A stretch of DNA of 64,000 nucleotides from Bacteroidota bacterium. Lineage in GTDB: Bacteria > Bacteroidota > Rhodothermia > Rhodothermales > Bin80. The stretch lies in the NCBI GenBank assembly GCA_028873925.1, contig JAPPNA010000070.1, positions 13,821-77,820 of the forward strand. Reading direction: 5' to 3'. The position numbers and the translations under genes are program-made. The notes beneath the pieces are model-generated. The model did not search any database and had not been told where the DNA came from. It saw only the letters and a list, made by a program, of their open reading frames with translations. This document shows, piece after piece, positions 1-64,000 of this stretch (position 1 is its first letter; the number at the start of each line of letters is the position of its first letter).

Positions 1-750
1 GGCCAGACGCTCGGTTTGCGTCTTGAGCTCCAATGTCTGGAGGGCCAGCGATTTACGCGTTAACGAGCCCCGCTGAATTCGTACGGTACCGAATTGTGCC
101 TGTACATCGTTAATGACCCGATTATTGGCTGTCGCCGTGGTGCCGACAATGGGCACGCTGGAGGGCATACTCCTGACCACATTGGACAGCCGACGATAGT
201 CAGGACGAAAATCATGTCCCCAATCTGAAATGCAATGTGCCTCATCCACCACCAGGAGCCCGATGGAGCCGGTGATCCTGCTGAGCACATTTTCAACGAA
301 GGTGGGGTTTGCCAAGCGCTCTGGAGAAATCAGCAGAATGTCAATTCTGCCCTGCCTGACCTCCGCCTCAATCTGAGACCACTCAGGGTAATTGGTTGAA
401 TTGATGGTTTCCGCCCTGATGTTCAGCCGGCGGGCGGCAGTCAACTGATTACGCATCAATGCGAGTAGGGGAGACACGATCAGCGTGGTTCCGCGCCCTT
501 TACTGCGAAGTAGGCGCGTAGCAATGAAGTACACCATGCTCTTGCCCCATCCGGTCCGCTCTACCACCAAGAGGCGACTGTTCCGGTTTACAAGCGTATT
601 GATGGCTTCCCACTGACCTGTACGGAACTGTGCCCGTTCGTCACCGATGGCCAAACGCAGCAGGTTCAGCGCGTCGCGATGTGGAATTTCAGCCCCGCGT
701 GCGGATCTTCGCCGGTGCATGCCGGGAGGACTTTTTGAACCCATGCTCAT
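1..750 (-). CDS. recQ: RecQ-family ATP-dependent DNA helicase, N-terminal part (CDS continues beyond the left window edge)
   Basis: I translated the minus strand from the ATG at 750..748. It is absent from the ORF track because there is no stop inside the window. The frame stays open to position 1. Motifs: Walker A 'VVERTGWGKSMVYF', 'LIVSPLLALMRNQ', and the RecQ-type DEAH box 'LLVVDEAHCISDWGHDFRPDYRRL'. Confidence 0.85.
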   Translation of the reverse strand, partial: MSMGSKSPPGMHRRRSARGAEIPHRDALNLLRLAIGDERAQFRTGQWEAINTLVNRNSRLLVVERTGWGKSMVYFIATRLLRSKGRGTTLIVSPLLALMRNQLTAARRLNIRAETINSTNYPEWSQIEAEVRQGRIDILLISPERLANPTFVENVLSRITGSIGLLVVDEAHCISDWGHDFRPDYRRLSNVVRSMPSSVPIVGTTATANNRVINDVQAQFGTVRIQRGSLTRKSLALQTLELKTQTERLA

Positions 751-904
751 TTGAGGTTCAGCTCCGAAGTGATTGCCGAATATACCGACTGGCCGGGTCA
801 GCTGCACACGCCAGGCGGCTATCCGGTAGCAGGCGCAGCATCTTCCGGCCATTGGGTAAATTACGAGGGCGGATTGGGCCTTCAGGTGATCAGCTCCAGG
901 TAAT

Positions 905-1654
905 TTGTTTGACTCGTCGGAATTTATTGCGTTCGGTCATGTCCACTGGATGGCTCTGGGTCTGATGGTGGCGTGCGCCATCGGACTACCATGGTATGCC
1001 CGCGGGCATCTTGGATCCGCCGAGCAGCTCATAGTAGCCCGGGTCATGGCCGCCGTAATCAGTGTGACGGTGGCGGTCTGGAGCGTCTATCGCCTGATTA
1101 CCGGTGAGTTTGACGGGTCAAAGGACCTGCCGCTGGATCTTTGCAACCTCATTGCACTGCTGATTGTGGTGCTCATGTGGAATCCGTCGCTGGTGAAGCA
1201 CGAAATCCTGTACTACCTGGTCCTGTCCGGGACGCTTCAGGGCACCATCACGCCGAATCTGGATGAGTCGTTTCCGCATTATAACTTCCTCAAGTACTGG
1301 ATCGCGCATGGCGGTCTGGTGATCTTCATGGTGTATGTGTCCGTGGTCTTCCGGCTGTATCCGCGATTCTGGAGTATTCTGCGGGCGTACATTTTCGTCA
1401 ACATCTACGCTGTGGTCATGCTGGCCTACAATCTGGCCGCCGGCACGAACTACTTCTACACGATGGCTAAGCCCCCGATACCCTCGCTGCTGGATTACAT
1501 GGGTCCGTGGCCGTGGTACCTGCTCACCGGGCAGGCGTTGGCACTCTTCCTGTTCTGGCTTTCCTGGTTTCCCATGGCCGCACTGGCACGCGTGTTGCCG
1601 GATTCATCTGTGATTGAACGCCGCGACACCGAGCCCAATCCGGTTTCTGCTTGA
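905..1654 (+). CDS. Polytopic integral membrane protein, TIGR02206/YwaF-like
   Basis: 249-aa ORF with a TTG start and several hydrophobic helices. The motif 'DLPLDLCNLIALL' resembles the conserved PLxLC motif of the TIGR02206 family. This is recalled, not searched. Confidence 0.55.
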   Translation: MFDSSEFIAFGHVHWMALGLMVACAIGLPWYARGHLGSAEQLIVARVMAAVISVTVAVWSVYRLITGEFDGSKDLPLDLCNLIALLIVVLMWNPSLVKHEILYYLVLSGTLQGTITPNLDESFPHYNFLKYWIAHGGLVIFMVYVSVVFRLYPRFWSILRAYIFVNIYAVVMLAYNLAAGTNYFYTMAKPPIPSLLDYMGPWPWYLLTGQALALFLFWLSWFPMAALARVLPDSSVIERRDTEPNPVSA

Positions 1655-1739
1655 AAGCCGAACAACTGGTCATCGATCAACCTATATTTTGAGCATACCG
1701 CCTGGCGCGGTGCATCCTGAAATCCAGCGTGAAATCCCC

Positions 1740-3299
1740 ATGGCATCCGCCTCAACTGAATCCAGGCCCCCGGGTATCGTCGACCGATTCCTGGGCGGTA
1801 TTGAGATGGTCGGCAATAAGCTGCCGGATCCGTCCATGCTCTTCCTGTTCTCCTTGGTGATCATTTGGATCCTCTCGGCTCTGATGTCGGGCATGACCTT
1901 CGAATCGGTCATTGATCCGCGCACGAATGCCCCATTGATGGTGAACAACCTGCTCTCGGGTTCGGAGCTTACCAGCTTTCTGGCCCGGATGGTCGGGATC
2001 TTCACGGGTTTTGCCCCGCTGGGCGTGGTGCTGGTGGCGATGCTGGGTGTTGGGGTGGCCGATGAGGCGGGCTATTTCAATACGGGTATTAAGCTGCTGT
2101 TGTCCAAGACATCACTCAGTCTGCTGACACCGGTAGTGATTCTGGTTGGGCTGATCAGCCACAGTGCCGTAGATGCCGGGTATGTGCTGGTGATACCATT
2201 GGGCGGTGTCATATTCTATGCCGCGGGCCGACATCCGCTGGCGGGCATTGCCGCGGCTTTTGCCGGTGTGTCGGGCGGGTTCAGCGCGAACCCGCTTCCT
2301 TCCGCACTGGATCCGCTGCTGCAGGGCTTTACCCAGCCGGCAGCCCAGATCCTGGATCCGGCTATTCTGGTCAATCCGCTGTGCAACTATTTCTTCACGG
2401 CCGCCTCCAGCATCCTCATCATCGCGCTGGGATGGTTCGTAACCGACCGTATCGTGGAGCCCCGGCTTAACAAGAATACGCCGGTTGATAAGGACGCAGA
2501 TGAGGCACCCCAGATGGATACCATTGAGGCACGCGAAAAACGGGCGTTCTGGTGGGCGACGGGGACGCTGGTGGTCGGGCTGATCATCTTGGTGCTTACC
2601 CTGCTGCCGGCTGAGTCGCCGTTCCGTGACGCGGAGGGATCCCTGAATTCGTTCCAGGCCCCGATCATGCAGTCCATTGTGCCGCTGATATTCCTGCTGT
2701 TTCTGATACCGGGCGTGGTCTATGGGTATGTGGGCGGCATATTCAGGAAGTCCAAGGACATGGTGGATGCCATGACCAAAGCTATGCACGGCATGTCTTA
2801 CTATATCGTGATGGCGTTTTTCTGCGCCCTGTTCGTGCACGCGTTTGGAGAGTCCAATATCGGGGCACTGTTGGCCCTCAAGGGGGCTGCGCTGCTGCAG
2901 GCTATGGCCCTGCCGGGCACGATAACCATCTTCGGCATCATCCTGCTGACGGCGTTTGTCAATCTGTTTGTCGGGTCGGCATCCGCCAAATGGGCGCTGC
3001 TGGCCCCCATATTTGTGCCGATGCTGATGCAGGTGGGGATTTCGCCGGACCTGACGCAGGCGGCCTACCGCATTGGAGATTCTTCGTCCAACATCATCAC
3101 GCCGCTGATGCCGTATTTCCCGCTGGTGGTCGTGTACTGTCAGAAATACGTCAAGAAAACCGGGATCGGCACCCTCACCTCATTCATGATTCCGTATTCA
3201 GTGACGTTTCTGCTGATCTGGACGGGATTCCTGGTGGCCTATTGGCTGCTGGGCTTCCCGCTGGGATTGGGCGCATCCTACACTTATCCGCCAATGTAG
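1740..3299 (+). CDS. AbgT-family (p-aminobenzoyl-glutamate-type) transporter
   Basis: The N-terminus 'FLGGIEMVGNKLPDPSMLFLFSLVIIW', the multi-TM body and the ~520-aa length are typical of AbgT. I moved the start from 1614 to the in-frame ATG at 1740, because the upstream 42 codons overlap the previous gene and look non-protein-like. Confidence 0.85.
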   Translation: MASASTESRPPGIVDRFLGGIEMVGNKLPDPSMLFLFSLVIIWILSALMSGMTFESVIDPRTNAPLMVNNLLSGSELTSFLARMVGIFTGFAPLGVVLVAMLGVGVADEAGYFNTGIKLLLSKTSLSLLTPVVILVGLISHSAVDAGYVLVIPLGGVIFYAAGRHPLAGIAAAFAGVSGGFSANPLPSALDPLLQGFTQPAAQILDPAILVNPLCNYFFTAASSILIIALGWFVTDRIVEPRLNKNTPVDKDADEAPQMDTIEAREKRAFWWATGTLVVGLIILVLTLLPAESPFRDAEGSLNSFQAPIMQSIVPLIFLLFLIPGVVYGYVGGIFRKSKDMVDAMTKAMHGMSYYIVMAFFCALFVHAFGESNIGALLALKGAALLQAMALPGTITIFGIILLTAFVNLFVGSASAKWALLAPIFVPMLMQVGISPDLTQAAYRIGDSSSNIITPLMPYFPLVVVYCQKYVKKTGIGTLTSFMIPYSVTFLLIWTGFLVAYWLLGFPLGLGASYTYPPM

Positions 3300-3361
3300 A
3301 CATGGCTAGGTCGTTTCTGGTTCGAGTGGCGGGTTCAATGCTGCGCGGGTTTTTACGCGCC

Positions 3362-4036
3362 TTACTGCGGAGCGCTTTCAGACGATAGCTTCGGTTCAGG
3401 AGATGGGTCGATCAGCTGAAACCGCACCGGAAGGCGCATCCGTACGCGCACGGATCGGCCGTCGTGCTGACCCGGGATAAACCTGGTACGGCGCAGGGCC
3501 TGCACCGCAGCCGAATCGCATAGCGGATGCAAAGGTTGGGTTACCCCAATATGGCTGGTGGAGCCATCCGTATTGACCGTAAAGGTCAGCTGAAGCTGTC
3601 CCTCAATTCCCTGCTCAATGGCTTCCTGAGGGTATTCGATGTGGACATAGTAGGCACCGATTCCGCCTGGAATAGCGGGCATCAGCTCAGCATGGTCCAG
3701 CACGGGGAGTTTTTCCGTGACAGCCTCTCGGGCGGATTGTGCCGAAGTCGTATCTATCAACGCAACGGGGGCACTCTCCTCGCTCCGGTCGTGGTGACGT
3801 TCGGCGGAGGATCCGGTGGTGTTGGTCTGCGCATGCCAGGCAATCAGCGGCACCTCCTCTCTGAGCAGTTCAACCAGAATTAAGCCATCCGAGTGCGCAA
3901 AGCGCGGGTTGGTCCAGCCTACCGGGTGGGGATCCTGACGGATCGGAATCCTGAAGCACGCGATAGCCAGCAGCAGCGCCAGGACCAGGCAGGCCATGAG
4001 GCGCAGCGAGTAATTCTGCGCGGCGCGGGAATACAT
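3362..4036 (-). CDS. Energy transducer TonB-family protein
   Basis: It has an N-terminal TM anchor and a C-terminal TonB domain: 'YPQEAIEQGIEGQLQLTFTVNTDGSTSHIGV...CDSAAVQALRRTRFIPG'. Confidence 0.8.
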   Translation of the reverse strand: MYSRAAQNYSLRLMACLVLALLLAIACFRIPIRQDPHPVGWTNPRFAHSDGLILVELLREEVPLIAWHAQTNTTGSSAERHHDRSEESAPVALIDTTSAQSAREAVTEKLPVLDHAELMPAIPGGIGAYYVHIEYPQEAIEQGIEGQLQLTFTVNTDGSTSHIGVTQPLHPLCDSAAVQALRRTRFIPGQHDGRSVRVRMRLPVRFQLIDPSPEPKLSSESAPQ

Positions 4037-4094
4037 TGCCTCAAAAGCATCGTTAAACTGTTATATGCCGTGAGGCTGCGTATTTGTTGCATTC

Positions 4095-5087
4095 ATGAGG
4101 CAGAGAGATTATCGTGCACTGGTGCTCCAGGCCTCCGGCCAGCCCGTCCTGCAATTGATGCAGACGGATGCGCTGGCGGAGAGGGACCTGAGGGTCCAGG
4201 TACGGTATTCCGGGATCAACTATAAGGACGCGCTGGCTGTTACCGGTGCCGCAAAAATCATTCGGGGTGAGTACCCGTTTATCCCGGGCATTGATCTGGT
4301 CGGTACGGTACGCGAATCGGGCGTGAATCAGTTCAATCCGGGCGATCAAGTGATCCTGACCGGCGGCGGGTTGGGGGAGTCAGTCTGGGGCGGGTACGCC
4401 GAACTGCAGAGTATTGACAGTCACTTTGTGGTAAGGTTACCTGATCGCATGAGCGGGCGTACGAGCATGATCCTGGGAACAGCCGGGTTGACGGCCATGC
4501 TGTCGGTGATGGCACTCCAAGAGCACGGCGTTACCCGTGGGGAAATAATTGTGACCGGAGCTTCCGGCGGAGTTGGCCTGATTGCCGTGTACCTGCTGAC
4601 TCAATTGGGTTACGATGTGATGGCATCCTGCGGCAGTAGGCATCTTGATCACAAGCTAAGCGCACTTGGTGCGAAAGGCATTATCGGCCGGCTGACTGCA
4701 GATCCAGAACGTCTGCTGCACAGGGGGCGTTGGGATGGGGCGGTGGATGCCGCTGGCGGTCCTTCACTGAGTGCGCTCCTGCCGCAGATCCGACATCATG
4801 GTTGCGTCGCTGCCAGCGGCAATGCGGCGGGTGCGGCTTTGCAGACGACCGTATATCCGTTTATTCTGCGCGGGGTTACCCTGGCCGGGATTGACTCAAA
4901 TACGGCCGCACCCAAGAACCGCGAGGCAGCATGGGACCGACTTACCGACCTGATCAGTGCGGAGGCGGCCGAAATGATGGTCATGTCCACGGTGACCCTT
5001 AACGATATCCCCAGCGTATGCCGGGCCAAGCTGGCAGGACAGGCCCCCGGCCGATTCCTTGTGGATGTGGGCATTCCAAGTCTTTAG
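4095..5087 (+). CDS. acuI: YhdH/AcuI-type NADPH-dependent acrylyl-CoA/quinone oxidoreductase (MDR superfamily)
   Basis: Colinear with E. coli YhdH as I recall it: 'VRYSGINYKDALAVTGAAKIIRGEYPFIPGIDLVGTV', 'ILGTAGLTAMLSV', 'IIVTGASGGVG', 'GCVAASGNAAG'. Confidence 0.85.
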   Translation: MRQRDYRALVLQASGQPVLQLMQTDALAERDLRVQVRYSGINYKDALAVTGAAKIIRGEYPFIPGIDLVGTVRESGVNQFNPGDQVILTGGGLGESVWGGYAELQSIDSHFVVRLPDRMSGRTSMILGTAGLTAMLSVMALQEHGVTRGEIIVTGASGGVGLIAVYLLTQLGYDVMASCGSRHLDHKLSALGAKGIIGRLTADPERLLHRGRWDGAVDAAGGPSLSALLPQIRHHGCVAASGNAAGAALQTTVYPFILRGVTLAGIDSNTAAPKNREAAWDRLTDLISAEAAEMMVMSTVTLNDIPSVCRAKLAGQAPGRFLVDVGIPSL

Positions 5088-5184
5088 TGTGGTTGCCTAC
5101 CGTCTGAGGACAAAAGCATCATAGGGCATTCCCAGCCCTTAGTTGGCCTGGCGGCGTGCAGGTTTCGGCGGTTTCGGCAGCGGA

Positions 5185-5772
5185 TCAAGGGTCAGCGTCA
5201 CCCGAGTCCACGGCCAGCGCGGATAGGAATTCCTTCAATGGCTTGATCGCGGGAGCGTCCAAATTCCAATAATCCCTGTTCAGATAGTCCCGTTCAGCTG
5301 GCTGTGGGGGCGTTCTGACCGCGAGGCAGTACGCATAGATTTTCGCCTTTCCAAGCGGAAGCTCGTAGGGTCCGGTGAGTTCGCCCAGGCATGATTTGTA
5401 CCGCTCAAAGCAGTTCATGACCGCACGATGTTCTGAAGGGACCGATTGCTCCAGCAGCGTCTCCAGGCAGCCGGCATCGGCATCATTGGGAATAAGGAAC
5501 GAGCTGCTTACTTCAACTTCAAGTGCGTCCAGCTCCCGCTCAAGTCCGGCTCTCTGCTCCGCGGGATTCTCGTCAGCGTCCAAGATGATGGCCACATCTT
5601 TTCCCGCCTCTCTCGCCCGGCGTATTGGCAAAGCGACCAGCCTGAGTGCAGGTATACCTCCACCGATGACCCTTACTTCAATGTCTTCGGCAAGCCCGAA
5701 ATCGTCCAGCAGGCAATTCATGAACCGCTGGTCGCTGGGCCCTTCCACATACACAACGGCTTTCGCCACCAT
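5185..5772 (-). CDS. Small TOPRIM-like protein (DUF4276/DUF3226/DUF4435-like), partner of the upstream ABC ATPase
   Basis: Starts 'MVAKAVVYVEGPSDQRFM' (conserved Glu in a beta-strand followed by E-G) and later has 'VAIILDADENP' (DxD), which is the TOPRIM E...DxD arrangement. Its ATG at 5772..5770 overlaps the ATPase stop codon by one nucleotide (TGATG). The exact Pfam family was not determined. Confidence 0.6.
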   Translation of the reverse strand: MVAKAVVYVEGPSDQRFMNCLLDDFGLAEDIEVRVIGGGIPALRLVALPIRRAREAGKDVAIILDADENPAEQRAGLERELDALEVEVSSSFLIPNDADAGCLETLLEQSVPSEHRAVMNCFERYKSCLGELTGPYELPLGKAKIYAYCLAVRTPPQPAERDYLNRDYWNLDAPAIKPLKEFLSALAVDSGDADP

Positions 5773-6860
5773 CACCTGATTTCGATTCGGTGCTGCACGC
5801 AATGGTCAAATTGCTCGTGGTCATAATTGTAGGCGATCACTTTGCCGTGCCTGTTTTTGGCCAGAACGAAACACCTTACGTCCTCCCTGATAGGCAACAA
5901 CCCATCACGCTGCAATAGGCTTTGCAGCCGGATCAGTACATCGAGGCTGTGAGCGGTGGCGAAAAATTGAATGTTGCGTTTTCCTGAGATTGAGAGCAGA
6001 GCCTCAAGAAGACACTCAACGCCTTCATGGTGAAGACCGTTTTCAATCTCATCAATGAGCATAATGTGTATGGCACCTGACAGGGCAGTAGAGTACAGAT
6101 GGGCAGCCCGGACTAAGCCGTTTCCCAGTGTTTTCAGGGGCATCATCTTCTTGAGACCGATATCAACATACACGGTCTGACCCACCACAGCCATGCGATC
6201 TATATCCGGACTAATCTGACGCAGGACCTCCAACAGTTCCTGATCTAACTTGTTGATCAGGATTTCCTGCACGGCTTCCCCACTGGAATTTGCCTGCGCG
6301 CTGATGAACGCTGCTGGTATGAGGAGCGACTCCGAGTCAGCCGATGGGGCCGAAAATCGGATGCCCTCGTTAGGCATCCACTCCAACTCCCCCTTGATGC
6401 TGCTGGGGTCACCGCCGTTTAAGGCTGCCACTTGAGCATCATAGTAGATCGTCCGGGAGCCGGCGACTTTGGAACTTAAAGGTTGATACTGCCGGGGCAA
6501 TATCCGACCACGCTCTCCGTCCCCGTTGGAATGCCGCCCGATGAGCGTGGAATCGGAGCGTTTAACTGCTCCACCATTTGCGGAGTCGGCTGATATCTTA
6601 AGCCATCGCGTACCACCACCGCGACGCATTGTCGCTGATAACTCTATTGTAGACCTCGTGTTGAGGTTGCGAAACAGAGATTCCAAAGTCTCAATCGATT
6701 GCGCATCAAGTTGGCGCGCGCTCTGGACCACACTGGGCAACTGGATATTGGTAGGTCCGGTGAGCAGAAAAATGGCTTCCAGCAGCGAGGTCTTGCCCAC
6801 ATTATTGGCTCCCAGAATCAGATTGAACATACCTATCCCGTCCAGCTCAACATCTGCCAA
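5772..6860 (-). CDS. ABC/AAA_21-type (OLD/SMC-like) ATPase, copy A
   Basis: Walker A 'LGANNVGKTSLLEAI', Walker B plus D-loop 'IMLIDEIENGLHH', H-loop 'FFATAHS'. The only available start is TTG at 6860. Conserved coding sequence continues 48 nt further upstream but has no start codon and is closed by a TGA (see findings). Confidence 0.7.
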   Translation of the reverse strand: MADVELDGIGMFNLILGANNVGKTSLLEAIFLLTGPTNIQLPSVVQSARQLDAQSIETLESLFRNLNTRSTIELSATMRRGGGTRWLKISADSANGGAVKRSDSTLIGRHSNGDGERGRILPRQYQPLSSKVAGSRTIYYDAQVAALNGGDPSSIKGELEWMPNEGIRFSAPSADSESLLIPAAFISAQANSSGEAVQEILINKLDQELLEVLRQISPDIDRMAVVGQTVYVDIGLKKMMPLKTLGNGLVRAAHLYSTALSGAIHIMLIDEIENGLHHEGVECLLEALLSISGKRNIQFFATAHSLDVLIRLQSLLQRDGLLPIREDVRCFVLAKNRHGKVIAYNYDHEQFDHCVQHRIEIR

Positions 6861-6938
6861 CCCCTTGTATTGGCGTATGCGAAACGACTCAAAACTCTGG
6901 TGAATGGCTCAATTGATCTGCCTGGACAAGCGTATACG

Positions 6939-7529
6939 TCATTCCATCAGCAGAGTTCCACCGATCAAGTTGGGCGCAGATTGAATACTTCGTGTGTGAT
7001 CCACGATGCATCGCCCGCACGCAGGTATCCCGGCCTTCACTGGCTGCTGCCTGCGGGTTGGGCGTTTTCCGGCAGCAGGACTACCTTTACGTACTGGGTT
7101 GGTGAGATACTGATTGGCGGCCTGACGCAGATGGTCCGTATCAATGTTATCCAGCAGGTTGATGAGTTCGGGAATATCCTCCAGGTTCAGGGCATCATCT
7201 TCAATGTACCCCCTGAGGGCACCCGCCCACAAGCTGTTCTGCTCCATACCGGTTTCGTGATCGCGGCGGTACTGGGCCTTGGTCGTTTCCAGATACGGGG
7301 TCAGGTCCAAGTCAGTCCGAATATCCTTGACTTCATCCAATACCACCCGGGTAAGCTGCTCCACCCGGTCGGGGGCACTCCCGAAAAAGATGTTGAGGCT
7401 GTACTTGTCCTCAGGCAGTTTGGTCAGAGTGCCGTTGACTGCCGCGCCGTACACACCGGACCGCGCCTCCCGCAGTTCCTCCCGCAGGCGGATGTCTAGG
7501 ACGCGCACCAAGCCCCTGACCGCCATCAC
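6939..7529 (-). pseudogene. Duplicated 3' fragment of the M16 peptidase gene (lacks about the first 775 codons; +1 indel near the end)
   Basis: Segment 7101-7510 aligns without gaps to 8868-9277; I counted 384/410 identical bases by hand. The residues 'LVRVLDIRLREELREARSGVY...HLRQAANQYLT' match the C-terminus of the 937-aa peptidase. After 'QYLT' the fragment reads AACCCAGTACG where the full gene reads GATCAGTACG, which shifts the frame. Confidence 0.85.
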
Positions 7530-8701
7530 CTGATTTCGATTCCGTGCTGAATGCAGTGGTTGAATTTCTGGTGGTCATACCTGTATGCAATCACCTTGCC
7601 ATCCTTATTCTTGGCCAGTACGTAGCATCTCATTTCCGACCTGGCATCCGATAAACGGTCCTCTAGTAGGAGGCCCTGAAGCTGCTGGAGAACATCCAGG
7701 CTATGAGAGGTGGCAAAAATCTGCAAATTCTGCTCATAAGTTAGCGTTATGAGGGCTTCAAGAAAACTGGTCATGGCCGTGTGATGAAGACCGTTCTCAA
7801 TCTCGTCAATCAGAATTATCTGCGACTTACCGGAAAGGGCCGTAGAGTACACATTGGCGACCTGCGCCAGGCCGCTTCCAAATGTGTTGAGCGGCATCAT
7901 CTTCCCCAGTCCGATGTCGGCGTAGACTATCTGATCGATGACTGAAATCCGTTCAATCGCCGGATTGACTTGGTGTAGCACATGCGAGAGATCCCGATCC
8001 AGTTTGTTAACAACGACTTCACGGAGGGTCTCTCTCCGGTAGCTGGCCAGTGTATTTACAAATATGGCTGGAATCAGTAATGCCTCGTTTTCCATCCCCT
8101 AGGACGAATAGCGGATCCCCTCACTTGAAGAATAATCCAACTCGGCTACTGCATTGACGGGTTTCTGACCGTTTTTTCCAGCGACACGCACCTCATACTG
8201 AAGCCTTTCGGGTGCAGCTGGCATGGAAGTGAAAGCTGCGCTTGAACCGGACAAGGCAGGGCTGTAAGGCTGGCCTCCTGCGCGGGCGTGCCTTTGAGAC
8301 ATGGGTGTTGATCCAATTTGTATTCCGCCATTTGTTGAACCGGTAGATATCTTGAGGTCGCGGAATTCATCACAATCCCGCATAGAGGCCGAGATTTCAA
8401 TGGTAGAGCCTGTGTCCAGATTGCGGAAGATTGACTCAATAACTCCAAATGACACCGGGTCCAGCTGACGCATAGCCTGCACAACCCCTGGCAAACGGAT
8501 ATTGGAGAGCCCTGTGAGCAGAAAAATTGCCTCAAGTACGGATGTCTTGCCCACATCGTTGGCCCCCACGAGCAAATTGAACGAGCCCATCTCGTCCAAC
8601 GAAACATCTTCCAGCCCCTTGTACTGGCGAATTCGGAGTGACCTGAAGCTGCGGCGGATGTCGCTGACCGTTGGTGAACAGGCATCCTTACGATGAGGCA
8701 C
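7526..8701 (-). pseudogene. ABC/AAA_21-type ATPase, copy B, interrupted by an in-frame TAG (8101..8099)
   Basis: ORFs 8099..8701 (N-terminal half, 'LLVGANDVGKTSVLEAI') and 7526..8095 (C-terminal half, 'IILIDEIENGLHH', 'IFATSHS') are in the same frame and colinear with copy A. They are separated only by TAG-GGG-ATG. No TOPRIM partner follows. Confidence 0.75.
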
Positions 8702-8804
8702 TATACAGGTTCGCTCGGATTCCCGGCACTCACCGATAGCTTCATGCTATTGGATCTATGTCAAGCTCAGGAAGGCGATGCCGGGGCCGTTGCGTATCGG
8801 GCCT

Positions 8805-11618
8805 TCACCGGCTGCTGCCTGCAGGCTGGGCGTTTTCCGGCAGCAGTACCACCTTTACGTACTGATCGGTGAGATACTGGTTGGCGGCCTGACGCAGATG
8901 GTCCGTATCAATGTGATCCAGCAGGTTGATGAGTTCGGGAATGTCCTCCAGGTTCAGGGCATCATCTTCAATGTACCCCTTGAGGGCACCCGCCCAGAAG
9001 CTGTTCTGCTCCATGCCGGTTTCGTGATCGCGGCGGTACTGGGCCTTGGTCTTTTCCAGATACGGGGTCAGGTCCAAGTCAGTTTGAATGGCCTTGATTT
9101 CATCGAATACCACCTGAGTAAGCTCCTCCACCCGGTCAGGGGCACTCCCGAAAAAGATGTTGATGCTGTACTTGCCCTTAGGCAGTTTGGTCAGAGCGCC
9201 GTTGACTGACGCGCTGTACACACCGGACCGCGCCTCCCGTAGTTCCTCCCGCAGGCGAATGTCCAGGACGCGCACCAGGGCCTTGAGCAGATAGCTTCTG
9301 TCATGGGAATACTCCGCAGCTCCGTGAAAAGCCAGGACGGTCTGCGCGCGTTCCTCCAGCCCCTTGCGGACCACCCGGGTGATGGTCCCTTTCGGTGAAG
9401 GCCGGGAGCGGTCAACCCACAATTCGTTTCGTCCCGTAGCAGGCAGGGCACCCAAATACCGCTCCGCCAGACCGCGCACATGGTTAGGATCAAAATTGCC
9501 GACCAGTATAAACGTAAAATCGCCCATGTCGGCAAATCGATCGCGATAGAAGCGTAACGCCGCGTCTCGGTCAATGCCATCCAGCAGCTCAGCAGTCAGC
9601 GGGCGATGCCGCGGGTCATCCGGAAACAGGGCCTTTAAGAGCGTATCATGGAATACGGACGATGGCAGTGCCTCCCGATTCGCAAGCATGGCCCGCTGGT
9701 GATTCTGAAAATACACAATCGCGGACTCGTCCAGCCGGGGCTGGGTGGCATAGAGGTAAATCAGCTGGAACATGATTTCCAGATCCGCCGGTGCGGCCCG
9801 CGCGGAAAAGCCTTCGCTCAGCGCGCCGATCACGGGAGTCACCGACACCATATGTCCGGTCAGCTTTTTGACAAGCGCAGATCTGTCAAAGTCGCCTACG
9901 CCACTGCGCTTCACCAGTATGTCCGCCAGGGTTGCATTCAGGTAATGGTCGTCGTCGGCTAATGAGCTCCCGCCGGGACTGAAGGCCTGCAGGAGAATCT
10001 CGTCGTTCTTGTAATCGGTGGGCTTGAGCACCACCCGCGGTCCGTTGGAGAGCGTTAGCATGGTCACATCCAGCGATTCAATGCACTCAACTTCCACCAC
10101 CTTACCGCCCGGCGGCATCGGACCGATCAGCGGAAGGTCCGAGTCAGTGTCTACATAGGGCGTGGGAGCAGACACATCGATTTCGTGCAAGACAGCCAGA
10201 AGATCTTCTTCAGATGGCGGGGTCAGATCGTCTCGCTCGGGCAATGTGGCAACCACCAGGCGGCCGCTACCCTGCAAATGAAACTCCAGCGCGCGATTGG
10301 CTTCCTGCAAGGTGATTTGCGGCAGGATCGACTGTGCCACCTCGTACATATACGTAGGCCCCATGATGGGGGCCTGGGTCAGGTAGTGTTGTACCATTTC
10401 CCATGCATGGGTACGACTGGGGGTCGTATCGTGCTCATTGGCTTCCCGTTCAAATGCACGCAGCAGCTGACGCTTCTGGCGTGCAAGCTCGCCCTCGGTA
10501 AAGCCGTGGTCTAGTGCCCGTTTGGATTCCAGCATCATGGCCCTAAAGCCGGAAATCAGACTGTCTTCGGCCACCTGGCAGGCTACGGTATAGGCCTTCA
10601 GGGGGCGGATCAGTTTGCTGGTGGTGGCACGCGCCCACAGGAACGGTGCACTTGTGCCGTCACGTGCGATTTCCGCGAATCTCCGGTTGAGCATACCCCG
10701 CGCCAACAGTCCGACCAGCCGACGGCGGATGTCGGTGATCGTCCGGGCGGGGGCTGATGGCCGGTGGGTCCCCACCTCAATCAACACAGTTGGCGTTTCC
10801 GGATCGGTGATGACTTTGACATGCGTTTCTTCGCTGGTAGAGATGTGAAACGTAGGCCTGGGGACGGGTGACTCTTCGGCAGCCCAGTCGTCAAAGTACT
10901 GCCGGATGAGTGCTTCCGAGGTTTCAACGGGCAGGTCGCCCACCACCACGACCGCCATCAGATCCGGCCGGTACCAGGTTTTGTAGAAGCGGGTGAGCGC
11001 TTCCGGTGTTCCGTTGTTGATAGTCAGGGTGTCGCCGATAGGCAGGCGTTGGGCATACTGCGAATCCCGCAGGACCAGCGGAAGGGTCTTCTCCAGAATG
11101 CGGCTCTGCGCTCCCAGCCGGGCACGCCATTCTTCCAATATGACACCGCGCTCGGCCTCAATCTCGGCGCGATCAAAGAGCCCGTTGGAGGCCCATTCAC
11201 GCAGCACTGCAAATCCCGTCCGCAGCACGTCCTGGCTGTCGGTGGGTACTTCAAGCATGTATACGGTTTCATCAAAAGAAGTGTAGGCATTGACATCCGG
11301 TCCGAACGTCATCCCGGCGAGCTCAAAGAAATCAATCAGATCCTGTTTCGGGAAGCGGACCGTTCCATTAAACAGCATGTGCTCCACAAAGTGGGCCATG
11401 CCAAGTTGATCCTCATCTTCCAGGACGCTCCCGGCATTGACCACCAGGCGGAGTTCCGCCCGGTCCTGGGGCTCACTGTTCTGACGAACGAAATAGGTCA
11501 GGCCGTTCTCCAGGGTGCCGACGGTGATCATCGGATCCGTCGGCAGCGGCTGTGCCTGGAGGAGGTGTGCGGCAAAAGTCATTGCGAGTGCGCCTGGTGT
11601 TGCCCATTTCATGGCCAA
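8805..11618 (-). CDS. M16-family (pitrilysin/insulinase-like) zinc peptidase, secreted, double-unit
   Basis: 937 aa with a signal peptide and the inverted zinc motif HxxEH in 'GMAHFVEHMLFNGT'. Its length is consistent with fused active and inactive M16 halves. Confidence 0.9.
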   Translation of the reverse strand: MAMKWATPGALAMTFAAHLLQAQPLPTDPMITVGTLENGLTYFVRQNSEPQDRAELRLVVNAGSVLEDEDQLGMAHFVEHMLFNGTVRFPKQDLIDFFELAGMTFGPDVNAYTSFDETVYMLEVPTDSQDVLRTGFAVLREWASNGLFDRAEIEAERGVILEEWRARLGAQSRILEKTLPLVLRDSQYAQRLPIGDTLTINNGTPEALTRFYKTWYRPDLMAVVVVGDLPVETSEALIRQYFDDWAAEESPVPRPTFHISTSEETHVKVITDPETPTVLIEVGTHRPSAPARTITDIRRRLVGLLARGMLNRRFAEIARDGTSAPFLWARATTSKLIRPLKAYTVACQVAEDSLISGFRAMMLESKRALDHGFTEGELARQKRQLLRAFEREANEHDTTPSRTHAWEMVQHYLTQAPIMGPTYMYEVAQSILPQITLQEANRALEFHLQGSGRLVVATLPERDDLTPPSEEDLLAVLHEIDVSAPTPYVDTDSDLPLIGPMPPGGKVVEVECIESLDVTMLTLSNGPRVVLKPTDYKNDEILLQAFSPGGSSLADDDHYLNATLADILVKRSGVGDFDRSALVKKLTGHMVSVTPVIGALSEGFSARAAPADLEIMFQLIYLYATQPRLDESAIVYFQNHQRAMLANREALPSSVFHDTLLKALFPDDPRHRPLTAELLDGIDRDAALRFYRDRFADMGDFTFILVGNFDPNHVRGLAERYLGALPATGRNELWVDRSRPSPKGTITRVVRKGLEERAQTVLAFHGAAEYSHDRSYLLKALVRVLDIRLREELREARSGVYSASVNGALTKLPKGKYSINIFFGSAPDRVEELTQVVFDEIKAIQTDLDLTPYLEKTKAQYRRDHETGMEQNSFWAGALKGYIEDDALNLEDIPELINLLDHIDTDHLRQAANQYLTDQYVKVVLLPENAQPAGSSR

Positions 11619-11660
11619 CTGATTATAATGCGGTAATCGTCGAATAATACGCCGATCCGT

Positions 11661-12875
11661 ATGACTTTATTCATGTGCAGGGTTTTCCGGTGCGGATATA
11701 TTTCCACATCACTCTTTGCGGCCGGCCTTCTGGCCCTGATCAGCGGCTCCACAGCGCACGCACAGGTGGAGGTATGGGTGGAAGGGGGACAGGAAGATCG
11801 ACCGGTAGCCGTAGTCACTTTTACCGTGGCGGGCGTGTCCGGCTCATGGCATGCGGTGGATTCGCTGGGCCGTACGGCATCGATGCAGGTCTCCCGCAGC
11901 GGGCAGGCTCAACTGGTGTTGGCGGACCTGCGTGCGGGCGAGAGACGCTGGCTGCACCTGCGCCCGGCCGTGGCAGCCCGCCCGCGTGTGATCGTAGAGC
12001 GGGCGGGACATCTCGCATCATTCCGCGTAGACGATCGGCCGATGATGGCGTACCACATGGAAAAAGGTCCCATGCCGCGGTCGGACATTGACTCCATCTA
12101 TCATCGGGCAGGATATTTGCATCCGGTGTATACCCCGGGTGGAAGGCTGGTCACCGATGACTATCCTCCAAATCACATACACCATCATGGTATCTGGGCG
12201 GCTTGGACGCGGACGCGATTCCAAGGAAGAACACCGGACTTCTGGAACATGGGTCGCGGAACCGGACGTGTGGATGTCAGCTCAATAGACAGCTTATGGA
12301 GCGGTGCGGTATCCGGCGGAGTGCGGGCTGAACACCGGTATGTTGATCTGGCAGGCCGGACGGTGGCCCTCTACGAAACCTGGCAGGTGGAGGCCTACGC
12401 GACCGAACTGCCGTTGAATATTTTTGATTTGACCCTGTGGCAGCGGACGGCCGGCGACAGTGCATTGTCGCTGTCTGAGCACCTGTACGGAGGTATGGGC
12501 TTACGTGGGCACCGGGATTGGAATGGGGAGGAACACGCGGATTTCCTAACCTCGGAGGGGCGCACCCGCGCGGACGGACACGCTACCCGCGCACGCTGGT
12601 GCCATGTGGGTGGCTGGGTGGAGGGCGAACGCGTCGGCATTGCTGTGCTGGGGCATCCGGATAATTTGGAGGCACCGCAGCCCATGCGCATTCATCCGTC
12701 AGAGCCGTTCTTCAACTATGCTCCGTCCCAGGCCGGTGAATTCCACATCCGGCCAGGCACCGTTACCCGATGGCGTTACCGGTTTGTCACTTATGACGGG
12801 CCGCCCGATCCGCTGCTGCTGGAGGCGCTGTGGACGGACTTCGCGCAGCCTGCGCGCGTTTCAATAGTGAACTGA
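11661..12875 (+). CDS. PmoA-family / DUF6807-like protein
   Basis: Signal peptide plus 'YLHPVYTPGGRLVTDDYPPNHIHHHGIWAAW', a His-rich motif I associate with DUF6807 (PmoA-like) proteins. Recalled, not searched. Confidence 0.6.
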   Translation: MTLFMCRVFRCGYISTSLFAAGLLALISGSTAHAQVEVWVEGGQEDRPVAVVTFTVAGVSGSWHAVDSLGRTASMQVSRSGQAQLVLADLRAGERRWLHLRPAVAARPRVIVERAGHLASFRVDDRPMMAYHMEKGPMPRSDIDSIYHRAGYLHPVYTPGGRLVTDDYPPNHIHHHGIWAAWTRTRFQGRTPDFWNMGRGTGRVDVSSIDSLWSGAVSGGVRAEHRYVDLAGRTVALYETWQVEAYATELPLNIFDLTLWQRTAGDSALSLSEHLYGGMGLRGHRDWNGEEHADFLTSEGRTRADGHATRARWCHVGGWVEGERVGIAVLGHPDNLEAPQPMRIHPSEPFFNYAPSQAGEFHIRPGTVTRWRYRFVTYDGPPDPLLLEALWTDFAQPARVSIVN

Positions 12876-12879
12876 GGCC

Positions 12880-14571
12880 ATGCATTTGCTCAAGCGAACG
12901 GTATATGATGCGATCGTAGTCGGTACCGGCATGTCGGGAGGCTGGGCCATGAAGGAGCTGTGTGAAAAAGGTCTCAATACGCTTGTGCTGGAGCGGGGGC
13001 GCATGGTGCGGCACATTACCGACTACGTTACCGAGCACAAGAATTCCTGGGAGCTGCCGCACCGCGGTCGGGTGCCCCCGGCGGTAGTCAGGTCAGATTA
13101 TCAGGTGCAAAGCAAGACCTACGTTTTCAGTGAGGCGACGCGCCATTTCTTTATGCGGGATTCCGATCATCCGTACGTCCAGCAGGAGCCGTACACCTGG
13201 ATTCAGGCCGATGTGGTCGGCGGCCGATCACTGATGTGGGCCCGGCAGAGTTATCGCTGGAGCCCCATGGATTTTGAGGCGAATCTGCGTGATGGACATG
13301 GGGTGGACTGGCCGATCCGCTATGCGGACATCGCGCCCTGGTACGATTATATTGAGCGCTCCATTGGGGTCAGCGGGCAGGCGGAAGGACTGCCTCAGCT
13401 GCCGGATGGCATCTTCCAGCCCCCCATGGAAATGAACGCGGTGGAGAAGCGGCTCAAAGCGCGTGTGGAGGCGACCTTCCCCGAGCGCACCGTAACCATC
13501 GGTCGCACCGCCACTCTGACGCGTGCGCTCAACGGACGCGCGGCCTGTCATTACTGCGGCCCCTGCGAACGGGGCTGTTCCACCAGCTCCTACTACAGCA
13601 CGGTCAGCGTAGCGCTGCCGGCGGCTCAGGCCACCGGCAACCTTACGTTACGCCCGAGGAGCCTGGTCTGCAGGGTGCTGTATGACGCGGGTACCGGCCG
13701 CGCCACCAGCGTGGAGGCGATTGACTTAAGCACAGACGAGCGACGCACCTATTCCGCCCGCATGGTCTTTCTCTGCGCATCTTCGATGAACACGGCCCGG
13801 ATCATGCTGCTGTCCAGGTGCCCGGATTTTCCGGACGGGATCGCCAATTCCAGCGGTACGCTGGGTCGCTACCTGATGGATCACCACTACCATGTGGGAG
13901 CGAACGCGGTGTTTGAGGGATTTGAGGATCGGTATTACCGGGGTAACCGCCCAAACGGGATCTATGTGCCGCGCTTCCGCAATATCAGCCCCGAAACCGT
14001 GCGGGAGGACTTTGTGCGCGGATACGGATTCCAAGGATCTGCGAGCCGTAGCGGCTGGAACCGCCGCCTGCGCGGATTCGGTGCCAAACTCAAGCACGCC
14101 CTGCGCACGCCCGGGCAATGGACGATGGGGTTGGGGGCCTTTGGCGAGACGCTGCCGCGTTATGACAATTACTGCGAACTGGATCCTGAAGTCACGGACC
14201 GGTGGGGACTGCCCGTTCTGCGGTTTCATGTAACGCGCGACGATAACGACCGAGCCATGCGCAGGGACATGATGGCTACAGCTGCGGAAATGCTCCACGC
14301 TGCTGGCGCAGCCAGTGTTACGCCATATGATACCTGGCAGGATGCCCCCGGACTCGGCAACCATGAAATGGGGGCAGCACGCATGGGGCGCAACCCGGAA
14401 ACCAGCGTACTCAACGGCTGGAATCAGTGTCACGATGTTCGCAACCTGTTTGTCACCGATGGGGCCTGCATGACATCGTCGGCCTGCCAGAATCCTTCAC
14501 TGACGTACCTGGCCCTTACCGCGCGCGCCTGTGACTATGCCGTGCGGCAGCTGGCCGACGGGCAGCTATAG
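12880..14571 (+). CDS. GMC-family FAD-dependent oxidoreductase
   Basis: N-terminal Rossmann motif 'YDAIVVGTGMSGGWAMKELCEKGLNTLVLERG' and the C-terminal GMC segment 'GNHEMGAARMG...NLFVTDGA'. Confidence 0.9.
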   Translation: MHLLKRTVYDAIVVGTGMSGGWAMKELCEKGLNTLVLERGRMVRHITDYVTEHKNSWELPHRGRVPPAVVRSDYQVQSKTYVFSEATRHFFMRDSDHPYVQQEPYTWIQADVVGGRSLMWARQSYRWSPMDFEANLRDGHGVDWPIRYADIAPWYDYIERSIGVSGQAEGLPQLPDGIFQPPMEMNAVEKRLKARVEATFPERTVTIGRTATLTRALNGRAACHYCGPCERGCSTSSYYSTVSVALPAAQATGNLTLRPRSLVCRVLYDAGTGRATSVEAIDLSTDERRTYSARMVFLCASSMNTARIMLLSRCPDFPDGIANSSGTLGRYLMDHHYHVGANAVFEGFEDRYYRGNRPNGIYVPRFRNISPETVREDFVRGYGFQGSASRSGWNRRLRGFGAKLKHALRTPGQWTMGLGAFGETLPRYDNYCELDPEVTDRWGLPVLRFHVTRDDNDRAMRRDMMATAAEMLHAAGAASVTPYDTWQDAPGLGNHEMGAARMGRNPETSVLNGWNQCHDVRNLFVTDGACMTSSACQNPSLTYLALTARACDYAVRQLADGQL

Positions 14572-14608
14572 TGCCATACCGAATGTTAGGTACAAACCGC
14601 TGAGGGTG

Positions 14609-15034
14609 ATGGGGTGCGATAAACAGGGATTGCGGATCCGGTCCCTTTTCTTCCTGCCGCTGCTGCTGGCCTCATTGTGGGCTGTCCCAACCGAGGCGCA
14701 GGATTCGCTTTCCGTTGAAGCTCTGATGAACAGTCTTTCTGATGGCGATGAAGAGACGTTGCTGGCTTGGGCCGGCCCGCGCGTCGAGCTCGCGCTGCTG
14801 GGTCAGCGGCGCCGATATACACGAGCCCAGGCCACCCATGTACTCCGGGATTTCTTTCAGCGCTATCCCCCCGAGGACTTTCAGGTGGATCACAGCCTTT
14901 CTCAGCAGGAAGATTGGTGGCTCACGGGAAGTTTTCTGATTCGTTACAATGGGGAGCGGATGCGGGTGTATCTCAGATTCCGCGGCACCTATCCTGTGTA
15001 TCAACTGCTTGCGATCCAGATTATTCGGGAATGA
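14609..15034 (+). CDS. Small secreted protein, DUF4783-like
   Basis: Starting at ATG 14609 gives the signal peptide 'LFFLPLLLASLWAVPTEAQ'. The body 'LRDFFQRYPPEDFQVDH...RVYLRFRGTYPVYQLLAIQI' resembles DUF4783 (recalled). Its stop overlaps the kinase start (ATGA). Confidence 0.5.
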   Translation: MGCDKQGLRIRSLFFLPLLLASLWAVPTEAQDSLSVEALMNSLSDGDEETLLAWAGPRVELALLGQRRRYTRAQATHVLRDFFQRYPPEDFQVDHSLSQQEDWWLTGSFLIRYNGERMRVYLRFRGTYPVYQLLAIQIIRE

Positions 15035-18000
15035 TGCGGGCACATCTGGCAAGAAATTCATCTCTGCTGGTGGTGCTGTCTTTGCTCGTAATTCTGAGCA
15101 TTACTTGGGGGCTGCGTAGCTGGCGTGTGGCGACCGTTCACTCGGATGTCTCCCAGCGGCAGGAAGCGGCAGTCAACGCGGCGGCCGAGCAGATCCGAGC
15201 GAATTTTGAAGGTCTCCAGCACTCAATGCTCGCGCTGGCCGCGGATGTGGCCGGTGACCTCCTTGTGGCGGAAGTGCTGGGATCATCTGACACCGTGCCG
15301 AGCGAAACACTGCTTCGTTCGCTGGACGCGCTGGATCTACCTCCGCGCCATGCCATTGCCTGTTTCACTTCTCAGATGGACCTGATCGCGTGGAAGGGGG
15401 TGAGTATCCCAGGGTCCGCACAGGTCACACAGATCCCTGCACAGGTGCATTGGGCGACCGCGCAGGATGGCGGTTGGCGGGATGCCCTGGTGGTATGGCA
15501 TCCGGTATTTGATGGCGGAAGGCAGGTTGGTGCGGTCAGGCTGACGCAGTTGTTGTTTGAGCGTCTGCCGGTCCAGAACGAATCTCTGCGCAACTATTCG
15601 GTAACAGATGACTGGGCCCGCCGGGTGGAGCTGCCGGTCAGTCTGATTCTTGGCGCAGCGGCGGACTCCACCTTCGCGCTCAGTTCGCTGAGAGGCGATA
15701 CGTTGGCCGGGCTGACCATCCTGCCCCCGACCGCTGCGGGGCTGATTGAGGTCGCATCCAAGCCGTATGACAGTCTAGCGGCCCTTTGGCTCACATTGCT
15801 GACGCTCTGGGTTGTACTGGTGCTGTGGAAGCGGCATGGCAATCATGCCAGTACACCGCGGCTGCTGATGCTGTCTGCTGCGGTCATCGGCGGCAGGTAC
15901 TTACTGTTGGAATTGGATGTACCGGCCCGTTTCCAGACGGGCAAGGCACCGCTGAGTCCGCTGTTTGACCCGGTGCACCACGCATCCACCCTGGGAGAGG
16001 GGCTTATGCGCTCTTCCGGTGATTTTCTGCTTTCGGCCCTGTGTCTGCTGGTACTCGCGGTAGCGGTCACCCGGCATGCGATGCGTCGCCGGCCTTCGCC
16101 TGTTCAGTCATTCACCTACACGACGGCATGGTCTATCCGAATGACGGCGGCAGCGCTGGCCACGGTTGCGCTGACCTGCGTGCTTGCGGCTGCGGTCCAT
16201 GCCAGCGTGTTTGACAGCACATTGGATTACGTTACGCGCAGCGATCTGCTGCCGGTCCCGCTGGAATTTGTCGTTTTCGGCGCGCTGGCCATTGCATCGC
16301 TCGCTACGCTGCTGCTGGCGGCCGGAATGGTGCGTCTGGCCAGCGGATCCGGCCGACTGCGCCTTACCTGGTACATCGTGACCCCGGTCCTGGCTGCTTC
16401 CATGGTTATGGCCCTGGCCACAGAACAGCAGTGGTGTCCCTGGTACGTGAGTGCGGCCTATCTGGTCGCAGGCGCATGGCTGGCCCGGCGGCTGACCTCG
16501 GAACAGTCAGCGGACTGGTTGTCGGTACGTCAGGTGCTCCTTGCCGTGCTCATGGTGAGCCTGTTGGTGTATCCACTGTTTTACCGCGGAATCAGTCAGC
16601 GAAAACAGGAGCAGGTCGCTTATGCGGCCGCTTCGTTTGAGACGGGCGACGAGCCGGGCATTTCCTTTGCCGTACGTGAGGTCGTGGAGGAAGCGCTCCG
16701 CCGCAACGAGCTGCCCGCGCTGCTGGAGGCAGATGCAGAGCTGGACTCTATGGCCGCCAGTCTTTTGCAGGGCACCTTACTGGCTTCACTGACATCATAT
16801 GATGCGAGCGTAGCCTTCTTGAACGCCGGCGGCGGGCTGCTGCATGTTTCCGGGCAGGGGGCGGATTCGGCCGGAATCATGGAGCTGTTTGGACAGATGC
16901 GACCGGAACAGGGACTCCTTGAGAGCACCTACAACTTTATTGAGCCTCTGATGCCCGGGACCCACCGCCATCAGTATGCCGGGATGAGCAATATCGGTGT
17001 GCCGGTACGCGGATGGATTCTCGTGCAGGCGCGGCCTCACATTGTTCTTGAAGAGGCTAACACTCCGCTGCTGCGCACGCTCCTGTCGTCCGGATACCGG
17101 CACCTGTACACCGGGCTGTCCCTGGCTTCGTTCCGTGATGGACTGCTGGTGCGCAGTGTCGGGCGCAGCTTTGAACGTTATGAGCTGGATGCGCAGGCCG
17201 CAGCAGCCCTGCAGGCATCGCCGGAAATCTGGCGGACCGAACAGATCCGCGGGCGCACCTATGATACCTACTACCATCAGATAAACGGTCAGGTGGTGGC
17301 CGCCCGATTACGTGTGATCGGGCTGACCGACCATCTGTACTATTTGCTGCGGTTGATGTCTGGAGGTTTTCTGGCTGGCATTCTGGTGATACTGGTGGGG
17401 CTGGTCTGGCGGTGGCGTGCGGGCCAGCTGCCAGCCTCCCGGGTCTACTTCCGGGACCGGGTGCTGAATGCCTTTATACTGGTGGGCGTGCTGGCGGTGA
17501 TACCGGTGGGCATTGGGGGAGTGGGGGTGATTACCGAGGAAAACGAAAAGGCGGTGCAGAGCTGGCTGCGTCAGCACCTCCAGCGTGTTGAAGAGACCCT
17601 GGAGAGCGAAGCGCGCCCGGGAGAGAGCAGCCTAAACGTCCTGAGTCGTATCAGTATTGACGCGCTGGCTGCCCGCTCCGGCCTGGATTTGAACCTCTAC
17701 CGCGGAGCCAGCCTGATTGCGGCCAGCCGTCCGCAGCTGATTACCGACCGTATCATTGATACGCGACTGCCTGCGTCGGTGTACCGCGCGCTGTATTTCG
17801 ATGCCGACCGTTTTACCTTCGTGGACCACCGGCTGGGCGACTTCACCTATACCGCCGGGTATCGGGCGATCCTGGATGAGGCCGGTCGGCCCCGCTATGT
17901 ACTTTCGGTGCCGGCATTGCCGGAGGCGGAGCGCATTGAAGAGGAGCGCGCACGCACGCTGGCCTACCTGTTCGGTGCGCTGCTGGCGCTCGGCATGATT

Positions 18001-18891
18001 GTGCTGGCCATTGCATCGCTCCTGGCGCGCACCCTGGCGCGTCCGATTGCGCGGTTGCAGCGCGGCCTGCAGGGGGTGGCGGAGGGCCGCTATGAGCAGA
18101 TGGTTCCCGTCCGGACCCGTGATGAGGTTGGGGATCTGGTGCGCACGTTCAATGCGATGCAGGAACAGCTGACCGAGAGTCGGCAGAAACTCGGTCAGCA
18201 GGAGCGCCAGTTGGCCTGGCGGGAAATGGCCCGCCAGGTGGCCCACGAAATCAAGAATCCGCTGACCCCCATGAAGCTGTCGGTGCAGCACTTGCGTCAG
18301 GCAGCGGAGTCCTCTGACCGGTCGGAGCCGCTATTCCGAGCGTTGTTTGAGCGGGTGACCCGTACGCTCGTGGATCAGATTGATTCGCTCGCCCATATTG
18401 CGAACGAGTTTGCCTCGTTGGCGCAGCTGCCGCTGCCGGATGTTAAACGTCTGGACCTGATTAAGGTCATCAGGGAGGCACATGCGCTGATGAGAGAGGA
18501 CACGCCGCCGCATGTCCGGTGGGTAGTGAACCTGCCGGATGGCAACTGCCCGGTGAGGGCCGACCGCAAGGCACTGCGCAGGATCTTCATTAATCTGATC
18601 AAGAATGCGCTGGAGGCCTTGCAGGATACCGCGGAGGGCACCATCCGAATTGACCTGGAGCTGCAGGACCGCACGGTTACGGCCACCGTGACTGATACCG
18701 GGCCGGGGATACCGCCGGAGTTGCATCCGCGTATTTTTGAACCCAGCTTTTCCACCAAGACGAGCGGAGCGGGTTTGGGGCTGGCTATTGCCCGCCAGAG
18801 CGCGGAAACCATGGGCGGCTCCATGGATTTTGAGAGCGTTCCAGGCCGCGGCACCACCATGCGCGTTAATCTGCCGTTGTTTGCCAACTGA
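15031..18891 (+). CDS. Very large multi-pass sensor histidine kinase (HAMP-HisKA-HATPase_c core, NtrY-like H-box)
   Basis: I started it at ATG 15031 ('MMRAHLARNSSLLVVLSLLVIL'). There are many TM segments, a HAMP-like 'ARPIARLQRGLQGVAEGRY', the H-box 'VAHEIKNPLTPMKLSVQHL', the N-box 'IFINLIKNALEAL' and the G-boxes 'DTGPGI' and 'GAGLGLAI'. No response regulator is present in the window. Confidence 0.9.
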   Translation: MMRAHLARNSSLLVVLSLLVILSITWGLRSWRVATVHSDVSQRQEAAVNAAAEQIRANFEGLQHSMLALAADVAGDLLVAEVLGSSDTVPSETLLRSLDALDLPPRHAIACFTSQMDLIAWKGVSIPGSAQVTQIPAQVHWATAQDGGWRDALVVWHPVFDGGRQVGAVRLTQLLFERLPVQNESLRNYSVTDDWARRVELPVSLILGAAADSTFALSSLRGDTLAGLTILPPTAAGLIEVASKPYDSLAALWLTLLTLWVVLVLWKRHGNHASTPRLLMLSAAVIGGRYLLLELDVPARFQTGKAPLSPLFDPVHHASTLGEGLMRSSGDFLLSALCLLVLAVAVTRHAMRRRPSPVQSFTYTTAWSIRMTAAALATVALTCVLAAAVHASVFDSTLDYVTRSDLLPVPLEFVVFGALAIASLATLLLAAGMVRLASGSGRLRLTWYIVTPVLAASMVMALATEQQWCPWYVSAAYLVAGAWLARRLTSEQSADWLSVRQVLLAVLMVSLLVYPLFYRGISQRKQEQVAYAAASFETGDEPGISFAVREVVEEALRRNELPALLEADAELDSMAASLLQGTLLASLTSYDASVAFLNAGGGLLHVSGQGADSAGIMELFGQMRPEQGLLESTYNFIEPLMPGTHRHQYAGMSNIGVPVRGWILVQARPHIVLEEANTPLLRTLLSSGYRHLYTGLSLASFRDGLLVRSVGRSFERYELDAQAAAALQASPEIWRTEQIRGRTYDTYYHQINGQVVAARLRVIGLTDHLYYLLRLMSGGFLAGILVILVGLVWRWRAGQLPASRVYFRDRVLNAFILVGVLAVIPVGIGGVGVITEENEKAVQSWLRQHLQRVEETLESEARPGESSLNVLSRISIDALAARSGLDLNLYRGASLIAASRPQLITDRIIDTRLPASVYRALYFDADRFTFVDHRLGDFTYTAGYRAILDEAGRPRYVLSVPALPEAERIEEERARTLAYLFGALLALGMIVLAIASLLARTLARPIARLQRGLQGVAEGRYEQMVPVRTRDEVGDLVRTFNAMQEQLTESRQKLGQQERQLAWREMARQVAHEIKNPLTPMKLSVQHLRQAAESSDRSEPLFRALFERVTRTLVDQIDSLAHIANEFASLAQLPLPDVKRLDLIKVIREAHALMREDTPPHVRWVVNLPDGNCPVRADRKALRRIFINLIKNALEALQDTAEGTIRIDLELQDRTVTATVTDTGPGIPPELHPRIFEPSFSTKTSGAGLGLAIARQSAETMGGSMDFESVPGRGTTMRVNLPLFAN

Positions 18892-18929
18892 ATAATTTGT
18901 TACTATATTGGGTAAATGTCGGGTGGCGC

Positions 18930-18960
18930 TTGATTTGGCGAACGGTCCGGCTTATATTGT
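18930..18960 (+). promoter_or_regulatory. Possible Bacteroidetes-type promoter (TTG-N20-TATATTGT) upstream of the Met-rich lipoprotein gene
   Basis: TTG at 18930-18932 and TATATTGT at 18953-18960 approximate the TTG...TAnnTTTG consensus. This is a motif match only. Confidence 0.2.
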
Positions 18961-19002
18961 GCCTTAATTGAGGCAATTTTGTTTACTAAACGGAGCGATC
19001 CA

Positions 19003-19275
19003 ATGAAAGAACTGAGATTCCTTGTGATATTGGCGCTGATAGTCGGAGTCTTTGCGGGCTGCGCGCCCAGCACCGATGAGGCGGATGACGCGGCGGACGA
19101 TGGCATGGAAGAGGCTGGAGACATGATGGATGAAGGCATGGAAGGTGATGGCATGATGGAGGAGGCCGACACCATGATGATGGAGGAGGCCGATACGACC
19201 ATGATGATGGACGGAGAAGGCGATGCCATGATGGATGAAGGGGCCTCCGACGAAGGCGGCGAGGAGCACCCATAG
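19003..19275 (+). CDS. Small Met/Asp/Glu-rich lipoprotein
   Basis: The ATG at 19003 gives 'MKELRFLVILALIVGVFAGC', a signal peptide plus lipobox Cys. The 70-aa mature part contains 14 Met and 28 Asp/Glu by my count. An in-frame near-repeat ATGATGGAGGAGGCCGAYAC lies at 19153-19173 and again at 19177-19197. Confidence 0.6.
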   Translation: MKELRFLVILALIVGVFAGCAPSTDEADDAADDGMEEAGDMMDEGMEGDGMMEEADTMMMEEADTTMMMDGEGDAMMDEGASDEGGEEHP

Positions 19276-20081
19276 GGCTGCTTCGGGATTGAGGACGTAG
19301 AACGCCAGGTGGCGGGCTGTCCTCTTGAGGTTGCATGGTCACGGGCCATTTTGGCGCTGTGCGGGTGGGTTATATCCAGACAGCAACGCTACTTGGGCAG
19401 CACTGCGGGGTAGGTACCGGTTGGGATACCGCGCCATACCGGCCCGGTGTGTTCCGCCCGCGAGCGGGCGCGGACCGCACTCGGATGAGGAGATTCCGCA
19501 TTGATTGGTGATCCGGCAGCGGAGCGTTCATACCACTTGGCCCGGACCGACGAAGCAAATCCGTGCTCGGAGGCCGAATGGTCGGGCTTCCACTCGTCCG
19601 GGCTTGGACTTGGACCGGGTATCAGTTGGCAGTGGCGTTTGGTGATGGCAGCCGGTCAGGCCCCGACCGGAGCCCTTCATCGTTACGGGCGAGGCGGGGT
19701 CCGCCAATGGATGTCACCTTACAGGAATATCCCCCGCAGTACGCGAACATGTGCGACCCCGCCACAGGTGTGGCAAGGCATTGCGTAGGATTGCGAGGTG
19801 GTCGGCGGGATGTGTGTCCGCCGCGGTAACGGGCAGATTCAGATGCGGTACGCCCTGGGTGGTAACGTATCGGGATTCCTGCCCAGTTTTCCGCATTGAT
19901 TTTCAGCGCAGATACGAAGGGTGGTGACAGCCATCGCGTTGGGGCGCGGGAAGATTCGGACTGAATTAACGTAATTCCATATGGGTGCCCGCCCGACGGC
20001 GGCAGAGTTTCAAGGGCCGGGATCCGGCCAGGGTCGCCTGCTATTGTAGCTTTGTCCGGGGTGATGCCGCGAAGGCGCGCA

Positions 20082-20600
20082 TTACGATTCGTCAGAAAAA
20101 TCCCGATAGCCCAAAAAGTGCAGCACATACTTAATCTTGGCCGCCTTCCCGGGGCCAAAACCGGGTAATGCCAGGAGCCGTTTGTGTAGGGTGGCGACAT
20201 CCGCGCCATCATTCCAGAGGCGGACCACCTCTCCCTGGTAGTGATCCACTAGGTGTCGGGCGACCTTTTGGGTGTGTTTGGCCATCATATTGGTAAATCG
20301 GTGGACCGCCAGGGGCTGAGCGAAGAGGGCACTAAGCTCACCCAATTCCATTTCGGCGATGCGGGCCATGTCCAGGTGTCCCAACCGATCAAAGAGTCTC
20401 TTGGGTCCCATAAAGGCATATTCCGCGCGGACCCGCTGATCGAACAGCAGCCCCAGGAGCGCGGCTTCAGGATGTTCGCGGAGGAACTTATCTTCCTCTG
20501 GATCCCCGGTTAGGGTGCCCTCTTCCAGAAAGCGGTCCATCATGCGGCGCAGTCCGCCTCCGGCGCTACTGATGTCTAGGTCCGGTACCGTCCAAATCAT
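20082..20600 (-). CDS. HhH-GPD-type base-excision DNA repair family protein
   Basis: 'AALLGLLFDQRVRAEYAFMGPKRLFDRLG', 'VHRFTNMMAKHTQKVARHLVDHYQG' and 'LLALPGFGPGKAAKI' match my memory of this ~170-190-aa family. The start lies 1 nt after the cysS stop. Confidence 0.65.
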   Translation of the reverse strand: MIWTVPDLDISSAGGGLRRMMDRFLEEGTLTGDPEEDKFLREHPEAALLGLLFDQRVRAEYAFMGPKRLFDRLGHLDMARIAEMELGELSALFAQPLAVHRFTNMMAKHTQKVARHLVDHYQGEVVRLWNDGADVATLHKRLLALPGFGPGKAAKIKYVLHFLGYRDFSDES

Positions 20601-20601
20601 G

Positions 20602-22095
20602 CTATAGGGTGCTTTTTTTCTGCCAGGTTGTACCTTCGGGACTGTCCTTCAGGGTGATGCCCAGGGCCTGTAATTCATCCCGAATTGCGTCGGCACGGGC
20701 CCAGTTGCGCGCACGGCGCGCAGCCGCCCGTTCCGCTACGAGTGTGCTAATGTGCAGGTCCGGCTCGCGGGCGGTGCTTTCCCCGTCGGAGGTCTCTTCA
20801 ACCTTCGCGCCCTGGATAACCCCCAGAAGATCCTCGATCCGACTTAGGAATGTGGTAGCACTCCGGGCTGAATCGAGTGACAGTTTGTCGCGGTACGTAC
20901 GGATGAGTTTTGTGCCCTCCAGTGTTTTGGCGATGGCGACCGGGGTGTTGAGATCATCCAACATGGCACCGAGTGCGGCTTCATATACGGAATTCAATGA
21001 TTCACCAAGCTCGTCCGGCCCTTCAGCGGCGCGGCTTACGCCCTCTGCCGCAACTGTCCATGCGTCGGCAAAGCGGTGTACAAGTCGCTCGCAATCGCGT
21101 AGTGTGGTCAGCGTGAAATTGAACGGCTTGCGGTACTGCCCGCTGATCAGCGCCAGCCTGAGTGCCAGCGGATGCACCTTGTGTTCCTGTATCAGTTCGC
21201 GTACCGTATGAAAATTGCCGAGCCGTTTGGACATTTTTCGGCCTTCCACCTGGAGGAATCGTGTGTGGACCCAGTAGCGGGCAAACGGTTCACCGCAAAG
21301 CCCTTCGGCTTGGGCGATTTCGCATTCATGGTGCGGGAATATCAGGTCTTCGCCGCCGGTGTGCAGGTCAATTGACGGTCCCAGATAGGTCTGCGCCATG
21401 ACGGAGCACTCAATGTGCCACCCCGGGAATCCCCAGCCCCAGGGGCTATGCCACTGCATCAGGTGGTCCGGATCTTTCTTCCACAGCGCAAAATCCCGCG
21501 GATCCCGTTTCTGCGGATCCACCACTACATCCCGGACGGCCTGCGTCAGGGCGGCGCTGTCGGTATTGCCGGACAGTTTTCCGTACCCGGCGAAGTCGGG
21601 CACCGCGAAGTACACTGCCTGAGAGGTTTCATAGGCGAGACCGCGCGCAATCAGGGCCTCCACCGCATGGATCTGTTCTCCGACATGTTCGGTCGCACGC
21701 GGCCGTACCGCCGGTTCCAGAAGATTAAGCGTGCGCCAGTCCGTCAGCAGCTCTTCGGTAAAGTAGCGGGCCAGATCCCAGACATTGGCAAAGCGCTTCC
21801 CCTGCTGACTGCTGATGGCCCGTGCCATTCGGTCTTCGCCGGACGGATCAATCGTGTCATCGCCGGTCAGATGTCCGACATCGGTAATGTTTGTCACATA
21901 GGTGACGCGCCAGTTGAGGGCCTTGGCGGTCCGCACGATAAGGTCTGCGGTGAGAAAGCTCCGAAAATTGCCGATATGTGCGTGTGAATAAACCGTTGGA
22001 CCGCATCCGTAAATGCGCAGATGGTCGGGTTCAATCAGTTTGAGTGGCTCAGTCCGACGGGTGAGCGTATTGTGAAGCCGGAATGTGTGAGCCAT
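20602..22095 (-). CDS. cysS: Cysteine--tRNA ligase
   Basis: Class I signatures: HIGH 'YSHAHIGNFR' and KMSKS 'KMSKRLGNF'. Also 'GWHIECS' and the typical N-terminus 'LHNTLTRRTEPL'. Confidence 0.95.
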   Translation of the reverse strand: MAHTFRLHNTLTRRTEPLKLIEPDHLRIYGCGPTVYSHAHIGNFRSFLTADLIVRTAKALNWRVTYVTNITDVGHLTGDDTIDPSGEDRMARAISSQQGKRFANVWDLARYFTEELLTDWRTLNLLEPAVRPRATEHVGEQIHAVEALIARGLAYETSQAVYFAVPDFAGYGKLSGNTDSAALTQAVRDVVVDPQKRDPRDFALWKKDPDHLMQWHSPWGWGFPGWHIECSVMAQTYLGPSIDLHTGGEDLIFPHHECEIAQAEGLCGEPFARYWVHTRFLQVEGRKMSKRLGNFHTVRELIQEHKVHPLALRLALISGQYRKPFNFTLTTLRDCERLVHRFADAWTVAAEGVSRAAEGPDELGESLNSVYEAALGAMLDDLNTPVAIAKTLEGTKLIRTYRDKLSLDSARSATTFLSRIEDLLGVIQGAKVEETSDGESTAREPDLHISTLVAERAAARRARNWARADAIRDELQALGITLKDSPEGTTWQKKSTL

Positions 22096-22138
22096 AAGGG
22101 GCTGTAGCGAAATCCCTGCTCAAACGGAATCCGGCGGG

Positions 22139-23587
22139 CTATGTGCCCACGATAGCCACGAGGGGACCCTCGGTGAGCAGCACACTGAGAGCCTGTCCGA
22201 TGGCTGCTGCAAATCCAGGGAGCTGCGTCAGGTCATCGCCCCACAGTTCCTCACTGGAAAGCACGGATTGCACGAATGCCTCCAGATGGCGCTCGTCGCG
22301 TGGCCACCAGTCCAAGAAGCGCTCGGCCTGCGAGTCATTGATGAGATAGTCCGCTCCGTGCATCGTGCCGTACACGGCGTGTCCGTCGGATCGCGTGCCC
22401 CGCATGAATCGCAGCCAGGCGGCAAAACCGAGTGCGATCCGGCGCGGAACTTTGCGGCCCGCATGTTGGCGATAAAAGTCGTGCAGCGTCGGCACCACGC
22501 GATGGCGCATTTTGGTGGTGGACTCCAGGGTAATGTCCATCAGCCGGTGATGCATAAACGGATTGCTCCAGCGCATGAGCACTTCGCTGACATAGGGCGG
22601 GACGGTTGACGGGTCCACATCCAGGACCGGGCCGATTTCCCGGCGCAGCAGGTTTTCAATGAAGGGCCGCACCAGGGGATGCTGCATGTTGTCCAGGACC
22701 GTTCCGCATCCGGCCAGCAGTCCAAGCGGCACGCTCAGGGTGTGGCCTCCGTTGAGCAGGCGGATCTTGCGGATTCGGTAGGGGGTGATGTCCGGTGCAA
22801 TCACAATATCGTTGTGTTGCGTAAAGGCCAGTTGATCGGCCAGTGCGGTATCGCTTTCAATGGCCCAAAGCCGGTACGGCTCGGCCACGGTCAGAAGTTC
22901 GTCGCGCCACCCGATAGTCCGGAATGCGGCCTCCAGTTCCTGCTTACTCGGGTAGCCGGGTACAATCCGGTCCACCAGGGTGTTGCAGAATCGCACGCAT
23001 TCATTCAACCAGACCCGGTATCGTTCACTCAGTGACCAGCGCCGGGTCTGCTCATGAACCAGCGCACGCAGTTTGCGTCCGTTGTTGTCAATCAGTTCAC
23101 ACGGCAGCACCATCAGCCCGCGATCGCGCGCATACCCGAAGTGTTCCGCGCGTTGATGCAGCAGGGCGGTCAATCGGGCCGGGTAGGAGCGGGGAGCTTC
23201 CGGGCGGTCCTCATCATCCAGGGACAGGCCGATTTCGGTGGTGTTTGAGAATATGGCTGTCAGTTCGGGCAGGCAGGCCAGCGTTAACACATCGTTCCAC
23301 TGGGTCCGGGCTGACAAAGCGCCCTCGATGGCTTCAATGGTATCCAGGGTTTCAGTGGGTTGATCGTCCACCAGGCCCCGGGTCCAGAGTGTAAAGCGGC
23401 CCTGCTGACGATTGAACTGTTCCACGCGACCGCTGTCGGTGGAGGCGATCATGACGATACGTCCGGCTATATCGCCTCGCCGATTAGCCTCATCCACAAA
23501 GGTATCCGCGAAGGCGCGAATAAACCGCCCGGTGCCGAATTGGAGAAACCTGACGGGGCGCTCGCTGACCGTTGAAGGCGGGTTCAT
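22139..23587 (-). CDS. uxaB: Tagaturonate reductase (altronate oxidoreductase)
   Basis: Colinear with E. coli UxaB as recalled: 'FLQFGTGRFIRAF', 'FSNTTEIG', 'SYPARLTALL', 'LPCELIDNNG', 'FCNTLVDRIVPGYP'. Confidence 0.85.
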   Translation of the reverse strand: MNPPSTVSERPVRFLQFGTGRFIRAFADTFVDEANRRGDIAGRIVMIASTDSGRVEQFNRQQGRFTLWTRGLVDDQPTETLDTIEAIEGALSARTQWNDVLTLACLPELTAIFSNTTEIGLSLDDEDRPEAPRSYPARLTALLHQRAEHFGYARDRGLMVLPCELIDNNGRKLRALVHEQTRRWSLSERYRVWLNECVRFCNTLVDRIVPGYPSKQELEAAFRTIGWRDELLTVAEPYRLWAIESDTALADQLAFTQHNDIVIAPDITPYRIRKIRLLNGGHTLSVPLGLLAGCGTVLDNMQHPLVRPFIENLLRREIGPVLDVDPSTVPPYVSEVLMRWSNPFMHHRLMDITLESTTKMRHRVVPTLHDFYRQHAGRKVPRRIALGFAAWLRFMRGTRSDGHAVYGTMHGADYLINDSQAERFLDWWPRDERHLEAFVQSVLSSEELWGDDLTQLPGFAAAIGQALSVLLTEGPLVAIVGT

Positions 23588-23958
23588 CGGAGAGATGGGA
23601 GCTGCTTTAACGCAGATTGTGCACGGGAGTTAATGCCGACCCAATATAGGCAGGCCGCCGGATTCGGTTGCGCGCAACGCAGTCCTGGCTCCTTCGTATG
23701 CCCGGTCCGCCAAATCCAGCTGCGATTGTGACCGCTCCTGGCCCCGCGCAGGCCGCAGGTCATCGGATCCTGATCCACACATAGGCTGAGCGGGATTTCA
23801 TGCTTAGCCACTTCCTGGAATCTGACCGGATCCGCCTGCCGGAAGGGGCACCGTGGAGGTTGATCCCGATCTCTCCGACATTGGAGTGGCGCATTGCCAG
23901 GCACCGGAGCATGGGCAGAATTGCCGTAGATTGGTTAATTTGAAGGCTGAACCGGATT

Positions 23959-26784
23959 GTGAATGGGTGCCTGATGCTCACTACCGCGCTCCCGAAATTC
24001 AAGCAACAGACACCTGCTGCTGGCATTAGGCATCTGCTGACTGAGACTTTTGGGAATGGTTGGGGGTGGTCTGTAGCGGGGTTTCTTCTGGTGATGGCCT
24101 TTCTCCTGAATGCGGCCCAGCTCTCGGCGGCATCAGGATCAACAGGCAAGATCGCGGGCCGGATTGTGGACGCGGACACGGGTGCTCCGGTCCCCGGAGC
24201 CGTAGTCAGAATTGAAGAAACAGTTCTTGGTGACGCGGCCGACAGCGAGGGCCACTATGCAATAATCAATGTAAAGCCGGGCACATACGCGATCGTGGCC
24301 TCCATAATCGGATACGCCACGGTGCGGATTGAGAATGTTGAAGTGTCGGCGGACCGGACTACGCGGGTCAACATTGAGCTCCGGGAGGCCGTAATTGAGG
24401 GCGAGGAGGTCGTGGTCATCGCCCAACGCCCGCTTATTGAGCAGGACCGTACGACTTCAGCGTCGTATGTGTCCGCTGAGGCTATCGAAAGCCTTCCGGT
24501 TCAGGAATTCCAGGACCTTCTGCAGCTGCAGCCGGGCGTAGCCTATGACGCATCCGGGCGCCTCCATTTGCGCGGAGGACGTCACGGCGAGGTCGCCTAT
24601 ATGATCGATGGCATCCCGGTCACAGACCAGTTCAGCGGCGGAAGCAAGATTGAAATTGAAAACAGCTGGGTACAGGAACTGCAGGTAATCAGCGGCACAT
24701 TCAACGCGGAGTACGGCCAGGCACAGTCAGGTGTCATCAATGTTGTCTCTAAAGAAGGGAGACCCGTGCTGGGAGGGATGGTCTCGTTCTTTGGAGGCGG
24801 TCATCTGACGGGGAGAAACGATGTCTTCCTCAATTCCACATCGCCCGGACTGTCCGAGTTTAATGGAGAAATTTCCCTGGATGGTCCGATTCCTTTTCTT
24901 CCGTCGGGGGCATTTCTGATCAGCGGTCGCCTCCTTGACGCTGACGGGTGGCTGTTCGGCGAACGGAGGGTCCGGATTGACGATACGGTTCCGATTCAGG
25001 AGTTTATTCGTCAGGCCCGCCAGACATCAACCGATCATGAGACGCTGGTTGGCATTCGGATTCCCGATTCACTGCAGACGGGGGATGGCGCAAAGGTTCC
25101 GATGAATAACCGCAGGAAACTCGCACTGCATTCCTCGCTGTCGGTGCGTCCGCTACGGGCGCTGAAGGTTAGCTATTCCCTGTTTCTCAGCGGTCAGGAG
25201 CGGAAGAATTATCAGGATAGCCGCCGATTTGCCCCGGATGGTCAGCCAACGGTCACCGATCGGGGACAGAATCATATCCTGTCTCTGACCCACACCCTGA
25301 CATCATCCACCTTTTATCGCATGGCTTTTTCGTTCCAGCGTGACCGGCGGAAGAGCCGTCTGTTTGACGATCCGCTGGATCCGCGATACCAGGGTGTAGC
25401 ATTCGGCACCCAAGGGTTTCTGTTTGGCGGGACCGGCAACGGACGCTCCGAGACTACGCAGGACCTGTATTACGCGAAAGTGGACTTTACCAGTCAGGCG
25501 GACCGGTTCAATCTCATCAAGATGGGGATGGAATATCGGCGGCACCGCATCAGGACGCGCGAACTGGTGATTATTTCGGATGGCCCGGTATATGAGTCGC
25601 CCAATCTTCGCATTCCGTCAGAAAACACGGCCGGCAATGATGCCTATACCCAGCAGCCGCGCGAGTTATCCGCCTACGTGCAGGACAAGATTGAAATTGA
25701 TGAGATTATTCTGAATGCCGGTTTGCGCTTTGACTACTGGGATCCCAGAAGCCGCATACCGACAGATCTGGAAGCCATTACCAATCCGGAGAACGGCATT
25801 CGGCTGGATACGGACTTTGAAGCGTCCGCAACGAGCTCCCAACTCAGCCCCCGGATCGGGCTGGCATTCCCGATTGCCGAAACGGGGGTGCTCCATGTGT
25901 CGTACGGCCATTTTTTCCAGATCCCGCGATTTTCGTACATCTTCACCAACTCCGAGTTTGAGGTGCAGCTGGGTGACCTGGAAACGCTGATGGGCAATGC
26001 TAATCTGAAACCGGAAAGAACGATTGCCTACGAAGTAGGCGTGCAGCAGGCTATCGCAGCTGACTGGAAGTTTGAGCTTACCGTCTATTACAAGAATATC
26101 AAGAACCTCCTCGGGCAGGAAATCATCACAACGCGTGACAAGAAGATCTATGCGCGCTACATCAACCGGGATTACGGCAATACGCGTGGGATCGTATTCT
26201 CTCTGATCCGGCAGTATCGGGGGAGCCTCGGCGCGACGGTGGATTACACCTACCAGATTGCCCGCGGTAATGCTTCGGATCCCAACGCGGTCTTCTTTGA
26301 CCACCAGGCCAGTCCGCCGCGCGAAAGTGAGAAGCAGATTCTCCCGTTGGACTGGGATCAGCGCCATACGCTGAACGGGACCCTGATCATGGGCAATCCC
26401 CGCAGTTGGACGCTGAGCCTTATTGGCCGCTTCCATACCGGCCAGCCTTATACGCCCACCGATCCCGGCAGCGCCCTGGCAGAGCAGTTTGAGAACAGCG
26501 AGTGGAAGCCGTCGCAGGTGAGTCTGGATGTAAACTTCAACCGCCGCTTTCAATGGGGAGCGGTGCGCGTGAAGTTGTTTGCGCGGGTGCATAATGCGCT
26601 GGATCGGCTGAATGCGGACCGCGTGTATTCCAGTACCGGTAATCCGGCGCATCCGTATCGAACGGTGGGTGAAGCGGAAATTCTCGCGCAGAATCCCAAT
26701 TTCACCGTGGATGAGATTAATCTGAGGCCGGACTTTTATTCCGAACCCCGGCGGATTGTCGCGGGGGTTGAACTGGGTTTTTGA
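23959..26784 (+). CDS. TonB-dependent-receptor-like outer-membrane barrel with an N-terminal carboxypeptidase-regulatory-like domain
   Basis: 'GKIAGRIVDADTGAPVPGAVVRI...GHYAIINVKPGTYAIVASIIGY' is the CarbopepD_reg-like domain. A plug region 'RLHLRGGRHGEVAYMIDGIPV' follows, then a long beta-barrel ending in the aromatic '...GVELGF'. The exact start is uncertain (23959 or a downstream Met). Confidence 0.8.
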   Translation: MNGCLMLTTALPKFKQQTPAAGIRHLLTETFGNGWGWSVAGFLLVMAFLLNAAQLSAASGSTGKIAGRIVDADTGAPVPGAVVRIEETVLGDAADSEGHYAIINVKPGTYAIVASIIGYATVRIENVEVSADRTTRVNIELREAVIEGEEVVVIAQRPLIEQDRTTSASYVSAEAIESLPVQEFQDLLQLQPGVAYDASGRLHLRGGRHGEVAYMIDGIPVTDQFSGGSKIEIENSWVQELQVISGTFNAEYGQAQSGVINVVSKEGRPVLGGMVSFFGGGHLTGRNDVFLNSTSPGLSEFNGEISLDGPIPFLPSGAFLISGRLLDADGWLFGERRVRIDDTVPIQEFIRQARQTSTDHETLVGIRIPDSLQTGDGAKVPMNNRRKLALHSSLSVRPLRALKVSYSLFLSGQERKNYQDSRRFAPDGQPTVTDRGQNHILSLTHTLTSSTFYRMAFSFQRDRRKSRLFDDPLDPRYQGVAFGTQGFLFGGTGNGRSETTQDLYYAKVDFTSQADRFNLIKMGMEYRRHRIRTRELVIISDGPVYESPNLRIPSENTAGNDAYTQQPRELSAYVQDKIEIDEIILNAGLRFDYWDPRSRIPTDLEAITNPENGIRLDTDFEASATSSQLSPRIGLAFPIAETGVLHVSYGHFFQIPRFSYIFTNSEFEVQLGDLETLMGNANLKPERTIAYEVGVQQAIAADWKFELTVYYKNIKNLLGQEIITTRDKKIYARYINRDYGNTRGIVFSLIRQYRGSLGATVDYTYQIARGNASDPNAVFFDHQASPPRESEKQILPLDWDQRHTLNGTLIMGNPRSWTLSLIGRFHTGQPYTPTDPGSALAEQFENSEWKPSQVSLDVNFNRRFQWGAVRVKLFARVHNALDRLNADRVYSSTGNPAHPYRTVGEAEILAQNPNFTVDEINLRPDFYSEPRRIVAGVELGF

Positions 26785-29700
26785 TGATGCGAATGCTTGC
26801 AGGCAATCGCCCGAATTGGCGGGCACTTTGGCCGTTGCCCTGTTCGGCGGCCGGCATGCCGGGTTGGCATCCGGCACCGATCGGGTGGGGGCTGCTGCTG
26901 CTTGCTTTTGCTTACGGTGCGCGGGCACAGACCCGTCCCGAAGCGGGCAGAGATCAGCGTCGCACGGGCATCCATGATGGCAACCTGGTCTACACCCGCT
27001 ATTCCAATTACGGCAACCTGGGATCCCGGTACGAGCCGCCCAAGATGGAGTGGCCGAAAGGCTCCGGCACCTGGTATGGATTTGAATTCATCATGATGGC
27101 TGGCGCGGAAGTGCAGGATGCCAACGGGAGACTCATTAGAGTCGTATCCGAGAATTACACCAATCCGGGATCCTTTGATATCAGCCCCGACGGTTCGCAC
27201 ACCTATGGATGGGAGCCCCTGGCGGATTATTTCAATCCGGGAGCCGCCAATGTGCACAATTATCCCGCCATGAGCCACCTCGCAGAAACATGGCCGGCTT
27301 CGTGGCCTCATGATTACCCGGGCCCGGCAGGATCCCGGGATGGGCGGTGGAACGGGGAGTTCGGCTCCTTTGTCCGGGCTGATCAGGAGAGCTATTACGT
27401 CATGGATGACCGCAACAATGACGAATTCGACTACTACCCGTTTGTCGGCACTCCGCAGGACTCGGCAGCTTTCCCGTCCGGTCTGCGGGGGCTGGGTCTG
27501 GAAGTAAGAGTTCGCGGGTACCAGTGGGTTTCTGTTCAGGCCGAGGATATACTTATTGTCCGCTACGACATCAAGAACGTCAGCCACAAGCTGCTCAGGC
27601 GCGTTGTATTCGGCATGTATGTCGATCCTGCTGTTGGGGGGCAGGGTGATTCAGTCGATGATTTTGCCGACTTTGAGCAGGTTGATGATATCGTCTATAT
27701 GTGGGACCGCGACGGAATAGACAACCGCGGTCGCCCGGGAGTAGGGTATTTCGGCTTCGCTTTCCTGGAGAGTCCCGGAGATCCGCTCAACGAAATAGAT
27801 AATGATCAGGATGGCATTGTTGATGAGCGGCAGGACAACCCTCGCGGCATCATGGTCGCCGGGCAGGATGAGATTGAGGCCTATGTGGATTCCCGATATG
27901 ATCGGGCCCAATTTGAAAGTTTTTACGGATCCTTATCCCTGCGCCCGGCCTTTGAGAGCGGAGTGTGGTGGACAGGAGATGAGGACATGGACTGGGTGCC
28001 CTATCTGGATGCCAACGGAAACGGACAGATGGATGCCGGGGAATTGATTCTTGACGACACCGGTTCCGACGGACTGGCCCCGCAGGCGGAAGGCTACACA
28101 GGGCCTGACACCGATGGCACCGAAGGTAACGGGATTCCAGATGAAGGTGAACCGAACTTCGGCAAGACCGACAACGATGAATCGGATCAGATAGGCCTGA
28201 CCAGCTTTGTGCTGCGTCCGGCCGGGAATGTCAGTGATGATGCCCGAACCTGGCGCGAAATGGAGCCGGGGAGTTTCGGCGGGTCCATGCCCAGCAACCT
28301 GGCGTTCATTTACGGATCAGGTTACTTCGAGCTGCCGAGGGAAGAGACGCGCAAATTTGCCATTGCTAACCTGTTCGGGCGTGACTTTGATGATATTCTG
28401 CGCAACAAACGCACGATGCAGCGGATTTACGATGCCGATTATTCCTTTGCCCGGCCGCCCAACAAGCCGACGCTGACGGCTGTTCCGGGGGATCGAAAGG
28501 TTACCCTGATGTGGGACAATCGGGCCGAGTTCTCCCGTGACCCGATCTACGGGCGCGACTTTGAGGGATATCTGATCTACCGTTCTACGGATCCGTCTTT
28601 CAATTCAATCAAGACGATCAGCGATGCCTTCGGCAACCCTACGCTCTGGAAGCCGATCATGCAGTTTGACATCAAGAACGGGCTATCGGGTCCGCATCCG
28701 ATTCAGATTGGCGAGTCGGGCGCGGTGTACAACACAGGAAGCGATACCGGGCTGCGGTACTTTTTTGTCGACGAGGGGCTGGACAACGGTCGGACCTATT
28801 ATTACGCCGTTGCCTCCTATGACCGGGGTTATGACACGGATTTTTTTGCTCGCGGCCTGAGCAACAAGGACAAACTCACACCCATTGCACCGAGTGAGAG
28901 CTCAAAGATCATTCAGACCGACCTAGTCGGCAATGTTACCTTTGTTGACCGGAATACGGCCGTCGCGGTACCCAATGCGCCGGGTATCGGCTTCATTGCG
29001 GGGGATATAGAGGGGGACTTGGAACATGTCGGACCGGGCACCGGCCGCGTGGATATTGAGGTGGTCGTTCCCGACAGCATCCGCAGCAACGCGCAGTATT
29101 CAGTCACATTTAGCGACACCACGCGCTCTTTGCTTACGAAGGGGATTCGGATTGAAGAAGAACTGTCGGGCCGTGTCGTATATGAGGCTGCCCGGTTTGA
29201 CAGCCTGGATCTGGTGACGCGGATTCGGGAGGGGATGCGTTTCAAGATTTATACCCCTGAGGCCGCCGCACCTGTGGTGTTCGGCTGGACTCAGGGTACC
29301 AGCAATGTTCGGGCCAGCATCGATCTCGTGCCGTCTGGCCGCAGTGTAGCGCTGCCGGAGGATATTGAGATTCGGATAGGTCAGCCCGGCATGGACACCA
29401 GCTTTGTGCAATTCGCTTTTGAGCAGGGAATCCCGGTCAATTTCAGTGTATCCAGTGTAACCACGGGTGAGCCGCTGGAATTTCTGTTTGAGGAGACCGC
29501 GCAGCCGGATGGCCTGTTGAGCGCTGGGGATAGGGTAACCGTTGTGTTTGATATCAGCGGATTGCGCTTCAACTTGGGATGGCGCTTTACTTTCACCGGG
29601 CCGCCTGGCGAGCAGGCGACTCTGCCGGAACAGGGAGATGTTTATGCCCTGCAGGTGTCCAAGCCCTTTTCCTCGCTCGACCGCATCGTCTTCAGGACGA

Positions 29701-30053
29701 GAGCATCATCGTTCGATGAGGCGCTGGCCCAAAACAGTCTGGACAACATTTATGTTGTGCCGGACCCCTATGTGGCGAGTGCCTCCTGGGAGCGTCCCCT
29801 GTTCAACCAGACAGGCAGGGGCGAGCGCCGGATTGACTTTGTCAACCTTCCGCCGAAGTGCACCATCAGGATTTTCACGACATCAGGCAAACTCGTCCAG
29901 GTACTAGAGCACGACAGTGCTCCGGAAGACGGCACCGAGAGTTGGGATCTGGTATCCAAGGATGGTCTCACGGTGGCCTTTGGGGTCTATATTTTTCATG
30001 TGGAGGCTCCCGGTATCGGCAGCAGGATGGGCAAGTTTACCCTCATTAAGTGA
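26784..30053 (+). CDS. Large secreted multidomain protein (Asp-rich Ca-binding-type repeats, FN3-like module, C-terminal T9SS/FlgD-Ig-like sorting domain)
   Basis: Its ATG overlaps the upstream stop (TGATG). Motifs: signal peptide 'LLLLAFAYGARAQ'; 'DNDQDGIVDE', 'DANGNGQMDAGE', 'DTDGTEGNGIPDEGEPNFGKTDNDESD'; FN3-like 'PTLTAVPGDRKVTLMWDN...GYLIYRS'; C-terminus 'CTIRIFTTSGKLVQVLEH...GVYIFHVEAPG...GKFTLIK'. Confidence 0.75.
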   Translation: MMRMLAGNRPNWRALWPLPCSAAGMPGWHPAPIGWGLLLLAFAYGARAQTRPEAGRDQRRTGIHDGNLVYTRYSNYGNLGSRYEPPKMEWPKGSGTWYGFEFIMMAGAEVQDANGRLIRVVSENYTNPGSFDISPDGSHTYGWEPLADYFNPGAANVHNYPAMSHLAETWPASWPHDYPGPAGSRDGRWNGEFGSFVRADQESYYVMDDRNNDEFDYYPFVGTPQDSAAFPSGLRGLGLEVRVRGYQWVSVQAEDILIVRYDIKNVSHKLLRRVVFGMYVDPAVGGQGDSVDDFADFEQVDDIVYMWDRDGIDNRGRPGVGYFGFAFLESPGDPLNEIDNDQDGIVDERQDNPRGIMVAGQDEIEAYVDSRYDRAQFESFYGSLSLRPAFESGVWWTGDEDMDWVPYLDANGNGQMDAGELILDDTGSDGLAPQAEGYTGPDTDGTEGNGIPDEGEPNFGKTDNDESDQIGLTSFVLRPAGNVSDDARTWREMEPGSFGGSMPSNLAFIYGSGYFELPREETRKFAIANLFGRDFDDILRNKRTMQRIYDADYSFARPPNKPTLTAVPGDRKVTLMWDNRAEFSRDPIYGRDFEGYLIYRSTDPSFNSIKTISDAFGNPTLWKPIMQFDIKNGLSGPHPIQIGESGAVYNTGSDTGLRYFFVDEGLDNGRTYYYAVASYDRGYDTDFFARGLSNKDKLTPIAPSESSKIIQTDLVGNVTFVDRNTAVAVPNAPGIGFIAGDIEGDLEHVGPGTGRVDIEVVVPDSIRSNAQYSVTFSDTTRSLLTKGIRIEEELSGRVVYEAARFDSLDLVTRIREGMRFKIYTPEAAAPVVFGWTQGTSNVRASIDLVPSGRSVALPEDIEIRIGQPGMDTSFVQFAFEQGIPVNFSVSSVTTGEPLEFLFEETAQPDGLLSAGDRVTVVFDISGLRFNLGWRFTFTGPPGEQATLPEQGDVYALQVSKPFSSLDRIVFRTRASSFDEALAQNSLDNIYVVPDPYVASASWERPLFNQTGRGERRIDFVNLPPKCTIRIFTTSGKLVQVLEHDSAPEDGTESWDLVSKDGLTVAFGVYIFHVEAPGIGSRMGKFTLIK

Positions 30054-30059
30054 CAACCC

Positions 30060-31178
30060 ATGTTCGGCAGGCGGTTTGGATCGGGTGAAGTCAAAGACGT
30101 TGGACGCAACCGGTACGTCGCGCAACTCACCGTGATTCTCCTGTGCAGTCTGATTGCGGGATTGTGGCTGCCCTATCGGGTGGCTGGTCAGGAAGAGGAT
30201 CGCCCGGTCAATTTTGTGGAAGATGTCACGAACGCCGGAACGAGTGCCGCCGCATTTCTGGAGATTGGGGTAGGGGGTCGCGCGCAGGCCATGGGCAACG
30301 CCGGCGTTGCGCTGGCGTACGATGCTTCATCGATGTTCTGGAATCCCGCGGCTGCTTCAGCGATGGAGGAGAAGGTTCTGGTTTCATTTGACCACACGGC
30401 CTGGTTTGCCAACACCCAGTTGGAGTATGTCGCGGCGGTCCTGGATCTTCCGCGGATTGGCGCGTTCGGGCTCAGTGTGCTGAATTTTCAGATTGTGGAT
30501 CAGGCACCGGTGCGCACCATCCTTCAGCCGGAGGGCACCGGTGAATTCTACAGCGCATCGGATCTGGCGCTGTCGCTGACCTATGCCGCGCGGCTCACGC
30601 CCCGCTTTATGGCGGGTCTTTCGGGCAAGATCATCCAGGAGACCCTGTGGAACGAACAGGCCCGTGCGTTTGCCTTTGATCTGGGAATGATCTATCGCAC
30701 CAATCTGCCCGGCCTGAGTCTTGCGGCCGGGCTGGCAAACTTCGGAACCGGCATGAGGATCGAGGGCCGGGATTTGCGGCGCGCGTTTGATGACGATCCC
30801 CGCAATTTCAGCAATGATAAACTCAATGTGAACCTGCAGACGGATACCTTTTCTCTGCCGCTGCTCTTCCGATTCGGCATTGCCTACCAGCGCCAGGCAT
30901 CCATGCATCGCATGACGCTTGCCGCCGACGTTTTGCACCCGTCCGACAACAGCGAATCAGTCAATGCGGGACTGGAGTACACCTTTATGGATGCGGTATC
31001 CTTCCGGGCCGGAGTGGCCTCATACTTTGAGAGGGATCGAACAGGCGGATACACATTGGGTATGGGTCTGTATCACGAGCTGCTGGGACAGCTGGGCATA
31101 ACCGTTGACTATGCCTACGCGACCTGGGGTGTATTGAATGCCACCCACCGCTTCACGGTCACATTGGCCCGCCGATGA
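30060..31178 (+). CDS. PorV/PorQ-family (FadL-like) outer-membrane beta-barrel
   Basis: 'GTSAAAFLEIGVGGRAQAMGNAGVALAYDASSMFWNPAA' matches the characteristic N-terminal motif of PorV/PorQ proteins (recalled). It starts 7 nt after the upstream gene. Confidence 0.65.
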   Translation: MFGRRFGSGEVKDVGRNRYVAQLTVILLCSLIAGLWLPYRVAGQEEDRPVNFVEDVTNAGTSAAAFLEIGVGGRAQAMGNAGVALAYDASSMFWNPAAASAMEEKVLVSFDHTAWFANTQLEYVAAVLDLPRIGAFGLSVLNFQIVDQAPVRTILQPEGTGEFYSASDLALSLTYAARLTPRFMAGLSGKIIQETLWNEQARAFAFDLGMIYRTNLPGLSLAAGLANFGTGMRIEGRDLRRAFDDDPRNFSNDKLNVNLQTDTFSLPLLFRFGIAYQRQASMHRMTLAADVLHPSDNSESVNAGLEYTFMDAVSFRAGVASYFERDRTGGYTLGMGLYHELLGQLGITVDYAYATWGVLNATHRFTVTLARR

Positions 31179-31536
31179 TCAGCCTTCGCGAGCCCGGTCA
31201 TGGCAGGGGGCAGGTCGGATTCGCGGTTTTGGCATCCTGGTCGCATCCGGTTATGTGCACGGCTGCGGTACCAGGACGATCCGGGCATGCTTTCAATCCC
31301 GTCAGAAGCCGCAGCGGAATCAGCCCAGCGTATATGGCGGCACCGCGAGGGGGCCTCATTGTCCACGCTACTCAACGGCGGTGTACCATGGCCATTGTGC
31401 CTGCGTCTGAAGGGTATCAGCCAAGCGCATTACGGAGGGATGGCGGCAAATAGTCTCGCGGCTCCGGTGCCATAGGACAGGCACGCAATTCAGGAAATTT
31501 CTATCTTACCAAACTGTAACAAGACTCATTACTGCC

Positions 31537-34506
31537 ATGAAGACTCTGGTAATTATGCTGGTTTCGATGATCGTCGGGTCGGGTGCGGCCCTGGCACAGC
31601 AAGTGCCCCGACTGATCGTCAACGAATTTCTTGCTGATCCTGCTGCAGATGCCCCCGGTGATGCCAACGGGGACGGCACGCGTAGCGGGATGCACGACGA
31701 GTTCCTGGAGCTGGCGAATATCAGTGCGGACACGCTTGACCTGACCGGCTGGAAGGTGGGGGATGATGAAGCGATCAACTTCGCCTTCCCTGATGGCTAC
31801 ATGCTGCCTCCAAGGGCATTTCTGGTCATTTTTGGCGGCGGCGATGTCAGCAACGTTCCGGGATACGATGCGGACCCCCTTATGACGCGCGCGTTTCAGG
31901 CAGACAGCACGGTCGGCAACGGTTTCGCGAACGGTGGTGATTACATCGTGGTCCAATCGCCGGATGGAAATGAGGACATGTATGTCGCTTACAATTCCAA
32001 GACGGGGCAGGGGCCGCCGACATCAAGTGTCGTTGAGAATATTACATTCGAATTTGAAGTGCATGTGGCCGCGGCTGCCAATGAGGATGTGTCGGTCACG
32101 CGGAACCCGGATGGCGACATTTCCACCGAGGATCCGTTCGTACAGCATACCGCGGTGAGCGCGGCTCTGTTTTCGCCGGGCCAGACCGTTACCGGCGGCG
32201 ACACGGTCCCCAAGCCCCTTCCGCCCATTACCATCGTGTTCAATGAAATCCTGGCCGATCCGCCAACCGGCGATGCCGGTGATGCCAATATGGACGGCAC
32301 CCGCAGCTCCACCCAGGACGAGTTTGTTGAGCTTGCCAATGTGGGTGATGCACCCGTGGATATTGGCGGCTGGATGCTCGGAGATGATGAAGGTATCGCG
32401 TTTGTATTCCCGGAAGGGTATACTGTCGGGCCCCGGGAAATTATCGTGGTTTTCGGTGGAGGAGATATTTCAAACGTACCGGGGTACGACACGGATTCCC
32501 TGATGACGCGCGTATTCCAGGCAGACAGCACGGTCGGCAACGGACTGCGTAATGGAGGCGACATCCTCATGCTGCTCTCTGACGATGGCTCCTATGACAC
32601 CTGGTTTGCTTATGGCAGCAATGCTAATACGGGAGGACCAGCCGCAGGCACCTATCCGGATGGTACCGATTTTGAGATTGAGCAGGACATTGCCGCACCG
32701 GCTGGCGCGGACAATTCGGTGACACGATATCCGGATGGCAATATTGGGGTGCCGGACCCGTTCGTGCAGCATCTGCAGGTCAGCAGCAAAGCGTTTTCGC
32801 CTGGGGTTACCGTGGATGGCCGCACGAGGGTTCCGCCGCCGCAGCCTCCTGTGACTATCGTAATCAATGAGGTCCTGGCCGATGCCGCCGGTGATGCCAA
32901 CGGTGATGGCATGCACGATGAAATGGAGGATGAGTTCATTGAACTGATTAACACGAGCGAAACGGACGCGGTGGATCTTTCCGGTTGGAGTGTTGGAGAT
33001 CCCGGAGGGCTGACTTTCACTTTTATGGATGGCTTTATCCTGCCGCCGCTCAAATTGGTGGCCGTGTTCGGGGGCGGGGATGTATCCGCAGTGCCGGGAT
33101 ACAATGAAGATCCGCTCCAGTCACGGGTGTTTGCGGCCGATGGCATGCTGGGTGATGGCCTGGATGAAACCGGAGATCATGCGGTACTTGTGAGCCCTGA
33201 CGGTTCTTATGATGCTTACGTCGCCTTTGGGAGCGCAAGCGGAGGGGATGCTCCGACGATTATGAGCGGCGGCATGGCCGTAGACTGGGAGTTCACCTTG
33301 AATACGGGAGCCGAAGCGGACATGGATAATTCCATTACGCGTGAGCCGGATGGCGATTTCCTCAGTGCGGATCCCTTTGTACAGCACTTGACCACCGGTG
33401 AGGGACCCTGGTCGCCTGCGACAACCATCACCGGAACGGGCGGTCTGGATGAATTCATAGATGTCCCCCATCCATGGGGGACCGGGTATGTGATGGCGTT
33501 TAATTGGTGGGAACGTGATCGGGTGGAGATTCGCGATGCACCGCAGCTCTTCCCCATTCGCATGGACGAAGGTACCATCGAGCTCTGGTTCAGGCCCGAC
33601 TCAGTGCTGACCAATGACACCCATGATCCCGACTGGACGTACCTGTTCGGCAAAAATCTCGCGGGCAACAATCCCGGCGACCTGGGGGTGGGATGGCGTC
33701 GCAGCGAAGGTCGCCTGTTGTTCTTTATGCAGGATGGCACAAATACAACCAATCTGGAGCAGGGAACGGATATCCGCACGAAGTTTCATCCGCGTTGGTA
33801 CCATGTAGCGGTAACCTGGGATGTGGCGGACAAGATGCGGATGTACATCGATGGCAAGAAAGTGGCCGAAATCGAATCCCAGGTGCCACTGCTGGGAGGC
33901 ACGATGCAGGCGGCCATCGGCAACGGAGCCTCTGATCTCTGGAATGACCGGTATGAAGGCTTCCGCGGGATGATCGATGAGGTTCGTGTTTCGTTGGTGG
34001 ACAGGTATTCCGGTGCGGACAGTTTTGAGCTCCAGACGGCCCCGTTTGAACCGGATGCGATGACTCTGGCGCTATGGCACCTTGACGAAGGGCAGGGGCC
34101 AACTACGGAAGATGCCACTGGGAACGGATTTACGGGAACGCTGGGCGGATTTGACAGCGACGGGAACTTTGACATGGCCACCATGCCGGTCTGGGTTGAC
34201 GCGGCCACGCTGGTAGGAACAGAATCCGGAGCGGAAGTACCGGAGCGGTTCGTGCTCGAACAGAATTATCCGAATCCCTTCAATCCGGCCACAACGATTT
34301 CGTACACGGTACCACACACGGCGGATGTACGGATGAATGTCTATGATGTACTGGGCCGGCGTGTTGCCGTGCTGGTCGATGAGGTGATGTCTGCGGGAAC
34401 CTATACGGTCAATTTCCGGGCGGATCACCTGGCCAGCGGGGTCTACTTCTATGTGCTGCACGCAGCTGATGCTCATCTGGTACGCAAGATGGTGTTTGTC
34501 AAGTAG
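31537..34506 (+). CDS. T9SS-secreted protein with three tandem lamin-tail (LTD) modules, a LamG/concanavalin-like domain and a type-A T9SS C-terminal domain
   Basis: There is a signal peptide. The motif 'NE[FIV]LADP..GDANGDG....DEF[LVI]EL.N......L.GW..GD' occurs three times. LamG-like 'GTIELWFRPD...WYHVAVTWD...MYIDGKKV'. CTD 'LEQNYPNPFNPATTISYTVP...GVYFYVL'. Confidence 0.85.
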   Translation: MKTLVIMLVSMIVGSGAALAQQVPRLIVNEFLADPAADAPGDANGDGTRSGMHDEFLELANISADTLDLTGWKVGDDEAINFAFPDGYMLPPRAFLVIFGGGDVSNVPGYDADPLMTRAFQADSTVGNGFANGGDYIVVQSPDGNEDMYVAYNSKTGQGPPTSSVVENITFEFEVHVAAAANEDVSVTRNPDGDISTEDPFVQHTAVSAALFSPGQTVTGGDTVPKPLPPITIVFNEILADPPTGDAGDANMDGTRSSTQDEFVELANVGDAPVDIGGWMLGDDEGIAFVFPEGYTVGPREIIVVFGGGDISNVPGYDTDSLMTRVFQADSTVGNGLRNGGDILMLLSDDGSYDTWFAYGSNANTGGPAAGTYPDGTDFEIEQDIAAPAGADNSVTRYPDGNIGVPDPFVQHLQVSSKAFSPGVTVDGRTRVPPPQPPVTIVINEVLADAAGDANGDGMHDEMEDEFIELINTSETDAVDLSGWSVGDPGGLTFTFMDGFILPPLKLVAVFGGGDVSAVPGYNEDPLQSRVFAADGMLGDGLDETGDHAVLVSPDGSYDAYVAFGSASGGDAPTIMSGGMAVDWEFTLNTGAEADMDNSITREPDGDFLSADPFVQHLTTGEGPWSPATTITGTGGLDEFIDVPHPWGTGYVMAFNWWERDRVEIRDAPQLFPIRMDEGTIELWFRPDSVLTNDTHDPDWTYLFGKNLAGNNPGDLGVGWRRSEGRLLFFMQDGTNTTNLEQGTDIRTKFHPRWYHVAVTWDVADKMRMYIDGKKVAEIESQVPLLGGTMQAAIGNGASDLWNDRYEGFRGMIDEVRVSLVDRYSGADSFELQTAPFEPDAMTLALWHLDEGQGPTTEDATGNGFTGTLGGFDSDGNFDMATMPVWVDAATLVGTESGAEVPERFVLEQNYPNPFNPATTISYTVPHTADVRMNVYDVLGRRVAVLVDEVMSAGTYTVNFRADHLASGVYFYVLHAADAHLVRKMVFVK
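31609..33435 (+). repeat. Three in-frame tandem repeats (~200 codons each) encoding LTD-containing modules
   Basis: Units start at 31609, 32227 and 32851. Shared blocks include 'VFGGGD[VI]SNVPGYD.D.LMTR.FQADSTVGNG' and 'DPFVQH'. Confidence 0.8.
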
Positions 34507-34517
34507 TCCGTCAGATC

Positions 34518-34542
34518 GGCGGGTGGACCGAGTCCGCCCGCC
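34518..34542 (+). terminator. GC-rich hairpin 12 nt after the LTD gene stop (possible intrinsic terminator; no clear U-tract)
   Basis: GGCGGGTGGAC-cga-GTCCGCCCGCC forms an 11-bp stem with one mismatch, followed by GGTAATTTCC. Confidence 0.3.
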
Positions 34543-34602
34543 GGTAATTTCCGCGGCCATCAATTAATGTTGGCCGGGTGCGGCTATCGGTCTCGTGTAA
34601 GG

Positions 34603-36573
34603 ATGAGTTCAGGGACCTGGTGCAGTGCGATTTTCGTCTGCCTTGCAGGTATGTTGGTCGGACGAACCACCTCCGCGGGTGTGGTATTCAGGTATTTACC
34701 CGGATCAGCGGAGCTGTCTTCAAGGGTGCATCCACATTCTGTAGAGGCCGGACCGTTCCTGGATCCGCTTGAGCGTGCGGCAAGATGGCCGGGGGGTTGG
34801 GGCTACGCGCCTGTCTGGGCCGCAGAATTTGAGGGTCGGTCGTCCACACTGTGGGGCGGTCCAACAAGGGACCTGCACCAGCCTGCAGGCCCGCGACTTA
34901 CCGCCGAGGTGTGGCTGCGACTGTTTGAATCCGACACATATCATTCGCTACTCAGCAATCGAATCGGATCGGAGGGCGGATTTACTTTGGGGCTGGATTC
35001 CCAAATCCCATACTTTGCGATCAGCATTGGCGGAATATTGTACCGCATCAACGGGACGCAGGAGGTCCTCACGGGACAGGATGTGTGGATTGCGGCCTCC
35101 GTCGAATACACATTCTCCCATACCCTTGTCCTCAGCATTTATCGGGACGGGAGACTGGAAGTGCAAGAGTCCATGCCGGCGACGCTTACCACCCCGTACG
35201 CCATTGCCAGGCCGTTCTTCGTAGGCACGGAGGCCACCGGAACGGAGGATGCCCCCTTTCTTACAGGCACTCTGACGGGGTTGCTGTATGCCGCAGTGGT
35301 GCGCGACTATGTGGCACATCCGTTGTATCTCACCACAGTGCCGCCGTTTGACGGAAGCAGGTATTTTGGTCTTCCCGCGTTCCATGACTATGAGCTGGGC
35401 GGGTTTGATCTGCCCATGGATCAGCGGATAGACTCTTATGCTACGCCTGTCGTTCGGAGATTCTTTCTGCCCCATGTAAACGATGCCTTCATCCCCCAGG
35501 GTACGGCCGTCCGGAGCGATGCGGCGGGTCGGGCGGAGTTCGTATATGTGTCCTACTACCATCGAACCCGCACTAATCGGCTGGCGACCCGCCGCTCCAT
35601 TGTTGTTGAAATTGACGCTGTTCGGGGGCGGGCGCGTCGCACCTTTCAATTGAACGGTCTGTTGGCTACCGCTCATGTAGGGGGAATTGCCCTCGTAGGC
35701 GAAGCCCTGTACGTCGCTTCCGAGGGCATCCTGGAGCGCTATCCTATACCGGAATATGATCCGGCTGCCAGCAGGTATATCGATCTGATGCCGGACACCG
35801 ACGGGACGAAACGCGTCTTGAGCAAGGCTTCCTTTGTGTCATCCTTCCAGGATACCCTGTGGGTCGGCGATTATCGGACCGCTAGTCAGCCGCAGCCCTT
35901 CCTATACGGCTATGGACTGGATGAGTCCGGTCAGATTGCACCGGGGACCGCTTCTGCCATCTACCCTATTCCACGCCGGATTCAGGGGGTTGACTTCTTT
36001 GTCGCCCGCGGCACAGTCTACGTCTTTATGGCGCGTAATCGCAGCAGTCGCGAAGCGGAGGTGCTGCGCTTCAAGCGTGCTGATCTACGTTCGGGGGCGA
36101 TATCTCCATGGGAGGCCAGCCTCACCTTTCCGCATGGAATTGAAGATCTGGCCTTTGCGGAGGACGGGACACTCTGGACGAATTCCGAATCCGGTACGGA
36201 CTACTACCAGCGAACAGCCGGGTGGTCTACCTTTTTCCCCTTCGTATACGGCGTGAGTATGTCGGAGCTGCTGGTGCGCGTGCCGGAACGTCAGGTTGGT
36301 CCGCCTGTGCGTTCAGACTTAGGCATGCAGGTTTTTCCGAATCCGGCGACAGACGAATTAGCAATCAGTTACATGCTGGAAAAGCCTTCTCCGGTGAGAA
36401 TACAGATCATCGACCTCTTGGGCCGGCGCGCACTGGATGCCGAGTATCCGATGCAGCAGCCGGGTGCTCAACATGTGAAGATGCGGGTCAAAGATCTGGC
36501 GGCCGGTACCTACTTCGTGGTGGTGGATGCGGCGGGGCACCGGGGTCGACAATCCATCGTCCATCTCCGTTAG
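34603..36573 (+). CDS. Secreted protein with a LamG-like N-terminal region and a T9SS C-terminal sorting domain
   Basis: The ATG at 34603 gives the signal-like 'WCSAIFVCLAGMLVGRTTSAG'. 'LTAEVWLRLFESDTYHSLLSN...GFTLGLD' is LamG-like. CTD 'MQVFPNPATDELAISYMLEKPSPVRIQIIDLLGRR...GTYFVVV'. Confidence 0.7.
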   Translation: MSSGTWCSAIFVCLAGMLVGRTTSAGVVFRYLPGSAELSSRVHPHSVEAGPFLDPLERAARWPGGWGYAPVWAAEFEGRSSTLWGGPTRDLHQPAGPRLTAEVWLRLFESDTYHSLLSNRIGSEGGFTLGLDSQIPYFAISIGGILYRINGTQEVLTGQDVWIAASVEYTFSHTLVLSIYRDGRLEVQESMPATLTTPYAIARPFFVGTEATGTEDAPFLTGTLTGLLYAAVVRDYVAHPLYLTTVPPFDGSRYFGLPAFHDYELGGFDLPMDQRIDSYATPVVRRFFLPHVNDAFIPQGTAVRSDAAGRAEFVYVSYYHRTRTNRLATRRSIVVEIDAVRGRARRTFQLNGLLATAHVGGIALVGEALYVASEGILERYPIPEYDPAASRYIDLMPDTDGTKRVLSKASFVSSFQDTLWVGDYRTASQPQPFLYGYGLDESGQIAPGTASAIYPIPRRIQGVDFFVARGTVYVFMARNRSSREAEVLRFKRADLRSGAISPWEASLTFPHGIEDLAFAEDGTLWTNSESGTDYYQRTAGWSTFFPFVYGVSMSELLVRVPERQVGPPVRSDLGMQVFPNPATDELAISYMLEKPSPVRIQIIDLLGRRALDAEYPMQQPGAQHVKMRVKDLAAGTYFVVVDAAGHRGRQSIVHLR

Positions 36574-36576
36574 AAT

Positions 36577-37947
36577 ATGCGTCGATGTGCTCGGATAGGT
36601 TTGGTGCTGTTGCTGTTCCAAGTGGTAGGTGTCGGATGCGACCCCAAGGCCCCTGCAGGTTCCGGTGAATCAAGAGCCACAGTCGCCGTGGTGGATGGAG
36701 CGCCGATTTATGCCAGGGATTATGTGCTGAATTTCGAATTTGGTTACCCTCACCTGTACCCCAGCGGCAACCCCAGACTGGCGTACCTGAACCGCATGAT
36801 TGACGAAAAGCTGTTGGCGCAGGAGGGTATGCGGCGAGGGCTGTTAAATCACCCGGGCATCAGGCAGTCCATCAGGGATCTGCGCGATGAACTGCTGGTC
36901 GGGCAGGTGTTCCAGCGTTATGTCAATGATAGCGTAACAGTTGCAGAGCGGGACATCATGATGGCCATGCAGGAGGAGCACACCTCGTTTCGGCTGCGAT
37001 ACCTGCCTGCGCCGACAAGATTAATCGCTTTGCGCATGCGCAAAGAAGCCCAAGAGGTGGGATTGGCGGTGGCGACGCAATCGTTTCTGTCCCGGAATGA
37101 GCGTGGCCTGACCCCGTCGGACTTTGAGAGCGGCTATGTAAGGTATCACGAACTTCCCCCCGACCTGATGGCAGCCATCATCGATTTGCCGGTAGGCGAG
37201 ATTTCAGCACCGGTCTCTTTTCGCGGTCAGTTCCTGCTGCTGGAGGTAATTGAAGTGCGCCGGGAACCGGTATCAATGTCCGGCGCAGAGCGTCAGGCTG
37301 CGGAGCAGGTTGTGTTCAACAGGCAAGCTAAGGCGCGGGCAGGCGACTTTATTGACGCAATGATGCGGCCGCTGGGTGTGCGTGTGAAGTCGGCCCCGTA
37401 CCGAATGCTAAGGGAGTTGCTCTGGCAGTTGTATCCGCGGCTGACTCCGCATCACAACCTTCTGGATGCCTTGCTGGAGGTCAACATTGCCGACTCACTC
37501 CGATTGGATGAAACCCTGATCACAACTTCCCGAGGTGACTGGACGGTCAGGGAATTTCTGGCAGGTTTCCCGGCCGCCCGATATCCCCTGCGACATGGAA
37601 CACGATCGGCATTTGAAAACGACCTGTACGATGCGATCGGTCTCACGCTTCGTGACCATTTCTTCGTAAAGCGAGCGTTGGCGGAGGGTATGGACAAAGA
37701 TTCGTTGTTGCGCCATGAGCTGGCGCTTTGGACGGATAAGTGGGTGTATCGCGCTTTGCGTAATGAGCTTGGCGATAACCGGGAATCCGTACCGGAAACG
37801 GTGCTGCGCTTGCGGGAACGTTACCCGATAATCATTCACCATTCCGTACTGGACACGCTGTCTTTGTCGCCGCCGGGCGGAGCAGGGCTGACTGTGCTCA
37901 AGGGACATACGCTGCGCCCGGCTTTTCCGGTACTTGATCCCGACTGA
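36577..37947 (+). CDS. Lipoprotein, SurA/PpiC (parvulin)-like peptidyl-prolyl isomerase family
   Basis: Lipobox 'VVGVGC'. SurA-N-like 'VAVVDGAPIYARDYV'. Parvulin-like segment 'LPVGEISAPVSFRGQFLLLEVIEV'. The family call is tentative. Confidence 0.5.
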   Translation: MRRCARIGLVLLLFQVVGVGCDPKAPAGSGESRATVAVVDGAPIYARDYVLNFEFGYPHLYPSGNPRLAYLNRMIDEKLLAQEGMRRGLLNHPGIRQSIRDLRDELLVGQVFQRYVNDSVTVAERDIMMAMQEEHTSFRLRYLPAPTRLIALRMRKEAQEVGLAVATQSFLSRNERGLTPSDFESGYVRYHELPPDLMAAIIDLPVGEISAPVSFRGQFLLLEVIEVRREPVSMSGAERQAAEQVVFNRQAKARAGDFIDAMMRPLGVRVKSAPYRMLRELLWQLYPRLTPHHNLLDALLEVNIADSLRLDETLITTSRGDWTVREFLAGFPAARYPLRHGTRSAFENDLYDAIGLTLRDHFFVKRALAEGMDKDSLLRHELALWTDKWVYRALRNELGDNRESVPETVLRLRERYPIIIHHSVLDTLSLSPPGGAGLTVLKGHTLRPAFPVLDPD

Positions 37948-37988
37948 TAGTCTGAATTGCGGGCTGGCATAAGAGTCATACGGAGCCT

Positions 37989-39578
37989 ATGCGGCGCGAA
38001 CTCTTCATTGACAGAATCCGAAGCGAAGACCGCTTGTGGGATGTGATCATCATTGGAGGGGGAGCTACCGGACTTGGGGCTGCGGTGGATGCTGCCTCAA
38101 GAGGGTTTCGGACGGTACTGCTTGAGCAGAGCGATTTTGCCGCGGGGACTTCCAGCCGCAGTACGAAGCTGATCCACGGCGGTGTCCGGTACCTGAGGCA
38201 GGGCAATCTGTCACTTGTTCGTGAGGCATTGCGCGAGCGCAGCCGGCTTTTTCGGAATGCGCCGCATCTCGTGCGAAACCTGAAATTCATGCTGCCGGCC
38301 TATTCCAGGTGGGAGAGACCGTTTTACGGCATGGGACTTAAGGCCTATGATCTTCTGGCCGGCCGGCAATCACTGGGTAAGTCACACCTGGTTTCACGGG
38401 CGTGCACGCTGAATGACCTGCCCGGCATCCGGTCCGGGGGTCTGCGCGGCAGTGTGGCCTACCACGACGGGCAGTTTGATGATGCCCGTATGGCCGTGGC
38501 GCTGGCTCGTACCGCGGTTACCTACGGAGCCGCGGTAGTCAATCATGTCCGCGTCGCGGGTCTCCTCAAAGCACACGGCAGGGTTAACGGTGTGGTCGCT
38601 CGGGACCTGGAAACCGGCACGGAAATGTGCGTTGCCGGGCATGCGGTCGTAAATGCAACAGGTGTCACTGTTGACGCGATCCGGAGAATGGACAGACCGC
38701 AAGCGCCCGCAATGGTACGTCCCAGTCAAGGGATACATGTGGTCGTAAATCGGTCAGTATACCCTTCACGGCACGCGCTGCTTATCCCCAGGACTACAGA
38801 CGGACGTGTACTCTTCGCTGTGCCCTGGCTGGGGCGGGTCCTGCTGGGGACCACCGATACTCCGGTACACGAGACTGTTTTGGAACCGTTTCCCGGTCTG
38901 GCCGAGATTGAATACCTGATAAATCATGCAGCCGGATATCTTGAGCGCCGAATTACGCCTTCAGATGTGCAGGGTGCCTATGCCGGATTGCGGCCCCTGG
39001 TCAGAAAGAGCGACGACCAGGATACGGCGGCCATTGCAAGGGATCATGTCGTCCGAATTTCCAAGTCGGGTCTGATCACCGTTGCCGGTGGGAAATGGAC
39101 CACTTACCGCAGGATGGCAGAGGCCGCCATCAATACGGCGACCCAAGTGGGCGGGCTTGAGGTCCGCCCGTGCATCACCAGGAATCTGCCGCTGCACGGA
39201 TGGCAGCCCCCCGCTGATGAGGGGAAGACTTTGCATCGGTACGGCTCGGACCGATCTCAAGTGGAGGCAGTGATCGGTGACGTTAACAACGGGGAGGTCC
39301 GCCTTCACCCTGACCTGCCGTATCTCAGAGGCGAGGTTCACTGGGCGGTCCGGCATGAAATGGCCCGCACAGTCAGTGATGTGCTGGTGCGCCGTATACC
39401 CCTTCTGATCCTGCACCATAAAGCGGCCCTTGCGTGCACCCCGGTCGTTGCACGGATCCTGGCGAAGGAATTGGGGCGCGACGAAGCCTGGATAGAAGCC
39501 CAGATTGAAGCCATGGATCGACTGGCGGCAGCCTGTCTGCCCGCACCCTACGGCGCACAGCCAGGAACGGATAGCTGA
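37989..39578 (+). CDS. glpD: FAD-dependent glycerol-3-phosphate dehydrogenase/oxidase
   Basis: 'WDVIIIGGGATGLGAAVDAASRGFRTVLLEQSDFAAGTSSRSTKLIHGGVRYL' is the canonical GlpD N-terminus, and the 529-aa length fits. Confidence 0.9.
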   Translation: MRRELFIDRIRSEDRLWDVIIIGGGATGLGAAVDAASRGFRTVLLEQSDFAAGTSSRSTKLIHGGVRYLRQGNLSLVREALRERSRLFRNAPHLVRNLKFMLPAYSRWERPFYGMGLKAYDLLAGRQSLGKSHLVSRACTLNDLPGIRSGGLRGSVAYHDGQFDDARMAVALARTAVTYGAAVVNHVRVAGLLKAHGRVNGVVARDLETGTEMCVAGHAVVNATGVTVDAIRRMDRPQAPAMVRPSQGIHVVVNRSVYPSRHALLIPRTTDGRVLFAVPWLGRVLLGTTDTPVHETVLEPFPGLAEIEYLINHAAGYLERRITPSDVQGAYAGLRPLVRKSDDQDTAAIARDHVVRISKSGLITVAGGKWTTYRRMAEAAINTATQVGGLEVRPCITRNLPLHGWQPPADEGKTLHRYGSDRSQVEAVIGDVNNGEVRLHPDLPYLRGEVHWAVRHEMARTVSDVLVRRIPLLILHHKAALACTPVVARILAKELGRDEAWIEAQIEAMDRLAAACLPAPYGAQPGTDS

Positions 39579-39877
39579 CAAAATCCAGAGTCAGTCACGG
39601 CGGACCGCTATCGCCAGCATGTAGCGGGTGCGACAGATTCGACCTATCTTTACCCAATGGCAGGTGCCTCAGAAACGGATCTGCTTCCGCTGTAGTTCAC
39701 CTCTCAGTGCGCCCGGATGAAACGCGCGGTCCGTGCGCTGCCTTCAGATGCGATTGAAAGTCGCCCTGGTAAGTGCGGGTGAAGGTCAAGTAGGTATCGT
39801 CAGGGCAGGAACTGGCGGATCCAGGTGATGAGACAGGAAAGGCTATTCAGTTGAATCCGCTCATTGCGGCCTGAAGG

Positions 39878-40810
39878 GTGCTGAATCCATTCGGCGCGGT
39901 GCGGCGTTGGTATTGTACATGGAATCTGATCGCGATGGTAATTCTGTTTATGCTCTTGATGGCGGTCCAGGTGGCTGCGGGTCAGCCACACCCGCACTTT
40001 GATATTCAGGGGCATCGCGGTGCCCGGGGACTGCTGCCGGAGAACGCCATGGCGGGTTTCCTGCGAGCCGTAGATGTGGGAGTAACGACGCTTGAGATCG
40101 ATGTTGTGGTCTCGGCAGATTCGGTGGTCGTGGTTTCGCATGAGCCCTGGATGTCTGCGACCATCTGCAGCGATCCGGAGGGGCAGGCTATCATTCAAGG
40201 CAGGGATCACAACATTTTCGAAATGGAGTACGAATCCGTGGTCCGTTACGATTGCGGCAGCCGAGGGCATCCCGGGTTCCCGCATCAGGAAAAGCAGCCC
40301 GCGGTAAAACCGCGACTGTCCGAGGTCATCATCCTTGTGGAGGAACATGTTGCCGGCCGGGGCACAGCACGGATGCGGTACAACATTGAACTGAAGTCCC
40401 GCGTGGAATGGGACGGCACATATACGCCGCCGCCGGCTAAATTTGTACGTCTGGTATATGAGGTCGTGGTCGCAGCGGACATTATGAATCGCGTCACAAT
40501 CCAGTCATTTGATGTTCGGACGCTTCAGGCTGCCCGTCGCCTCGGGGCTGCGTGGAGGCTTGCGGTTCTGGAAGGATCGGATCGGGATATGGCTTCTGTG
40601 ATTGATCGGCTCGGCTTCACCCCCCACATCTATTCGCCCAATTATAGGCTGGTTGATGCGTCCGTTGTGGAAGCTGTCCACGCACGCGGCATGCTGATTA
40701 TTCCATGGACTGTCAATGAGGTCGAGGAAATGAAGCGCCTTGTGGACATGGGAGTGGATGGCCTCATCACCGATTACCCGGACCGTGCGTTGGCGCTGGA
40801 CGCTCCGTGA
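39878..40810 (+). CDS. glpQ: Glycerophosphodiester phosphodiesterase
   Basis: GDPD motifs 'FDIQGHRGARGLLPENAMAGF' and 'LEIDVVVSADSVVVVSHEP', plus the C-terminal 'GVDGLITDYPD'. Start is GTG 39878 or ATG 39935 (signal peptide 'MVILFMLLMAVQVAAG'). Confidence 0.85.
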   Translation: MLNPFGAVRRWYCTWNLIAMVILFMLLMAVQVAAGQPHPHFDIQGHRGARGLLPENAMAGFLRAVDVGVTTLEIDVVVSADSVVVVSHEPWMSATICSDPEGQAIIQGRDHNIFEMEYESVVRYDCGSRGHPGFPHQEKQPAVKPRLSEVIILVEEHVAGRGTARMRYNIELKSRVEWDGTYTPPPAKFVRLVYEVVVAADIMNRVTIQSFDVRTLQAARRLGAAWRLAVLEGSDRDMASVIDRLGFTPHIYSPNYRLVDASVVEAVHARGMLIIPWTVNEVEEMKRLVDMGVDGLITDYPDRALALDAP

Positions 40811-41164
40811 CTCGTTGGCATATGCGGCCTCCAGGTGCCATTCGTCGGTGCAATGTGGCCAGTTCGGGATGTGGGTGTCATGCAGGGCCCGTCAGTGCTG
40901 TTGCGTAAGCGGGCGGTACCCACATCCTGACGGGAGTATGATGCAAAGCCTCCTACATTCCTGGCCGAATGGCCTCCAGTTCTCTGTTCTGCTCACTTGG
41001 GATCTTGCTCCGCAGGCGAGGAGCCATCTGACTTATGATTTCAGGAGATCAACATCCTGTCGCCGATACCTGCTCTGAGATGGTCAGCTATCCGCACCTG
41101 GCGACTATCCGGTATTGCAGCGGCCGTTGGTGACATCGTTCCCGATTCGTGCATGAGATTCCCA

Positions 41165-44095
41165 TTATGGGTTTGGGCTAATTCCGGTAACTGTGGGTTC
41201 CTGGCAGAATATGCCGCGCAGCAATTCGATGCCTTCCAGTACGTGTTCCGGCAGACCGAGCAAATCAATATATACCGCATGGTCAAGGGCATGTCTGACC
41301 TCGTCCTGGTCCAAATACTGGATTTCACGAAGCTCTTTAGCAGCGAACTGATCAATCAGGTCCGATGCCATCTGCAGCTGTGTGGAGTCCAGACGTTGCG
41401 TGTCAATTGTCGGCAGCGACGGAATTGTGCTCACACTATGCCTGGCCCGGCCAGACTGTTGCTTGCTGCCATAATACCAATGTGCAATGCAACCTAATGT
41501 GCTGTTGCTCCATAGAACGAAGGCAGCCTCTTTCTCCCTGCTGCCCATGCATACATTGGGCATGGCAGTACCCCCAATGGAGCATTCTTTGGTGAACGCT
41601 GCTGTAAGGCATTGGCTCGTTAACCGAGTATTCCTATTGGTGTGCGCGTAACTTGCCACACGCCAGACTGCGTCCGCCTTTTTTTCCCTTCCGTCAATCA
41701 GTTTACCCTCACTGTCCGGACTTACGACCAACGATTTTTGAGTATGCTTATCGTTGGCCCACAGCATCGGCCACTCCGGGTTCCTGCTAAGCGGAACCCG
41801 CTCAAATGGTGCGCTTTTTCCGTTTGCGATGTTGATATCGTTCAGGCTTATCGTGGCTTGGGTTTCAATTCGGGCAATGGGAACTTCAGCACGGATATTC
41901 CTGGGAAGTCGCAGCGCTCCCGAGCTTAGCTGATGCGCTACCTGAGCTAGGCGCAGGTTACGAATACCAACCGCACACCATCCGGTATCTCCCTCCAGAT
42001 CCCCACGAATTATTGACCCTACCAGGTCTCCACCCACGGCTATCCTCCTGCCGCCTGTAAGCGATCCCGTCAGTGCTGGCACATCATCTGCTATCTCAAC
42101 AACGCTCCTGGCGACTTCATAGGCGCTTATTGTACTGAGGAGCTTCTGGTGCAGGTTCACATAGGTGATGGAGCGGTCAGACGACCCAGATCGAGCCAGC
42201 AGTAAAATCTCGCCCATCCTTGTGTCGGCACTCAGGGCCCGAGCCCCCTTGCCATCGGGTGCATCTGCTATGGAGACGACCATGACTTCACCGAATTTCC
42301 CGCAAACCTCTCGCCGCAGGTTACTCCAGGCATCGCCGACAGCACAAGTCATCGGGAGGACAAAGGCAACTTTTCCGCCCTTCTTCACCATTTGTGCCGC
42401 CACATCAAAGAACGCGGTCCCCAGCCCGGCCTTTCCGTGAAAAGCTCCCTTACCCGTAAACAGCTTGGATTGCCGCTGCCCCATCAACTTCTGTTCCCGC
42501 TGCCTGGTACTTAGGCCCCGGTAGGGTTTAACGTGCTCTCCCTCATAATCCCAATCCGAACCTGCCCTTGTATAGGGTGGATTCATGATGACCACATCCT
42601 GCGAGAAGGCAGGTGCCGCGATAAACATCGCCTCGCTCCGCTCACCCTGGCCCCCAATGATCAGGCTCGGCGGCCGTACCGGGAATAAGGACTCAATCCG
42701 CGCTCGTTCACTGGTTGTGTCGGACAACTCCAGTGAACCCAACCTTACATCATCAATGTGCTTGGCTTCCGTAACTCCGGGAAGCCGACCATAAGCAGGA
42801 ATGATCACCCTGGTGCTGCGGTAAGGCATCGACGGATACACACTAGACAACATTGATGCCGTCAGATGGGCAGCCGAGGGCACGATGTCAGCAGCAGTTA
42901 GACCGTGCTCCATCATGTGCTGGTGGTCATCTTTCGGATTTCCTCCGGCCAGGACCTGCAAGAAAGACAGTCTCTGGTATGCCGCGTGGATCAGCGTTCC
43001 GGTCCCGCAGGCAAAGTCGGCTATCTTGAACCGGCGGTACCGGTTGGCATCACTCCAACGAGGTATGGCTAAGTGAGCCAGAAAAGCAGCCGTTTCCGGA
43101 CGCGTATAGAAGGTGGCCAGAAACTTCCGGTCGGCCATGAACCGCTGATACACCACGCCAGATAGATCCTCGGAATTGACCACACCAAGTTGGATCAGTT
43201 GTACCGCCGTACTTGCGATAATTTGAACCAGTCTAAGTGCTGCCGATGGGCTGTTGATCTCAGCCAGCACTCTCTTGGCCAATTCGAAAATGGGCCAGTA
43301 ATTGATATCCAAAATGCGTTCCCACTCAAGCAGCACCCCCGCCTGCGTCAGATCCCCTGCGGCCTTCATCTGATCAAGGTTGCGCACATCAAGAGTTTCG
43401 GCGAGCCGCTGCTGAAAAACGGCTGCATTAACCATTACCGTAGCGGCAATCCCCATGGCCTGGCTTAGCGTCTTTCCATCTTTACCGCCTATCTTCTGCC
43501 GGAGCACCTTGGAGAGTCTGCGTAGCGTGGCCTCATTCCGGCCAATCGACGACTCAAGCACATGAATCGCACCATCAATCTGAATTTGCAAGGTCTGAAT
43601 TGACCGTTCCAGCGCATCAACGGGCCTGCTGGCATGCAGCACAAACCAGATCAAATCATCAAGTTTGCCTGAAATGAACCCTCTGTCCGGGTAGCGCAGC
43701 TGCGGTTTGTGCACATTCGTCCCCGGCTGATAGAGAGCATATTGAAACCTGTACAAGCTCAGCTGCCCTAAGGCTTCATCCTCATCGTGGCAGCACTTGA
43801 AGACCGGATCACTCAAGAGGGCCACAACCGACTGAACGGGCTGGCCATTGGCCAGAGTGAATCCAAGCCGATCAAAAGCTTCCTGTTCAACTCTCAGCCT
43901 TGAGCCGGGGAGATCATACTCATTCTCCAGGATTACCGGGACACGCCCGGAGGAGGTTACCAATATGTCAGGCTTCTTGCGTGGATCCTCCGGAAAGACT
44001 CCCAGCCGCTCCGCAGTCACGTCCCAGCTCTTCACTTTTGACCGAATAGCCTTAGCAATTGTGCGGTTTAAGCTGGACTCCGTAAAGGTGGCCAT
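41165..44095 (-). CDS. 976-aa fusion: N-terminal restriction-endonuclease-like domain, helical spacer, gamma-class N6-adenine DNA methyltransferase, TRD-like C-terminus (Type IIG/IIL-like RM enzyme or orphan MTase)
   Basis: Motif X-like 'FYTRPETAAFLAHL', motif I 'FKIADFACGTGTLIHAA', motif IV 'VVIMNPPYTRAG'. N-terminus 'KKPDILVTSSGRVPVILENEYD' is a PD...E.E variant of PD-(D/E)xK. C-terminus 'FVLWSNSTLGCIAHWYYG...STIPSLPTID' resembles TaqI_C/HsdS-type TRD ends. G+C is visibly lower than in the neighbouring genes. Confidence 0.75.
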   Translation of the reverse strand: MATFTESSLNRTIAKAIRSKVKSWDVTAERLGVFPEDPRKKPDILVTSSGRVPVILENEYDLPGSRLRVEQEAFDRLGFTLANGQPVQSVVALLSDPVFKCCHDEDEALGQLSLYRFQYALYQPGTNVHKPQLRYPDRGFISGKLDDLIWFVLHASRPVDALERSIQTLQIQIDGAIHVLESSIGRNEATLRRLSKVLRQKIGGKDGKTLSQAMGIAATVMVNAAVFQQRLAETLDVRNLDQMKAAGDLTQAGVLLEWERILDINYWPIFELAKRVLAEINSPSAALRLVQIIASTAVQLIQLGVVNSEDLSGVVYQRFMADRKFLATFYTRPETAAFLAHLAIPRWSDANRYRRFKIADFACGTGTLIHAAYQRLSFLQVLAGGNPKDDHQHMMEHGLTAADIVPSAAHLTASMLSSVYPSMPYRSTRVIIPAYGRLPGVTEAKHIDDVRLGSLELSDTTSERARIESLFPVRPPSLIIGGQGERSEAMFIAAPAFSQDVVIMNPPYTRAGSDWDYEGEHVKPYRGLSTRQREQKLMGQRQSKLFTGKGAFHGKAGLGTAFFDVAAQMVKKGGKVAFVLPMTCAVGDAWSNLRREVCGKFGEVMVVSIADAPDGKGARALSADTRMGEILLLARSGSSDRSITYVNLHQKLLSTISAYEVARSVVEIADDVPALTGSLTGGRRIAVGGDLVGSIIRGDLEGDTGWCAVGIRNLRLAQVAHQLSSGALRLPRNIRAEVPIARIETQATISLNDINIANGKSAPFERVPLSRNPEWPMLWANDKHTQKSLVVSPDSEGKLIDGREKKADAVWRVASYAHTNRNTRLTSQCLTAAFTKECSIGGTAMPNVCMGSREKEAAFVLWSNSTLGCIAHWYYGSKQQSGRARHSVSTIPSLPTIDTQRLDSTQLQMASDLIDQFAAKELREIQYLDQDEVRHALDHAVYIDLLGLPEHVLEGIELLRGIFCQEPTVTGISPNP

Positions 44096-44278
44096 GGCTG
44101 AATGTGATAGTCAGAATCTCAATCTGTGCGACATTGCTGTGAATCTCCAATTTATGCCATTCAAAGTGATTCAAGGGTAGGCCGGAATCCTCTTGAACTG
44201 CGGGGTTCCGGGAGAAAGCCGATTGATTCAACCCTTTATCAAGGCGGGCAGCGCCCCCTCCTGTCGCTACCGGCTGTC

Positions 44279-45580
44279 TCAGGGGCCAACGCTAAACACC
44301 ATCGGCAGCCAGAGGCTCAGCTGCGGCACATATGTGACTACCATCAGCGAGATCACCATCGCCAGAAACAGCGGCAGCAGAGGTCGGGTCACTTTCGCAA
44401 TCGTCGTTTCAGCGACACCCACACCAACAAACAGCACGCTGCCCACCGGCGGCGTGCAGAGCCCGATGCACAGGTTGAGCACCATGATGATGCCGAAGTG
44501 AATGGGGTCCATGCCCATGGCCGTGGCTATGGGCAGGAAGATCGGAGTAAAGATGAGTACGGCCGGTGTGATGTCCATAAACACCCCCACACAAAGCAGG
44601 ATCACGTTAATCAGCAGCAGAATCACGATCCGGCTTTCTGTTACGCTCACCAGGAATTCGGTAAGATTCTGCGGGATATTGACGTAGGCCATGATCCAGG
44701 CCATACCGACGGAAGTCCCTACCAACAACAACACTACGGCCGTAGTCGTGCTGGCTTCCACCAGGATTCCGGGCAGGTCCCGCCACGTAATCTCCCGGTA
44801 AACCAAGGCTAGAATCAGCGCGTACAGCACCGCTACAGCCGCCGCCTCGGTAGCGGTGAAGAAGCCGGCCACGATGCCGCCCATGACGACGATCAGCAGT
44901 GTCAGGCTGGGCAGCGCGTCCAGAAACCGCCACAGAATATTGAGGCCCAGCGGCACCCGCACACCCCGATAATTGCGTCTGACCGCAATAACCCCCGCGA
45001 CCACCATCAGGGTAAGCCCCACCAGAATCCCCGGCAGATATCCGGCTAGGAACAAGGCGGCGATGGAGACACCTCCACTGGCCAGTGAGTAGACAATCAG
45101 TATGTTGCTGGGCGGGATCAGCAGGCCGGTCGTGGCAGCCGTAATGTTGACTGCAGCCGCATAATTGCGGTCATACCCGTCTTTTTCCATCTGCGGGGCC
45201 ATGATCCCGCCTACGGCCGAAGCTGCGGCCACCGCTGACCCGGAAATCGCCCCGAACAGCATCGATGCCAGCACATTGACATGGGCCAGACCGCCGGGCA
45301 GCAGCCCCAATAAAGATCGTGCAAACTGGATCAGTCGCCGAGCCATACCGCCGCGGTTCATGATGTGTCCGGCCAGTATAAAGAACGGGATCGCCAGCAG
45401 AGCGAAGCTGTCCAGGCCGGTGGCGATGCGCTGAGCTTCGGTTGCGAGGGCTGGCAGAGGCCCCATACTGACCAGCATGGTTGCGAGCGAGGCGAGACCG
45501 ATGCTGTATGCGATCGGCACACCCAACAGCAGCAGGCCGGCGAAGGTGCAAACCAGCACGAGTATTTCCACTAATTCCAT
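44279..45580 (-). CDS. dctM: TRAP transporter large permease
   Basis: 433 aa and polytopic. 'LLLLGVPIAYSIGLASLATML' and 'FFILAGHIMNRGGMARRLI' are typical DctM motifs. Confidence 0.9.
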   Translation of the reverse strand: MELVEILVLVCTFAGLLLLGVPIAYSIGLASLATMLVSMGPLPALATEAQRIATGLDSFALLAIPFFILAGHIMNRGGMARRLIQFARSLLGLLPGGLAHVNVLASMLFGAISGSAVAAASAVGGIMAPQMEKDGYDRNYAAAVNITAATTGLLIPPSNILIVYSLASGGVSIAALFLAGYLPGILVGLTLMVVAGVIAVRRNYRGVRVPLGLNILWRFLDALPSLTLLIVVMGGIVAGFFTATEAAAVAVLYALILALVYREITWRDLPGILVEASTTTAVVLLLVGTSVGMAWIMAYVNIPQNLTEFLVSVTESRIVILLLINVILLCVGVFMDITPAVLIFTPIFLPIATAMGMDPIHFGIIMVLNLCIGLCTPPVGSVLFVGVGVAETTIAKVTRPLLPLFLAMVISLMVVTYVPQLSLWLPMVFSVGP

Positions 45581-46056
45581 CAGGCGGCTCGTCGCATGTC
45601 GTCGATCAGATCAAGGGTGGCATAAAACGCAATCAGCAGCCCGCTCAGCGGCAGGGCCAAATAGACGTAGCCGAGCGGCACCTGCAGACTCGCGGAAGTC
45701 TGTCCCAACTTGAGCATCACCCAGACCAGTCTCGTACCCCCGCCAAAGAGTGCCGACACCGCAAACAGGATCGCGCAGACCCCGACCGCGATGCGCAGCA
45801 GTCGGGCCCGCCGGCCGGACAATCTGCTGGCGAGAAGGTCTACGGCCAGATGCTTGTGCCGCCCTGCCGCGTAGGCAGCCCCGATGAGGCCGACCCATAT
45901 CATCAGGTAGCGGGCGAGCTCTTCAGTCCAGGAGCTGGGATCGCGCAGCACAAAACGCGTAAAGACCTGCCAAAGGACAGTGAGCACCAGCGTGCCCATC
46001 AGCACTGCCACCGCCCTGGCGAGTACGGAATCCACGATACCGCGCGCATGCACCAT
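45580..46056 (-). CDS. dctQ: TRAP transporter small permease
   Basis: 158 aa with 4 TM segments. 'VFTRFVLRDPSSWTEELARYLMIWVGLIGAAYA' is the DctQ signature region. It overlaps the dctM start. Confidence 0.8.
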   Translation of the reverse strand: MVHARGIVDSVLARAVAVLMGTLVLTVLWQVFTRFVLRDPSSWTEELARYLMIWVGLIGAAYAAGRHKHLAVDLLASRLSGRRARLLRIAVGVCAILFAVSALFGGGTRLVWVMLKLGQTSASLQVPLGYVYLALPLSGLLIAFYATLDLIDDMRRAA

Positions 46057-46058
46057 TC

Positions 46059-47030
46059 CTACGGCGAAACCGCCTGAATCCGTTCGATGAGGGCAAGAAT
46101 GACTGGATCATCCCGGTAGGCCTCGTAGAGGCCGGTTACCCGCGCCGCAAAGGGGGCCTTATCAGGATAAATGACTTCCACGCCCGCTTCCTGTACTTTG
46201 GCCAGCGCTTCCCGGGTAGCTTCCGCCCACAGGGTCTTCTGGTATTCCGCAGATTCCGTCGCCGCTTCCTGAACCCATTGCTGCTGCTCCGGCGAAAGCC
46301 GTGACCAGGTGATGGTGCTGATCAGGAGCACATCCGGCAGGCCGGTATGCTCATCCAGCGTGTAGAACCTGCAGACCTCATAATGCCGGGAAGTATAGAA
46401 GGAGGGAGGGTTGTTTTCTGCTCCATCGACGACTCCCTGCTGCAGCGCGGTATACAGTTCGCCCCAGGAAATCGGCGTGGCTGAGCCACCCAGGCTGTTG
46501 ACCATATGCACCTGGGTGGCAGATTCCAGCGTGCGGATCTTGAGCCCAACCAGGTCATCTGGCGAGTGTATCGGGCGATCCTTGGTGTAAAAGCTGCGAC
46601 TGCCCGCATCGTAAAACGTCAGGCCTCGGAGCCAGTACGGTTCGCTGGAGAGGAGCACTTCCCGGCCAATCGGACCCTCCAGTATGCTGAACCGATGGGC
46701 CTCATCTCTGAAGAGGTAGGGCAGGCTGAGCACCTTGTACTGGGGGGCGAAGCCTTCCAGTACGGCTGAGGCAACCTTGGTCATGCCGAGACTGCCCAAC
46801 TGCAGCAGCTCCAGCAGCTGCCGCTCGGTCCCCAACTGCTGGTTGGGGTAGATCTGTATGCGCAGCGTGCCCCCTGATTTTGCATCCACCCGCTCCTGCA
46901 TGTACACCATGGCCTGGTGTACCGGATGATTGGTGTCCAGGCCGTGGCCGAGCTTTATGGTATGCACACCGGCTGAGGGTCCGCAGCCAGCCACAAGTAC
47001 CATCAGCAGCAGGAGCGTCGCCCTTACCAT
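46059..47030 (-). CDS. dctP: TRAP transporter substrate-binding protein
   Basis: Lipobox-like 'LVAGCG'. 'IKLGHGLDTNHPVHQAMVYMQERV...GTLRIQIYPNQQLG' is typical DctP. Confidence 0.9.
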   Translation of the reverse strand: MVRATLLLLMVLVAGCGPSAGVHTIKLGHGLDTNHPVHQAMVYMQERVDAKSGGTLRIQIYPNQQLGTERQLLELLQLGSLGMTKVASAVLEGFAPQYKVLSLPYLFRDEAHRFSILEGPIGREVLLSSEPYWLRGLTFYDAGSRSFYTKDRPIHSPDDLVGLKIRTLESATQVHMVNSLGGSATPISWGELYTALQQGVVDGAENNPPSFYTSRHYEVCRFYTLDEHTGLPDVLLISTITWSRLSPEQQQWVQEAATESAEYQKTLWAEATREALAKVQEAGVEVIYPDKAPFAARVTGLYEAYRDDPVILALIERIQAVSP

Positions 47031-47965
47031 TCGTCCTCAAATCCGGGTTGGGTTACGATGCGTGCCCAGTCGCGTTCGTTCTCGGTGTAGGCACCCAGGC
47101 ACCAGACAAACATGAAATCAACCGTCGGTGGAGCCATCGTGTCATGATAATTGGGGGTCACATTGATGGCCTGCTCATCAAACAGGTGGACGTATGTGTT
47201 CAGTGTTTCCAGAGGGCGGGCGCAGTTTTGGAGTACATAGGGTATCGCGCCAGGTATCACGGACGCGCACCTGAAATGATAGATTTCCTCTTTAGCATCC
47301 CTTCCGAGTCCGCTCGGCCCGTCAGGACCGTGAAAATGAGGCGGATAGCTGCCGACACCACCGGGCTGCTGCATGAAGGTGTCTCCGAACAGCAGGCGGC
47401 ACGCCTGTATGTTCTGATCTACGAGCTTGTAAACGGTGCGCCGCGTCATGGGCCGCTTGGTACCGACATCGGCCGCCAACGGGGTGCCCTCAATGTCCGA
47501 ATGGCGTACTCGGCAGGTGGGGTGTCTGGTGTGGCAGTCGATCGCCCGATATTCGCTGACATCGGCGAGTTCATGGTCGCATCTCACCTCAACAGATTCG
47601 CCGATGCCGGCATACACAACATCCCCCATCTCCAGGTCAAACTCACCGGCCTGAGTGGTAAGGGTAGTCCGGCCCCGGTTGACATAAAAGACCGCTTCCT
47701 GGTTCGGGGGTAAAGTAACGCGTATCGGGGTATAACCGGGCGCTTCAGGCTGCAGCGCAATCCGGGCCATGCGCAGGTATCGAAAACTTGAGTTGTCGCC
47801 GGTAATGATCTCTTCACGAGCATTGAGCACAGGGCGCGTGTCAAACAGCTCCGCGCTGCGCAACTTTTCCCGGCCGAGTACAACGGCGCGTCCGGTGGAA
47901 CGTCGGGCATTGGGGGAGAGCGGCGGTGTCGTGACGAAATTCCCGATCAGGCGTGAAGCGATCAT
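47024..47965 (-). CDS. KduI/IolB-family cupin sugar isomerase
   Basis: 'GGVGSYPPHFHG...AKEEIYHF' matches the IolB/KduI 'SSYPPHKHD...EEIYY' core. It heads the TRAP operon and is divergent from uxaC. Confidence 0.6.
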   Translation of the reverse strand: MIASRLIGNFVTTPPLSPNARRSTGRAVVLGREKLRSAELFDTRPVLNAREEIITGDNSSFRYLRMARIALQPEAPGYTPIRVTLPPNQEAVFYVNRGRTTLTTQAGEFDLEMGDVVYAGIGESVEVRCDHELADVSEYRAIDCHTRHPTCRVRHSDIEGTPLAADVGTKRPMTRRTVYKLVDQNIQACRLLFGDTFMQQPGGVGSYPPHFHGPDGPSGLGRDAKEEIYHFRCASVIPGAIPYVLQNCARPLETLNTYVHLFDEQAINVTPNYHDTMAPPTVDFMFVWCLGAYTENERDWARIVTQPGFEDEW

Positions 47966-48006
47966 AACGAAACAGAGTTGAGCTTACCCTCAAAAATACA
48001 GCGCAG

Positions 48007-49416
48007 ATGCAAACGTTTTTGCACAATGATTTTCTGCTGCAGAGTGATGCAGCCAGACGGCTCTACCACGACCACGCGGCACCGATGCCGATCGTGGACT
48101 ACCACTGCCATCTGCCTGCAGAGGACATCGCAAACGACCGCCGATTCACCAATCTGACACGGGCGTGGCTGGAAGGCGATCATTACAAGTGGCGGGCGAT
48201 GCGCATCAACGGCATGGAGGAGAGCTATTGCACCGGCAATGTATCGGACCGGGAAAAATTTCAGGCCTGGGCGCGCACAGTGCCCCACACCCTGATGAAC
48301 CCGCTCTATCACTGGACCCACCTGGAATTGCGCCGGTATTTTGGAGTCGATGAGCTGTTGAATGCGCAGTCCGCCGACGCGATCTACGATGCGTGCAGTG
48401 CCCTGCTGCAGACGGAAGACTTCAGTTGTCGGAATCTGCTGCGGAGGATGAATGTGCGGCTGGTCTGCACGACGAACGACCCCGCGGAAACACTCAGCGC
48501 TCACGAGGCCATTGCCGGAGGTCCGGGAGGTCTGATCGTCGTCCCGGGATTCAGGGCAGACCGCGCTTCGGCCATTCAGAATCCGGCGGTATGGCGCGGG
48601 TATCTGCAGGACCTCGGAACCGCGGCAGATATTGACATCCGCTCGCCGGACACCCTGTTGGAAGCTTTGCAGCAGAGGCACGATTACTTTGCGGCACACG
48701 GGTGTGTGGTAAGCGATCATGGTGAGGAAACGCTGTACGCGCAGCAGTATGCCGCCTCTGAGGTAAAGGCCGTTTTTGATCGTTCAATGCGGGGACTTGT
48801 GCCTACCCACGCGGATGTGGCTCTCTTCAAGAGCTGGCTGCTGTATGAACTCGCACTAATGGATCACGCTAAGGGTTGGGTGCAGCAGTTTCACCTGTCG
48901 GCCTTGCGCAATACCAACAGCCGCGCACCTGCGCCGGACAGCGGCTATGATTCCATTGGGGATTTTGCGCTGGCCGAACGGGTGGCCCGGTTTCTGGACC
49001 GACTCCATTCCACCGGGCAGCTGGCCAAGACGATTTTGTACTCGGTGAATCCGGCACACAACGAGGTGTTGGCTTCAATGTGCGGCAATTTCTCCGAGCA
49101 TCCGGTGCCGGGCAAGATCCAGTTCGGAACAGCGTGGTGGTTCATGGATCAGATTGATGGTATGGTCCGGCAGCTCACAGCTCTGGCCAACATGGGCCTG
49201 ATAAGCCGATTTGTGGGGATGCTGACGGACTCCCGGAGTTTTCTGTCGTTTCCGAGACACGAATATTTTCGGCGGATCCTTTGCGACATGATCGGCGGCC
49301 AGATGGAGCGCGGCGAGTTGCCAATGGATACGGACTGGATGGGAAAAGTGGTACAGGATATCTGCTTCACCAACGCCTGGACGTATTTCGGATTTGACCG
49401 CATCCGCCAGCGGTGA
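48007..49416 (+). CDS. uxaC: Glucuronate isomerase
   Basis: 'FLHNDFLLQSDAARRLYHDHAAPMPIVDYHCHL', 'DHYKWRAMR' and 'FGTAWWF' are canonical UxaC motifs. Confidence 0.95.
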   Translation: MQTFLHNDFLLQSDAARRLYHDHAAPMPIVDYHCHLPAEDIANDRRFTNLTRAWLEGDHYKWRAMRINGMEESYCTGNVSDREKFQAWARTVPHTLMNPLYHWTHLELRRYFGVDELLNAQSADAIYDACSALLQTEDFSCRNLLRRMNVRLVCTTNDPAETLSAHEAIAGGPGGLIVVPGFRADRASAIQNPAVWRGYLQDLGTAADIDIRSPDTLLEALQQRHDYFAAHGCVVSDHGEETLYAQQYAASEVKAVFDRSMRGLVPTHADVALFKSWLLYELALMDHAKGWVQQFHLSALRNTNSRAPAPDSGYDSIGDFALAERVARFLDRLHSTGQLAKTILYSVNPAHNEVLASMCGNFSEHPVPGKIQFGTAWWFMDQIDGMVRQLTALANMGLISRFVGMLTDSRSFLSFPRHEYFRRILCDMIGGQMERGELPMDTDWMGKVVQDICFTNAWTYFGFDRIRQR

Positions 49417-50187
49417 CCCGGAAATGCCGTTGATCCCGTTCCGGCAAGCGTCTCGCCGGGCACTCCAAGGGCACCACGCCCGGGAGGCTGCCGAGATGTA
49501 GGATGTTACCGCTCCAGTTCTGTTCTGCGCGGCGGGCTCAGCAGGATTATATCGGGAACCTCATCCGCACCAACCGTCACGCACCCGAATGAATAAAAGG
49601 AGCCTTTTGCAAGACTCCGGGACGTGCCAATATCCAACTCGTATGATTGCGCAATGGCCTCGGAAGCTGGGGCATCTGCACGTGGAGGTTGCGGGGCCTG
49701 CGAAACGTGAAATAGGCAAAACCCCGTGATTCACGCGTTTTGCAAGAGCTTCATAAGAGCCTTTATGTCTTGCTGAATCTGGATCCCCAAGCACAACAGC
49801 CACCATGTTCGTTGCCGCTTTCCATCCACGCAGCCGCAAGACTGAGCGTGCCGGTCACCTGCTGCGTTATCGCTCCTACCGACCTCCTGAGACCCATAGA
49901 GAGAAAACTGACTCAAACCCGACGAGTCAATACTCAGTCCGCTGCTATCTGGGAGTCGTGTTCACAGCTACGACAAAGGGATTCTTAGGGAAACTATGAT
50001 CCGGGATCCCCAAACAGACGGAAATCAGCTCAGATAACAGGCCGCGATGCGAAAAAGCTTGCCAGCTAAGCCACCAGAAGGGCGATGATACCGGGTTTAC
50101 CGATGGGTAACGGCTTTTTGTGCGCCGATAATATGCCCCCAGACGCGAATTTTCAAGTTCGGACGGGGAAAGCCCCGGCTTGAGACA

Positions 50188-50373
50188 TTAGCCGTTCGTC
50201 AAGATGGTGAGCACCGAGATTAGAATGCCCGGAAAGGCCACCCCCAGCCCGATCATCCATTTGATCCGATTGATTTGCGCTTCAAGTCTGGTACCGGCCA
50301 TATTTTCAACATTCTTGATGATGTAGTGGACCTCATGCCCTTTGAGACCTAACCGCTTGAGTATCCGAAACAT
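50188..50373 (-). CDS. Hypothetical 61-aa tail-anchored membrane protein (DUF1640/XhlA-like architecture)
   Basis: ATG start. Amphipathic 'TRLEAQINRIKW' is followed by the TM segment 'MIGLGVAFPGILISVLTIL'. Third-position G+C is about two-thirds by my count, similar to real genes here. There is no homology evidence. Confidence 0.3.
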   Translation of the reverse strand: MFRILKRLGLKGHEVHYIIKNVENMAGTRLEAQINRIKWMIGLGVAFPGILISVLTILTNG

Positions 50374-50453
50374 CTCGGTACTCCGTCTTGGCGGGTGTCG
50401 GCCATGCGGATTGGACGTACGAGTCTGCTATGAGATTCCAAAGGTGCAGGCGG

Positions 50454-50654
50454 TCATTTGAGCCATTTACGGAAGGTTTGGAGGGGACATAGCTGCCGGA
50501 CATGCTCAATGATGTGTATTTCGTCTTCTGGATTGCTGCCCAAGCGCTGCAACCGCGCCATTAAGTCGTCCAGCGCTTCATGGACGGACTGCCTACAGGG
50601 TTTGATTCCGGGATTGCGGCCGCCCGAAACGGGAAGGAGCCGGATGCCGCTCAT
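50454..50654 (-). CDS. Hypothetical 66-aa protein, start overlapping the uxaA stop (ATGA)
   Basis: The ATG at 50654..50652 overlaps the uxaA TGA at 50653..50651. Third-position G+C is about two-thirds. I recognise no family. Confidence 0.25.
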   Translation of the reverse strand: MSGIRLLPVSGGRNPGIKPCRQSVHEALDDLMARLQRLGSNPEDEIHIIEHVRQLCPLQTFRKWLK

Positions 50655-52267
50655 AGTGAAACACCGCGCTTCCAGGGGATAAAGTCATGCTGGCGCAGGC
50701 GGGAGGCCCGGGTGGTTTCTGTGCCGCTGGCAACACGAATAACCAGCTCCATTATGGCTTCGCCGGTTTCCTCAATTGTGGCCTGCCCGGCAATAATGCC
50801 CCCTGCATCCAGATCAATCAGGTCCGGCAATCGTAAGGCCACACCTGAATTGCTGCTGATCTTGATGACCTGAGCTACGGGATTGCCGGTGGGCGTGCCC
50901 ATGCCGGTCGAAAAAAGGATGATTTGTGCTCCCGCCCCGGCCAGCCCCGTGGTGGACTCAACATCCCCTCCGGGTGTGCAGAGCAGATTCAGCCCGCTCG
51001 CGGTAGCATATTCCGGGTAGTCCAGGACCGCGGCGATGGGAGCCGTGCCGCCCTTGCGGGCCGCTCCGGCACTTTTCATTGCGTCAGTGAGCAGTCCGTC
51101 CCGGATGTTGCCGGGTGAGGGATTCATCTCAAAGCCGGTGCCTACTGCCTCTGCCAGCGCCGCGTAATCCCGCATGATTGACGCAAACCTGGAGGCCACC
51201 TCAATCGATCCGCAACGGTCAATCAAGGCCTGTTCAACTCCGCAGAGTTCCGGAAACTCTGCCAGTATCGTACGACCTCCCAGTTCCACCATGAGGTCAC
51301 TGGCGTGTCCAATGGCCGGATTGGCGGAAATCCCACTGAATCCATCTGAACCTCCGCACTCCAATCCTAAGGTCAAACGGCTTAGGGGTGCCGGCGCGCG
51401 GCGCTGTTGATTGATCAGTTTGAGACCTTCAAACGTTTCATTGATGGCCTGGGTAAGCAACCGGTCGGCACTGGAAAAATCCTGCTGCCGGTACACCAGC
51501 AGCGGCTTATCAAAATCAGGATTCCTGTGGGCCAGTTCCTCCATCAGCAGATCTATCTGAGCGTTCTCACAGCCGAGACTCAGTAGGGTGGCTCCACCTA
51601 CATTGGGATGGTGCAGATAGCCGGCAAACAGCCCGCACAGCGTGCGCGCATCCTGCCGCGACCCCCCGCATCCGCCTTGGTGCGTCAGGAAGTGGATGCC
51701 ATCCACATGAGGGAACACCTGCGTCTGCGTGGTCGGGCGCATCTTGTTCAGGGTATGCCCGGTCCGGTACGACTGCGCCAGGGCAGCCACCTGCTGTCGG
51801 TAGGGGGACACGCGGCTGTAGCCCAGCTCATCCTCAAATGCCCGGCGCAGCACATCCACATTGCGATTTTCACAGAATACCAGGGGTAGGGTCAGCCAGT
51901 GATTAGCGGTGCCCACCTGCCCATCGGAGCGATGAAAACCGTCAAACGTGTGGCTGGCCCACGGGGACACATCGGGGGATAACCACGCGTAATGACCCGC
52001 CCGAACCTCATAGCTGGCGGTGTCATGGCGGATCCGTTTTCGAGTAAGCTGCATGCCGCTTTGCAGATCACACAGGGCCTGGCCCACCGGAATTCCGTAC
52101 ATGATCACATGGGTGCCTGCAGCAACAGCCTTCGTACACACCTTATGTTTGGCGGGAACGGGTTCAAGCGTGACGCATCCGGGCGCAATCCGGGTGCCGC
52201 GTGCCAGTGGTGTCAGCGCGACTTCAACATTATCCCCCGGATGAATACGCAGCGTTCGCGCACGCAT
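50651..52267 (-). CDS. uxaA: Altronate dehydratase (UxaA family)
   Basis: SAF-domain N-terminus 'LRIHPGDNVEVAL', then 'LGLECGGSDGFSGISANP', 'NPSPGNIRDGL', 'ILFSTGMGTP' and the C-terminal 'PWKRGVSL', colinear with E. coli UxaA as recalled. Confidence 0.9.
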   Translation of the reverse strand: MRARTLRIHPGDNVEVALTPLARGTRIAPGCVTLEPVPAKHKVCTKAVAAGTHVIMYGIPVGQALCDLQSGMQLTRKRIRHDTASYEVRAGHYAWLSPDVSPWASHTFDGFHRSDGQVGTANHWLTLPLVFCENRNVDVLRRAFEDELGYSRVSPYRQQVAALAQSYRTGHTLNKMRPTTQTQVFPHVDGIHFLTHQGGCGGSRQDARTLCGLFAGYLHHPNVGGATLLSLGCENAQIDLLMEELAHRNPDFDKPLLVYRQQDFSSADRLLTQAINETFEGLKLINQQRRAPAPLSRLTLGLECGGSDGFSGISANPAIGHASDLMVELGGRTILAEFPELCGVEQALIDRCGSIEVASRFASIMRDYAALAEAVGTGFEMNPSPGNIRDGLLTDAMKSAGAARKGGTAPIAAVLDYPEYATASGLNLLCTPGGDVESTTGLAGAGAQIILFSTGMGTPTGNPVAQVIKISSNSGVALRLPDLIDLDAGGIIAGQATIEETGEAIMELVIRVASGTETTRASRLRQHDFIPWKRGVSL

Positions 52268-53265
52268 CAGTGCACGTCCGAGAAATCTCCGACGTTGAAC
52301 GCCATGGCCGGATGGACTACCGTTGAATGGGAGCCTATCAGGGAGTTGTCCAGAACGGCGTTGGAGACGCGCGCACCTTCAAAGATGATACTGTTCCGGA
52401 TGACCGAATGGTTGATGCGCGCACCAGCTTCAATGCATACATACGGGCCAATCACGGATCCGGTTACGACAGCACTCTCATCCAGGTAAACCGGCTCAAC
52501 CAGGACGCTGCCGCTGGTGCCCACGCGGCGCACATCCTGAGGCTCGTGCATCAGCAGATACCTGACCGTGTCCTGGAACGCCTCCAGCGTGCCGCAGTCC
52601 AACCAGGACCTTACGCCCGCCGTTCTGAATATCAGGCCATCTTTGAGCATCAGGTCAAACGCATCGGTGAGGTAATACTCGCCGCCTTTGCCACAGATGC
52701 TCTGGTCGAACAATACCTGGATAGCGCTCTTCAGCTGCGCCAGATCCCGTACGTAATAGATTCCGATTAAGGCTTCATTCGAAATCGGCTCCTGCGGTTT
52801 TTCGACAAAGGCGACAATGCGATCCTCCTGCCGTACGGCCACACCAAACCGGCGCGGATCGTCTACTTCTTTGACCCAGGCGACGACATCGCTGAGTTCC
52901 AGCCCGACCACCGGGTCCATTTCAAAAACGGTGTCCGCATATACGACGACTCCTTCGCCGCTGAGATGCTTATCGGCTTGAGCTACGGCATGCGCGGTGC
53001 CCAGCGGGTCTTGCTGGATCACAAAGTGCGGCTTCACCTTGAATCGGGCCGCAATGTCGGTGAGTTGAAGGGTAATATCCTTGCCGAACGTGGGACTGAG
53101 GATAAAGACGCTGTCGGTGATCCGCCGCTCAAGCGTAGCGGCAAAGCCCGCTATGATACGCTCCACCATGCTCTTGCCCCGCACGGTCAGCAGCGGCTTG
53201 GGGGTCACATTGGACTGCGGCCGCAGGCGTTTGCCGCGACCGGCCATAGGGATAATGAGTTTCAC
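52267..53265 (-). CDS. Sugar-phosphate nucleotidyltransferase with a C-terminal left-handed beta-helix
   Basis: 'MKLIIPMAGRGKRLRP...PKPLL' is the NTP_transferase G-rich loop. The C-terminal hexapeptide-like repeats are 'VIGPYVCIEAGARINHSVIRNSIIFEGARV'. Confidence 0.8.
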   Translation of the reverse strand: MKLIIPMAGRGKRLRPQSNVTPKPLLTVRGKSMVERIIAGFAATLERRITDSVFILSPTFGKDITLQLTDIAARFKVKPHFVIQQDPLGTAHAVAQADKHLSGEGVVVYADTVFEMDPVVGLELSDVVAWVKEVDDPRRFGVAVRQEDRIVAFVEKPQEPISNEALIGIYYVRDLAQLKSAIQVLFDQSICGKGGEYYLTDAFDLMLKDGLIFRTAGVRSWLDCGTLEAFQDTVRYLLMHEPQDVRRVGTSGSVLVEPVYLDESAVVTGSVIGPYVCIEAGARINHSVIRNSIIFEGARVSNAVLDNSLIGSHSTVVHPAMAFNVGDFSDVH

Positions 53266-53269
53266 GGCA

Positions 53270-53752
53270 CTAGTCCAGCATCAGTTCGGGATTATTGAGG
53301 TCCTCGTAACGGATTTCATCCACAGGCTCCTGCCGGTGATGACCCGCATATAGGCGGTTGGGACAATTTAGCACAATGGCTTCGGTGCTGCCGGTATTGC
53401 GGTACGCATGGATCACGCCCGGCGGAATCAGGACCGTTACGGGATTGGTCTCGCCGACATCAACGGTCGTGCGATGGCCATACGTGTGGGAATCCGGACG
53501 GTTGTCCCACAGATACAGGCGGAAGCTGCCACTGAAGAAAGCGAACAGATCCGTCTGGGAGTCATGTGCGTGCGGTCCGCGCGCAATGCCAGCATGCGTC
53601 ATGGATACGTAGGCCATCACCGGATGAAGGAAATCGGCCAGTTCATCCTCGCGGTAAATCTCGGCAAGCCAGCCGCGCGCGTCCGAGAAATTCTTCAATG
53701 GCTGAAGTCGGCAGCCATTGATGTTTCCGAGCGTCCACCGGGGAAAGCTCAT
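53270..53752 (-). CDS. dTDP-4-dehydrorhamnose 3,5-epimerase-family cupin
   Basis: The RmlC-like motifs are 'FSDARGWLAEIY', 'ARGPHAH' and 'VLIPPGVIHAY'. Confidence 0.75.
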   Translation of the reverse strand: MSFPRWTLGNINGCRLQPLKNFSDARGWLAEIYREDELADFLHPVMAYVSMTHAGIARGPHAHDSQTDLFAFFSGSFRLYLWDNRPDSHTYGHRTTVDVGETNPVTVLIPPGVIHAYRNTGSTEAIVLNCPNRLYAGHHRQEPVDEIRYEDLNNPELMLD

Positions 53753-54501
53753 TTTGCCGTTTGGGGATGCAATTCGGAGAATTTTACATGCCGAACCATT
53801 CTGTTGGCGCGCTGCAGACCCTTAATCGTACCGGCATCGCCCCATTTGCCCGTAAGGATGCCATACGTGAGCAGGCTGCGCCGAACGTACATCGTATTGA
53901 GATCGCTGACTTCCAATTCCTGCCGCTTGCTGGGCGTGAGTCCCCGGATATAGCTGAACACCTCTCGGTCATAAAAATAGATCCCGGTGACCGCGTAGGG
54001 GCTGGGCGGGTTCGCGGGCTTCTCCAGTACCTCAACGATCTGTCCGTCTTCAAAGCGGGGTACGCCGTAGTGTCTGGGTTTCCTGACTTTCTTCAGCAGC
54101 AGTCGGGCTCCCCGCTCTTGCCCCCGGAAGGCGGCTATCTGGTCATCGATGCCCTGATCCAGGATATTGTCGCCCAGAATCACCACGGAAAGATTGTCCC
54201 CCACAAAGCCTTCGCACAGTCCCAGGGCCTGCGCGATGCCGCCCGGTTCTTCCTGCACACGGAAGGTCAGATCCAGTCCAAGTCGCCGTCCGCTGCCCAG
54301 CAGTGTGACGAACGGCCCCATATGTTCGGGGCTGGTTACGACCGCGACCTGGGTGATTCCCGCCTGCTTTAAACGCATCAGCGGGTGGTATACCATAGGG
54401 TAGCGGCCCACCGGTAAGAGGTGCTTGTTGACCACCCGGGTGAGGTGTTCAAGACGGCTGCCGGTGCCGCCGGCGAGAACGACGCCTTTCATGGGCTTCA
54501 A
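53749..54501 (-). CDS. Glucose-1-phosphate thymidylyl/nucleotidyl-transferase-like (short RmlA-like)
   Basis: It carries the nucleotidyltransferase motifs 'MKGVVLAGGTGSRLEHLTRVVNKHLLPV' and 'GIAQAL'. Confidence 0.8.
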   Translation of the reverse strand: MKPMKGVVLAGGTGSRLEHLTRVVNKHLLPVGRYPMVYHPLMRLKQAGITQVAVVTSPEHMGPFVTLLGSGRRLGLDLTFRVQEEPGGIAQALGLCEGFVGDNLSVVILGDNILDQGIDDQIAAFRGQERGARLLLKKVRKPRHYGVPRFEDGQIVEVLEKPANPPSPYAVTGIYFYDREVFSYIRGLTPSKRQELEVSDLNTMYVRRSLLTYGILTGKWGDAGTIKGLQRANRMVRHVKFSELHPQTAK

Positions 54502-54529
54502 TGAGATCTTATGGAATCCAGACGGACCA

Positions 54530-55585
54530 TCATCCTACAACGGCATCGCCGCGCTGTTCATGCTGAAGGTCGGAGGCGACCATATCTGCAATCAGTTCAT
54601 CCAGTGTTATACGCGGCATCCAGCCCAGCTTCTCGGCGGCTTTGGAGGCATCGCCCAGCAGATGGTCTACCTCTGCGGGCCGATAGTACCTCGGATCGAT
54701 GGCCACCAGCGCTTCTCCGCGGTATCGCCCGCATTCATTTTCGCCTTCACCCTCCCACACCAGATCAATGCCCGCCGCCGCAAAGGCACGCGTGCAGAAA
54801 TAGCGCACGGTAGCGGATCGCCCGGTCGCCAACACATAATCGTCCGGCGTACTCTGCTGCAGCATCCGCCACATCCCGTCCACATAATCGCGCGCATGGC
54901 CCCAGTCACGGGCGGCATCCAGATTGCCGAGGAACAGCCGCTTCTGGAGTCCGAGGCTGATCCGTGCGGCAGCGCGCGTAATCTTGCGGGTCACAAAGGT
55001 TTCGCCGCGCAGGGGACTTTCATGGTTGAACAGGATCCCGTTGGACGCATGAAATCCGTAGGCTTCACGATAATTGACGGTAATCCAGTACGCATAGAGT
55101 TTGGCGGCACCATAGGGGCTGCGGGGCCGGAAGGCGGTGTGCTCATTCTGCGGGGACTCCGAGGCGTTCCCAAAAAGCTCGCTGGTTGAAGCCTGATAAA
55201 ACCGTACCCGCTTCCCCATGCCGAGGATGCGAATCGCCTCCAGCAGGCGCAGCACCCCTACGGCATCCGCATTAGCCGTGTATTCCGGCGTTTCAAAACT
55301 CACCTGAACATGGCTCTGGGCCCCCAGATTGTAGATCTCATCCGGCTGGACCTCCTGCACGATCCGGATCAGGTTGGTGGAATCCGTCAGATCCCCATAG
55401 TGCAGGTGGAACCGGCGTGATTCCACATGGGGCGGCTCGTAAAGGTGATCTACGCGCTGGGTGTTGAACAGACTGGAACGGCGCTTGACCCCGTGCACAA
55501 TGTAGCCCTTGTTGAGCAGCAGCTCGGCCAGGTACGCGCCATCCTGACCTGTAATCCCCGTGATCAGGGCCACCTTAGCAGGCAT
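54530..55585 (-). CDS. gmd: GDP-mannose 4,6-dehydratase
   Basis: '[35 protein letters not shown]', 'ASTSELFG' and '[12 protein letters not shown]'. I set the start at the ATG at 55585; the ORF track's 55621 is an alternative. Confidence 0.95.
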
Positions 55586-56558
55586 TCTCGGTCGTCTTGT
55601 ACCAGGCATAGGTTTGTTCAATACCGCGCTTCAGCGGCGTGGAAGCCTGCCAGCCCAGGGCCTTCATCCGGGAAACATCCACAAGTTTGCGCGGCGTACC
55701 GTCCGGTTTGCTGCGATCGTGAACTATGGTGCCTTTGAATCCCACGACGCGCACAAGGAGGTCACACAGCTCATTGATGGAAATATCCGTACCTGTACCG
55801 ACGTTCAACAGTCCGTCCGGGGCCATCGCATACAGCGCGGACTCGGGTATCCGAAGGGCGAACAGGCAGGCATCCGCCATGTCTTCACTGTACAGAAACT
55901 CCCGTTTGGGCGTACCGGTGCCCCAGACGGAGACCGTACGCCTGCCGCGAACGCGGGCTTCATGAAATTTACGCAGCAATGCCGGCAGGACATGGCTGGT
56001 CGCCAGATCGAAGTTGTCGCCCGGTCCGTACAGGTTGGTTGCCATTAGGGACACAAAATCACAACCGTGCTGTTTGCGCAGCGCCTGACACTGGGTCACG
56101 CCGGCAATCTTGGCTACAGCATACCAACGATTGGTGACCTCCAGCGGCCCGGTCAACAGCGAGGTTTCCGGGATGGGCTGCGGAGCCTCCCGCGGATAAA
56201 TGCATGTGCTGCCCAGGAAAATCAGTCGACTGACCTGCTCAGCTGCCGCGGCCTGCAGGACATGGTTCTGGATCAGCAGATTATCGTTGATAAAGTCCGC
56301 CGGATAGGTGTCGTTGGCCAGGATACCTCCTACACGGGCGGCAGCCAGCACAATGTAATCCGGGCGCTCAGCCGCCATGAAGCGCTGCACCTCCGCCTGA
56401 TTGCGAAGGTCCAATTCCGCGCGGGTTCTAAGAATCAGGCGGCCAAAGCCTTCGTGCCGGAGGTGACGGACAATTGCCTGGCCGAGCAGCCCGCGGTGAC
56501 CGGCAACATAAATGCGTGCTTCCTTACTGGAGAGTTGCATCCCGTCAGCGCTCCGCAC
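55575..56558 (-). CDS. fcl: GDP-L-fucose synthase
   Basis: '[15 protein letters not shown]', 'LGSTCIYP' and 'WYAVAKIAG'. The alternative start at 56540 would remove the overlap with the upstream gene. Confidence 0.9.
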
Positions 56559-57489
56559 AAAGAGCCTGCTTCACATAGACCAGCGTCCGCTTGAGCCCCT
56601 CGCGCCGACTTATGGCGGGTTCCCAGTCCAGAAGCTGCTTGGCCAGCGTGGTGTCGGGCTGGCGATTCTTGGGATCATCCTCGGGGAGCGGGTGGCATTC
56701 AATCGTGCTGGCGCTGCCGGTGAGGGCAATGATTTCGCGTGCAAAGTCTATGATGGTGATTTCGTCACGACTGCCGATGTTTACCGGCTGAGTAACATCA
56801 CTCAACAGCAGGCGGACAATACCTTCCACGGTGTCATCAACGTACGCAAACGAGCGCGTCTGGCGGCCGCTGCCGTATACAGTGATCGGTTCATGGGTCA
56901 GTGCCTGGCGCATGAAGGTGGGCAGGGCGCGCCCATCCTCCATACGCATCCGGGGGCCGAAAGTATTGAATATGCGGGCAATGCGTGTTCGGACCCCATG
57001 GTAGCGGTGGTAGGCCATGGTCATGGCTTCCGCAAAGCGTTTGGCTTCATCATAGACACCCCTCAATCCGACCGGATTTACGTTGCCCCAATAGCGCTCA
57101 TTCTGGGGATGTTGGGTAGGGTCACCGTAGATTTCGCTGGTTGAGGCCAGCAGAATGCAGGCATCCTTGTGCTTGGTCAGTCCCAGTGCGACATGGGTAC
57201 CGAGGGCTCCGACCTTGAGAGTCTGAATCGGCAGTCGCAGATAATCAATCGGTGAAGCGGGGCTGGCAAAATGCAGCAGGTAGTCCAACGGTCCGTCAAT
57301 CGTAATGGGGCGTGTGATGTCGTGCTCTATAAGGGTAAATCGCGCATGTCCCAGCAGGTGGGCGATATTGTTTCGGGAACCAGTCAGAAAATTGTCAACG
57401 CAGATTACCTCATGCCCGTCCGCCACCAAGCGGTCACACAGGTGGGAACCCAGGAATCCGGCCCCACCGGTAATCAATGTTCGAGGCAT
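56545..57489 (-). CDS. UDP-glucuronate decarboxylase (UDP-xylose synthase)
   Basis: '[34 protein letters not shown]', '[10 protein letters not shown]' and 'YDEAKR'. Confidence 0.9.
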
Positions 57490-57555
57490 GTACGGCCTTT
57501 CTCGGTGTACGCGGGGTAAGCTGGCCCAAATTACGGCTTTTTAACGCATCTGTAG

Positions 57556-58317
57556 TTACATGCCCCCCAGCGGCTTGAGTTTTTGGGGAGAGGTTTCCCG
57601 AATCAGGGCGCGTGCCAAAGCGCGGGCCGGATCAATGCACACGGTGCATGTTGCCGGCGGAACCGCCAGCGGCAGCTCCGTGCATCCGAGAATCACGGCA
57701 TCGGCCCCCCGATTCTGTACGTGAGTGATGGCCTGCCGTACCAGGGATATTGCCTTTTCGGTGCAGGGATTGCTGATGGCTTTGATGCCGAATATCGGGT
57801 CATAAATGGCGCGGTGTACGACCTCTTCCGCGACGGAATCCGCGGGCAGGATGGCTTCCAGCCCCGCCGCCTCAACAGCGTGCTGATAGAGACCATGCTG
57901 ATGTACGCTGTAGGTGGACAGACATCCAATCCGACACGCATCCGGCCGGGTTTCGCTGATAAAGCGAACGGTTTCACCGATCAGGTGCAGGATTCGGATG
58001 CTGCGCCCGCGCAGCTTTTGCTGCACAAGATCAAAAATCACCGGCGCATGGGCGGAATTGCAGGCGATGCCGCCAACAGCAGCCCCCAGACGCTCCAGCT
58101 CCAGCGCTAATTCCGCAATGGCGTAACCGGGATTGATGTCGGTCTGGCCGAAGACAAAGCCGCTGCGGTCGGTGATGCGGTGTCCGTAGGACAGCAGCGC
58201 CACCGGCAGGTGCTCGCGGTCGGAAGCGGCTCGGGTTTCATCAAAAATTCTACTTACCAAGTCAAGCCCTGCGTACGGCCCCATGCCGCCCAAGACCCCA
58301 ATAATCGGAAAATCCAT
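57556..58317 (-). CDS. Aspartate/glutamate racemase family protein
   Basis: It has the motif 'IIGVLGGMGPYAGLDL' and both catalytic Cys motifs, 'IACNSAH' and 'ILGCTELPL'. Confidence 0.85.
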   Translation of the reverse strand: MDFPIIGVLGGMGPYAGLDLVSRIFDETRAASDREHLPVALLSYGHRITDRSGFVFGQTDINPGYAIAELALELERLGAAVGGIACNSAHAPVIFDLVQQKLRGRSIRILHLIGETVRFISETRPDACRIGCLSTYSVHQHGLYQHAVEAAGLEAILPADSVAEEVVHRAIYDPIFGIKAISNPCTEKAISLVRQAITHVQNRGADAVILGCTELPLAVPPATCTVCIDPARALARALIRETSPQKLKPLGGM

Positions 58318-58361
58318 AAGAAGTTAACAGACCCTGCTACGGCAATGAGTGTAGGTACACT

Positions 58362-58369
58362 TATATTTG
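58362..58369 (+). promoter_or_regulatory. Possible Bacteroidetes-type -7 box (TATATTTG) about 30 nt upstream of tRNA-Gln
   Basis: Exact match to TAnnTTTG. No TTG -33 element at the canonical spacing. Confidence 0.2.
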
Positions 58370-58399
58370 AGAGTCTTGAGCAGGTTTACGATTCATGAC

Positions 58400-58470
58400 T
58401 GCCCGGTCGTCTAATGGCAGGACAGCGGCCTTTGGAGCCGTCGGTGGAGGTTCGAGTCCTCCCCGGGCAA
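58400..58470 (+). tRNA. tRNA-Gln (anticodon UUG)
   Basis: Cloverleaf folded by hand. Acceptor TGCCCGG/CCGGGCA (U1-A72), D arm GTCT-AATGGCA-GGAC, anticodon arm GCGGC-CTTTGGA-GCCGT (anticodon TTG), T arm GGAGG-TTCGAGT-CCTCC, discriminator A. CCA is not encoded. Confidence 0.9.
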
Positions 58471-58477
58471 CTTTCGG

Positions 58478-59437
58478 ATGAATTCAGACAACTCCATGGC
58501 AGCCAAGGAATTACCCGTTGCGTTGTTCTCAGGAAGCAGTAATCTGCCGTTAGCAGGCCGAATTGCGCGGTCTTACGGGCAGGATCTGGGCCAGATTACC
58601 CGGGTCCGGTTCTCAGATGGCGAGATTTACGTGCGGTTTGAGGAGTCCATACGAGGGGTGGACGTGTTTCTGATCCAGAGCACCTATCCGAATGCGGACA
58701 GTTGGATGGAGCTGCTGCTGATGATAGATGCGGCAAAGCGCGCGTCAGCGGCGAGGATTACGGCCGTCATGCCCTACTTCGGCTATGCGCGCCAGGAGCG
58801 CAAGGATCAACCGCGTGTGCCGATTGCGGCGAAGCTGGTAGCGGACCTGCTGGGCACCGCCGGGATTGATCGCGTGCTGACAATGGACCTCCACGCCTCT
58901 CAGATCCAAGGGTTCTTTGATGTGCCGGTGGATCATTTGTACGCGTCGGGCGTTTTTGCGGGCTATTTTCACAAGCTCAATCTGACAAATCTGGTCGTGG
59001 TAGCCCCCGATGTGGGGGCGATCAAGATGGCGCGGGCCTACGCCAGCAGACTGTCAACGGATCTGGCGGTCATTGATAAGCGCCGGCCGGGCCCGAATCA
59101 GGCTGAAATTGTCAACATCATCGGAGAAGTAGAGGGCAGGAATGTGCTGCTGATTGACGATATCATTGATACGGCCGGGACGCTCACGAATGCAGCCAAC
59201 GCGCTCCGAGATGCCGGTGCTTGTGACATTATGGCGGCCTGTACGCATCCGCTGCTGTCCGGTCAGGCCTATGAACGGATTGAGGCTTCCGCGCTGAGCA
59301 GGATGGTGGTATCTGACAGTGTTCCCTTGCGGCGCAGGTCTGACAAGGTTGCCGTGGTTGGGGTGGCGGAGATGTTTGCCAACGCCATTCGTCAGATTGC
59401 CACGGATGCGTCTGTTTCCACATTATTTAAGCCGTAG
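58478..59437 (+). CDS. prs: Ribose-phosphate pyrophosphokinase
   Basis: 'FSDGEIYVRFEESIRG', 'ITAVMPYFGYARQERK' and 'VLLIDDIIDTAGT'. The start is 58478 or 58496. Confidence 0.95.
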   Translation: MNSDNSMAAKELPVALFSGSSNLPLAGRIARSYGQDLGQITRVRFSDGEIYVRFEESIRGVDVFLIQSTYPNADSWMELLLMIDAAKRASAARITAVMPYFGYARQERKDQPRVPIAAKLVADLLGTAGIDRVLTMDLHASQIQGFFDVPVDHLYASGVFAGYFHKLNLTNLVVVAPDVGAIKMARAYASRLSTDLAVIDKRRPGPNQAEIVNIIGEVEGRNVLLIDDIIDTAGTLTNAANALRDAGACDIMAACTHPLLSGQAYERIEASALSRMVVSDSVPLRRRSDKVAVVGVAEMFANAIRQIATDASVSTLFKP

Positions 59438-59441
59438 AATC

Positions 59442-60035
59442 ATGGATGTAATTTCGCTGCAAACCACTGCGCGCGCCTTGGGTAAGGGGGCGGCCCGGGC
59501 CGTACGTCGTCAGGGGCAGGTGCCCTGCATCCTGTACGGTCACAATGAGGTGTCGGTCCCCTTTGCCACCAGTGAGAAGGGTCTGCTGCCGCTGATTTAT
59601 ACCAATCGGACGCACCGTGTCCAGGTGGATGTGGACGGGCGCCGGTGGGAGTGCATTCTGAAGGAGGTGGCTTTTCATCCGGTCACCGACCGTCCGATTC
59701 ATGCGGATTTTCAGGTGCTGCACCCCAACAAACCCATAACGATATCGGTACCGGTTCGCTATGTGGGCACCTCCATTGGTCAGTCGCAGGGCGGTATTCC
59801 GCGATTTGTGCTCAATGAGTTGCCGGTGAACTGTATGCCGCGCCACATTCCGGCACAGATTGATGTGGATGTTACCCAAGTCGAAATCGGAAAGGCCATT
59901 CATGTGCGTGACCTGGAGCTGGACAATCTTGATATTCAGGCACCGGGTGATCAGATTCTGATGGCTGTGGCCCGATCGCGCATGACGCTGTTAGAGGAGG
60001 AGCAGGAGGAGGAAGAGGAGGAGGTTGAGGAATAA
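59442..60035 (+). CDS. rplY: 50S ribosomal protein L25 / general stress protein Ctc, with a poly-Glu C-terminal tail
   Basis: Started at ATG 59442. 'KGAARAVRRQGQVPCILYG', 'HPVTDRPIHADF'. The tail is 'EEEQEEEEEEVEE'. Confidence 0.9.
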   Translation: MDVISLQTTARALGKGAARAVRRQGQVPCILYGHNEVSVPFATSEKGLLPLIYTNRTHRVQVDVDGRRWECILKEVAFHPVTDRPIHADFQVLHPNKPITISVPVRYVGTSIGQSQGGIPRFVLNELPVNCMPRHIPAQIDVDVTQVEIGKAIHVRDLELDNLDIQAPGDQILMAVARSRMTLLEEEQEEEEEEVEE

Positions 60036-60046
60036 CATGACGCGCT

Positions 60047-60628
60047 ATGCCGACGCGAAGGCGGCTGATCGTGGGGCTGGGGAATCCGGGCGAATCCTAC
60101 GAGGCTACCCGACATAACGTAGGATTTGTGGTGATTGACAATCTGGCTGCCCAGTGCCGCGTGGAGATGAAATTGCGGGGACGTGCGCAGGCGCGTACAG
60201 GCAGGGGTAAATGGCGCGGGTATCCGCTTGTGCTGGCCCAGCCCCAGACTTGGATGAATCGCAGTGGGAAGGCTGTGGCGTACCTCAAGCGCAAATTCGG
60301 CCTCGCGGCAAGTGAAATTCTTGTGATTGTGGATGATATTTACCTGCCGTTGGGTATGTTGCGGCTGCGCGCGGCCGGCGGTGCCGGAGGACATAATGGA
60401 ATGCAGAGCATAATTGACGAAATCGGGACAGCTGGATTTCCACGCCTGCGCATTGGTGTGGGCGGTGATTTTGAACGCGGACGCCAGTCGGCGCATGTGC
60501 TGTCCGAATTCAGTCCTGAGGAAGCCGAACGGATCCAGCCCGCATTGAAGGAGGCCTGCAGCGCCATCAGGACGTATGTCACCAATGGCATGACCATGGC
60601 GATGAACAGGCATAACCGCCGCCGTTGA
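60047..60628 (+). CDS. pth: Peptidyl-tRNA hydrolase
   Basis: The canonical Pth motifs are 'LIVGLGNPGESYEATRHNVGF', 'PQTWMNRSG' and 'GGHNGMQSI'. Confidence 0.95.
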   Translation: MPTRRRLIVGLGNPGESYEATRHNVGFVVIDNLAAQCRVEMKLRGRAQARTGRGKWRGYPLVLAQPQTWMNRSGKAVAYLKRKFGLAASEILVIVDDIYLPLGMLRLRAAGGAGGHNGMQSIIDEIGTAGFPRLRIGVGGDFERGRQSAHVLSEFSPEEAERIQPALKEACSAIRTYVTNGMTMAMNRHNRRR

Positions 60629-60675
60629 TGGCCGTACCCGCCTTCCGCCCCTGTTTTTCTGACCCCTGATTTGAA

Positions 60676-62820
60676 ATGAACGCATTGTTGTTGACCGTTC
60701 TGATCTGCTGCTGCGGCTTGGTAGCGCTTTCATTCGCTTGGATGCGCACCCGCTGGGTGTCCGGTCTGGAGCCTGGCACGGACAGAATGGTGGAAATCGC
60801 GGACTACATTGCACGGGGTGCCCGTGCATTTTTGCGCCGTGAGTACAAGGTGCTGTCCGTATTTGTGCTTTGCGTAGCGGCTCTGCTGGCGGCTGCCAAC
60901 TGGACGCAGAACGGGGATGTGGAGAGTTCACCGTTGGTCGGGGTATCCTTTCTGGTCGGTGCGCTATGCAGTGGCGGGGCCGGATTCATAGGTATGAAAG
61001 TCGCCACGCGCGCCAATGTCCGCACCACGAATGCGGCCCGTACCGGGTTGGCACCTGCGCTGAATGTGGCTTTTTCGGGCGGTTTGGTGATGGGATTGAG
61101 CGTAGTGGGGCTGGGTGTGCTGGGTTTGGGAACACTGTTCCTGACGTATGACCATCTGTTTACCTCATGGAGCGCGGAACGCGTCGTCAATACGATTGCC
61201 GGGTTCTCACTGGGTGCTTCCTCCATTGCTCTGTTTGCACGGGTTGGCGGGGGTATTTACACCAAGGCGGCTGATGTGGGTGCAGACCTGGCGGGCAAGG
61301 TCTACGAGGGAATTCCGGAGGATGACCCACGTAACCCGGCTACGATTGCGGACAATGTGGGAGACAATGTGGGTGATGTAGCCGGTATGGGGGCGGATCT
61401 GTTTGAGAGCTTCGTCGGATCCATTATCGGCACCATGGTGCTGGGAACCGGGTTTATTGCCGCGTTTGCCGGGATGGATCTGCCGGCGGGGGCGATCAGT
61501 GCGGTACTGCTGCCGCTGGTGCTGGCCGGTGTCGGCATCCTGGTATCGGTAGGCGGATCGTATTTCGTGCGCGTGCGTGAAGGGGGCAACCCGCAGAAGG
61601 CCCTCAATACGGGCGAATTTGGTGCCAGCCTCATTATGGCAGGTCTGTCCTGGTTCATTATTGACTGGATGCTGCCAGGCAGCTGGGAGGCTGTAACTCC
61701 GATTGTCGGGGCGGCGGAATACACCTCGGCGGGGGTGTTTCTGGCGGTTCTGACAGGTCTGGTCGCGGGTGTTCTGATTGGGTTGGTGACGGAATATTAC
61801 ACGTCAACGTCCACCCGTCCGACGCTGGCGATTGCGGAGCAGAGTGTTACCGGGGCGGCCACCAACATTATATCCGGGTTGGGAGTCGGGATGTACTCCG
61901 CGGGATTCCCGGCGTTGATTCTGGCTCTGGCGATTATCGGCTCGTACCACTTTGCGGAGCTCTACGGCATTGCCATAGCGGCGGTCGGTATGCTGTCGGT
62001 CACCGGTATCCAACTGGCGGTGGACGCGTACGGTCCGATCAGCGACAACGCGGGCGGCATTGCTGAGATGGCCAAACTGCCCCCGGAGGTGCGCCAGCGG
62101 ACCGATAAGCTGGATGCGGTCGGCAATACGACCGCGGCCATTGGTAAGGGATTTGCCATTGGTTCGGCGGCACTCACGGCGCTGGCGCTGTTTGCGGCCT
62201 TTATGCAGCAGGCCGGATTGGAGAGTATTGATGTGGCGCAGCCGCGCATTCTGGCCGGACTGTTGTTGGGGGCCGTGCTGCCTTATGTCTTCAGTGCCAT
62301 GGCCATGTCTGCGGTCGGTCGGGCCTCGGCGGACATGATTCGGGAGGTCGGGCGCCAGTTTGCGGAAATTGCCGGCCTCCGTGAAGGCACAGCTAAGGCC
62401 GAATACGCTAAGTGTGTGGATATCTCCACGGCCGCGGCCATACGCGAGATGATTGCCCCCGGTCTGATGGCCATGCTGGTACCGGTTGCGATCGGGTTCA
62501 TTGATAAGAACATGCTGGGGGGTCTCCTGGTGGGGGTAACGGTTTCCGGCGTGTTATTCGCCATTTTTCAGTCCAATGCCGGCGGTGCCTGGGACAATGC
62601 GAAGAAGAGGATTGAAAGCGGACTGCAGCTGGATCGGCGCAAGTTCGGCGTACAGGCATCCGGCCAGTCCCATGAAATTGGCAAAGGATCCGAAGCGCAC
62701 AAGGCGGCTGTGGTCGGCGATACGGTGGGAGATCCGTTCAAAGACACTTCCGGGCCCAGCCTGAACATCCTTATTAAGCTGATCGCTGTGGTAGCACTGG
62801 TGATCGCGCCGCTGCTGTGA
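60676..62820 (+). CDS. hppA: Membrane-bound proton/sodium-translocating pyrophosphatase
   Basis: '[39 protein letters not shown]' and '[10 protein letters not shown]', 714 aa and polytopic. Confidence 0.95.
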
Positions 62821-62872
62821 TAGGGATTCAGGGATTTCATAGTTTCCGTACATTCGACATCCCATAGCTGCC

Positions 62873-64000
62873 ATGGCCAGAGTTGAGGTTCCCATGCCCA
62901 AGATGGGCGAATCCATTACCGAGGGTACGGTCATTGTGTGGCATAAGCAGGTGGGGGATCGGGTTGAGCTGGACGAAACCCTGCTGGAAATCGGGACAGA
63001 CAAGGTGGACACCGAAGTGCCGGCGGTGGCTGCCGGCACGGTGGCGGAGATTCTGGCCCAGGAGGGGGATGTGGTTCCGGTCGGTACGGTGATTGCGGCA
63101 ATTGAGACGGAGGAACTCACCCCGCCTCAGCCTGCGTCCGTGGAAGCGGCCTCATCCCCGGCTGAGCGTCAGCCTGCGCCCGTGGAAGCGGCCTCATCAC
63201 CGGCAGAGCATCAGGATGTGCCGGTGGTTATGCCGAAGATGGGGGAGAGTATCACCGAGGGTACGGTCATTGCCTGGCACAAGAAGGTGGGGGATGCGGT
63301 TGAGCTGGACGAAACCATTGCGGAGATTGGTACTGATAAGGTGGACACCGAACTTCCCTCACCCGCGGCGGGTATTCTGAAGGCGATCCTGGTCGGCGAG
63401 GGAGACACAGTCGAAGTGGGTGCCCCGATTGCGCTGCTGTCGTCAAAAGCTGGCGTTTCCCAGCCGAGCCGTCCTGCCGCGCCTCACCCGCCGGATCCGA
63501 AGCCGGTGCCTCGGTCTGCGGAACCTTCGCCGCAGGAAGTGAGCCGTCATCTGCAGGATGGCCGATTCCTGAGTCCGCTGGTGCGCAGCATTGCCAAAGC
63601 AGAGGGTGTAGGGATGCAGGAATTGTCGGGCATCAGGGGATCGGGCCGTGAAGGTCGCATTACGAAGCAGGATCTGCTTGATCACATGGAGGCGAAGACT
63701 GCACCTCAAGCGCCGGCACCGGCCAGGGTGCAGCCGGCCAGACCGACTCCGATGGTCAAGGAAACTTCGGATCGCGTGGATATTGTTGAAATGGATCGTA
63801 TGCGCCAGCTCATTGCCGAGCACATGACGCATTCCAGGCGTACTGCAGCGCATGTGACCTCATTCGCGGAGATGGATGTGACGAATCTAATTCGCATTCG
63901 CAACTCCAATAAGGCTAAGTTCCACCAACAGAACGGCATTAAGCTGACGTACACGCCGTTTTTTGTTTACGCGGCGGTGCAGGCATTGCGGGATTATCCG
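62873..64000 (+). CDS. 2-oxo-acid dehydrogenase E2 (dihydrolipoamide acyltransferase) with two lipoyl domains; 3' end beyond the window
   Basis: I translated from the ATG at 62873; it is absent from the ORF track because there is no stop in the window. It has two '[37 protein letters not shown]' lipoyl domains, the E3-binding '[13 protein letters not shown]...[15 protein letters not shown]' and the start of the catalytic domain. The specific complex was not determined. Confidence 0.9.
63128..63211 (+). repeat. In-frame 42-bp tandem duplication in the inter-lipoyl linker
   Basis: 63128-63169 ([14 protein letters not shown]) and 63170-63211 ([14 protein letters not shown]) differ at 4 of 42 nt. 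Confidence 0.85.

Follow-up and report, generated by a model that had tools for sequence, protein, structure and literature searches.

A translationally coupled ABC ATPase–DUF3226 gene pair in a Rhodothermales genome, a candidate split module of the ATPase–Toprim class

Organization of the locus

The window analysed here, i.e., the whole stretch of 64,000 nucleotides from a Rhodothermales bacterium, carries on its minus strand two adjacent genes encoding a 377-aa ABC-type ATPase (copy 1, 6905..5772, apparently intact) and then a 195-aa protein (5772..5185), the length of the former being that obtained with an ATT start. The two genes overlap by a single base in a TGATG stop/start motif (5770..5774, minus strand). 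Read from the sequence, the TGA stop of the ATPase gene (5774..5772) shares a base with the ATG of the downstream open reading frame (GGTGATGG), which points to translational coupling, as the original prediction had proposed. That prediction gave no strand. It also described the surrounding DNA as lower in G+C; the ATPase gene is indeed so (0.50–0.54, against 0.58–0.61 for the flanks), and the small gene by a small margin (0.54–0.57).

The immediate neighbours of the pair are an acuI-like gene and a fragment of an M16 peptidase gene, and a helicase gene is absent from the adjacent positions. According to the prediction, acuI and an M16 peptidase gene flank the pair. The acuI-like gene does adjoin it, but on the other side two elements missed by the prediction intervene before the full-length M16 gene, all of them on the minus strand. 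The first (7519..7032), detected with blastn, duplicates the 3′ end of the M16 gene; it is a pseudogene of approximately 490 bp that is frameshifted near its end and is 92.4% identical to positions 9286..8800, with a dS of 0.13. The second is another ATPase gene (copy 2, 8701..7526), also a pseudogene, which is interrupted by an in-frame TAG (8101..8099), keeps all the ATPase motifs, and is joined directly by its last codons to the M16 fragment. Then comes the full-length M16 peptidase gene (11618..8805; Pfam Peptidase_M16, 1.3e-28; Peptidase_M16_C, 3.9e-36), a housekeeping flank; the duplicated fragment derives from its last 490 bp or is homologous to them. The region directly upstream of copy 1 (6906..7031, minus strand), presumably its promoter region, is specific to this cassette and differs from the region upstream of copy 2; in an alignment of the junctions, the two diverge about 20 nt past the M16 stop codon. 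A scan for sigma-70 promoters and intrinsic terminators returned one internal promoter-like site and no terminators, using an E. coli consensus that is inapplicable to Bacteroidota. A search of RNA sequencing runs retrieved runs of unknown type only.

The earliest canonical start codon of the ATPase gene, a TTG at 6860, lies within the conserved N-terminal strand of the protein, and no ATG, GTG, or TTG is found upstream of this first strand. The conserved coding sequence reaches an ATT (6905..6903), located two codons after a TGA (6911..6909). At this position, where homologues have a methionine, ATT or ATC is kept in five independent loci of the clade and is followed by synonymous changes, which indicates translation rather than decay. 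The ATPase thus probably starts at ATT 6905. We also considered an N-terminally truncated ATPase, and rejected it because the upstream in-frame protein sequence is conserved, with synonymous changes, in the five loci.

The two proteins and their relatives

The ATPase displays a Walker A motif (GANNVGKTS), a signature-like LGNG, a Walker B motif with its D-loop (LIDEIENGLHH; IMLIDEIENGLHH), and an H-loop (FATAHS). The Walker A, Walker B/D-loop, and H-loop motifs had been announced beforehand, and all of them are read in the minus-strand frame 6860..5772. The protein is, judged by its sequence, an ABC ATPase of the Rad50/SMC/OLD type in which no nucleotide-binding motif is missing. It matches the Pfam families AAA_21 (1.3e-15) and AAA_15 (3e-11), and its best PADLOC model is AbiLi (PDLC02336; 1.5e-48, model positions 15–340 of 340), followed by PDC-M38A (1.1e-32). 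The AriA models are matched over segments only (211–309 and 12–58, at 8e-17 and 2e-11), and the NCBIfam search gave fragmentary matches only for the ATPase and no model for its partner. A profile search of the PDB placed PtuA first (1.3e-11), then OLD, AriA, and GajA. The AlphaFold2 (AF2) model of the ATPase, with a pLDDT of 85.6 and a confidently modelled N-terminal hairpin, retrieved in Foldseek the retron Eco8 OLD, PtuA, Rad50, and SMC heads on top (E-values of 1e-13 to 1e-11). At the N-terminus, weak matches are found to RecF (TIGR00611, 5e-7) and SMC_N (3e-5). On the question of whether the ATPase groups with RecF or other housekeeping ABC proteins, its best solved relatives are defence ATPases, and neither transporters nor RecF.

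The second gene encodes a member of the Pfam family DUF3226 (PF11536; 6.2e-17, 62.5 bits vs a gathering cutoff of 27). The match covers residues 5–186 of the protein and positions 2–206 of the 208 of the model, and the same family is matched by all 66 homologues. For both proteins, the Pfam matches, and for the ATPase also the AbiLi match, lie well beyond chance. In line with the suspicion that the small partner is distinct from AriB/DUF4435 proteins, it belongs neither to DUF4435 nor to RloB. The HMM searches proposed with the original prediction hence return AAA_21, AAA_15, and DUF3226 for the pair, and not DUF4435 or RloB.

Several lines of evidence, i.e., Pfam, AF2, Foldseek, and family conservation, make this protein a candidate minimal OLD-type Toprim nuclease. 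Its AF2 model (pLDDT 93.3, pTM 0.87) presents a four-stranded parallel Toprim-like sheet and a helical domain. In Foldseek searches of the PDB, the top three matches are all to the C-terminal Toprim/helical region of Xanthomonas OLD, with probabilities of 0.95–0.99 and with weak E-values (6e-3 to 1e-2) and TM-scores of 0.39–0.49; TopoVI-A, PARIS, and Thermus OLD come next. The TOPRIM-type fold expected for the small partner is thus predicted by the model too. The E…DxD arrangement claimed for it is also present, VYVEG being residues 7–11 and ILDAD residues 63–67. The putative catalytic set comprises E10/D14, D65/D67, E104/T105, and K142. Among the 66 homologues, E10, D65, E104, and K142 are invariant, and D14 and T105 nearly so. 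The family has a conserved cluster of His and Cys residues and a metal motif that reads DAD or DAN; 59% of its members have Asn at the last position of the DxD, where the protein of the window keeps the Asp (D67). This set matches, in the same linear order, the active-site residues of Bp OLD, i.e., E400/E404, D455/D457, T506/E508, and K562 (PMC6755086). According to the model, the second gene is a Toprim core with a helical domain, carrying the residues of the OLD two-metal site in their linear order.

Sequence-level matches to named Toprim families are fainter. Taken alone, the small protein matches OLD-like_TOPRIM of Pfam at 0.039 and the PADLOC models AbiLii at 0.012 and AriB at 0.061; it matches PDC-M38B at 5.3e-7, over model residues 4–88 only (the N-terminal half). 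At the level of the family, weak matches are obtained among the 66 homologues to PDC-M38B (54), AbiLii (53), OLD-like_TOPRIM (18), mad4 (15), AriB (13), and DUF4435 (10). Searches of PDB sequences with the protein or with the profile of its 66 sequences gave no match. Overall, the predicted Toprim fold is supported consistently across lines that are individually weak.

The pair can be compared with four named systems of the superfamily, with which it shares the ABC motifs, a Toprim fold with its acidic residues (as modelled), and adjacent co-oriented genes. By sequence, it corresponds to the PADLOC candidate PDC-M38 (A, an ABC ATPase; B, a small DUF3226-like protein), since the gene order is the same and the adjacent genes of the window match both HMMs by E-value (A, 1.1e-32; B, 5.3e-7). 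It differs in that the ATPase scores higher on the AbiLi model and the small protein fits half of B. AbiL, a plasmid-borne abortive infection system of Lactococcus lactis, also consists of an ABC ATPase (AbiLi) followed by a small OLD-like Toprim protein (AbiLii), and its AbiLi model is matched by the ATPase of the window over its full length (1.5e-48). The best structural match of AbiLii is PDB 6NJV (PMC13064643), which is also the top structural match of the DUF3226 protein. However, AbiLii belongs to RloB (PF13707), to which the protein of the window and its 66 homologues have no match at E ≤ 0.1, and AbiL is carried by lactococcal plasmids, whereas the pair of the window clade is chromosomal in uncultured marine symbionts.

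[quoted passage not shown] On the contrary, AriB is a DUF4435 protein (PF14491) of about 300 aa, while the protein of the window is a DUF3226 protein of 195 aa with no DUF4435 match, this family being matched weakly in 10 of the 66 homologues (best, 0.003). AriA, with 464 aa, exceeds the 377-aa ATPase by about 90 aa, and the match between them is confined to the core motifs and does not extend over the full length. Moreover, PARIS is typical of phage satellites and prophages, whereas the window clade is absent from the viral collections searched. Finally, OLD proteins of classes 1 and 2 (P2 Old, Gabija GajA) have in common with the pair the class of ATPase, the nuclease made of Toprim and helical domains, and the catalytic order E, E/D, DxD, T/E, K; they differ by their domains, which are fused in one polypeptide where the window has two open reading frames, and class 2/Gabija by an adjacent UvrD-like helicase, which the pair does not have. 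The claim of a split pair of the OLD/PARIS/AbiL class is thus borne out by the full-length AbiLi match, by the solved relatives PtuA, OLD, AriA, and GajA, and by the OLD-like Toprim model. Hence, we consider it likely that positions 6905..5185 constitute a two-gene, translationally coupled operon of the class combining an ABC ATPase with an OLD-type Toprim protein (AbiL, PARIS, MADS3-4, PDC-M38). When the PADLOC group assayed HEC-01, another ATPase + TOPRIM candidate that is related, no defence was seen, and our literature search returned no mention of DUF3226 or PDC-M38.

Distribution, decay, and history of the locus

The family of the small protein has roughly 2000 representatives. In about 27 of the 35 genome loci, an ATPase gene lies directly upstream of the DUF3226 gene, overlapping or abutting it. 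The coupled loci span Latescibacterota, Longimicrobiales, Rhodothermales, Bryobacterales, Vicinamibacteria, Alpha- and Gammaproteobacteria, and Spirochaetia. The distribution is patchy across phyla, and the approximately 27 genomes carrying a coupled pair are mostly those of marine-invertebrate symbionts. A distant ATPase–DUF3226 pair, to which the window clade is about 25% identical, is found on approximately 144 small plasmids of Klebsiella and E. coli; on about 140 small ColE1-type Klebsiella plasmids of 4.2–4.7 kb, it is almost the only cargo, as an example of which the genes on NZ_LR890187.1 can be named. This plasmid pair matches AbiLi (9.5e-59), PDC-M38A (2.4e-44), and PDC-M38B (9.3e-12, full length), and its small protein aligns with the window family with an hhalign probability of 97.9. 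The small protein of the window clade had no match in IMG/VR viral contigs, GenBank phages, or PLSDB plasmids, and the ATPase of the window had none in phages.

The flanks of the pair in the window are mostly housekeeping genes, and most related loci likewise lie among housekeeping or metabolic genes. In 25 loci, about 10 of the 135 flanking proteins, as a raw count, match defence families and most are metabolic. The defence-type neighbours are GmrSD_N, AAA_15/23, PLD-SNF2, and Fic proteins at L003, a Schlafen/AlbA_2 protein at L006, a second ATPase of the AAA_15-DUF3696 type at L004, and a DruA-like protein at L030. Support for a location in defence islands is therefore weak. The patchiness, the low G+C, the insertion sequence hits, and some defence-type neighbours represent behaviour typical of accessory or defence genes.

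Insertions of IS110, IS3, and IS66 and deletions are found in 8 of the 35 loci. The ATPase is intact and the DUF3226 gene lost or broken at L004, L006, L025, L037, L041, and L043 and in strain X3 of the organism studied here; the reverse case, a broken ATPase gene with an intact DUF3226 gene, is seen at L030 only. This effector-first loss agrees with toxicity of the effector. The DUF3226 gene of strain X3 has both a nonsense mutation (Y146*) and a 70-bp deletion. The ATPase (copy 1) differs from that of X3 at 3 sites, 2 of them synonymous, and pseudogene copy 2 differs at 18 sites at least, 11 of them nonsynonymous. The locus is decaying in sister strains.

The two ATPase copies of the window are 52% identical, with a saturated dS (2.8) and a dN/dS of about 0.13. 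Copy 2 is without a DUF3226 partner, the deletion beginning just past the ATG of the latter. In sister strains, CAG stands in place of the TAG codon of copy 2, whose reading frame is stopped elsewhere, by a TAA at 8164. The saturated dS marks the ATPases as old alleles and the dS of 0.13 marks the M16 repeat as a recent one, so that two versions have been stacked at this place. A simple recent tandem duplication of the M16 3′ end together with the ATPase was rejected, the M16 dS being 0.13 but the ATPase dS 2.8 with 52% identity. An assembly chimera was rejected as well: the junction between ATPase copy 2 and the M16 fragment is covered (7287–8910) by Logan contigs of three independent studies, with a depth equal to that of the rest of the locus. 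The site downstream of the M16 gene, which holds a divergent second ATPase allele, now dead, is probably a swap site, and we propose that a recent event joined this dead allele to the live cassette while also copying 490 bp of the M16 flank.

Proposed function and significance

By analogy with AbiL and PARIS, we infer that the pair acts in phage defence. In the mechanism we propose, modelled on AriA–AriB of PARIS, on AbiL, and on the AAA:TOPRIM_OLD pairs of NetFlax, an oligomer of the ATPase would bind the small nuclease, hold it inactive, and serve as the sensor of infection. A phage trigger, together with ATP binding or hydrolysis, would then release or activate the nuclease, which could cut either tRNA, as PARIS and P2 Old do, or DNA, as class 1/2 OLD and Gabija do, so that the infected cell would stop growing (on how ABC ATPase + Toprim systems work, see PMC11464382, PMC13064643, PMC10440598).

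The same architecture could also serve as an addiction or stabilization module of the toxin-antitoxin style, with no anti-phage role, in which the ATPase would act as a protein antitoxin to the small nuclease, the toxin, and the cost of losing the module would keep it in place. NetFlax validated AAA-ATPase antitoxins that neutralize TOPRIM_OLD toxins (PMC10440598), small ColE1-type Klebsiella plasmids such as those harbouring the distant pair are a typical home of stabilization modules, most chromosomal copies stand alone among metabolic genes outside defence islands, and the decay is asymmetric, the effector usually being lost first. We nevertheless judge this unlikely, as the two genes are frequently found broken, whereas loss is what an addiction module ought to withstand, and all the characterized relatives of the ATPase (AbiLi, AriA, PtuA, GajA, OLD) act in phage defence. 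The two roles are, moreover, not exclusive, PARIS behaving as both.

That the copy in the window genome is a decaying, non-functional remnant in which the open reading frames have survived seems to us quite improbable. The missing canonical start codon ahead of the first conserved strand, the neighbouring pseudogene copy 2, the broken DUF3226 gene of strain X3, and the promoter and terminator scan, which yielded nothing relevant, would all fit such a remnant. However, neither reading frame is shortened and no conserved motif is missing, five independent loci of the clade keep the ATT/ATC start and show synonymous changes behind it, the few differences between the ATPase and its X3 counterpart are mostly synonymous, in contrast to those of the pseudogene copy, and the scan relied on a consensus that does not apply to this phylum. 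As for a housekeeping role in DNA repair or recombination, like that of RecF with RecR (Toprim) or of Rad50-type complexes, we regard it as very improbable despite the weak N-terminal RecF, Rad50, and SMC_N matches, the Rad50 and SMC heads retrieved by Foldseek, and the housekeeping neighbours, because the RecF match spans about 30 residues round the Walker A motif (29 bits vs a cutoff of 172), the best full-length matches are defence ATPases, and the genes, sporadic across phyla, often pseudogenized or hit by insertion sequences, and present as divergent alleles at one site, do not behave like an essential repair gene.

A broader scenario can be put forward tentatively. ATPase–DUF3226 pairs might represent a class of their own, made of minimal split OLD-like modules with an immune or toxin function. 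Horizontal transfer would spread them between marine-invertebrate symbionts that are not related to one another, and a distant form of them would travel on small ColE1 plasmids of Klebsiella. In the window clade, the ATPase of such modules would start at AUU or AUC, and alleles would be swapped at fixed sites via the flanking housekeeping gene, the losers being inactivated. The effector of these pairs, at approximately 190 aa, has roughly two-thirds of the size of AriB. The independent nonsense mutations observed in the stacked copy fit an inactivation of the losers.

In conclusion, the pair would be a new member of the known class of ABC ATPase + Toprim systems, with a role in defence suggested by analogy with its relatives. 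If it is active, it would give the immune systems of the ABC ATPase + Toprim type a compact branch with DUF3226 effectors, and its 195-aa nuclease and 377-aa ATPase would be among the smallest versions, attractive for structures of nuclease restraint and release. If it is not, it would rank among the ordinary accessory modules of a class that is well known. The distant pair present on about 140 Klebsiella and E. coli plasmids makes this architecture directly testable in laboratory strains. Finally, the stacked live and dead alleles, with their copied piece of M16 gene, would provide a clean example of how uncultured symbionts of sponges exchange such cassettes at one fixed place in the chromosome.

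The ATPase and its DUF3226 partner

The pair is encoded on the minus strand by an ABC ATPase gene, copy 1 (6905..5772), and a small gene (5772..5185) whose 195-aa product begins MVAKAVVYVEG and carries ILDAD at residues 63-67. The ATPase stop codon (TGA, 5774..5772) and the ATG of the small ORF overlap within the string GGTGATGG when the minus strand is read, and the ATPase displays a Walker A motif (GANNVGKTS), a Walker B/D-loop (IMLIDEIENGLHH) and an H-loop (FATAHS). The original prediction had thus read the ATPase motifs, the stop/start overlap, VYVEG and ILDAD correctly; all of them lie on the minus strand. Its claim of a lower G+C content holds for the ATPase (0.50-0.54 versus 0.58-0.61 in the flanks), but the small gene shows only a slight dip.

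With a canonical start, the ATPase ORF would begin at its first TTG (6860); we rejected this start, which would cut off the first strand of the fold. The in-frame codons leading to this TTG (TGA-GCC-ATT-CAC-CAG-AGT-TTT-GAG-TCG-TTT-CGC-ATA-CGC-CAA-TAC-AAG-GGG-TTG) translate, after the TGA, as A-I-H-Q-S-F-E-S-F-R-I-R-Q-Y-K-G-L, and an equivalent N-terminal peptide (A/T-I-x-R-S/R-F/L-x-S-x-R/E-I-R-Q/R/H-F-K-G/A-L) is found in the closest homologues, i.e., the related loci L004, L006, L008 and, more distant, L005. The window, L004, L006 and L008 each have an in-frame stop shortly before an ATT/ATC codon, a few codons away in the three loci, with no ATG, GTG or TTG between (window 6903-6911 including the TGA; L004 9956; L006 5947; L008 745; in L005 the codon is at about 10220), and this ATT/ATC aligns with the Met of more distant ATPase homologues. 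Most of the substitutions that distinguish the loci here are synonymous (AGT/AGC, TTT/TTC, TCG/TCC, ATA/ATT), so the stretch is translated, and AlphaFold models its residues as the first hairpin (pLDDT 89-93). Hence, on account of the lost strand, the conserved peptide, the synonymous changes and the modelled hairpin, we set the start at ATT 6905..6903 (377 aa), and we infer that the ATPase of the window clade is initiated at a conserved AUU/AUC codon.

The ATPase matches Pfam AAA_21 (1.3e-15) and AAA_15 (3e-11). Its best PADLOC model is AbiLi (PDLC02336, 1.5e-48, model positions 15-340 of 340), followed by five PDC-M38A models (best 1.1e-32) and then AriA, GajA, PtuA, mad3 and Old. With a profile of 60 homologues, the closest solved protein is Septu PtuA (1.3e-11), before retron PtuA, Thermus OLD, AriA and GajA, and RecF and Rad50 match around the P-loop only. 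The AlphaFold model (pLDDT 85.6, residues 110-147 disordered) resembles retron Eco8 OLD, PtuA, Rad50 and SMC heads (E 1e-13 to 1e-11). By PADLOC, profile and structure matches, the ATPase thus groups with defence ABC ATPases and not with transporters or RecF.

The small protein matches Pfam DUF3226 over its full length (6.2e-17), OLD-like_TOPRIM below threshold (0.039, residues 3-67 covering the whole 67-position model) and, in PADLOC, PDC-M38B (5.3e-7), AbiLii (0.012) and AriB (0.061). All 66 members of an alignment of its family match DUF3226; weaker matches concern PDC-M38B (54 members), AbiLii (53, best 7e-10), OLD-like_TOPRIM (18), mad4 (15), AriB (13), DUF4435 (10) and OLD-like_TOPRIM_1 (9), and none of the 66 matches RloB. 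Sequence searches of the PDB, including with a profile, gave no detectably related entry. The AlphaFold model built from this alignment is confident (pLDDT 93.3, pTM 0.87); helices alternate with four parallel strands, and the C-terminal half is helical. Foldseek against the PDB agrees with the TOPRIM fold that had been proposed from VYVEG and ILDAD: its first three matches are to Xanthomonas campestris OLD, in the Toprim and helical part at the C-terminus (6njv, 6njw, 6njx; probability 0.95-0.99, about 210 aligned columns, TM 0.39-0.49), and TopoVI-A, PARIS (chain 8ux9_A) and Thermus OLD come next, with no match reaching E<1e-3. For lactococcal AbiLii, 6NJV is likewise reported as the closest structure (PMC13064643).

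In the two-metal site of Burkholderia OLD, E400 and E404 follow strand 1, D455-x-D457 follows strand 3, T506 and E508 open the helical domain and K562 comes from a later helix; RNase M5 has an Asp where this OLD has E404 (PMC6755086). In our model, E10 and D14 (conserved in 100% and 98% of the 66 homologues) stand just after strand 5-9, D65 and residue 67 after strand 59-65 (D65 and A66 100%; position 67 N in 59% and D in 41%, the window protein having D), E104 (100%) and T105 (92%) open helix 103-109, and K142 (100%) lies within helix 141-151. By their order and predicted secondary structure, these residues would correspond to the OLD catalytic set. The helical half also carries a nearly invariant His and three or four Cys (H115, C121, C128 and C149, 98-100% conserved, also C102; window about 5326-5469), a cluster that could form a metal (Zn) site.

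A second ATPase allele stacked beside the pair

From 11618, the minus strand carries a full M16 peptidase gene (11618..8805), a second ATPase copy (copy 2, 8701..7526), a 490-bp copy of the M16 3' end (7519..7032, matching 8800-9286, with a frameshift near its end), copy 1, the DUF3226 gene and an acuI-like gene. The acuI-like gene and M16 do flank the locus, as first described, but copy 2 and the M16 fragment, which had been missed, intervene. Copy 2 keeps all ATPase motifs, has no partner gene and contains an in-frame TAG (8101..8099).

The M16 repeat shows 92.4% DNA identity and a dS of 0.13, while the two ATPases share 52% protein identity with a saturated dS (about 2.8) and a dN/dS of about 0.13. 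This contrast rules out a tandem duplication with later divergence; each ATPase is an old allele that evolved on its own under purifying selection, and a recent event brought the two together. The two units are alike until about 20 nt past the M16 stop codon; the divergent cassette thus starts right after M16 in both. The left junction (…ATCGAAATCAGGTGATGG on one side, CGGTCAGGGGCTTGGTGCG… on the other) falls within about 3 nt of the would-be ATG of the copy-2 partner, which was therefore removed exactly. To judge from these sequences, the M16 fragment looks like flank carried along when a second cassette allele was stacked here. The arrangement is real, since Logan contigs from three sponge-metagenome studies span 7287-8910 in one piece, at a depth equal to their neighbours (in run X1, 17.7 for the junction contig versus 19.6).

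In two of the matching sponge runs, X3 (a strain of the window organism) and X9, copy 2 has CAG at the TAG codon (8101) but TAA at codon 166 (8164); it was thus inactivated independently in two lineages. Between strains, copy 2 differs at no fewer than 18 sites (11 nonsynonymous) versus 3 in copy 1. At 7736-7739 in copy 2, the X3 contigs break and both loose ends begin CGGAAGTTTGCCA in inverted orientation, which suggests an IS-like insertion with terminal inverted repeats.

Relatives and genomic context

The small protein has 7 close homologues by word-based search and 157 by profile, and HMMER, run over all 1.84 billion representatives, recovers 1994 family members at E<=1e-3, nearly all stand-alone proteins of 180-200 aa. 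The closest (96%, a Bacteroidota MAG) shares with the window the order ATPase-DUF3226-acuI-TonB-AbgT, its contig ending inside the ATPase. Thirty-five loci (L009-L043) come from species-representative genomes, all MAGs, of Latescibacterota, Longimicrobiales/Gemmatimonadota, Rhodothermales, Bryobacterales, Vicinamibacteria, Thermoanaerobaculia, Spirochaetia, and Alpha- and Gammaproteobacteria; in about 27, the ATPase lies directly upstream of the DUF3226 gene, overlapping or abutting it. Close homologues of the pair (these loci and runs X1-X7) occur almost only in MAGs of very different phyla from apparently one habitat, i.e., sponge and coral microbiomes as read from run labels and sample names, which suggests habitat-bound horizontal transfer across phyla.

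Around the pair, the window carries genes for TMEM164, AbgT, TonB_C, the acuI-like dehydrogenase, M16 peptidase, DUF6807, a GMC oxidoreductase, a histidine kinase and CysRS, with no integrase or tRNA nearby. Further along, downstream of a TonB-dependent receptor gene, a 1090-aa ORF (26781-30053, plus strand) has no Pfam match at E<=1e-5. As to defence genes, the neighbourhoods give a mixed picture. L003 neighbours GmrSD_N, an AAA_15/23 ATPase, a PLD-SNF2 helicase and Fic. L004 (10001-13100) and L006 (6001-8462) are syntenic (ExbB/ExbD/TPR to shikimate kinase) and both keep the ATPase, followed in L004 by a decayed DUF3226 remnant and an AAA_15-DUF3696 ATPase and in L006 by a Schlafen/AlbA_2-HATPase_c_4 gene; this site appears variable in cargo. 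L030 has a DruA-like gene. The commonest Pfam families among 135 proteins flanking 25 other loci are metabolic (MR_MLE, ABC_tran, AP_endonuc_2, FBPase), and only about ten match defence models strongly (mad3 three times, REase_III, MTase_II, AbiEi, AbiEii, RT, PtuB, HEC-01B, PDC-M45A).

The window clade was not found in IMG/VR, GenBank phages or PLSDB. The window ATPase matches 146 plasmids at 23-25% identity (134 from Klebsiella, mostly 4.2-4.7 kb and ColE1-type), and a distant ATPase-DUF3226 pair with overlapping genes occurs on about 144 PLSDB records (K. pneumoniae, E. coli), almost as the sole cargo of small ColE1-type plasmids (about 4.2-4.7 kb). On these plasmids, among them L045 (NZ_LR890187.1, pair at 2726-4473), the two genes bear no annotation beyond 'ATP-binding protein' and 'DUF3226 domain-containing protein'. 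The plasmid pair matches AbiLi (9.5e-59), PDC-M38A (2.4e-44) and, over its full length, PDC-M38B (9.3e-12); its small protein aligns with the window family (hhalign probability 97.9%) and keeps FVEG.DD, ILDAD, G.IE and KKAK. Thus, ATPase plus DUF3226 is a general architecture, corresponding to the PADLOC candidate PDC-M38.

Decay, mechanism and known systems

Eight of the 35 loci are damaged. L025 (6220-8007), L037 (5393-7992), L030 (4199-7300) and L041 (5492-7992, which is split) each have an insert within the pair, 1.8-3.1 kb long; the first three inserts carry IS110, IS3-type rve and IS66 transposases, respectively, L030 with a DruA-like ORF besides, and the L041 insert has no Pfam match. 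L043 is truncated, and L038, L039 and L042 are fragments. In the X3 strain, the DUF3226 gene has Y146* (5335) and a 70-bp deletion (5367-5436), its ATPase 1 being open with 3 differences. An intact ATPase beside a damaged or absent DUF3226 gene is seen in L004, L006, L025, L037, L041, L043 and X3, the reverse only in L030. This asymmetry, in small numbers and from two search routes oppositely biased in ascertainment, agrees with a toxic effector that the ATPase keeps in check.

In PARIS, AriB is bound by hexamers of AriA until these sense a phage protein; once set free, it cleaves tRNA (PMC11464382); AbiL and MADS3-4 are also built from an ATPase and a Toprim protein (PMC11464382, PMC13064643), TOPRIM_OLD toxins are neutralised by AAA ATPases in toxicity assays (PMC10440598) and catalysis by OLD Toprim domains involves two metals (PMC6755086). 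By analogy, the pair is probably a phage-defence-type module with the ATPase as sensor and the nuclease as effector: the ATPase would restrain the DUF3226 nuclease and sense infection, and release of the effector, acting on tRNA or DNA, would halt growth of the infected cell. A pure addiction module, with which a restrained toxin would also agree, is a distinctly less likely reading. Slightly less likely again, despite the damage in X3 and in copy 2, is a non-functional remnant in the window genome, where both genes of the pair are open. A housekeeping repair role is very improbable, the ATPase having its best matches among defence ABC ATPases in PADLOC, profile and fold rather than among RecF-like proteins.

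Our analysis establishes the architecture of the pair, its folds, its conserved catalytic-type residues and coupling, its sporadic distribution across phyla and its frequent decay. The pair differs from PARIS in that it lacks DUF4435 and matches AriA only in part, from AbiL in the strict sense in that its partner is not RloB, and from OLD and Gabija in not being fused; it fits both components of PDC-M38 and, at the ATPase level, the AbiLi model. The suspicion that the partner is a distinct subtype was well founded, as it is DUF3226 and neither DUF4435 nor RloB. The Toprim-partner annotations of Burman et al. comprise TOPRIM-Old, DUF4435, RloB and DUF4276 but not DUF3226, and we found no mention of DUF3226 or PDC-M38 in the literature searched. 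The pair is therefore an uncharacterised addition to the known ABC ATPase and Toprim class, of some interest for its stacked-allele structure, its putative conserved non-canonical start and its easily testable plasmid relatives.

Follow-up and report, generated by a model that had tools for sequence, protein, structure and literature searches.

How can a structure that looks like a single tandem duplication hold two adjacent parts of such unequal similarity? This is the question raised by the locus described here, in which the 3' end of an M16 peptidase gene (P) and an ATPase gene occur twice in direct order within the stretch of DNA that we analysed (64,000 nt from a Bacteroidota bacterium of the Rhodothermales; hereafter the window). 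The first-pass annotation had proposed gene conversion, diversifying selection on the two ATPases (A and B) and cassette exchange as possible causes. Here, we argue that a recent illegitimate recombination with one-sided homology may have stacked two anciently diverged alleles of an AbiL/PDC-M38-like module, a reading in which our confidence and our doubt are about equal.

Organization of the locus

Read on the minus strand, the locus consists of the M16 peptidase gene, ATPase B, a copy of the peptidase tail (~158 codons), ATPase A and a TOPRIM-like DUF3226 gene (T). This is the order given in the first-pass annotation, whose structural reading, P5'-(P3'-A)-(P3'-A)-T with one novel junction, was right. 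The offset of 1767 nt that it gave between the two units was recovered by a repeat search as the spacing of the direct repeats at 7101-7400 and 8868-9167 (94%); two further pairs lie at 7032-7096 and 8800-8864 (92%, spacing 1768) and at 5766-5889 and 7520-7643 (77%, spacing 1754).

The full-length M16 family peptidase gene (8805..11618, minus strand; Pfam Peptidase_M16, 1.3e-28, and Peptidase_M16_C, 3.9e-36) has 937 codons from its first possible start, while the ATG at 11582 used by gene callers gives 925 aa. Seven database entries hold proteins 99-100% identical to it; its closest relatives beyond these are 78%, 72% and 71% identical. Its functional 3' end is the first copy of the repeat (8800..9277, minus strand), comprising codons ~780-937, the stop codon at 8807-8805 and 5 further bases, and is 93% identical to the second copy, a displaced and pseudogenic peptidase fragment (7032..7510, minus strand). 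The fragment carries a +1 frameshifting insertion near 7097 that had gone unnoticed in the first-pass annotation. An open reading frame called over it (6939-7529) was rejected as spurious.

The two peptidase copies differ by 33 mismatches and one 1-nt insertion in 473 nt, so that their identity of 93.0% is close to the ~94% (384/410 nt) counted previously; BLASTN gives 92.4% over 488 nt. The earlier count of 104 identical residues among 184 in the C-terminal halves of the ATPases was reproduced exactly. Over their whole length, the two ATPases share 52-53% of protein and 61% of DNA positions, and BLASTN finds 68% identity over 495 nt in the 3' half and 75% over 159 nt at the 5' end. A global MAFFT alignment of the units in 60-nt windows shows the same contrast along the sequence: identity is 83-98% between 9277 and ~8800, falls sharply beyond ~8800 to 30-42% in the intergenic windows, and ranges from 32 to 83% in the ATPases, whose middle part is the most variable (32-55%). 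The right boundary of the conserved block is sharp, with similarity stopping 5-8 nt past the peptidase stop codon. The spacer between the peptidase stop and the 5' end of ATPase B (8702..8799, minus strand) and that between the fragment and ATPase A (6906..7031, minus strand) differ in length and are unalignable, their similarity by local alignment being at the level of shuffled sequence (p = 0.59). The first ~30 nt of the former represent the ancestral peptidase flank: positions 8807-8775 match at 85% the 33 nt 3' of the peptidase stop in the relative L087.

ATPase A (5772..6905, minus strand) is an intact AbiLi-like ABC-type ATPase (PADLOC AbiLi, the best match, E 1.5e-48; PDC-M38A, E 1.1e-32; Pfam AAA_21, 1.3e-15). 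A start at ATT 6905-6903 would give it 377 codons. TTG 6860 is its first canonical start codon, and the conserved first strand is encoded 5' of this codon, straight after a TGA. ATPase B (7526..8701, minus strand; Pfam AAA_15/AAA_21) is of the same type, with AbiLi matches to both halves (8.6e-18 and 2.8e-32, PADLOC), and its probable start, ATC 8659-8657, likewise gives 377 codons; an in-frame TAG at 8101-8099, absent from the first-pass annotation, interrupts it and makes it a pseudogene here. The DUF3226 gene (5185..5772, minus strand; Pfam DUF3226, 7.7e-17; PADLOC PDC-M38B, 6.6e-7) encodes a putative effector resembling TOPRIM/OLD nucleases, and begins at an ATG that overlaps the stop of ATPase A (TGATG). 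In the protein, E10 (VEG) and D65 of the ILDAD motif are invariant, and the best match of its AlphaFold model (pLDDT 69) is the TOPRIM region of Xanthomonas OLD, 6NJV (E 8.8e-4, TM 0.42).

The two halves of the repeat differ in age

Between the peptidase copies, dS is 0.086, K4 is 0.08 and 0.92 of four-fold sites are identical. Between ATPases A and B, dS is 2.6-2.7, K4 is 1.56, and identity is 0.40 at third positions and 0.34 at four-fold sites; this synonymous saturation equals that of A or B against the ATPases of unrelated genomes. Core genes of the window compared with the nearest species, L087, have a dS of 0.60-0.70. The argument that one old duplication could not leave its parts so unequal is borne out by these values (0.09 vs about 2.7). 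The halves had been described as diverging at different rates, a description that we replace: they coalesce at different times.

Changes in the peptidase copies were polarised with L087 as outgroup. Of the 37 differences, 12 arose in the full gene; they fall 2:3:7 over the three codon positions, a skew to third positions that indicates constraint on the full copy. The 23 differences derived in the fragment comprise the frameshift and changes spread 7:6:9. At the protein level, seven outgroup homologues (78% to about 50% identity) were compared. Outside the junction columns, the fragment is derived at 12 of 18 differences, at least 5 of the 7 homologues agreeing with the full gene, and six of these 12 positions are invariant in all seven. 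The even spread, the frameshift and the derived residues at conserved positions indicate that the fragment became a pseudogene practically as soon as it separated from the full copy and has remained one; the two tails were therefore nearly identical when the structure arose.

The novel junction

The novel junction (7511..7528, minus strand) contains the stop codon of ATPase B overlapping an ATG (TGATGGCGGTCA...), followed by fusion to peptidase codon ~778. The sequence after the B stop, ATGGCGGTCA, reads as the beginning of a DUF3226-type gene that overlaps the stop by TGATG, just as T overlaps A; this stretch of ~10 nt was not mentioned in the first-pass annotation. In a three-way alignment of P, the junction and A-T, the junction tracks the A-T sequence through GGTGATGG.GG and follows P from TGGTGCGCG on. 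With the surviving start of T(A) standing in for that of the lost T(B), P and the DUF3226 gene start are identical at 9 of 12 nt at the crossover (AAGGCCCTGGTG / AAAGCCGTTGTG). ATPase B has thus kept the initial ~10 nt of a DUF3226-type partner that was otherwise lost, and the join lies within this microhomology. Past about 10 nt, no sequence of T(B) survives at the locus.

History of the site

The acuI-like zinc-type alcohol dehydrogenase/reductase gene (4095..5087, plus strand; Pfam ADH_N and ADH_zinc_N) runs towards the cassette in convergent orientation. In the relatives L087 and L094 it lies directly next to the peptidase gene, and it forms the conserved right-hand flank of a variable site. 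In L087, whose peptidase is 78% identical, residues 115-186 of the TOPRIM gene are kept as a remnant beginning ~25 nt past the peptidase stop (tblastn, E 1.5e-24); in L094 the site is a clean 41-nt gap, and L092 and L093 have IS elements there. These arrangements show that the peptidase-acuI interval is a variable spot and that the module has long been present in it, since before the split from L087.

ATPase B carries different lesions within the population. The TAG at 8101 is found in the window and in L083, while L085 and L086 (and L095, judged from gene calls) have CAG at this codon, a TAA at 8164 and private lesions; lesions among the other members of the population also include a deletion (8295) and an insertion (7663) of 1 nt each and an interruption near 7706-7736. 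Since the inactivating lesions of the window and L083 differ from those of L085, L086 and L095, B must still have been open in the common ancestor of the population sampled, and it was inactivated recently and independently in two sublineages. In a neighbour-joining tree, A and B are mutual nearest relatives with 86% bootstrap, and neither has any relative closer than about 50%. Related ATPase-partner pairs occupy other genomic contexts, as would be expected if the cassettes are mobile.

Origin of the stacked layout

We propose the following course of events. The module at this site would pair an ABC-type sensor ATPase with a TOPRIM/OLD-like DUF3226 effector, encoded downstream and translationally coupled to it. 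It would have existed in two very old allelic forms, A-T(A) and B-T(B), in chromosomes of the same species with almost identical peptidase genes. The two haplotypes would have recombined recently, ~4-5% of neutral change ago per lineage, or about one eighth of the divergence from the closest species sampled. On one side the exchange would have been homologous, and on the other illegitimate, joining TOPRIM gene codons 3-7 to peptidase codons ~778-781 at the 12-nt microhomology, by homology-facilitated illegitimate recombination (HFIR) or, equivalently, by unequal crossover between haplotypes. The product, P5'-P3'-B-(first 10 nt of T(B))|P3'-A-T(A), would look like a tandem duplication while holding two different cassettes. 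The second peptidase tail would have lost its function at the event and decayed neutrally ever since; ATPase B, deprived of its effector gene, would have stayed open for some time before being knocked out separately in each sublineage, leaving A-T as the sole complete module. Of the causes proposed earlier, the joining of two cassettes with the peptidase 3' end as homology arm fits best, while a clean swap does not: the one-sided, microhomology-mediated join would have stacked the cassettes and displaced the peptidase tail.

That two haplotypes supplied the cassettes, and not one old duplication in place, is our inference; under stacking, either B or A could have been the newcomer. Stacking requires an earlier step that yielded two very different alleles between near-identical core genes, which counts against it. 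So does the lack of a single-cassette haplotype, P-B-T(B) or P-A-T, among the population contigs, since all six that reach the region are stacked or broken inside the repeat.

The main rival, which we consider unlikely but serious, is an ancient in-place tandem duplication of the peptidase tail, spacer, ATPase and first TOPRIM codons with concerted evolution. Divergence of the ATPases and spacers would have reached saturation, and the fragment would meanwhile have been refreshed again and again by conversion from the peptidase gene, which is under selection, the last time ~5% neutral divergence ago. Concerted evolution of bacterial duplicates by gene conversion is familiar from tuf and rRNA copies, and here too two direct copies (~480 nt, 1.3 kb apart, one of them selected) could exchange sequence. 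This rival predicts exactly one novel junction, as found, and the sister pairing of A and B, which share the same number of codons, is expected under it and weighs against stacking; the presence of the module before the L087 split also fits, and the end of the high-identity block at the stop codon would mark the end of purifying selection on the donor copy. Further points in its favour come from the repeat itself. The population fragments are tree-incongruent at site 7176, L085 bears the fragment's base at one site of its full gene (8850), and the central 200 nt of the repeat have 6 differences vs about 15 expected, a deficit that is non-significant after correction but could be a small conversion tract and is a point against stacking.

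Against this rival, a useless 480-nt fragment would have to last more than 20-30 times its present divergence (dS >2.6 vs 0.09) and undergo full re-conversion many times over, and all along these direct repeats would favour deletion of B. The tests run for conversion between the peptidase gene and the fragment, which the first-pass annotation had suggested, lend it no support and detect no conversion tract. Differences between the copies are not clustered (max-chi-square permutation p = 0.14), and their longest identical run, 36 nt, is not in excess (p = 0.97) and is now a poor recombination substrate. Similarity stays at ~93% up to the left edge of the repeat, which is uneroded, and the last 76 nt on the right are slightly but non-significantly more diverged. 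Unlike tuf or rRNA copies, one copy here is a non-functional fragment, and its changes resemble unbroken neutral decay along its entire length.

A further possibility, which we regard as improbable, is that two complete modules, B-T(B) and A-T(A), were long adjacent and that, when T(B) later broke, repair by template switching copied the peptidase tail in its place as a templated insertion with two microhomology junctions. It would account for the TOPRIM gene start after B, the young and uniform copied block and the microhomology at the left junction; however, the second junction must happen to land 5-8 nt past the peptidase stop, only about 10 nt of T(B) survive, and two complete modules in tandem were found in none of the relatives and related pairs inspected.

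That a recent simple tandem duplication was followed by very fast diversifying selection on both ATPases is very improbable, and such selection is rejected as the main cause: defence sensors frequently evolve rapidly and the middle ATPase part is indeed the most variable, but selection on proteins cannot saturate synonymous and four-fold sites while the peptidase copies barely change, the non-coding spacers are unalignable and unequal in length, and the dN/dS of the ATPase pair, about 0.14, indicates purifying selection.

An assembly artefact, in which two strain variants were collapsed or chained, has a negligible chance of being the explanation, although the source is a metagenome and two Logan contigs break within the repeat (window 7143), as the layout is spanned by contigs of five different assemblies (L081, L083, L085, L086 and partly L095), of which ENA ERZ23495468, ERZ25069580 and ERZ23495530 and JGI 3300009933 span both repeat copies in the same order, and JGI 3300009939, the fifth, contains P and a part of B; these contigs differ at 0.4-1.3% of sites, yet the junction sequence is identical in all four that span it. 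The stacked layout is real.

Relation to known systems

The proposed stacking event is of a known kind and ordinary in type. For T6SS effector-immunity arrays and Rhs loci, one-sided homology with displaced orphans has been proposed (PMC5361080). As in the T6SS arrays of Vibrio cholerae and the 'C-terminal displacement' at Rhs/CDI loci, a variable incoming module here would use homology in the conserved upstream gene as its anchor and be attached downstream by an illegitimate join, the older or other module is displaced as an orphan beside a displaced 3' piece of the conserved gene, and the modules are far more diverged than the anchor (PMC5361080). Unlike in those systems, the anchor is an unrelated housekeeping-type peptidase gene outside any toxin system, the orphan is a sensor ATPase without its effector rather than an immunity gene, and a single step with an unseen donor haplotype takes the place of an array. 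HFIR has been described in E. coli conjugation and in the natural transformation of Acinetobacter, Pseudomonas stutzeri and Streptococcus pneumoniae (PMC3240628; citations in PMC5361080). There, as suggested here, foreign DNA is inserted through homology on one side only and an illegitimate join at short microhomology on the other. In contrast to the experimental cases, the process here is read from a natural product, and unequal crossover of sister or homologous chromosomes gives the same product.

We infer from sequence likeness that the module could have an anti-phage function. AbiL and PARIS are two-gene anti-phage systems with an ABC/Rad50-like ATPase and a TOPRIM/OLD-type nuclease, and PDC-M38 is a PADLOC candidate system. 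The ATPase here matches the AbiLi profile almost end to end and also that of PDC-M38A (E 1e-32), the overlap of the ATPase and partner genes by TGATG is a further likeness to these systems, and the small partner has a TOPRIM-like E...DxD signature with 6NJV, the OLD nuclease on which AbiLii was superposed in the review PMC13064643, as its best structural match. The partner differs from those of AbiL and PARIS in being a DUF3226 protein that matches the PDC-M38B profile weakly and neither the AbiLii nor the AriB profile, and the AriA profiles of PARIS match the ATPase weakly (8e-17).

Organization of the locus

Read on the minus strand, the locus consists of a full-length M16 peptidase gene (11618-8805), a spacer of 103 nt, ATPase gene B (8701-7526), a displaced copy of the peptidase 3' end (last ~158 codons, 7510-7032), a spacer of ~125 nt, ATPase gene A (6905-5772) and a TOPRIM-like DUF3226 gene (5772-5185), the ATG of which overlaps the stop codon of A. 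An acuI-like gene on the plus strand (4095-5087) is convergent with this cassette. The direct repeats lie 1767, 1768 and 1754 nt apart, and the head-to-tail unit has a single novel junction at 7511-7528, as is expected of a tandem duplication. BLAST gives 92.4% identity between the two peptidase copies over 488 nt, and a direct count gives 93.0% (33 mismatches and one 1-nt insertion in 473 nt). In sliding windows the identity stays at 83-98% until a few bases beyond the peptidase stop codon, where it falls suddenly to 30-42% in the spacer and then ranges from 32 to 83% across the ATPases. The two spacers are unalignable, being as similar as shuffled sequences (p = 0.59), and the ATPases, compared end to end, share 52-53% of their residues and 61% of their nucleotides. 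The repeat structure in the first-pass annotation is thus borne out, and its count of 104 identical residues out of 184 in the C-terminal halves of the ATPases was reproduced exactly. Its layout also stands, but it had overlooked an in-frame TAG in B (8101-8099), a +1 frameshift in the peptidase fragment near 7097 and a stub of a TOPRIM gene start behind B.

Gene callers predict a protein of 195-196 aa with no Pfam domain at 6939-7529 (minus strand). We rejected this ORF as a functional gene: its substitution pattern is neutral, and it is the frameshifted peptidase fragment running into the spacer. A promoter and terminator scan of 5000-9400 gave nothing above shuffled sequences. The G+C content of the ATPase genes is 52.4% (5772-6905) and 51.4% (7526-8701), with GC3 of 0.58-0.60, compared with 58.2% for the window and 58.7% (GC3 0.69) for the peptidase gene; the lower values of both ATPase genes fit a horizontally moving cassette.

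The repeated parts differ in age

The annotation had read the contrast between the two parts of the repeat as divergence at very different rates, and the synonymous sites point to different ages instead. The full peptidase tail and its fragment differ by a dS of 0.086 and a K4 (four-fold sites) of 0.08, while dS between ATPases A and B is 2.6-2.7, which is saturated, with a K4 of 1.56 and a third-position identity of 0.40. Between the window and the nearest species, represented by contig L087 (peptidase 78% identical in amino acids), dS is 0.68-0.70 for the peptidase (K4 0.55) and 0.60 for acuI (K4 0.42). The synonymous values for A against B are indistinguishable from those of A or B against ATPases of unrelated genomes, or of the window against relatives with peptidases of 71-72% identity. 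By these contrasts in dS and K4, the two ATPases coalesce at least 20-30 times deeper than the two peptidase copies do, and before the split from L087. The cassettes are thus much older than the anchor that was duplicated, as would be expected of a product of homology-facilitated illegitimate recombination.

Decay of the displaced peptidase tail

With the L087 sequence as outgroup, we polarised 37 differences between the tails. The derived state lies in the fragment at 23 of them (7:6:9 over the three codon positions, plus one +1 insertion) and in the full gene at 12 (2:3:7); the direction of two could not be assigned. Polarisation at the protein level used seven outgroup homologues of 78% to ~50% identity, with the junction columns left out. 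Here the fragment has the derived residue at 12 of 18 positions, at least five of the seven homologues siding with the full gene, and six of the 12 are invariant in all seven. The seven members of the peptidase cluster in the database likewise all have the tail type of the full gene. At third positions the full gene has changed at 7 of ~160 sites, a proportion equal to that of the fragment over all positions (23 of 480), which fits a single split date. This match, together with the pattern of decay, argues that there was little or no constrained divergence before one tail lost its function. On these substitution patterns, the fragment is a neutrally decaying pseudogene that was almost identical to the resident tail at the start.

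The junction and the origin of the arrangement

Behind the stop codon of B, ATGGCGGTCA corresponds to the opening ~10 nt of a gene of DUF3226 type, with a TGATG overlap like that between A and its TOPRIM gene. In a three-way alignment, the junction matches the sequence at the A-TOPRIM boundary through GGTGATGG.GG and matches the peptidase from TGGTGCGCG on. In the crossover patch, 9 of 12 nt agree between peptidase codons ~778-781 and the beginning of a TOPRIM gene, that of A serving as proxy for the lost partner of B. With that stand-in, the alignment indicates an illegitimate join at microhomology, and the stub indicates that B formerly had its own TOPRIM gene behind it.

We propose that a single recent recombination stacked two anciently diverged alleles of the module head to tail, a reading to which we give about an even chance. 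Two ancient alleles would have coexisted on chromosomes with near-identical flanks; one recombination would then have joined them, homologous on one side and illegitimate on the other, at the microhomology between the TOPRIM start and the peptidase. The product would be P5'-P3'-B-(stub of T(B))|P3'-A-T, where P is the peptidase gene and T a TOPRIM gene. The process would be homology-facilitated illegitimate recombination, for which an unequal crossover between haplotypes is an equivalent description. Such stacking accounts for the young, evenly diverged and neutrally decaying fragment, for the saturated divergence of the cassettes and the unrelated spacers, for the steep boundary where the core gene ends, and for the second TOPRIM stub with the later decay of the orphan ATPase. 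Of the three explanations first offered, cassette exchange through a peptidase homology arm thus fits best, in modified form; neither gene conversion nor diversifying selection fared as well.

The weaknesses of the stacking model are that A and B are sisters and that no parental haplotype was found. No donor or single-cassette haplotype turned up in the seven members of the peptidase cluster, four contigs carrying DUF3226, the ATPase searches or two metagenome scans, a thin sampling. An explanation along the same lines has been put forward for the arrays of orphan immunity genes in T6SS clusters of Vibrio and for 'C-terminal displacement' in Rhs loci (PMC5361080; for homology-facilitated illegitimate recombination, PMC3240628).

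A possible but doubtful alternative is an ancient duplication in place, with the peptidase tails kept alike by concerted evolution. It accounts for the single junction and for the sisterhood of A and B, but a useless fragment would have had to survive through more than 20 times its present divergence, completely re-converted again and again. Tract tests give it no support, nor the gene conversion between tails that the annotation had suggested. The differences between the tails are not clustered (max-chi-square permutation, p = 0.14; best low-difference segment 9082-8882), no identical run exceeds 36 nt (p = 0.97), and neither conversion tracts nor eroded block edges were detected in the 473-nt comparison. 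Identity is near 93% right to the left edge, the last 76 nt being slightly, and not significantly, more diverged (~12%). Site 7176 in the fragment and site 8850 in the full gene of L085, a contig of the same population, are compatible with small exchanges and too few to weigh. Our searches for a sister-species comparison found no genome between 78% and 99% identity, and the only near relative, L087 (78%), has the region deleted.

It is improbable that two complete modules stood long in tandem and then received the peptidase tail by templated insertion, which would need a second junction falling coincidentally at the stop codon. Recent duplication with diversifying selection on the ATPases, also among the first explanations, is very improbable indeed: dN/dS is ~0.14, and we reject it because selection can neither saturate synonymous sites nor make spacers unalignable. 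An assembly artefact has practically no likelihood, being contradicted by independent contigs of the same structure: L081 is identical to window positions 1-15772, three further assemblies span the entire structure with 0.4-1.3% of sites differing (JGI 3300009933, L083; ENA ERZ25069580, L085; ENA ERZ23495530, L086), and JGI 3300009939 (L095) covers the peptidase gene and B. Two short Logan contigs end within the repeat, as expected of de Bruijn graph assembly.

If stacking is correct, the locus would be a natural snapshot of the rebuilding of a defence locus beside a core gene by a single illegitimate join, which left the displaced peptidase tail as a neutral marker for dating the event and an orphan sensor gene that was later lost in parallel. 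What looks like a tandem duplication in a defence island can then be a fusion of two haplotypes, and synonymous divergence of each part combined with outgroup polarisation can separate such fusion from differences in rate. The mechanism is not new; the pattern of Rhs, CDI and T6SS loci would be extended to an AbiL/PDC-M38-like system in an uncultured Rhodothermales-like lineage of Bacteroidota.

Fate of the ATPase genes

The lesions of B differ between sublineages. In the window and L083, CAG has become TAG at 8101. L085 and L086 (and L095 by its gene calls) keep CAG at 8101 and have AAA changed to TAA at 8164. Additional lesions are a 1-nt deletion at 8295 in L086, unrelated DNA interrupting B near 7706-7736 in L095, and a 1-nt insertion at 7663 in L085, a low-coverage assembly in which this may be an error. 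The common ancestor of the sampled population therefore had an intact B, which was lost in parallel. Read-through or recoding of the TAG was rejected, as other strains have CAG there and other lesions. In a neutral simulation, a 377-codon ORF is still free of nonsense changes at 4% divergence with a probability of ~0.25 and free of indels with one of ~0.14 (rate taken from the one indel in the fragment); nonsense changes and indels combined leave a few per cent. This is a suggestive but weak indication that B may have been under selection for a time after the event.

One reading of such a period, which we consider quite unlikely, is that the stacked locus worked as 'two sensors, one effector', with the one TOPRIM effector serving both A and the orphan B (52% identical to each other). 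If it were true, effector sharing would have kept B open for most of the ~4-5% neutral divergence, and B would have been discarded recently, in parallel sublineages. In a bolder version, the retained peptidase tail would be a built-in homology arm for capturing further cassettes.

ATPase A, intact otherwise, is also interrupted in L086, at 6354. On that contig, unrelated sequence breaks A at 8962-9015 and the contig ends 54 nt later; the interruption looks like an insertion sequence, which would leave that strain without a working ATPase at the locus. The ratio of non-synonymous to synonymous polymorphism is 1.2-1.5 in A, B and the TOPRIM gene, compared with ~0.4 in the peptidase.

A has no ATG, GTG or TTG before its conserved first strand and reads TGA GCC ATT CAC CAG AGT TTT GAG TCG TTT CGC ATA CGC at 6911-6858 (minus strand). 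An Ile codon (ATT or ATC) lies at the matching position in B (8662-8650, minus strand) and in two related ATPases of other genomes, P0130 and P0132 (L091 ~720-810 and L089 ~7920-8010), both of which additionally have an in-frame stop a few codons upstream of it. The 12 codons before the first TTG are translated, to judge by their differing mainly at third positions. These alignments point to a conserved non-canonical ATT/ATC start, with which A and B would both be exactly 377 codons long.

Identity of the module

The ATPases carry Pfam AAA_21 and AAA_15 and are of the ABC/Rad50-like type of AbiLi in the AbiL system. The PADLOC profile PDLC02336 (AbiLi) matches A almost end to end (E 1.5e-48, residues 3-362, profile positions 15-340 of 340) and the two halves of B at 8.6e-18 and 2.8e-32. 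The partner of A is a DUF3226 protein that matches no AbiLii profile in PADLOC, only PDC-M38B; its common feature with AbiLii is a fold-level resemblance to the OLD TOPRIM structure 6NJV (PMC13064643 for AbiLii). In the PADLOC candidate system PDC-M38, both ATPases match PDC-M38A (A at E 1.1e-32 and 1.2e-31), and the DUF3226 protein matches PDC-M38B models more weakly (E 6.6e-7 and 3e-5); the two genes are adjacent with a 4-nt overlap, in the order of PDC-M38A then PDC-M38B. In contrast to PARIS, the resemblance of A to AriA is partial (8.4e-17, residues 211-309), the partner has no AriB or DUF4435 match in PADLOC or Pfam, and the PARIS complex 8UX9 is a weak fold match to the DUF3226 model (E 0.057).

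In the DUF3226 protein, E10 (VEG) and D65 (of the ILDAD motif) are invariant in seven homologues. Its model has a mean pLDDT of 69, the N-terminal 95 residues forming a beta-alpha repeat with pLDDT ~80-94 and the C-terminal half being poorly modelled. The best Foldseek match is to the TOPRIM region of 6NJV, the OLD nuclease of Xanthomonas (E 8.8e-4, TM 0.42), with 6NJX and 6NJW (E about 1e-3) and topoisomerase VI-A also found. A PDB profile match to small TOPRIM proteins reaches E 0.2 only, the sequence of A has no match in the PDB, and a literature search returned no paper on DUF3226. [quoted passage not shown] Profile and model matches together identify the module as an AbiL/PDC-M38-like pair of sensor ATPase and TOPRIM-like putative effector; an anti-phage function is predicted from family membership.

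History of the site

The states of the gap between the peptidase and acuI in more distant relatives show it to be a variable spot. In L094 (peptidase 71%) the two stop codons are only 41 nt apart, and in L092 and L093 (72%) the gap holds IS elements and small ORFs, with no trace of the module. Its contents (L092 10785-14394, L093 10785-18784) are transposase genes of DDE_Tnp_1, IS66 TnpB and IS110 types and two small ORFs with no Pfam match, and differ between the contigs although these are two assemblies of one species. In L087 (78%), where the site had seemed empty, the 33 nt next to the peptidase stop are an 85% match to the window's spacer before B and lead directly into the TOPRIM gene at residues 115-186 (57% identical in amino acids; tblastn, E 1.5e-24), the window's protein being the closest among known homologues. 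This DUF3226 remnant (L087 12812-13195, last ~75 codons) starts ~25 nt past the peptidase stop, by chance in its frame. The module was therefore lost there by deletion and was at the site before the window and L087 split. Over 72 codons, the remnant and the window's TOPRIM gene differ by a dS of 1.5 and a K4 of 0.91 (19 sites), with a third-position identity of 0.53, between the orthologue and A-B values, which assigns the lost module of L087 to neither the A nor the B type. The comparison across genomes proposed in the annotation thus revealed a variable site and no single-cassette state.

Searches for closer relatives gave little. The best match to the peptidase among genome contigs was 45% identical, a metagenome scan with the peptidase-tail alignment found no relatives, and one with the ATPase alignment found only relatives of at most 33% identity. 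Exact look-ups of the 362-aa ATPase A and of P0007 found neither on record, and no cassette closer to A or B than they are to each other was found, none exceeding ~50%. A, B, P0127, P0130 and P0132 form one clade (100% bootstrap), within which A and B are sisters (86%, neighbour-joining bootstrap), their 52% identity being barely above the 49-51% to the others. The latter three lie in unrelated contexts away from the peptidase locus, with or without a DUF3226 partner.

About 5 kb from this insertion lies a second one that is specific to the strain or species: a DEAD/ResIII helicase gene and a DprA/Fic-like gene (window 1-750, minus strand, continuing into L081 15023-18478) stand between TMEM164-like and aminotransferase genes, and are missing from the corresponding place in L087 and L094.
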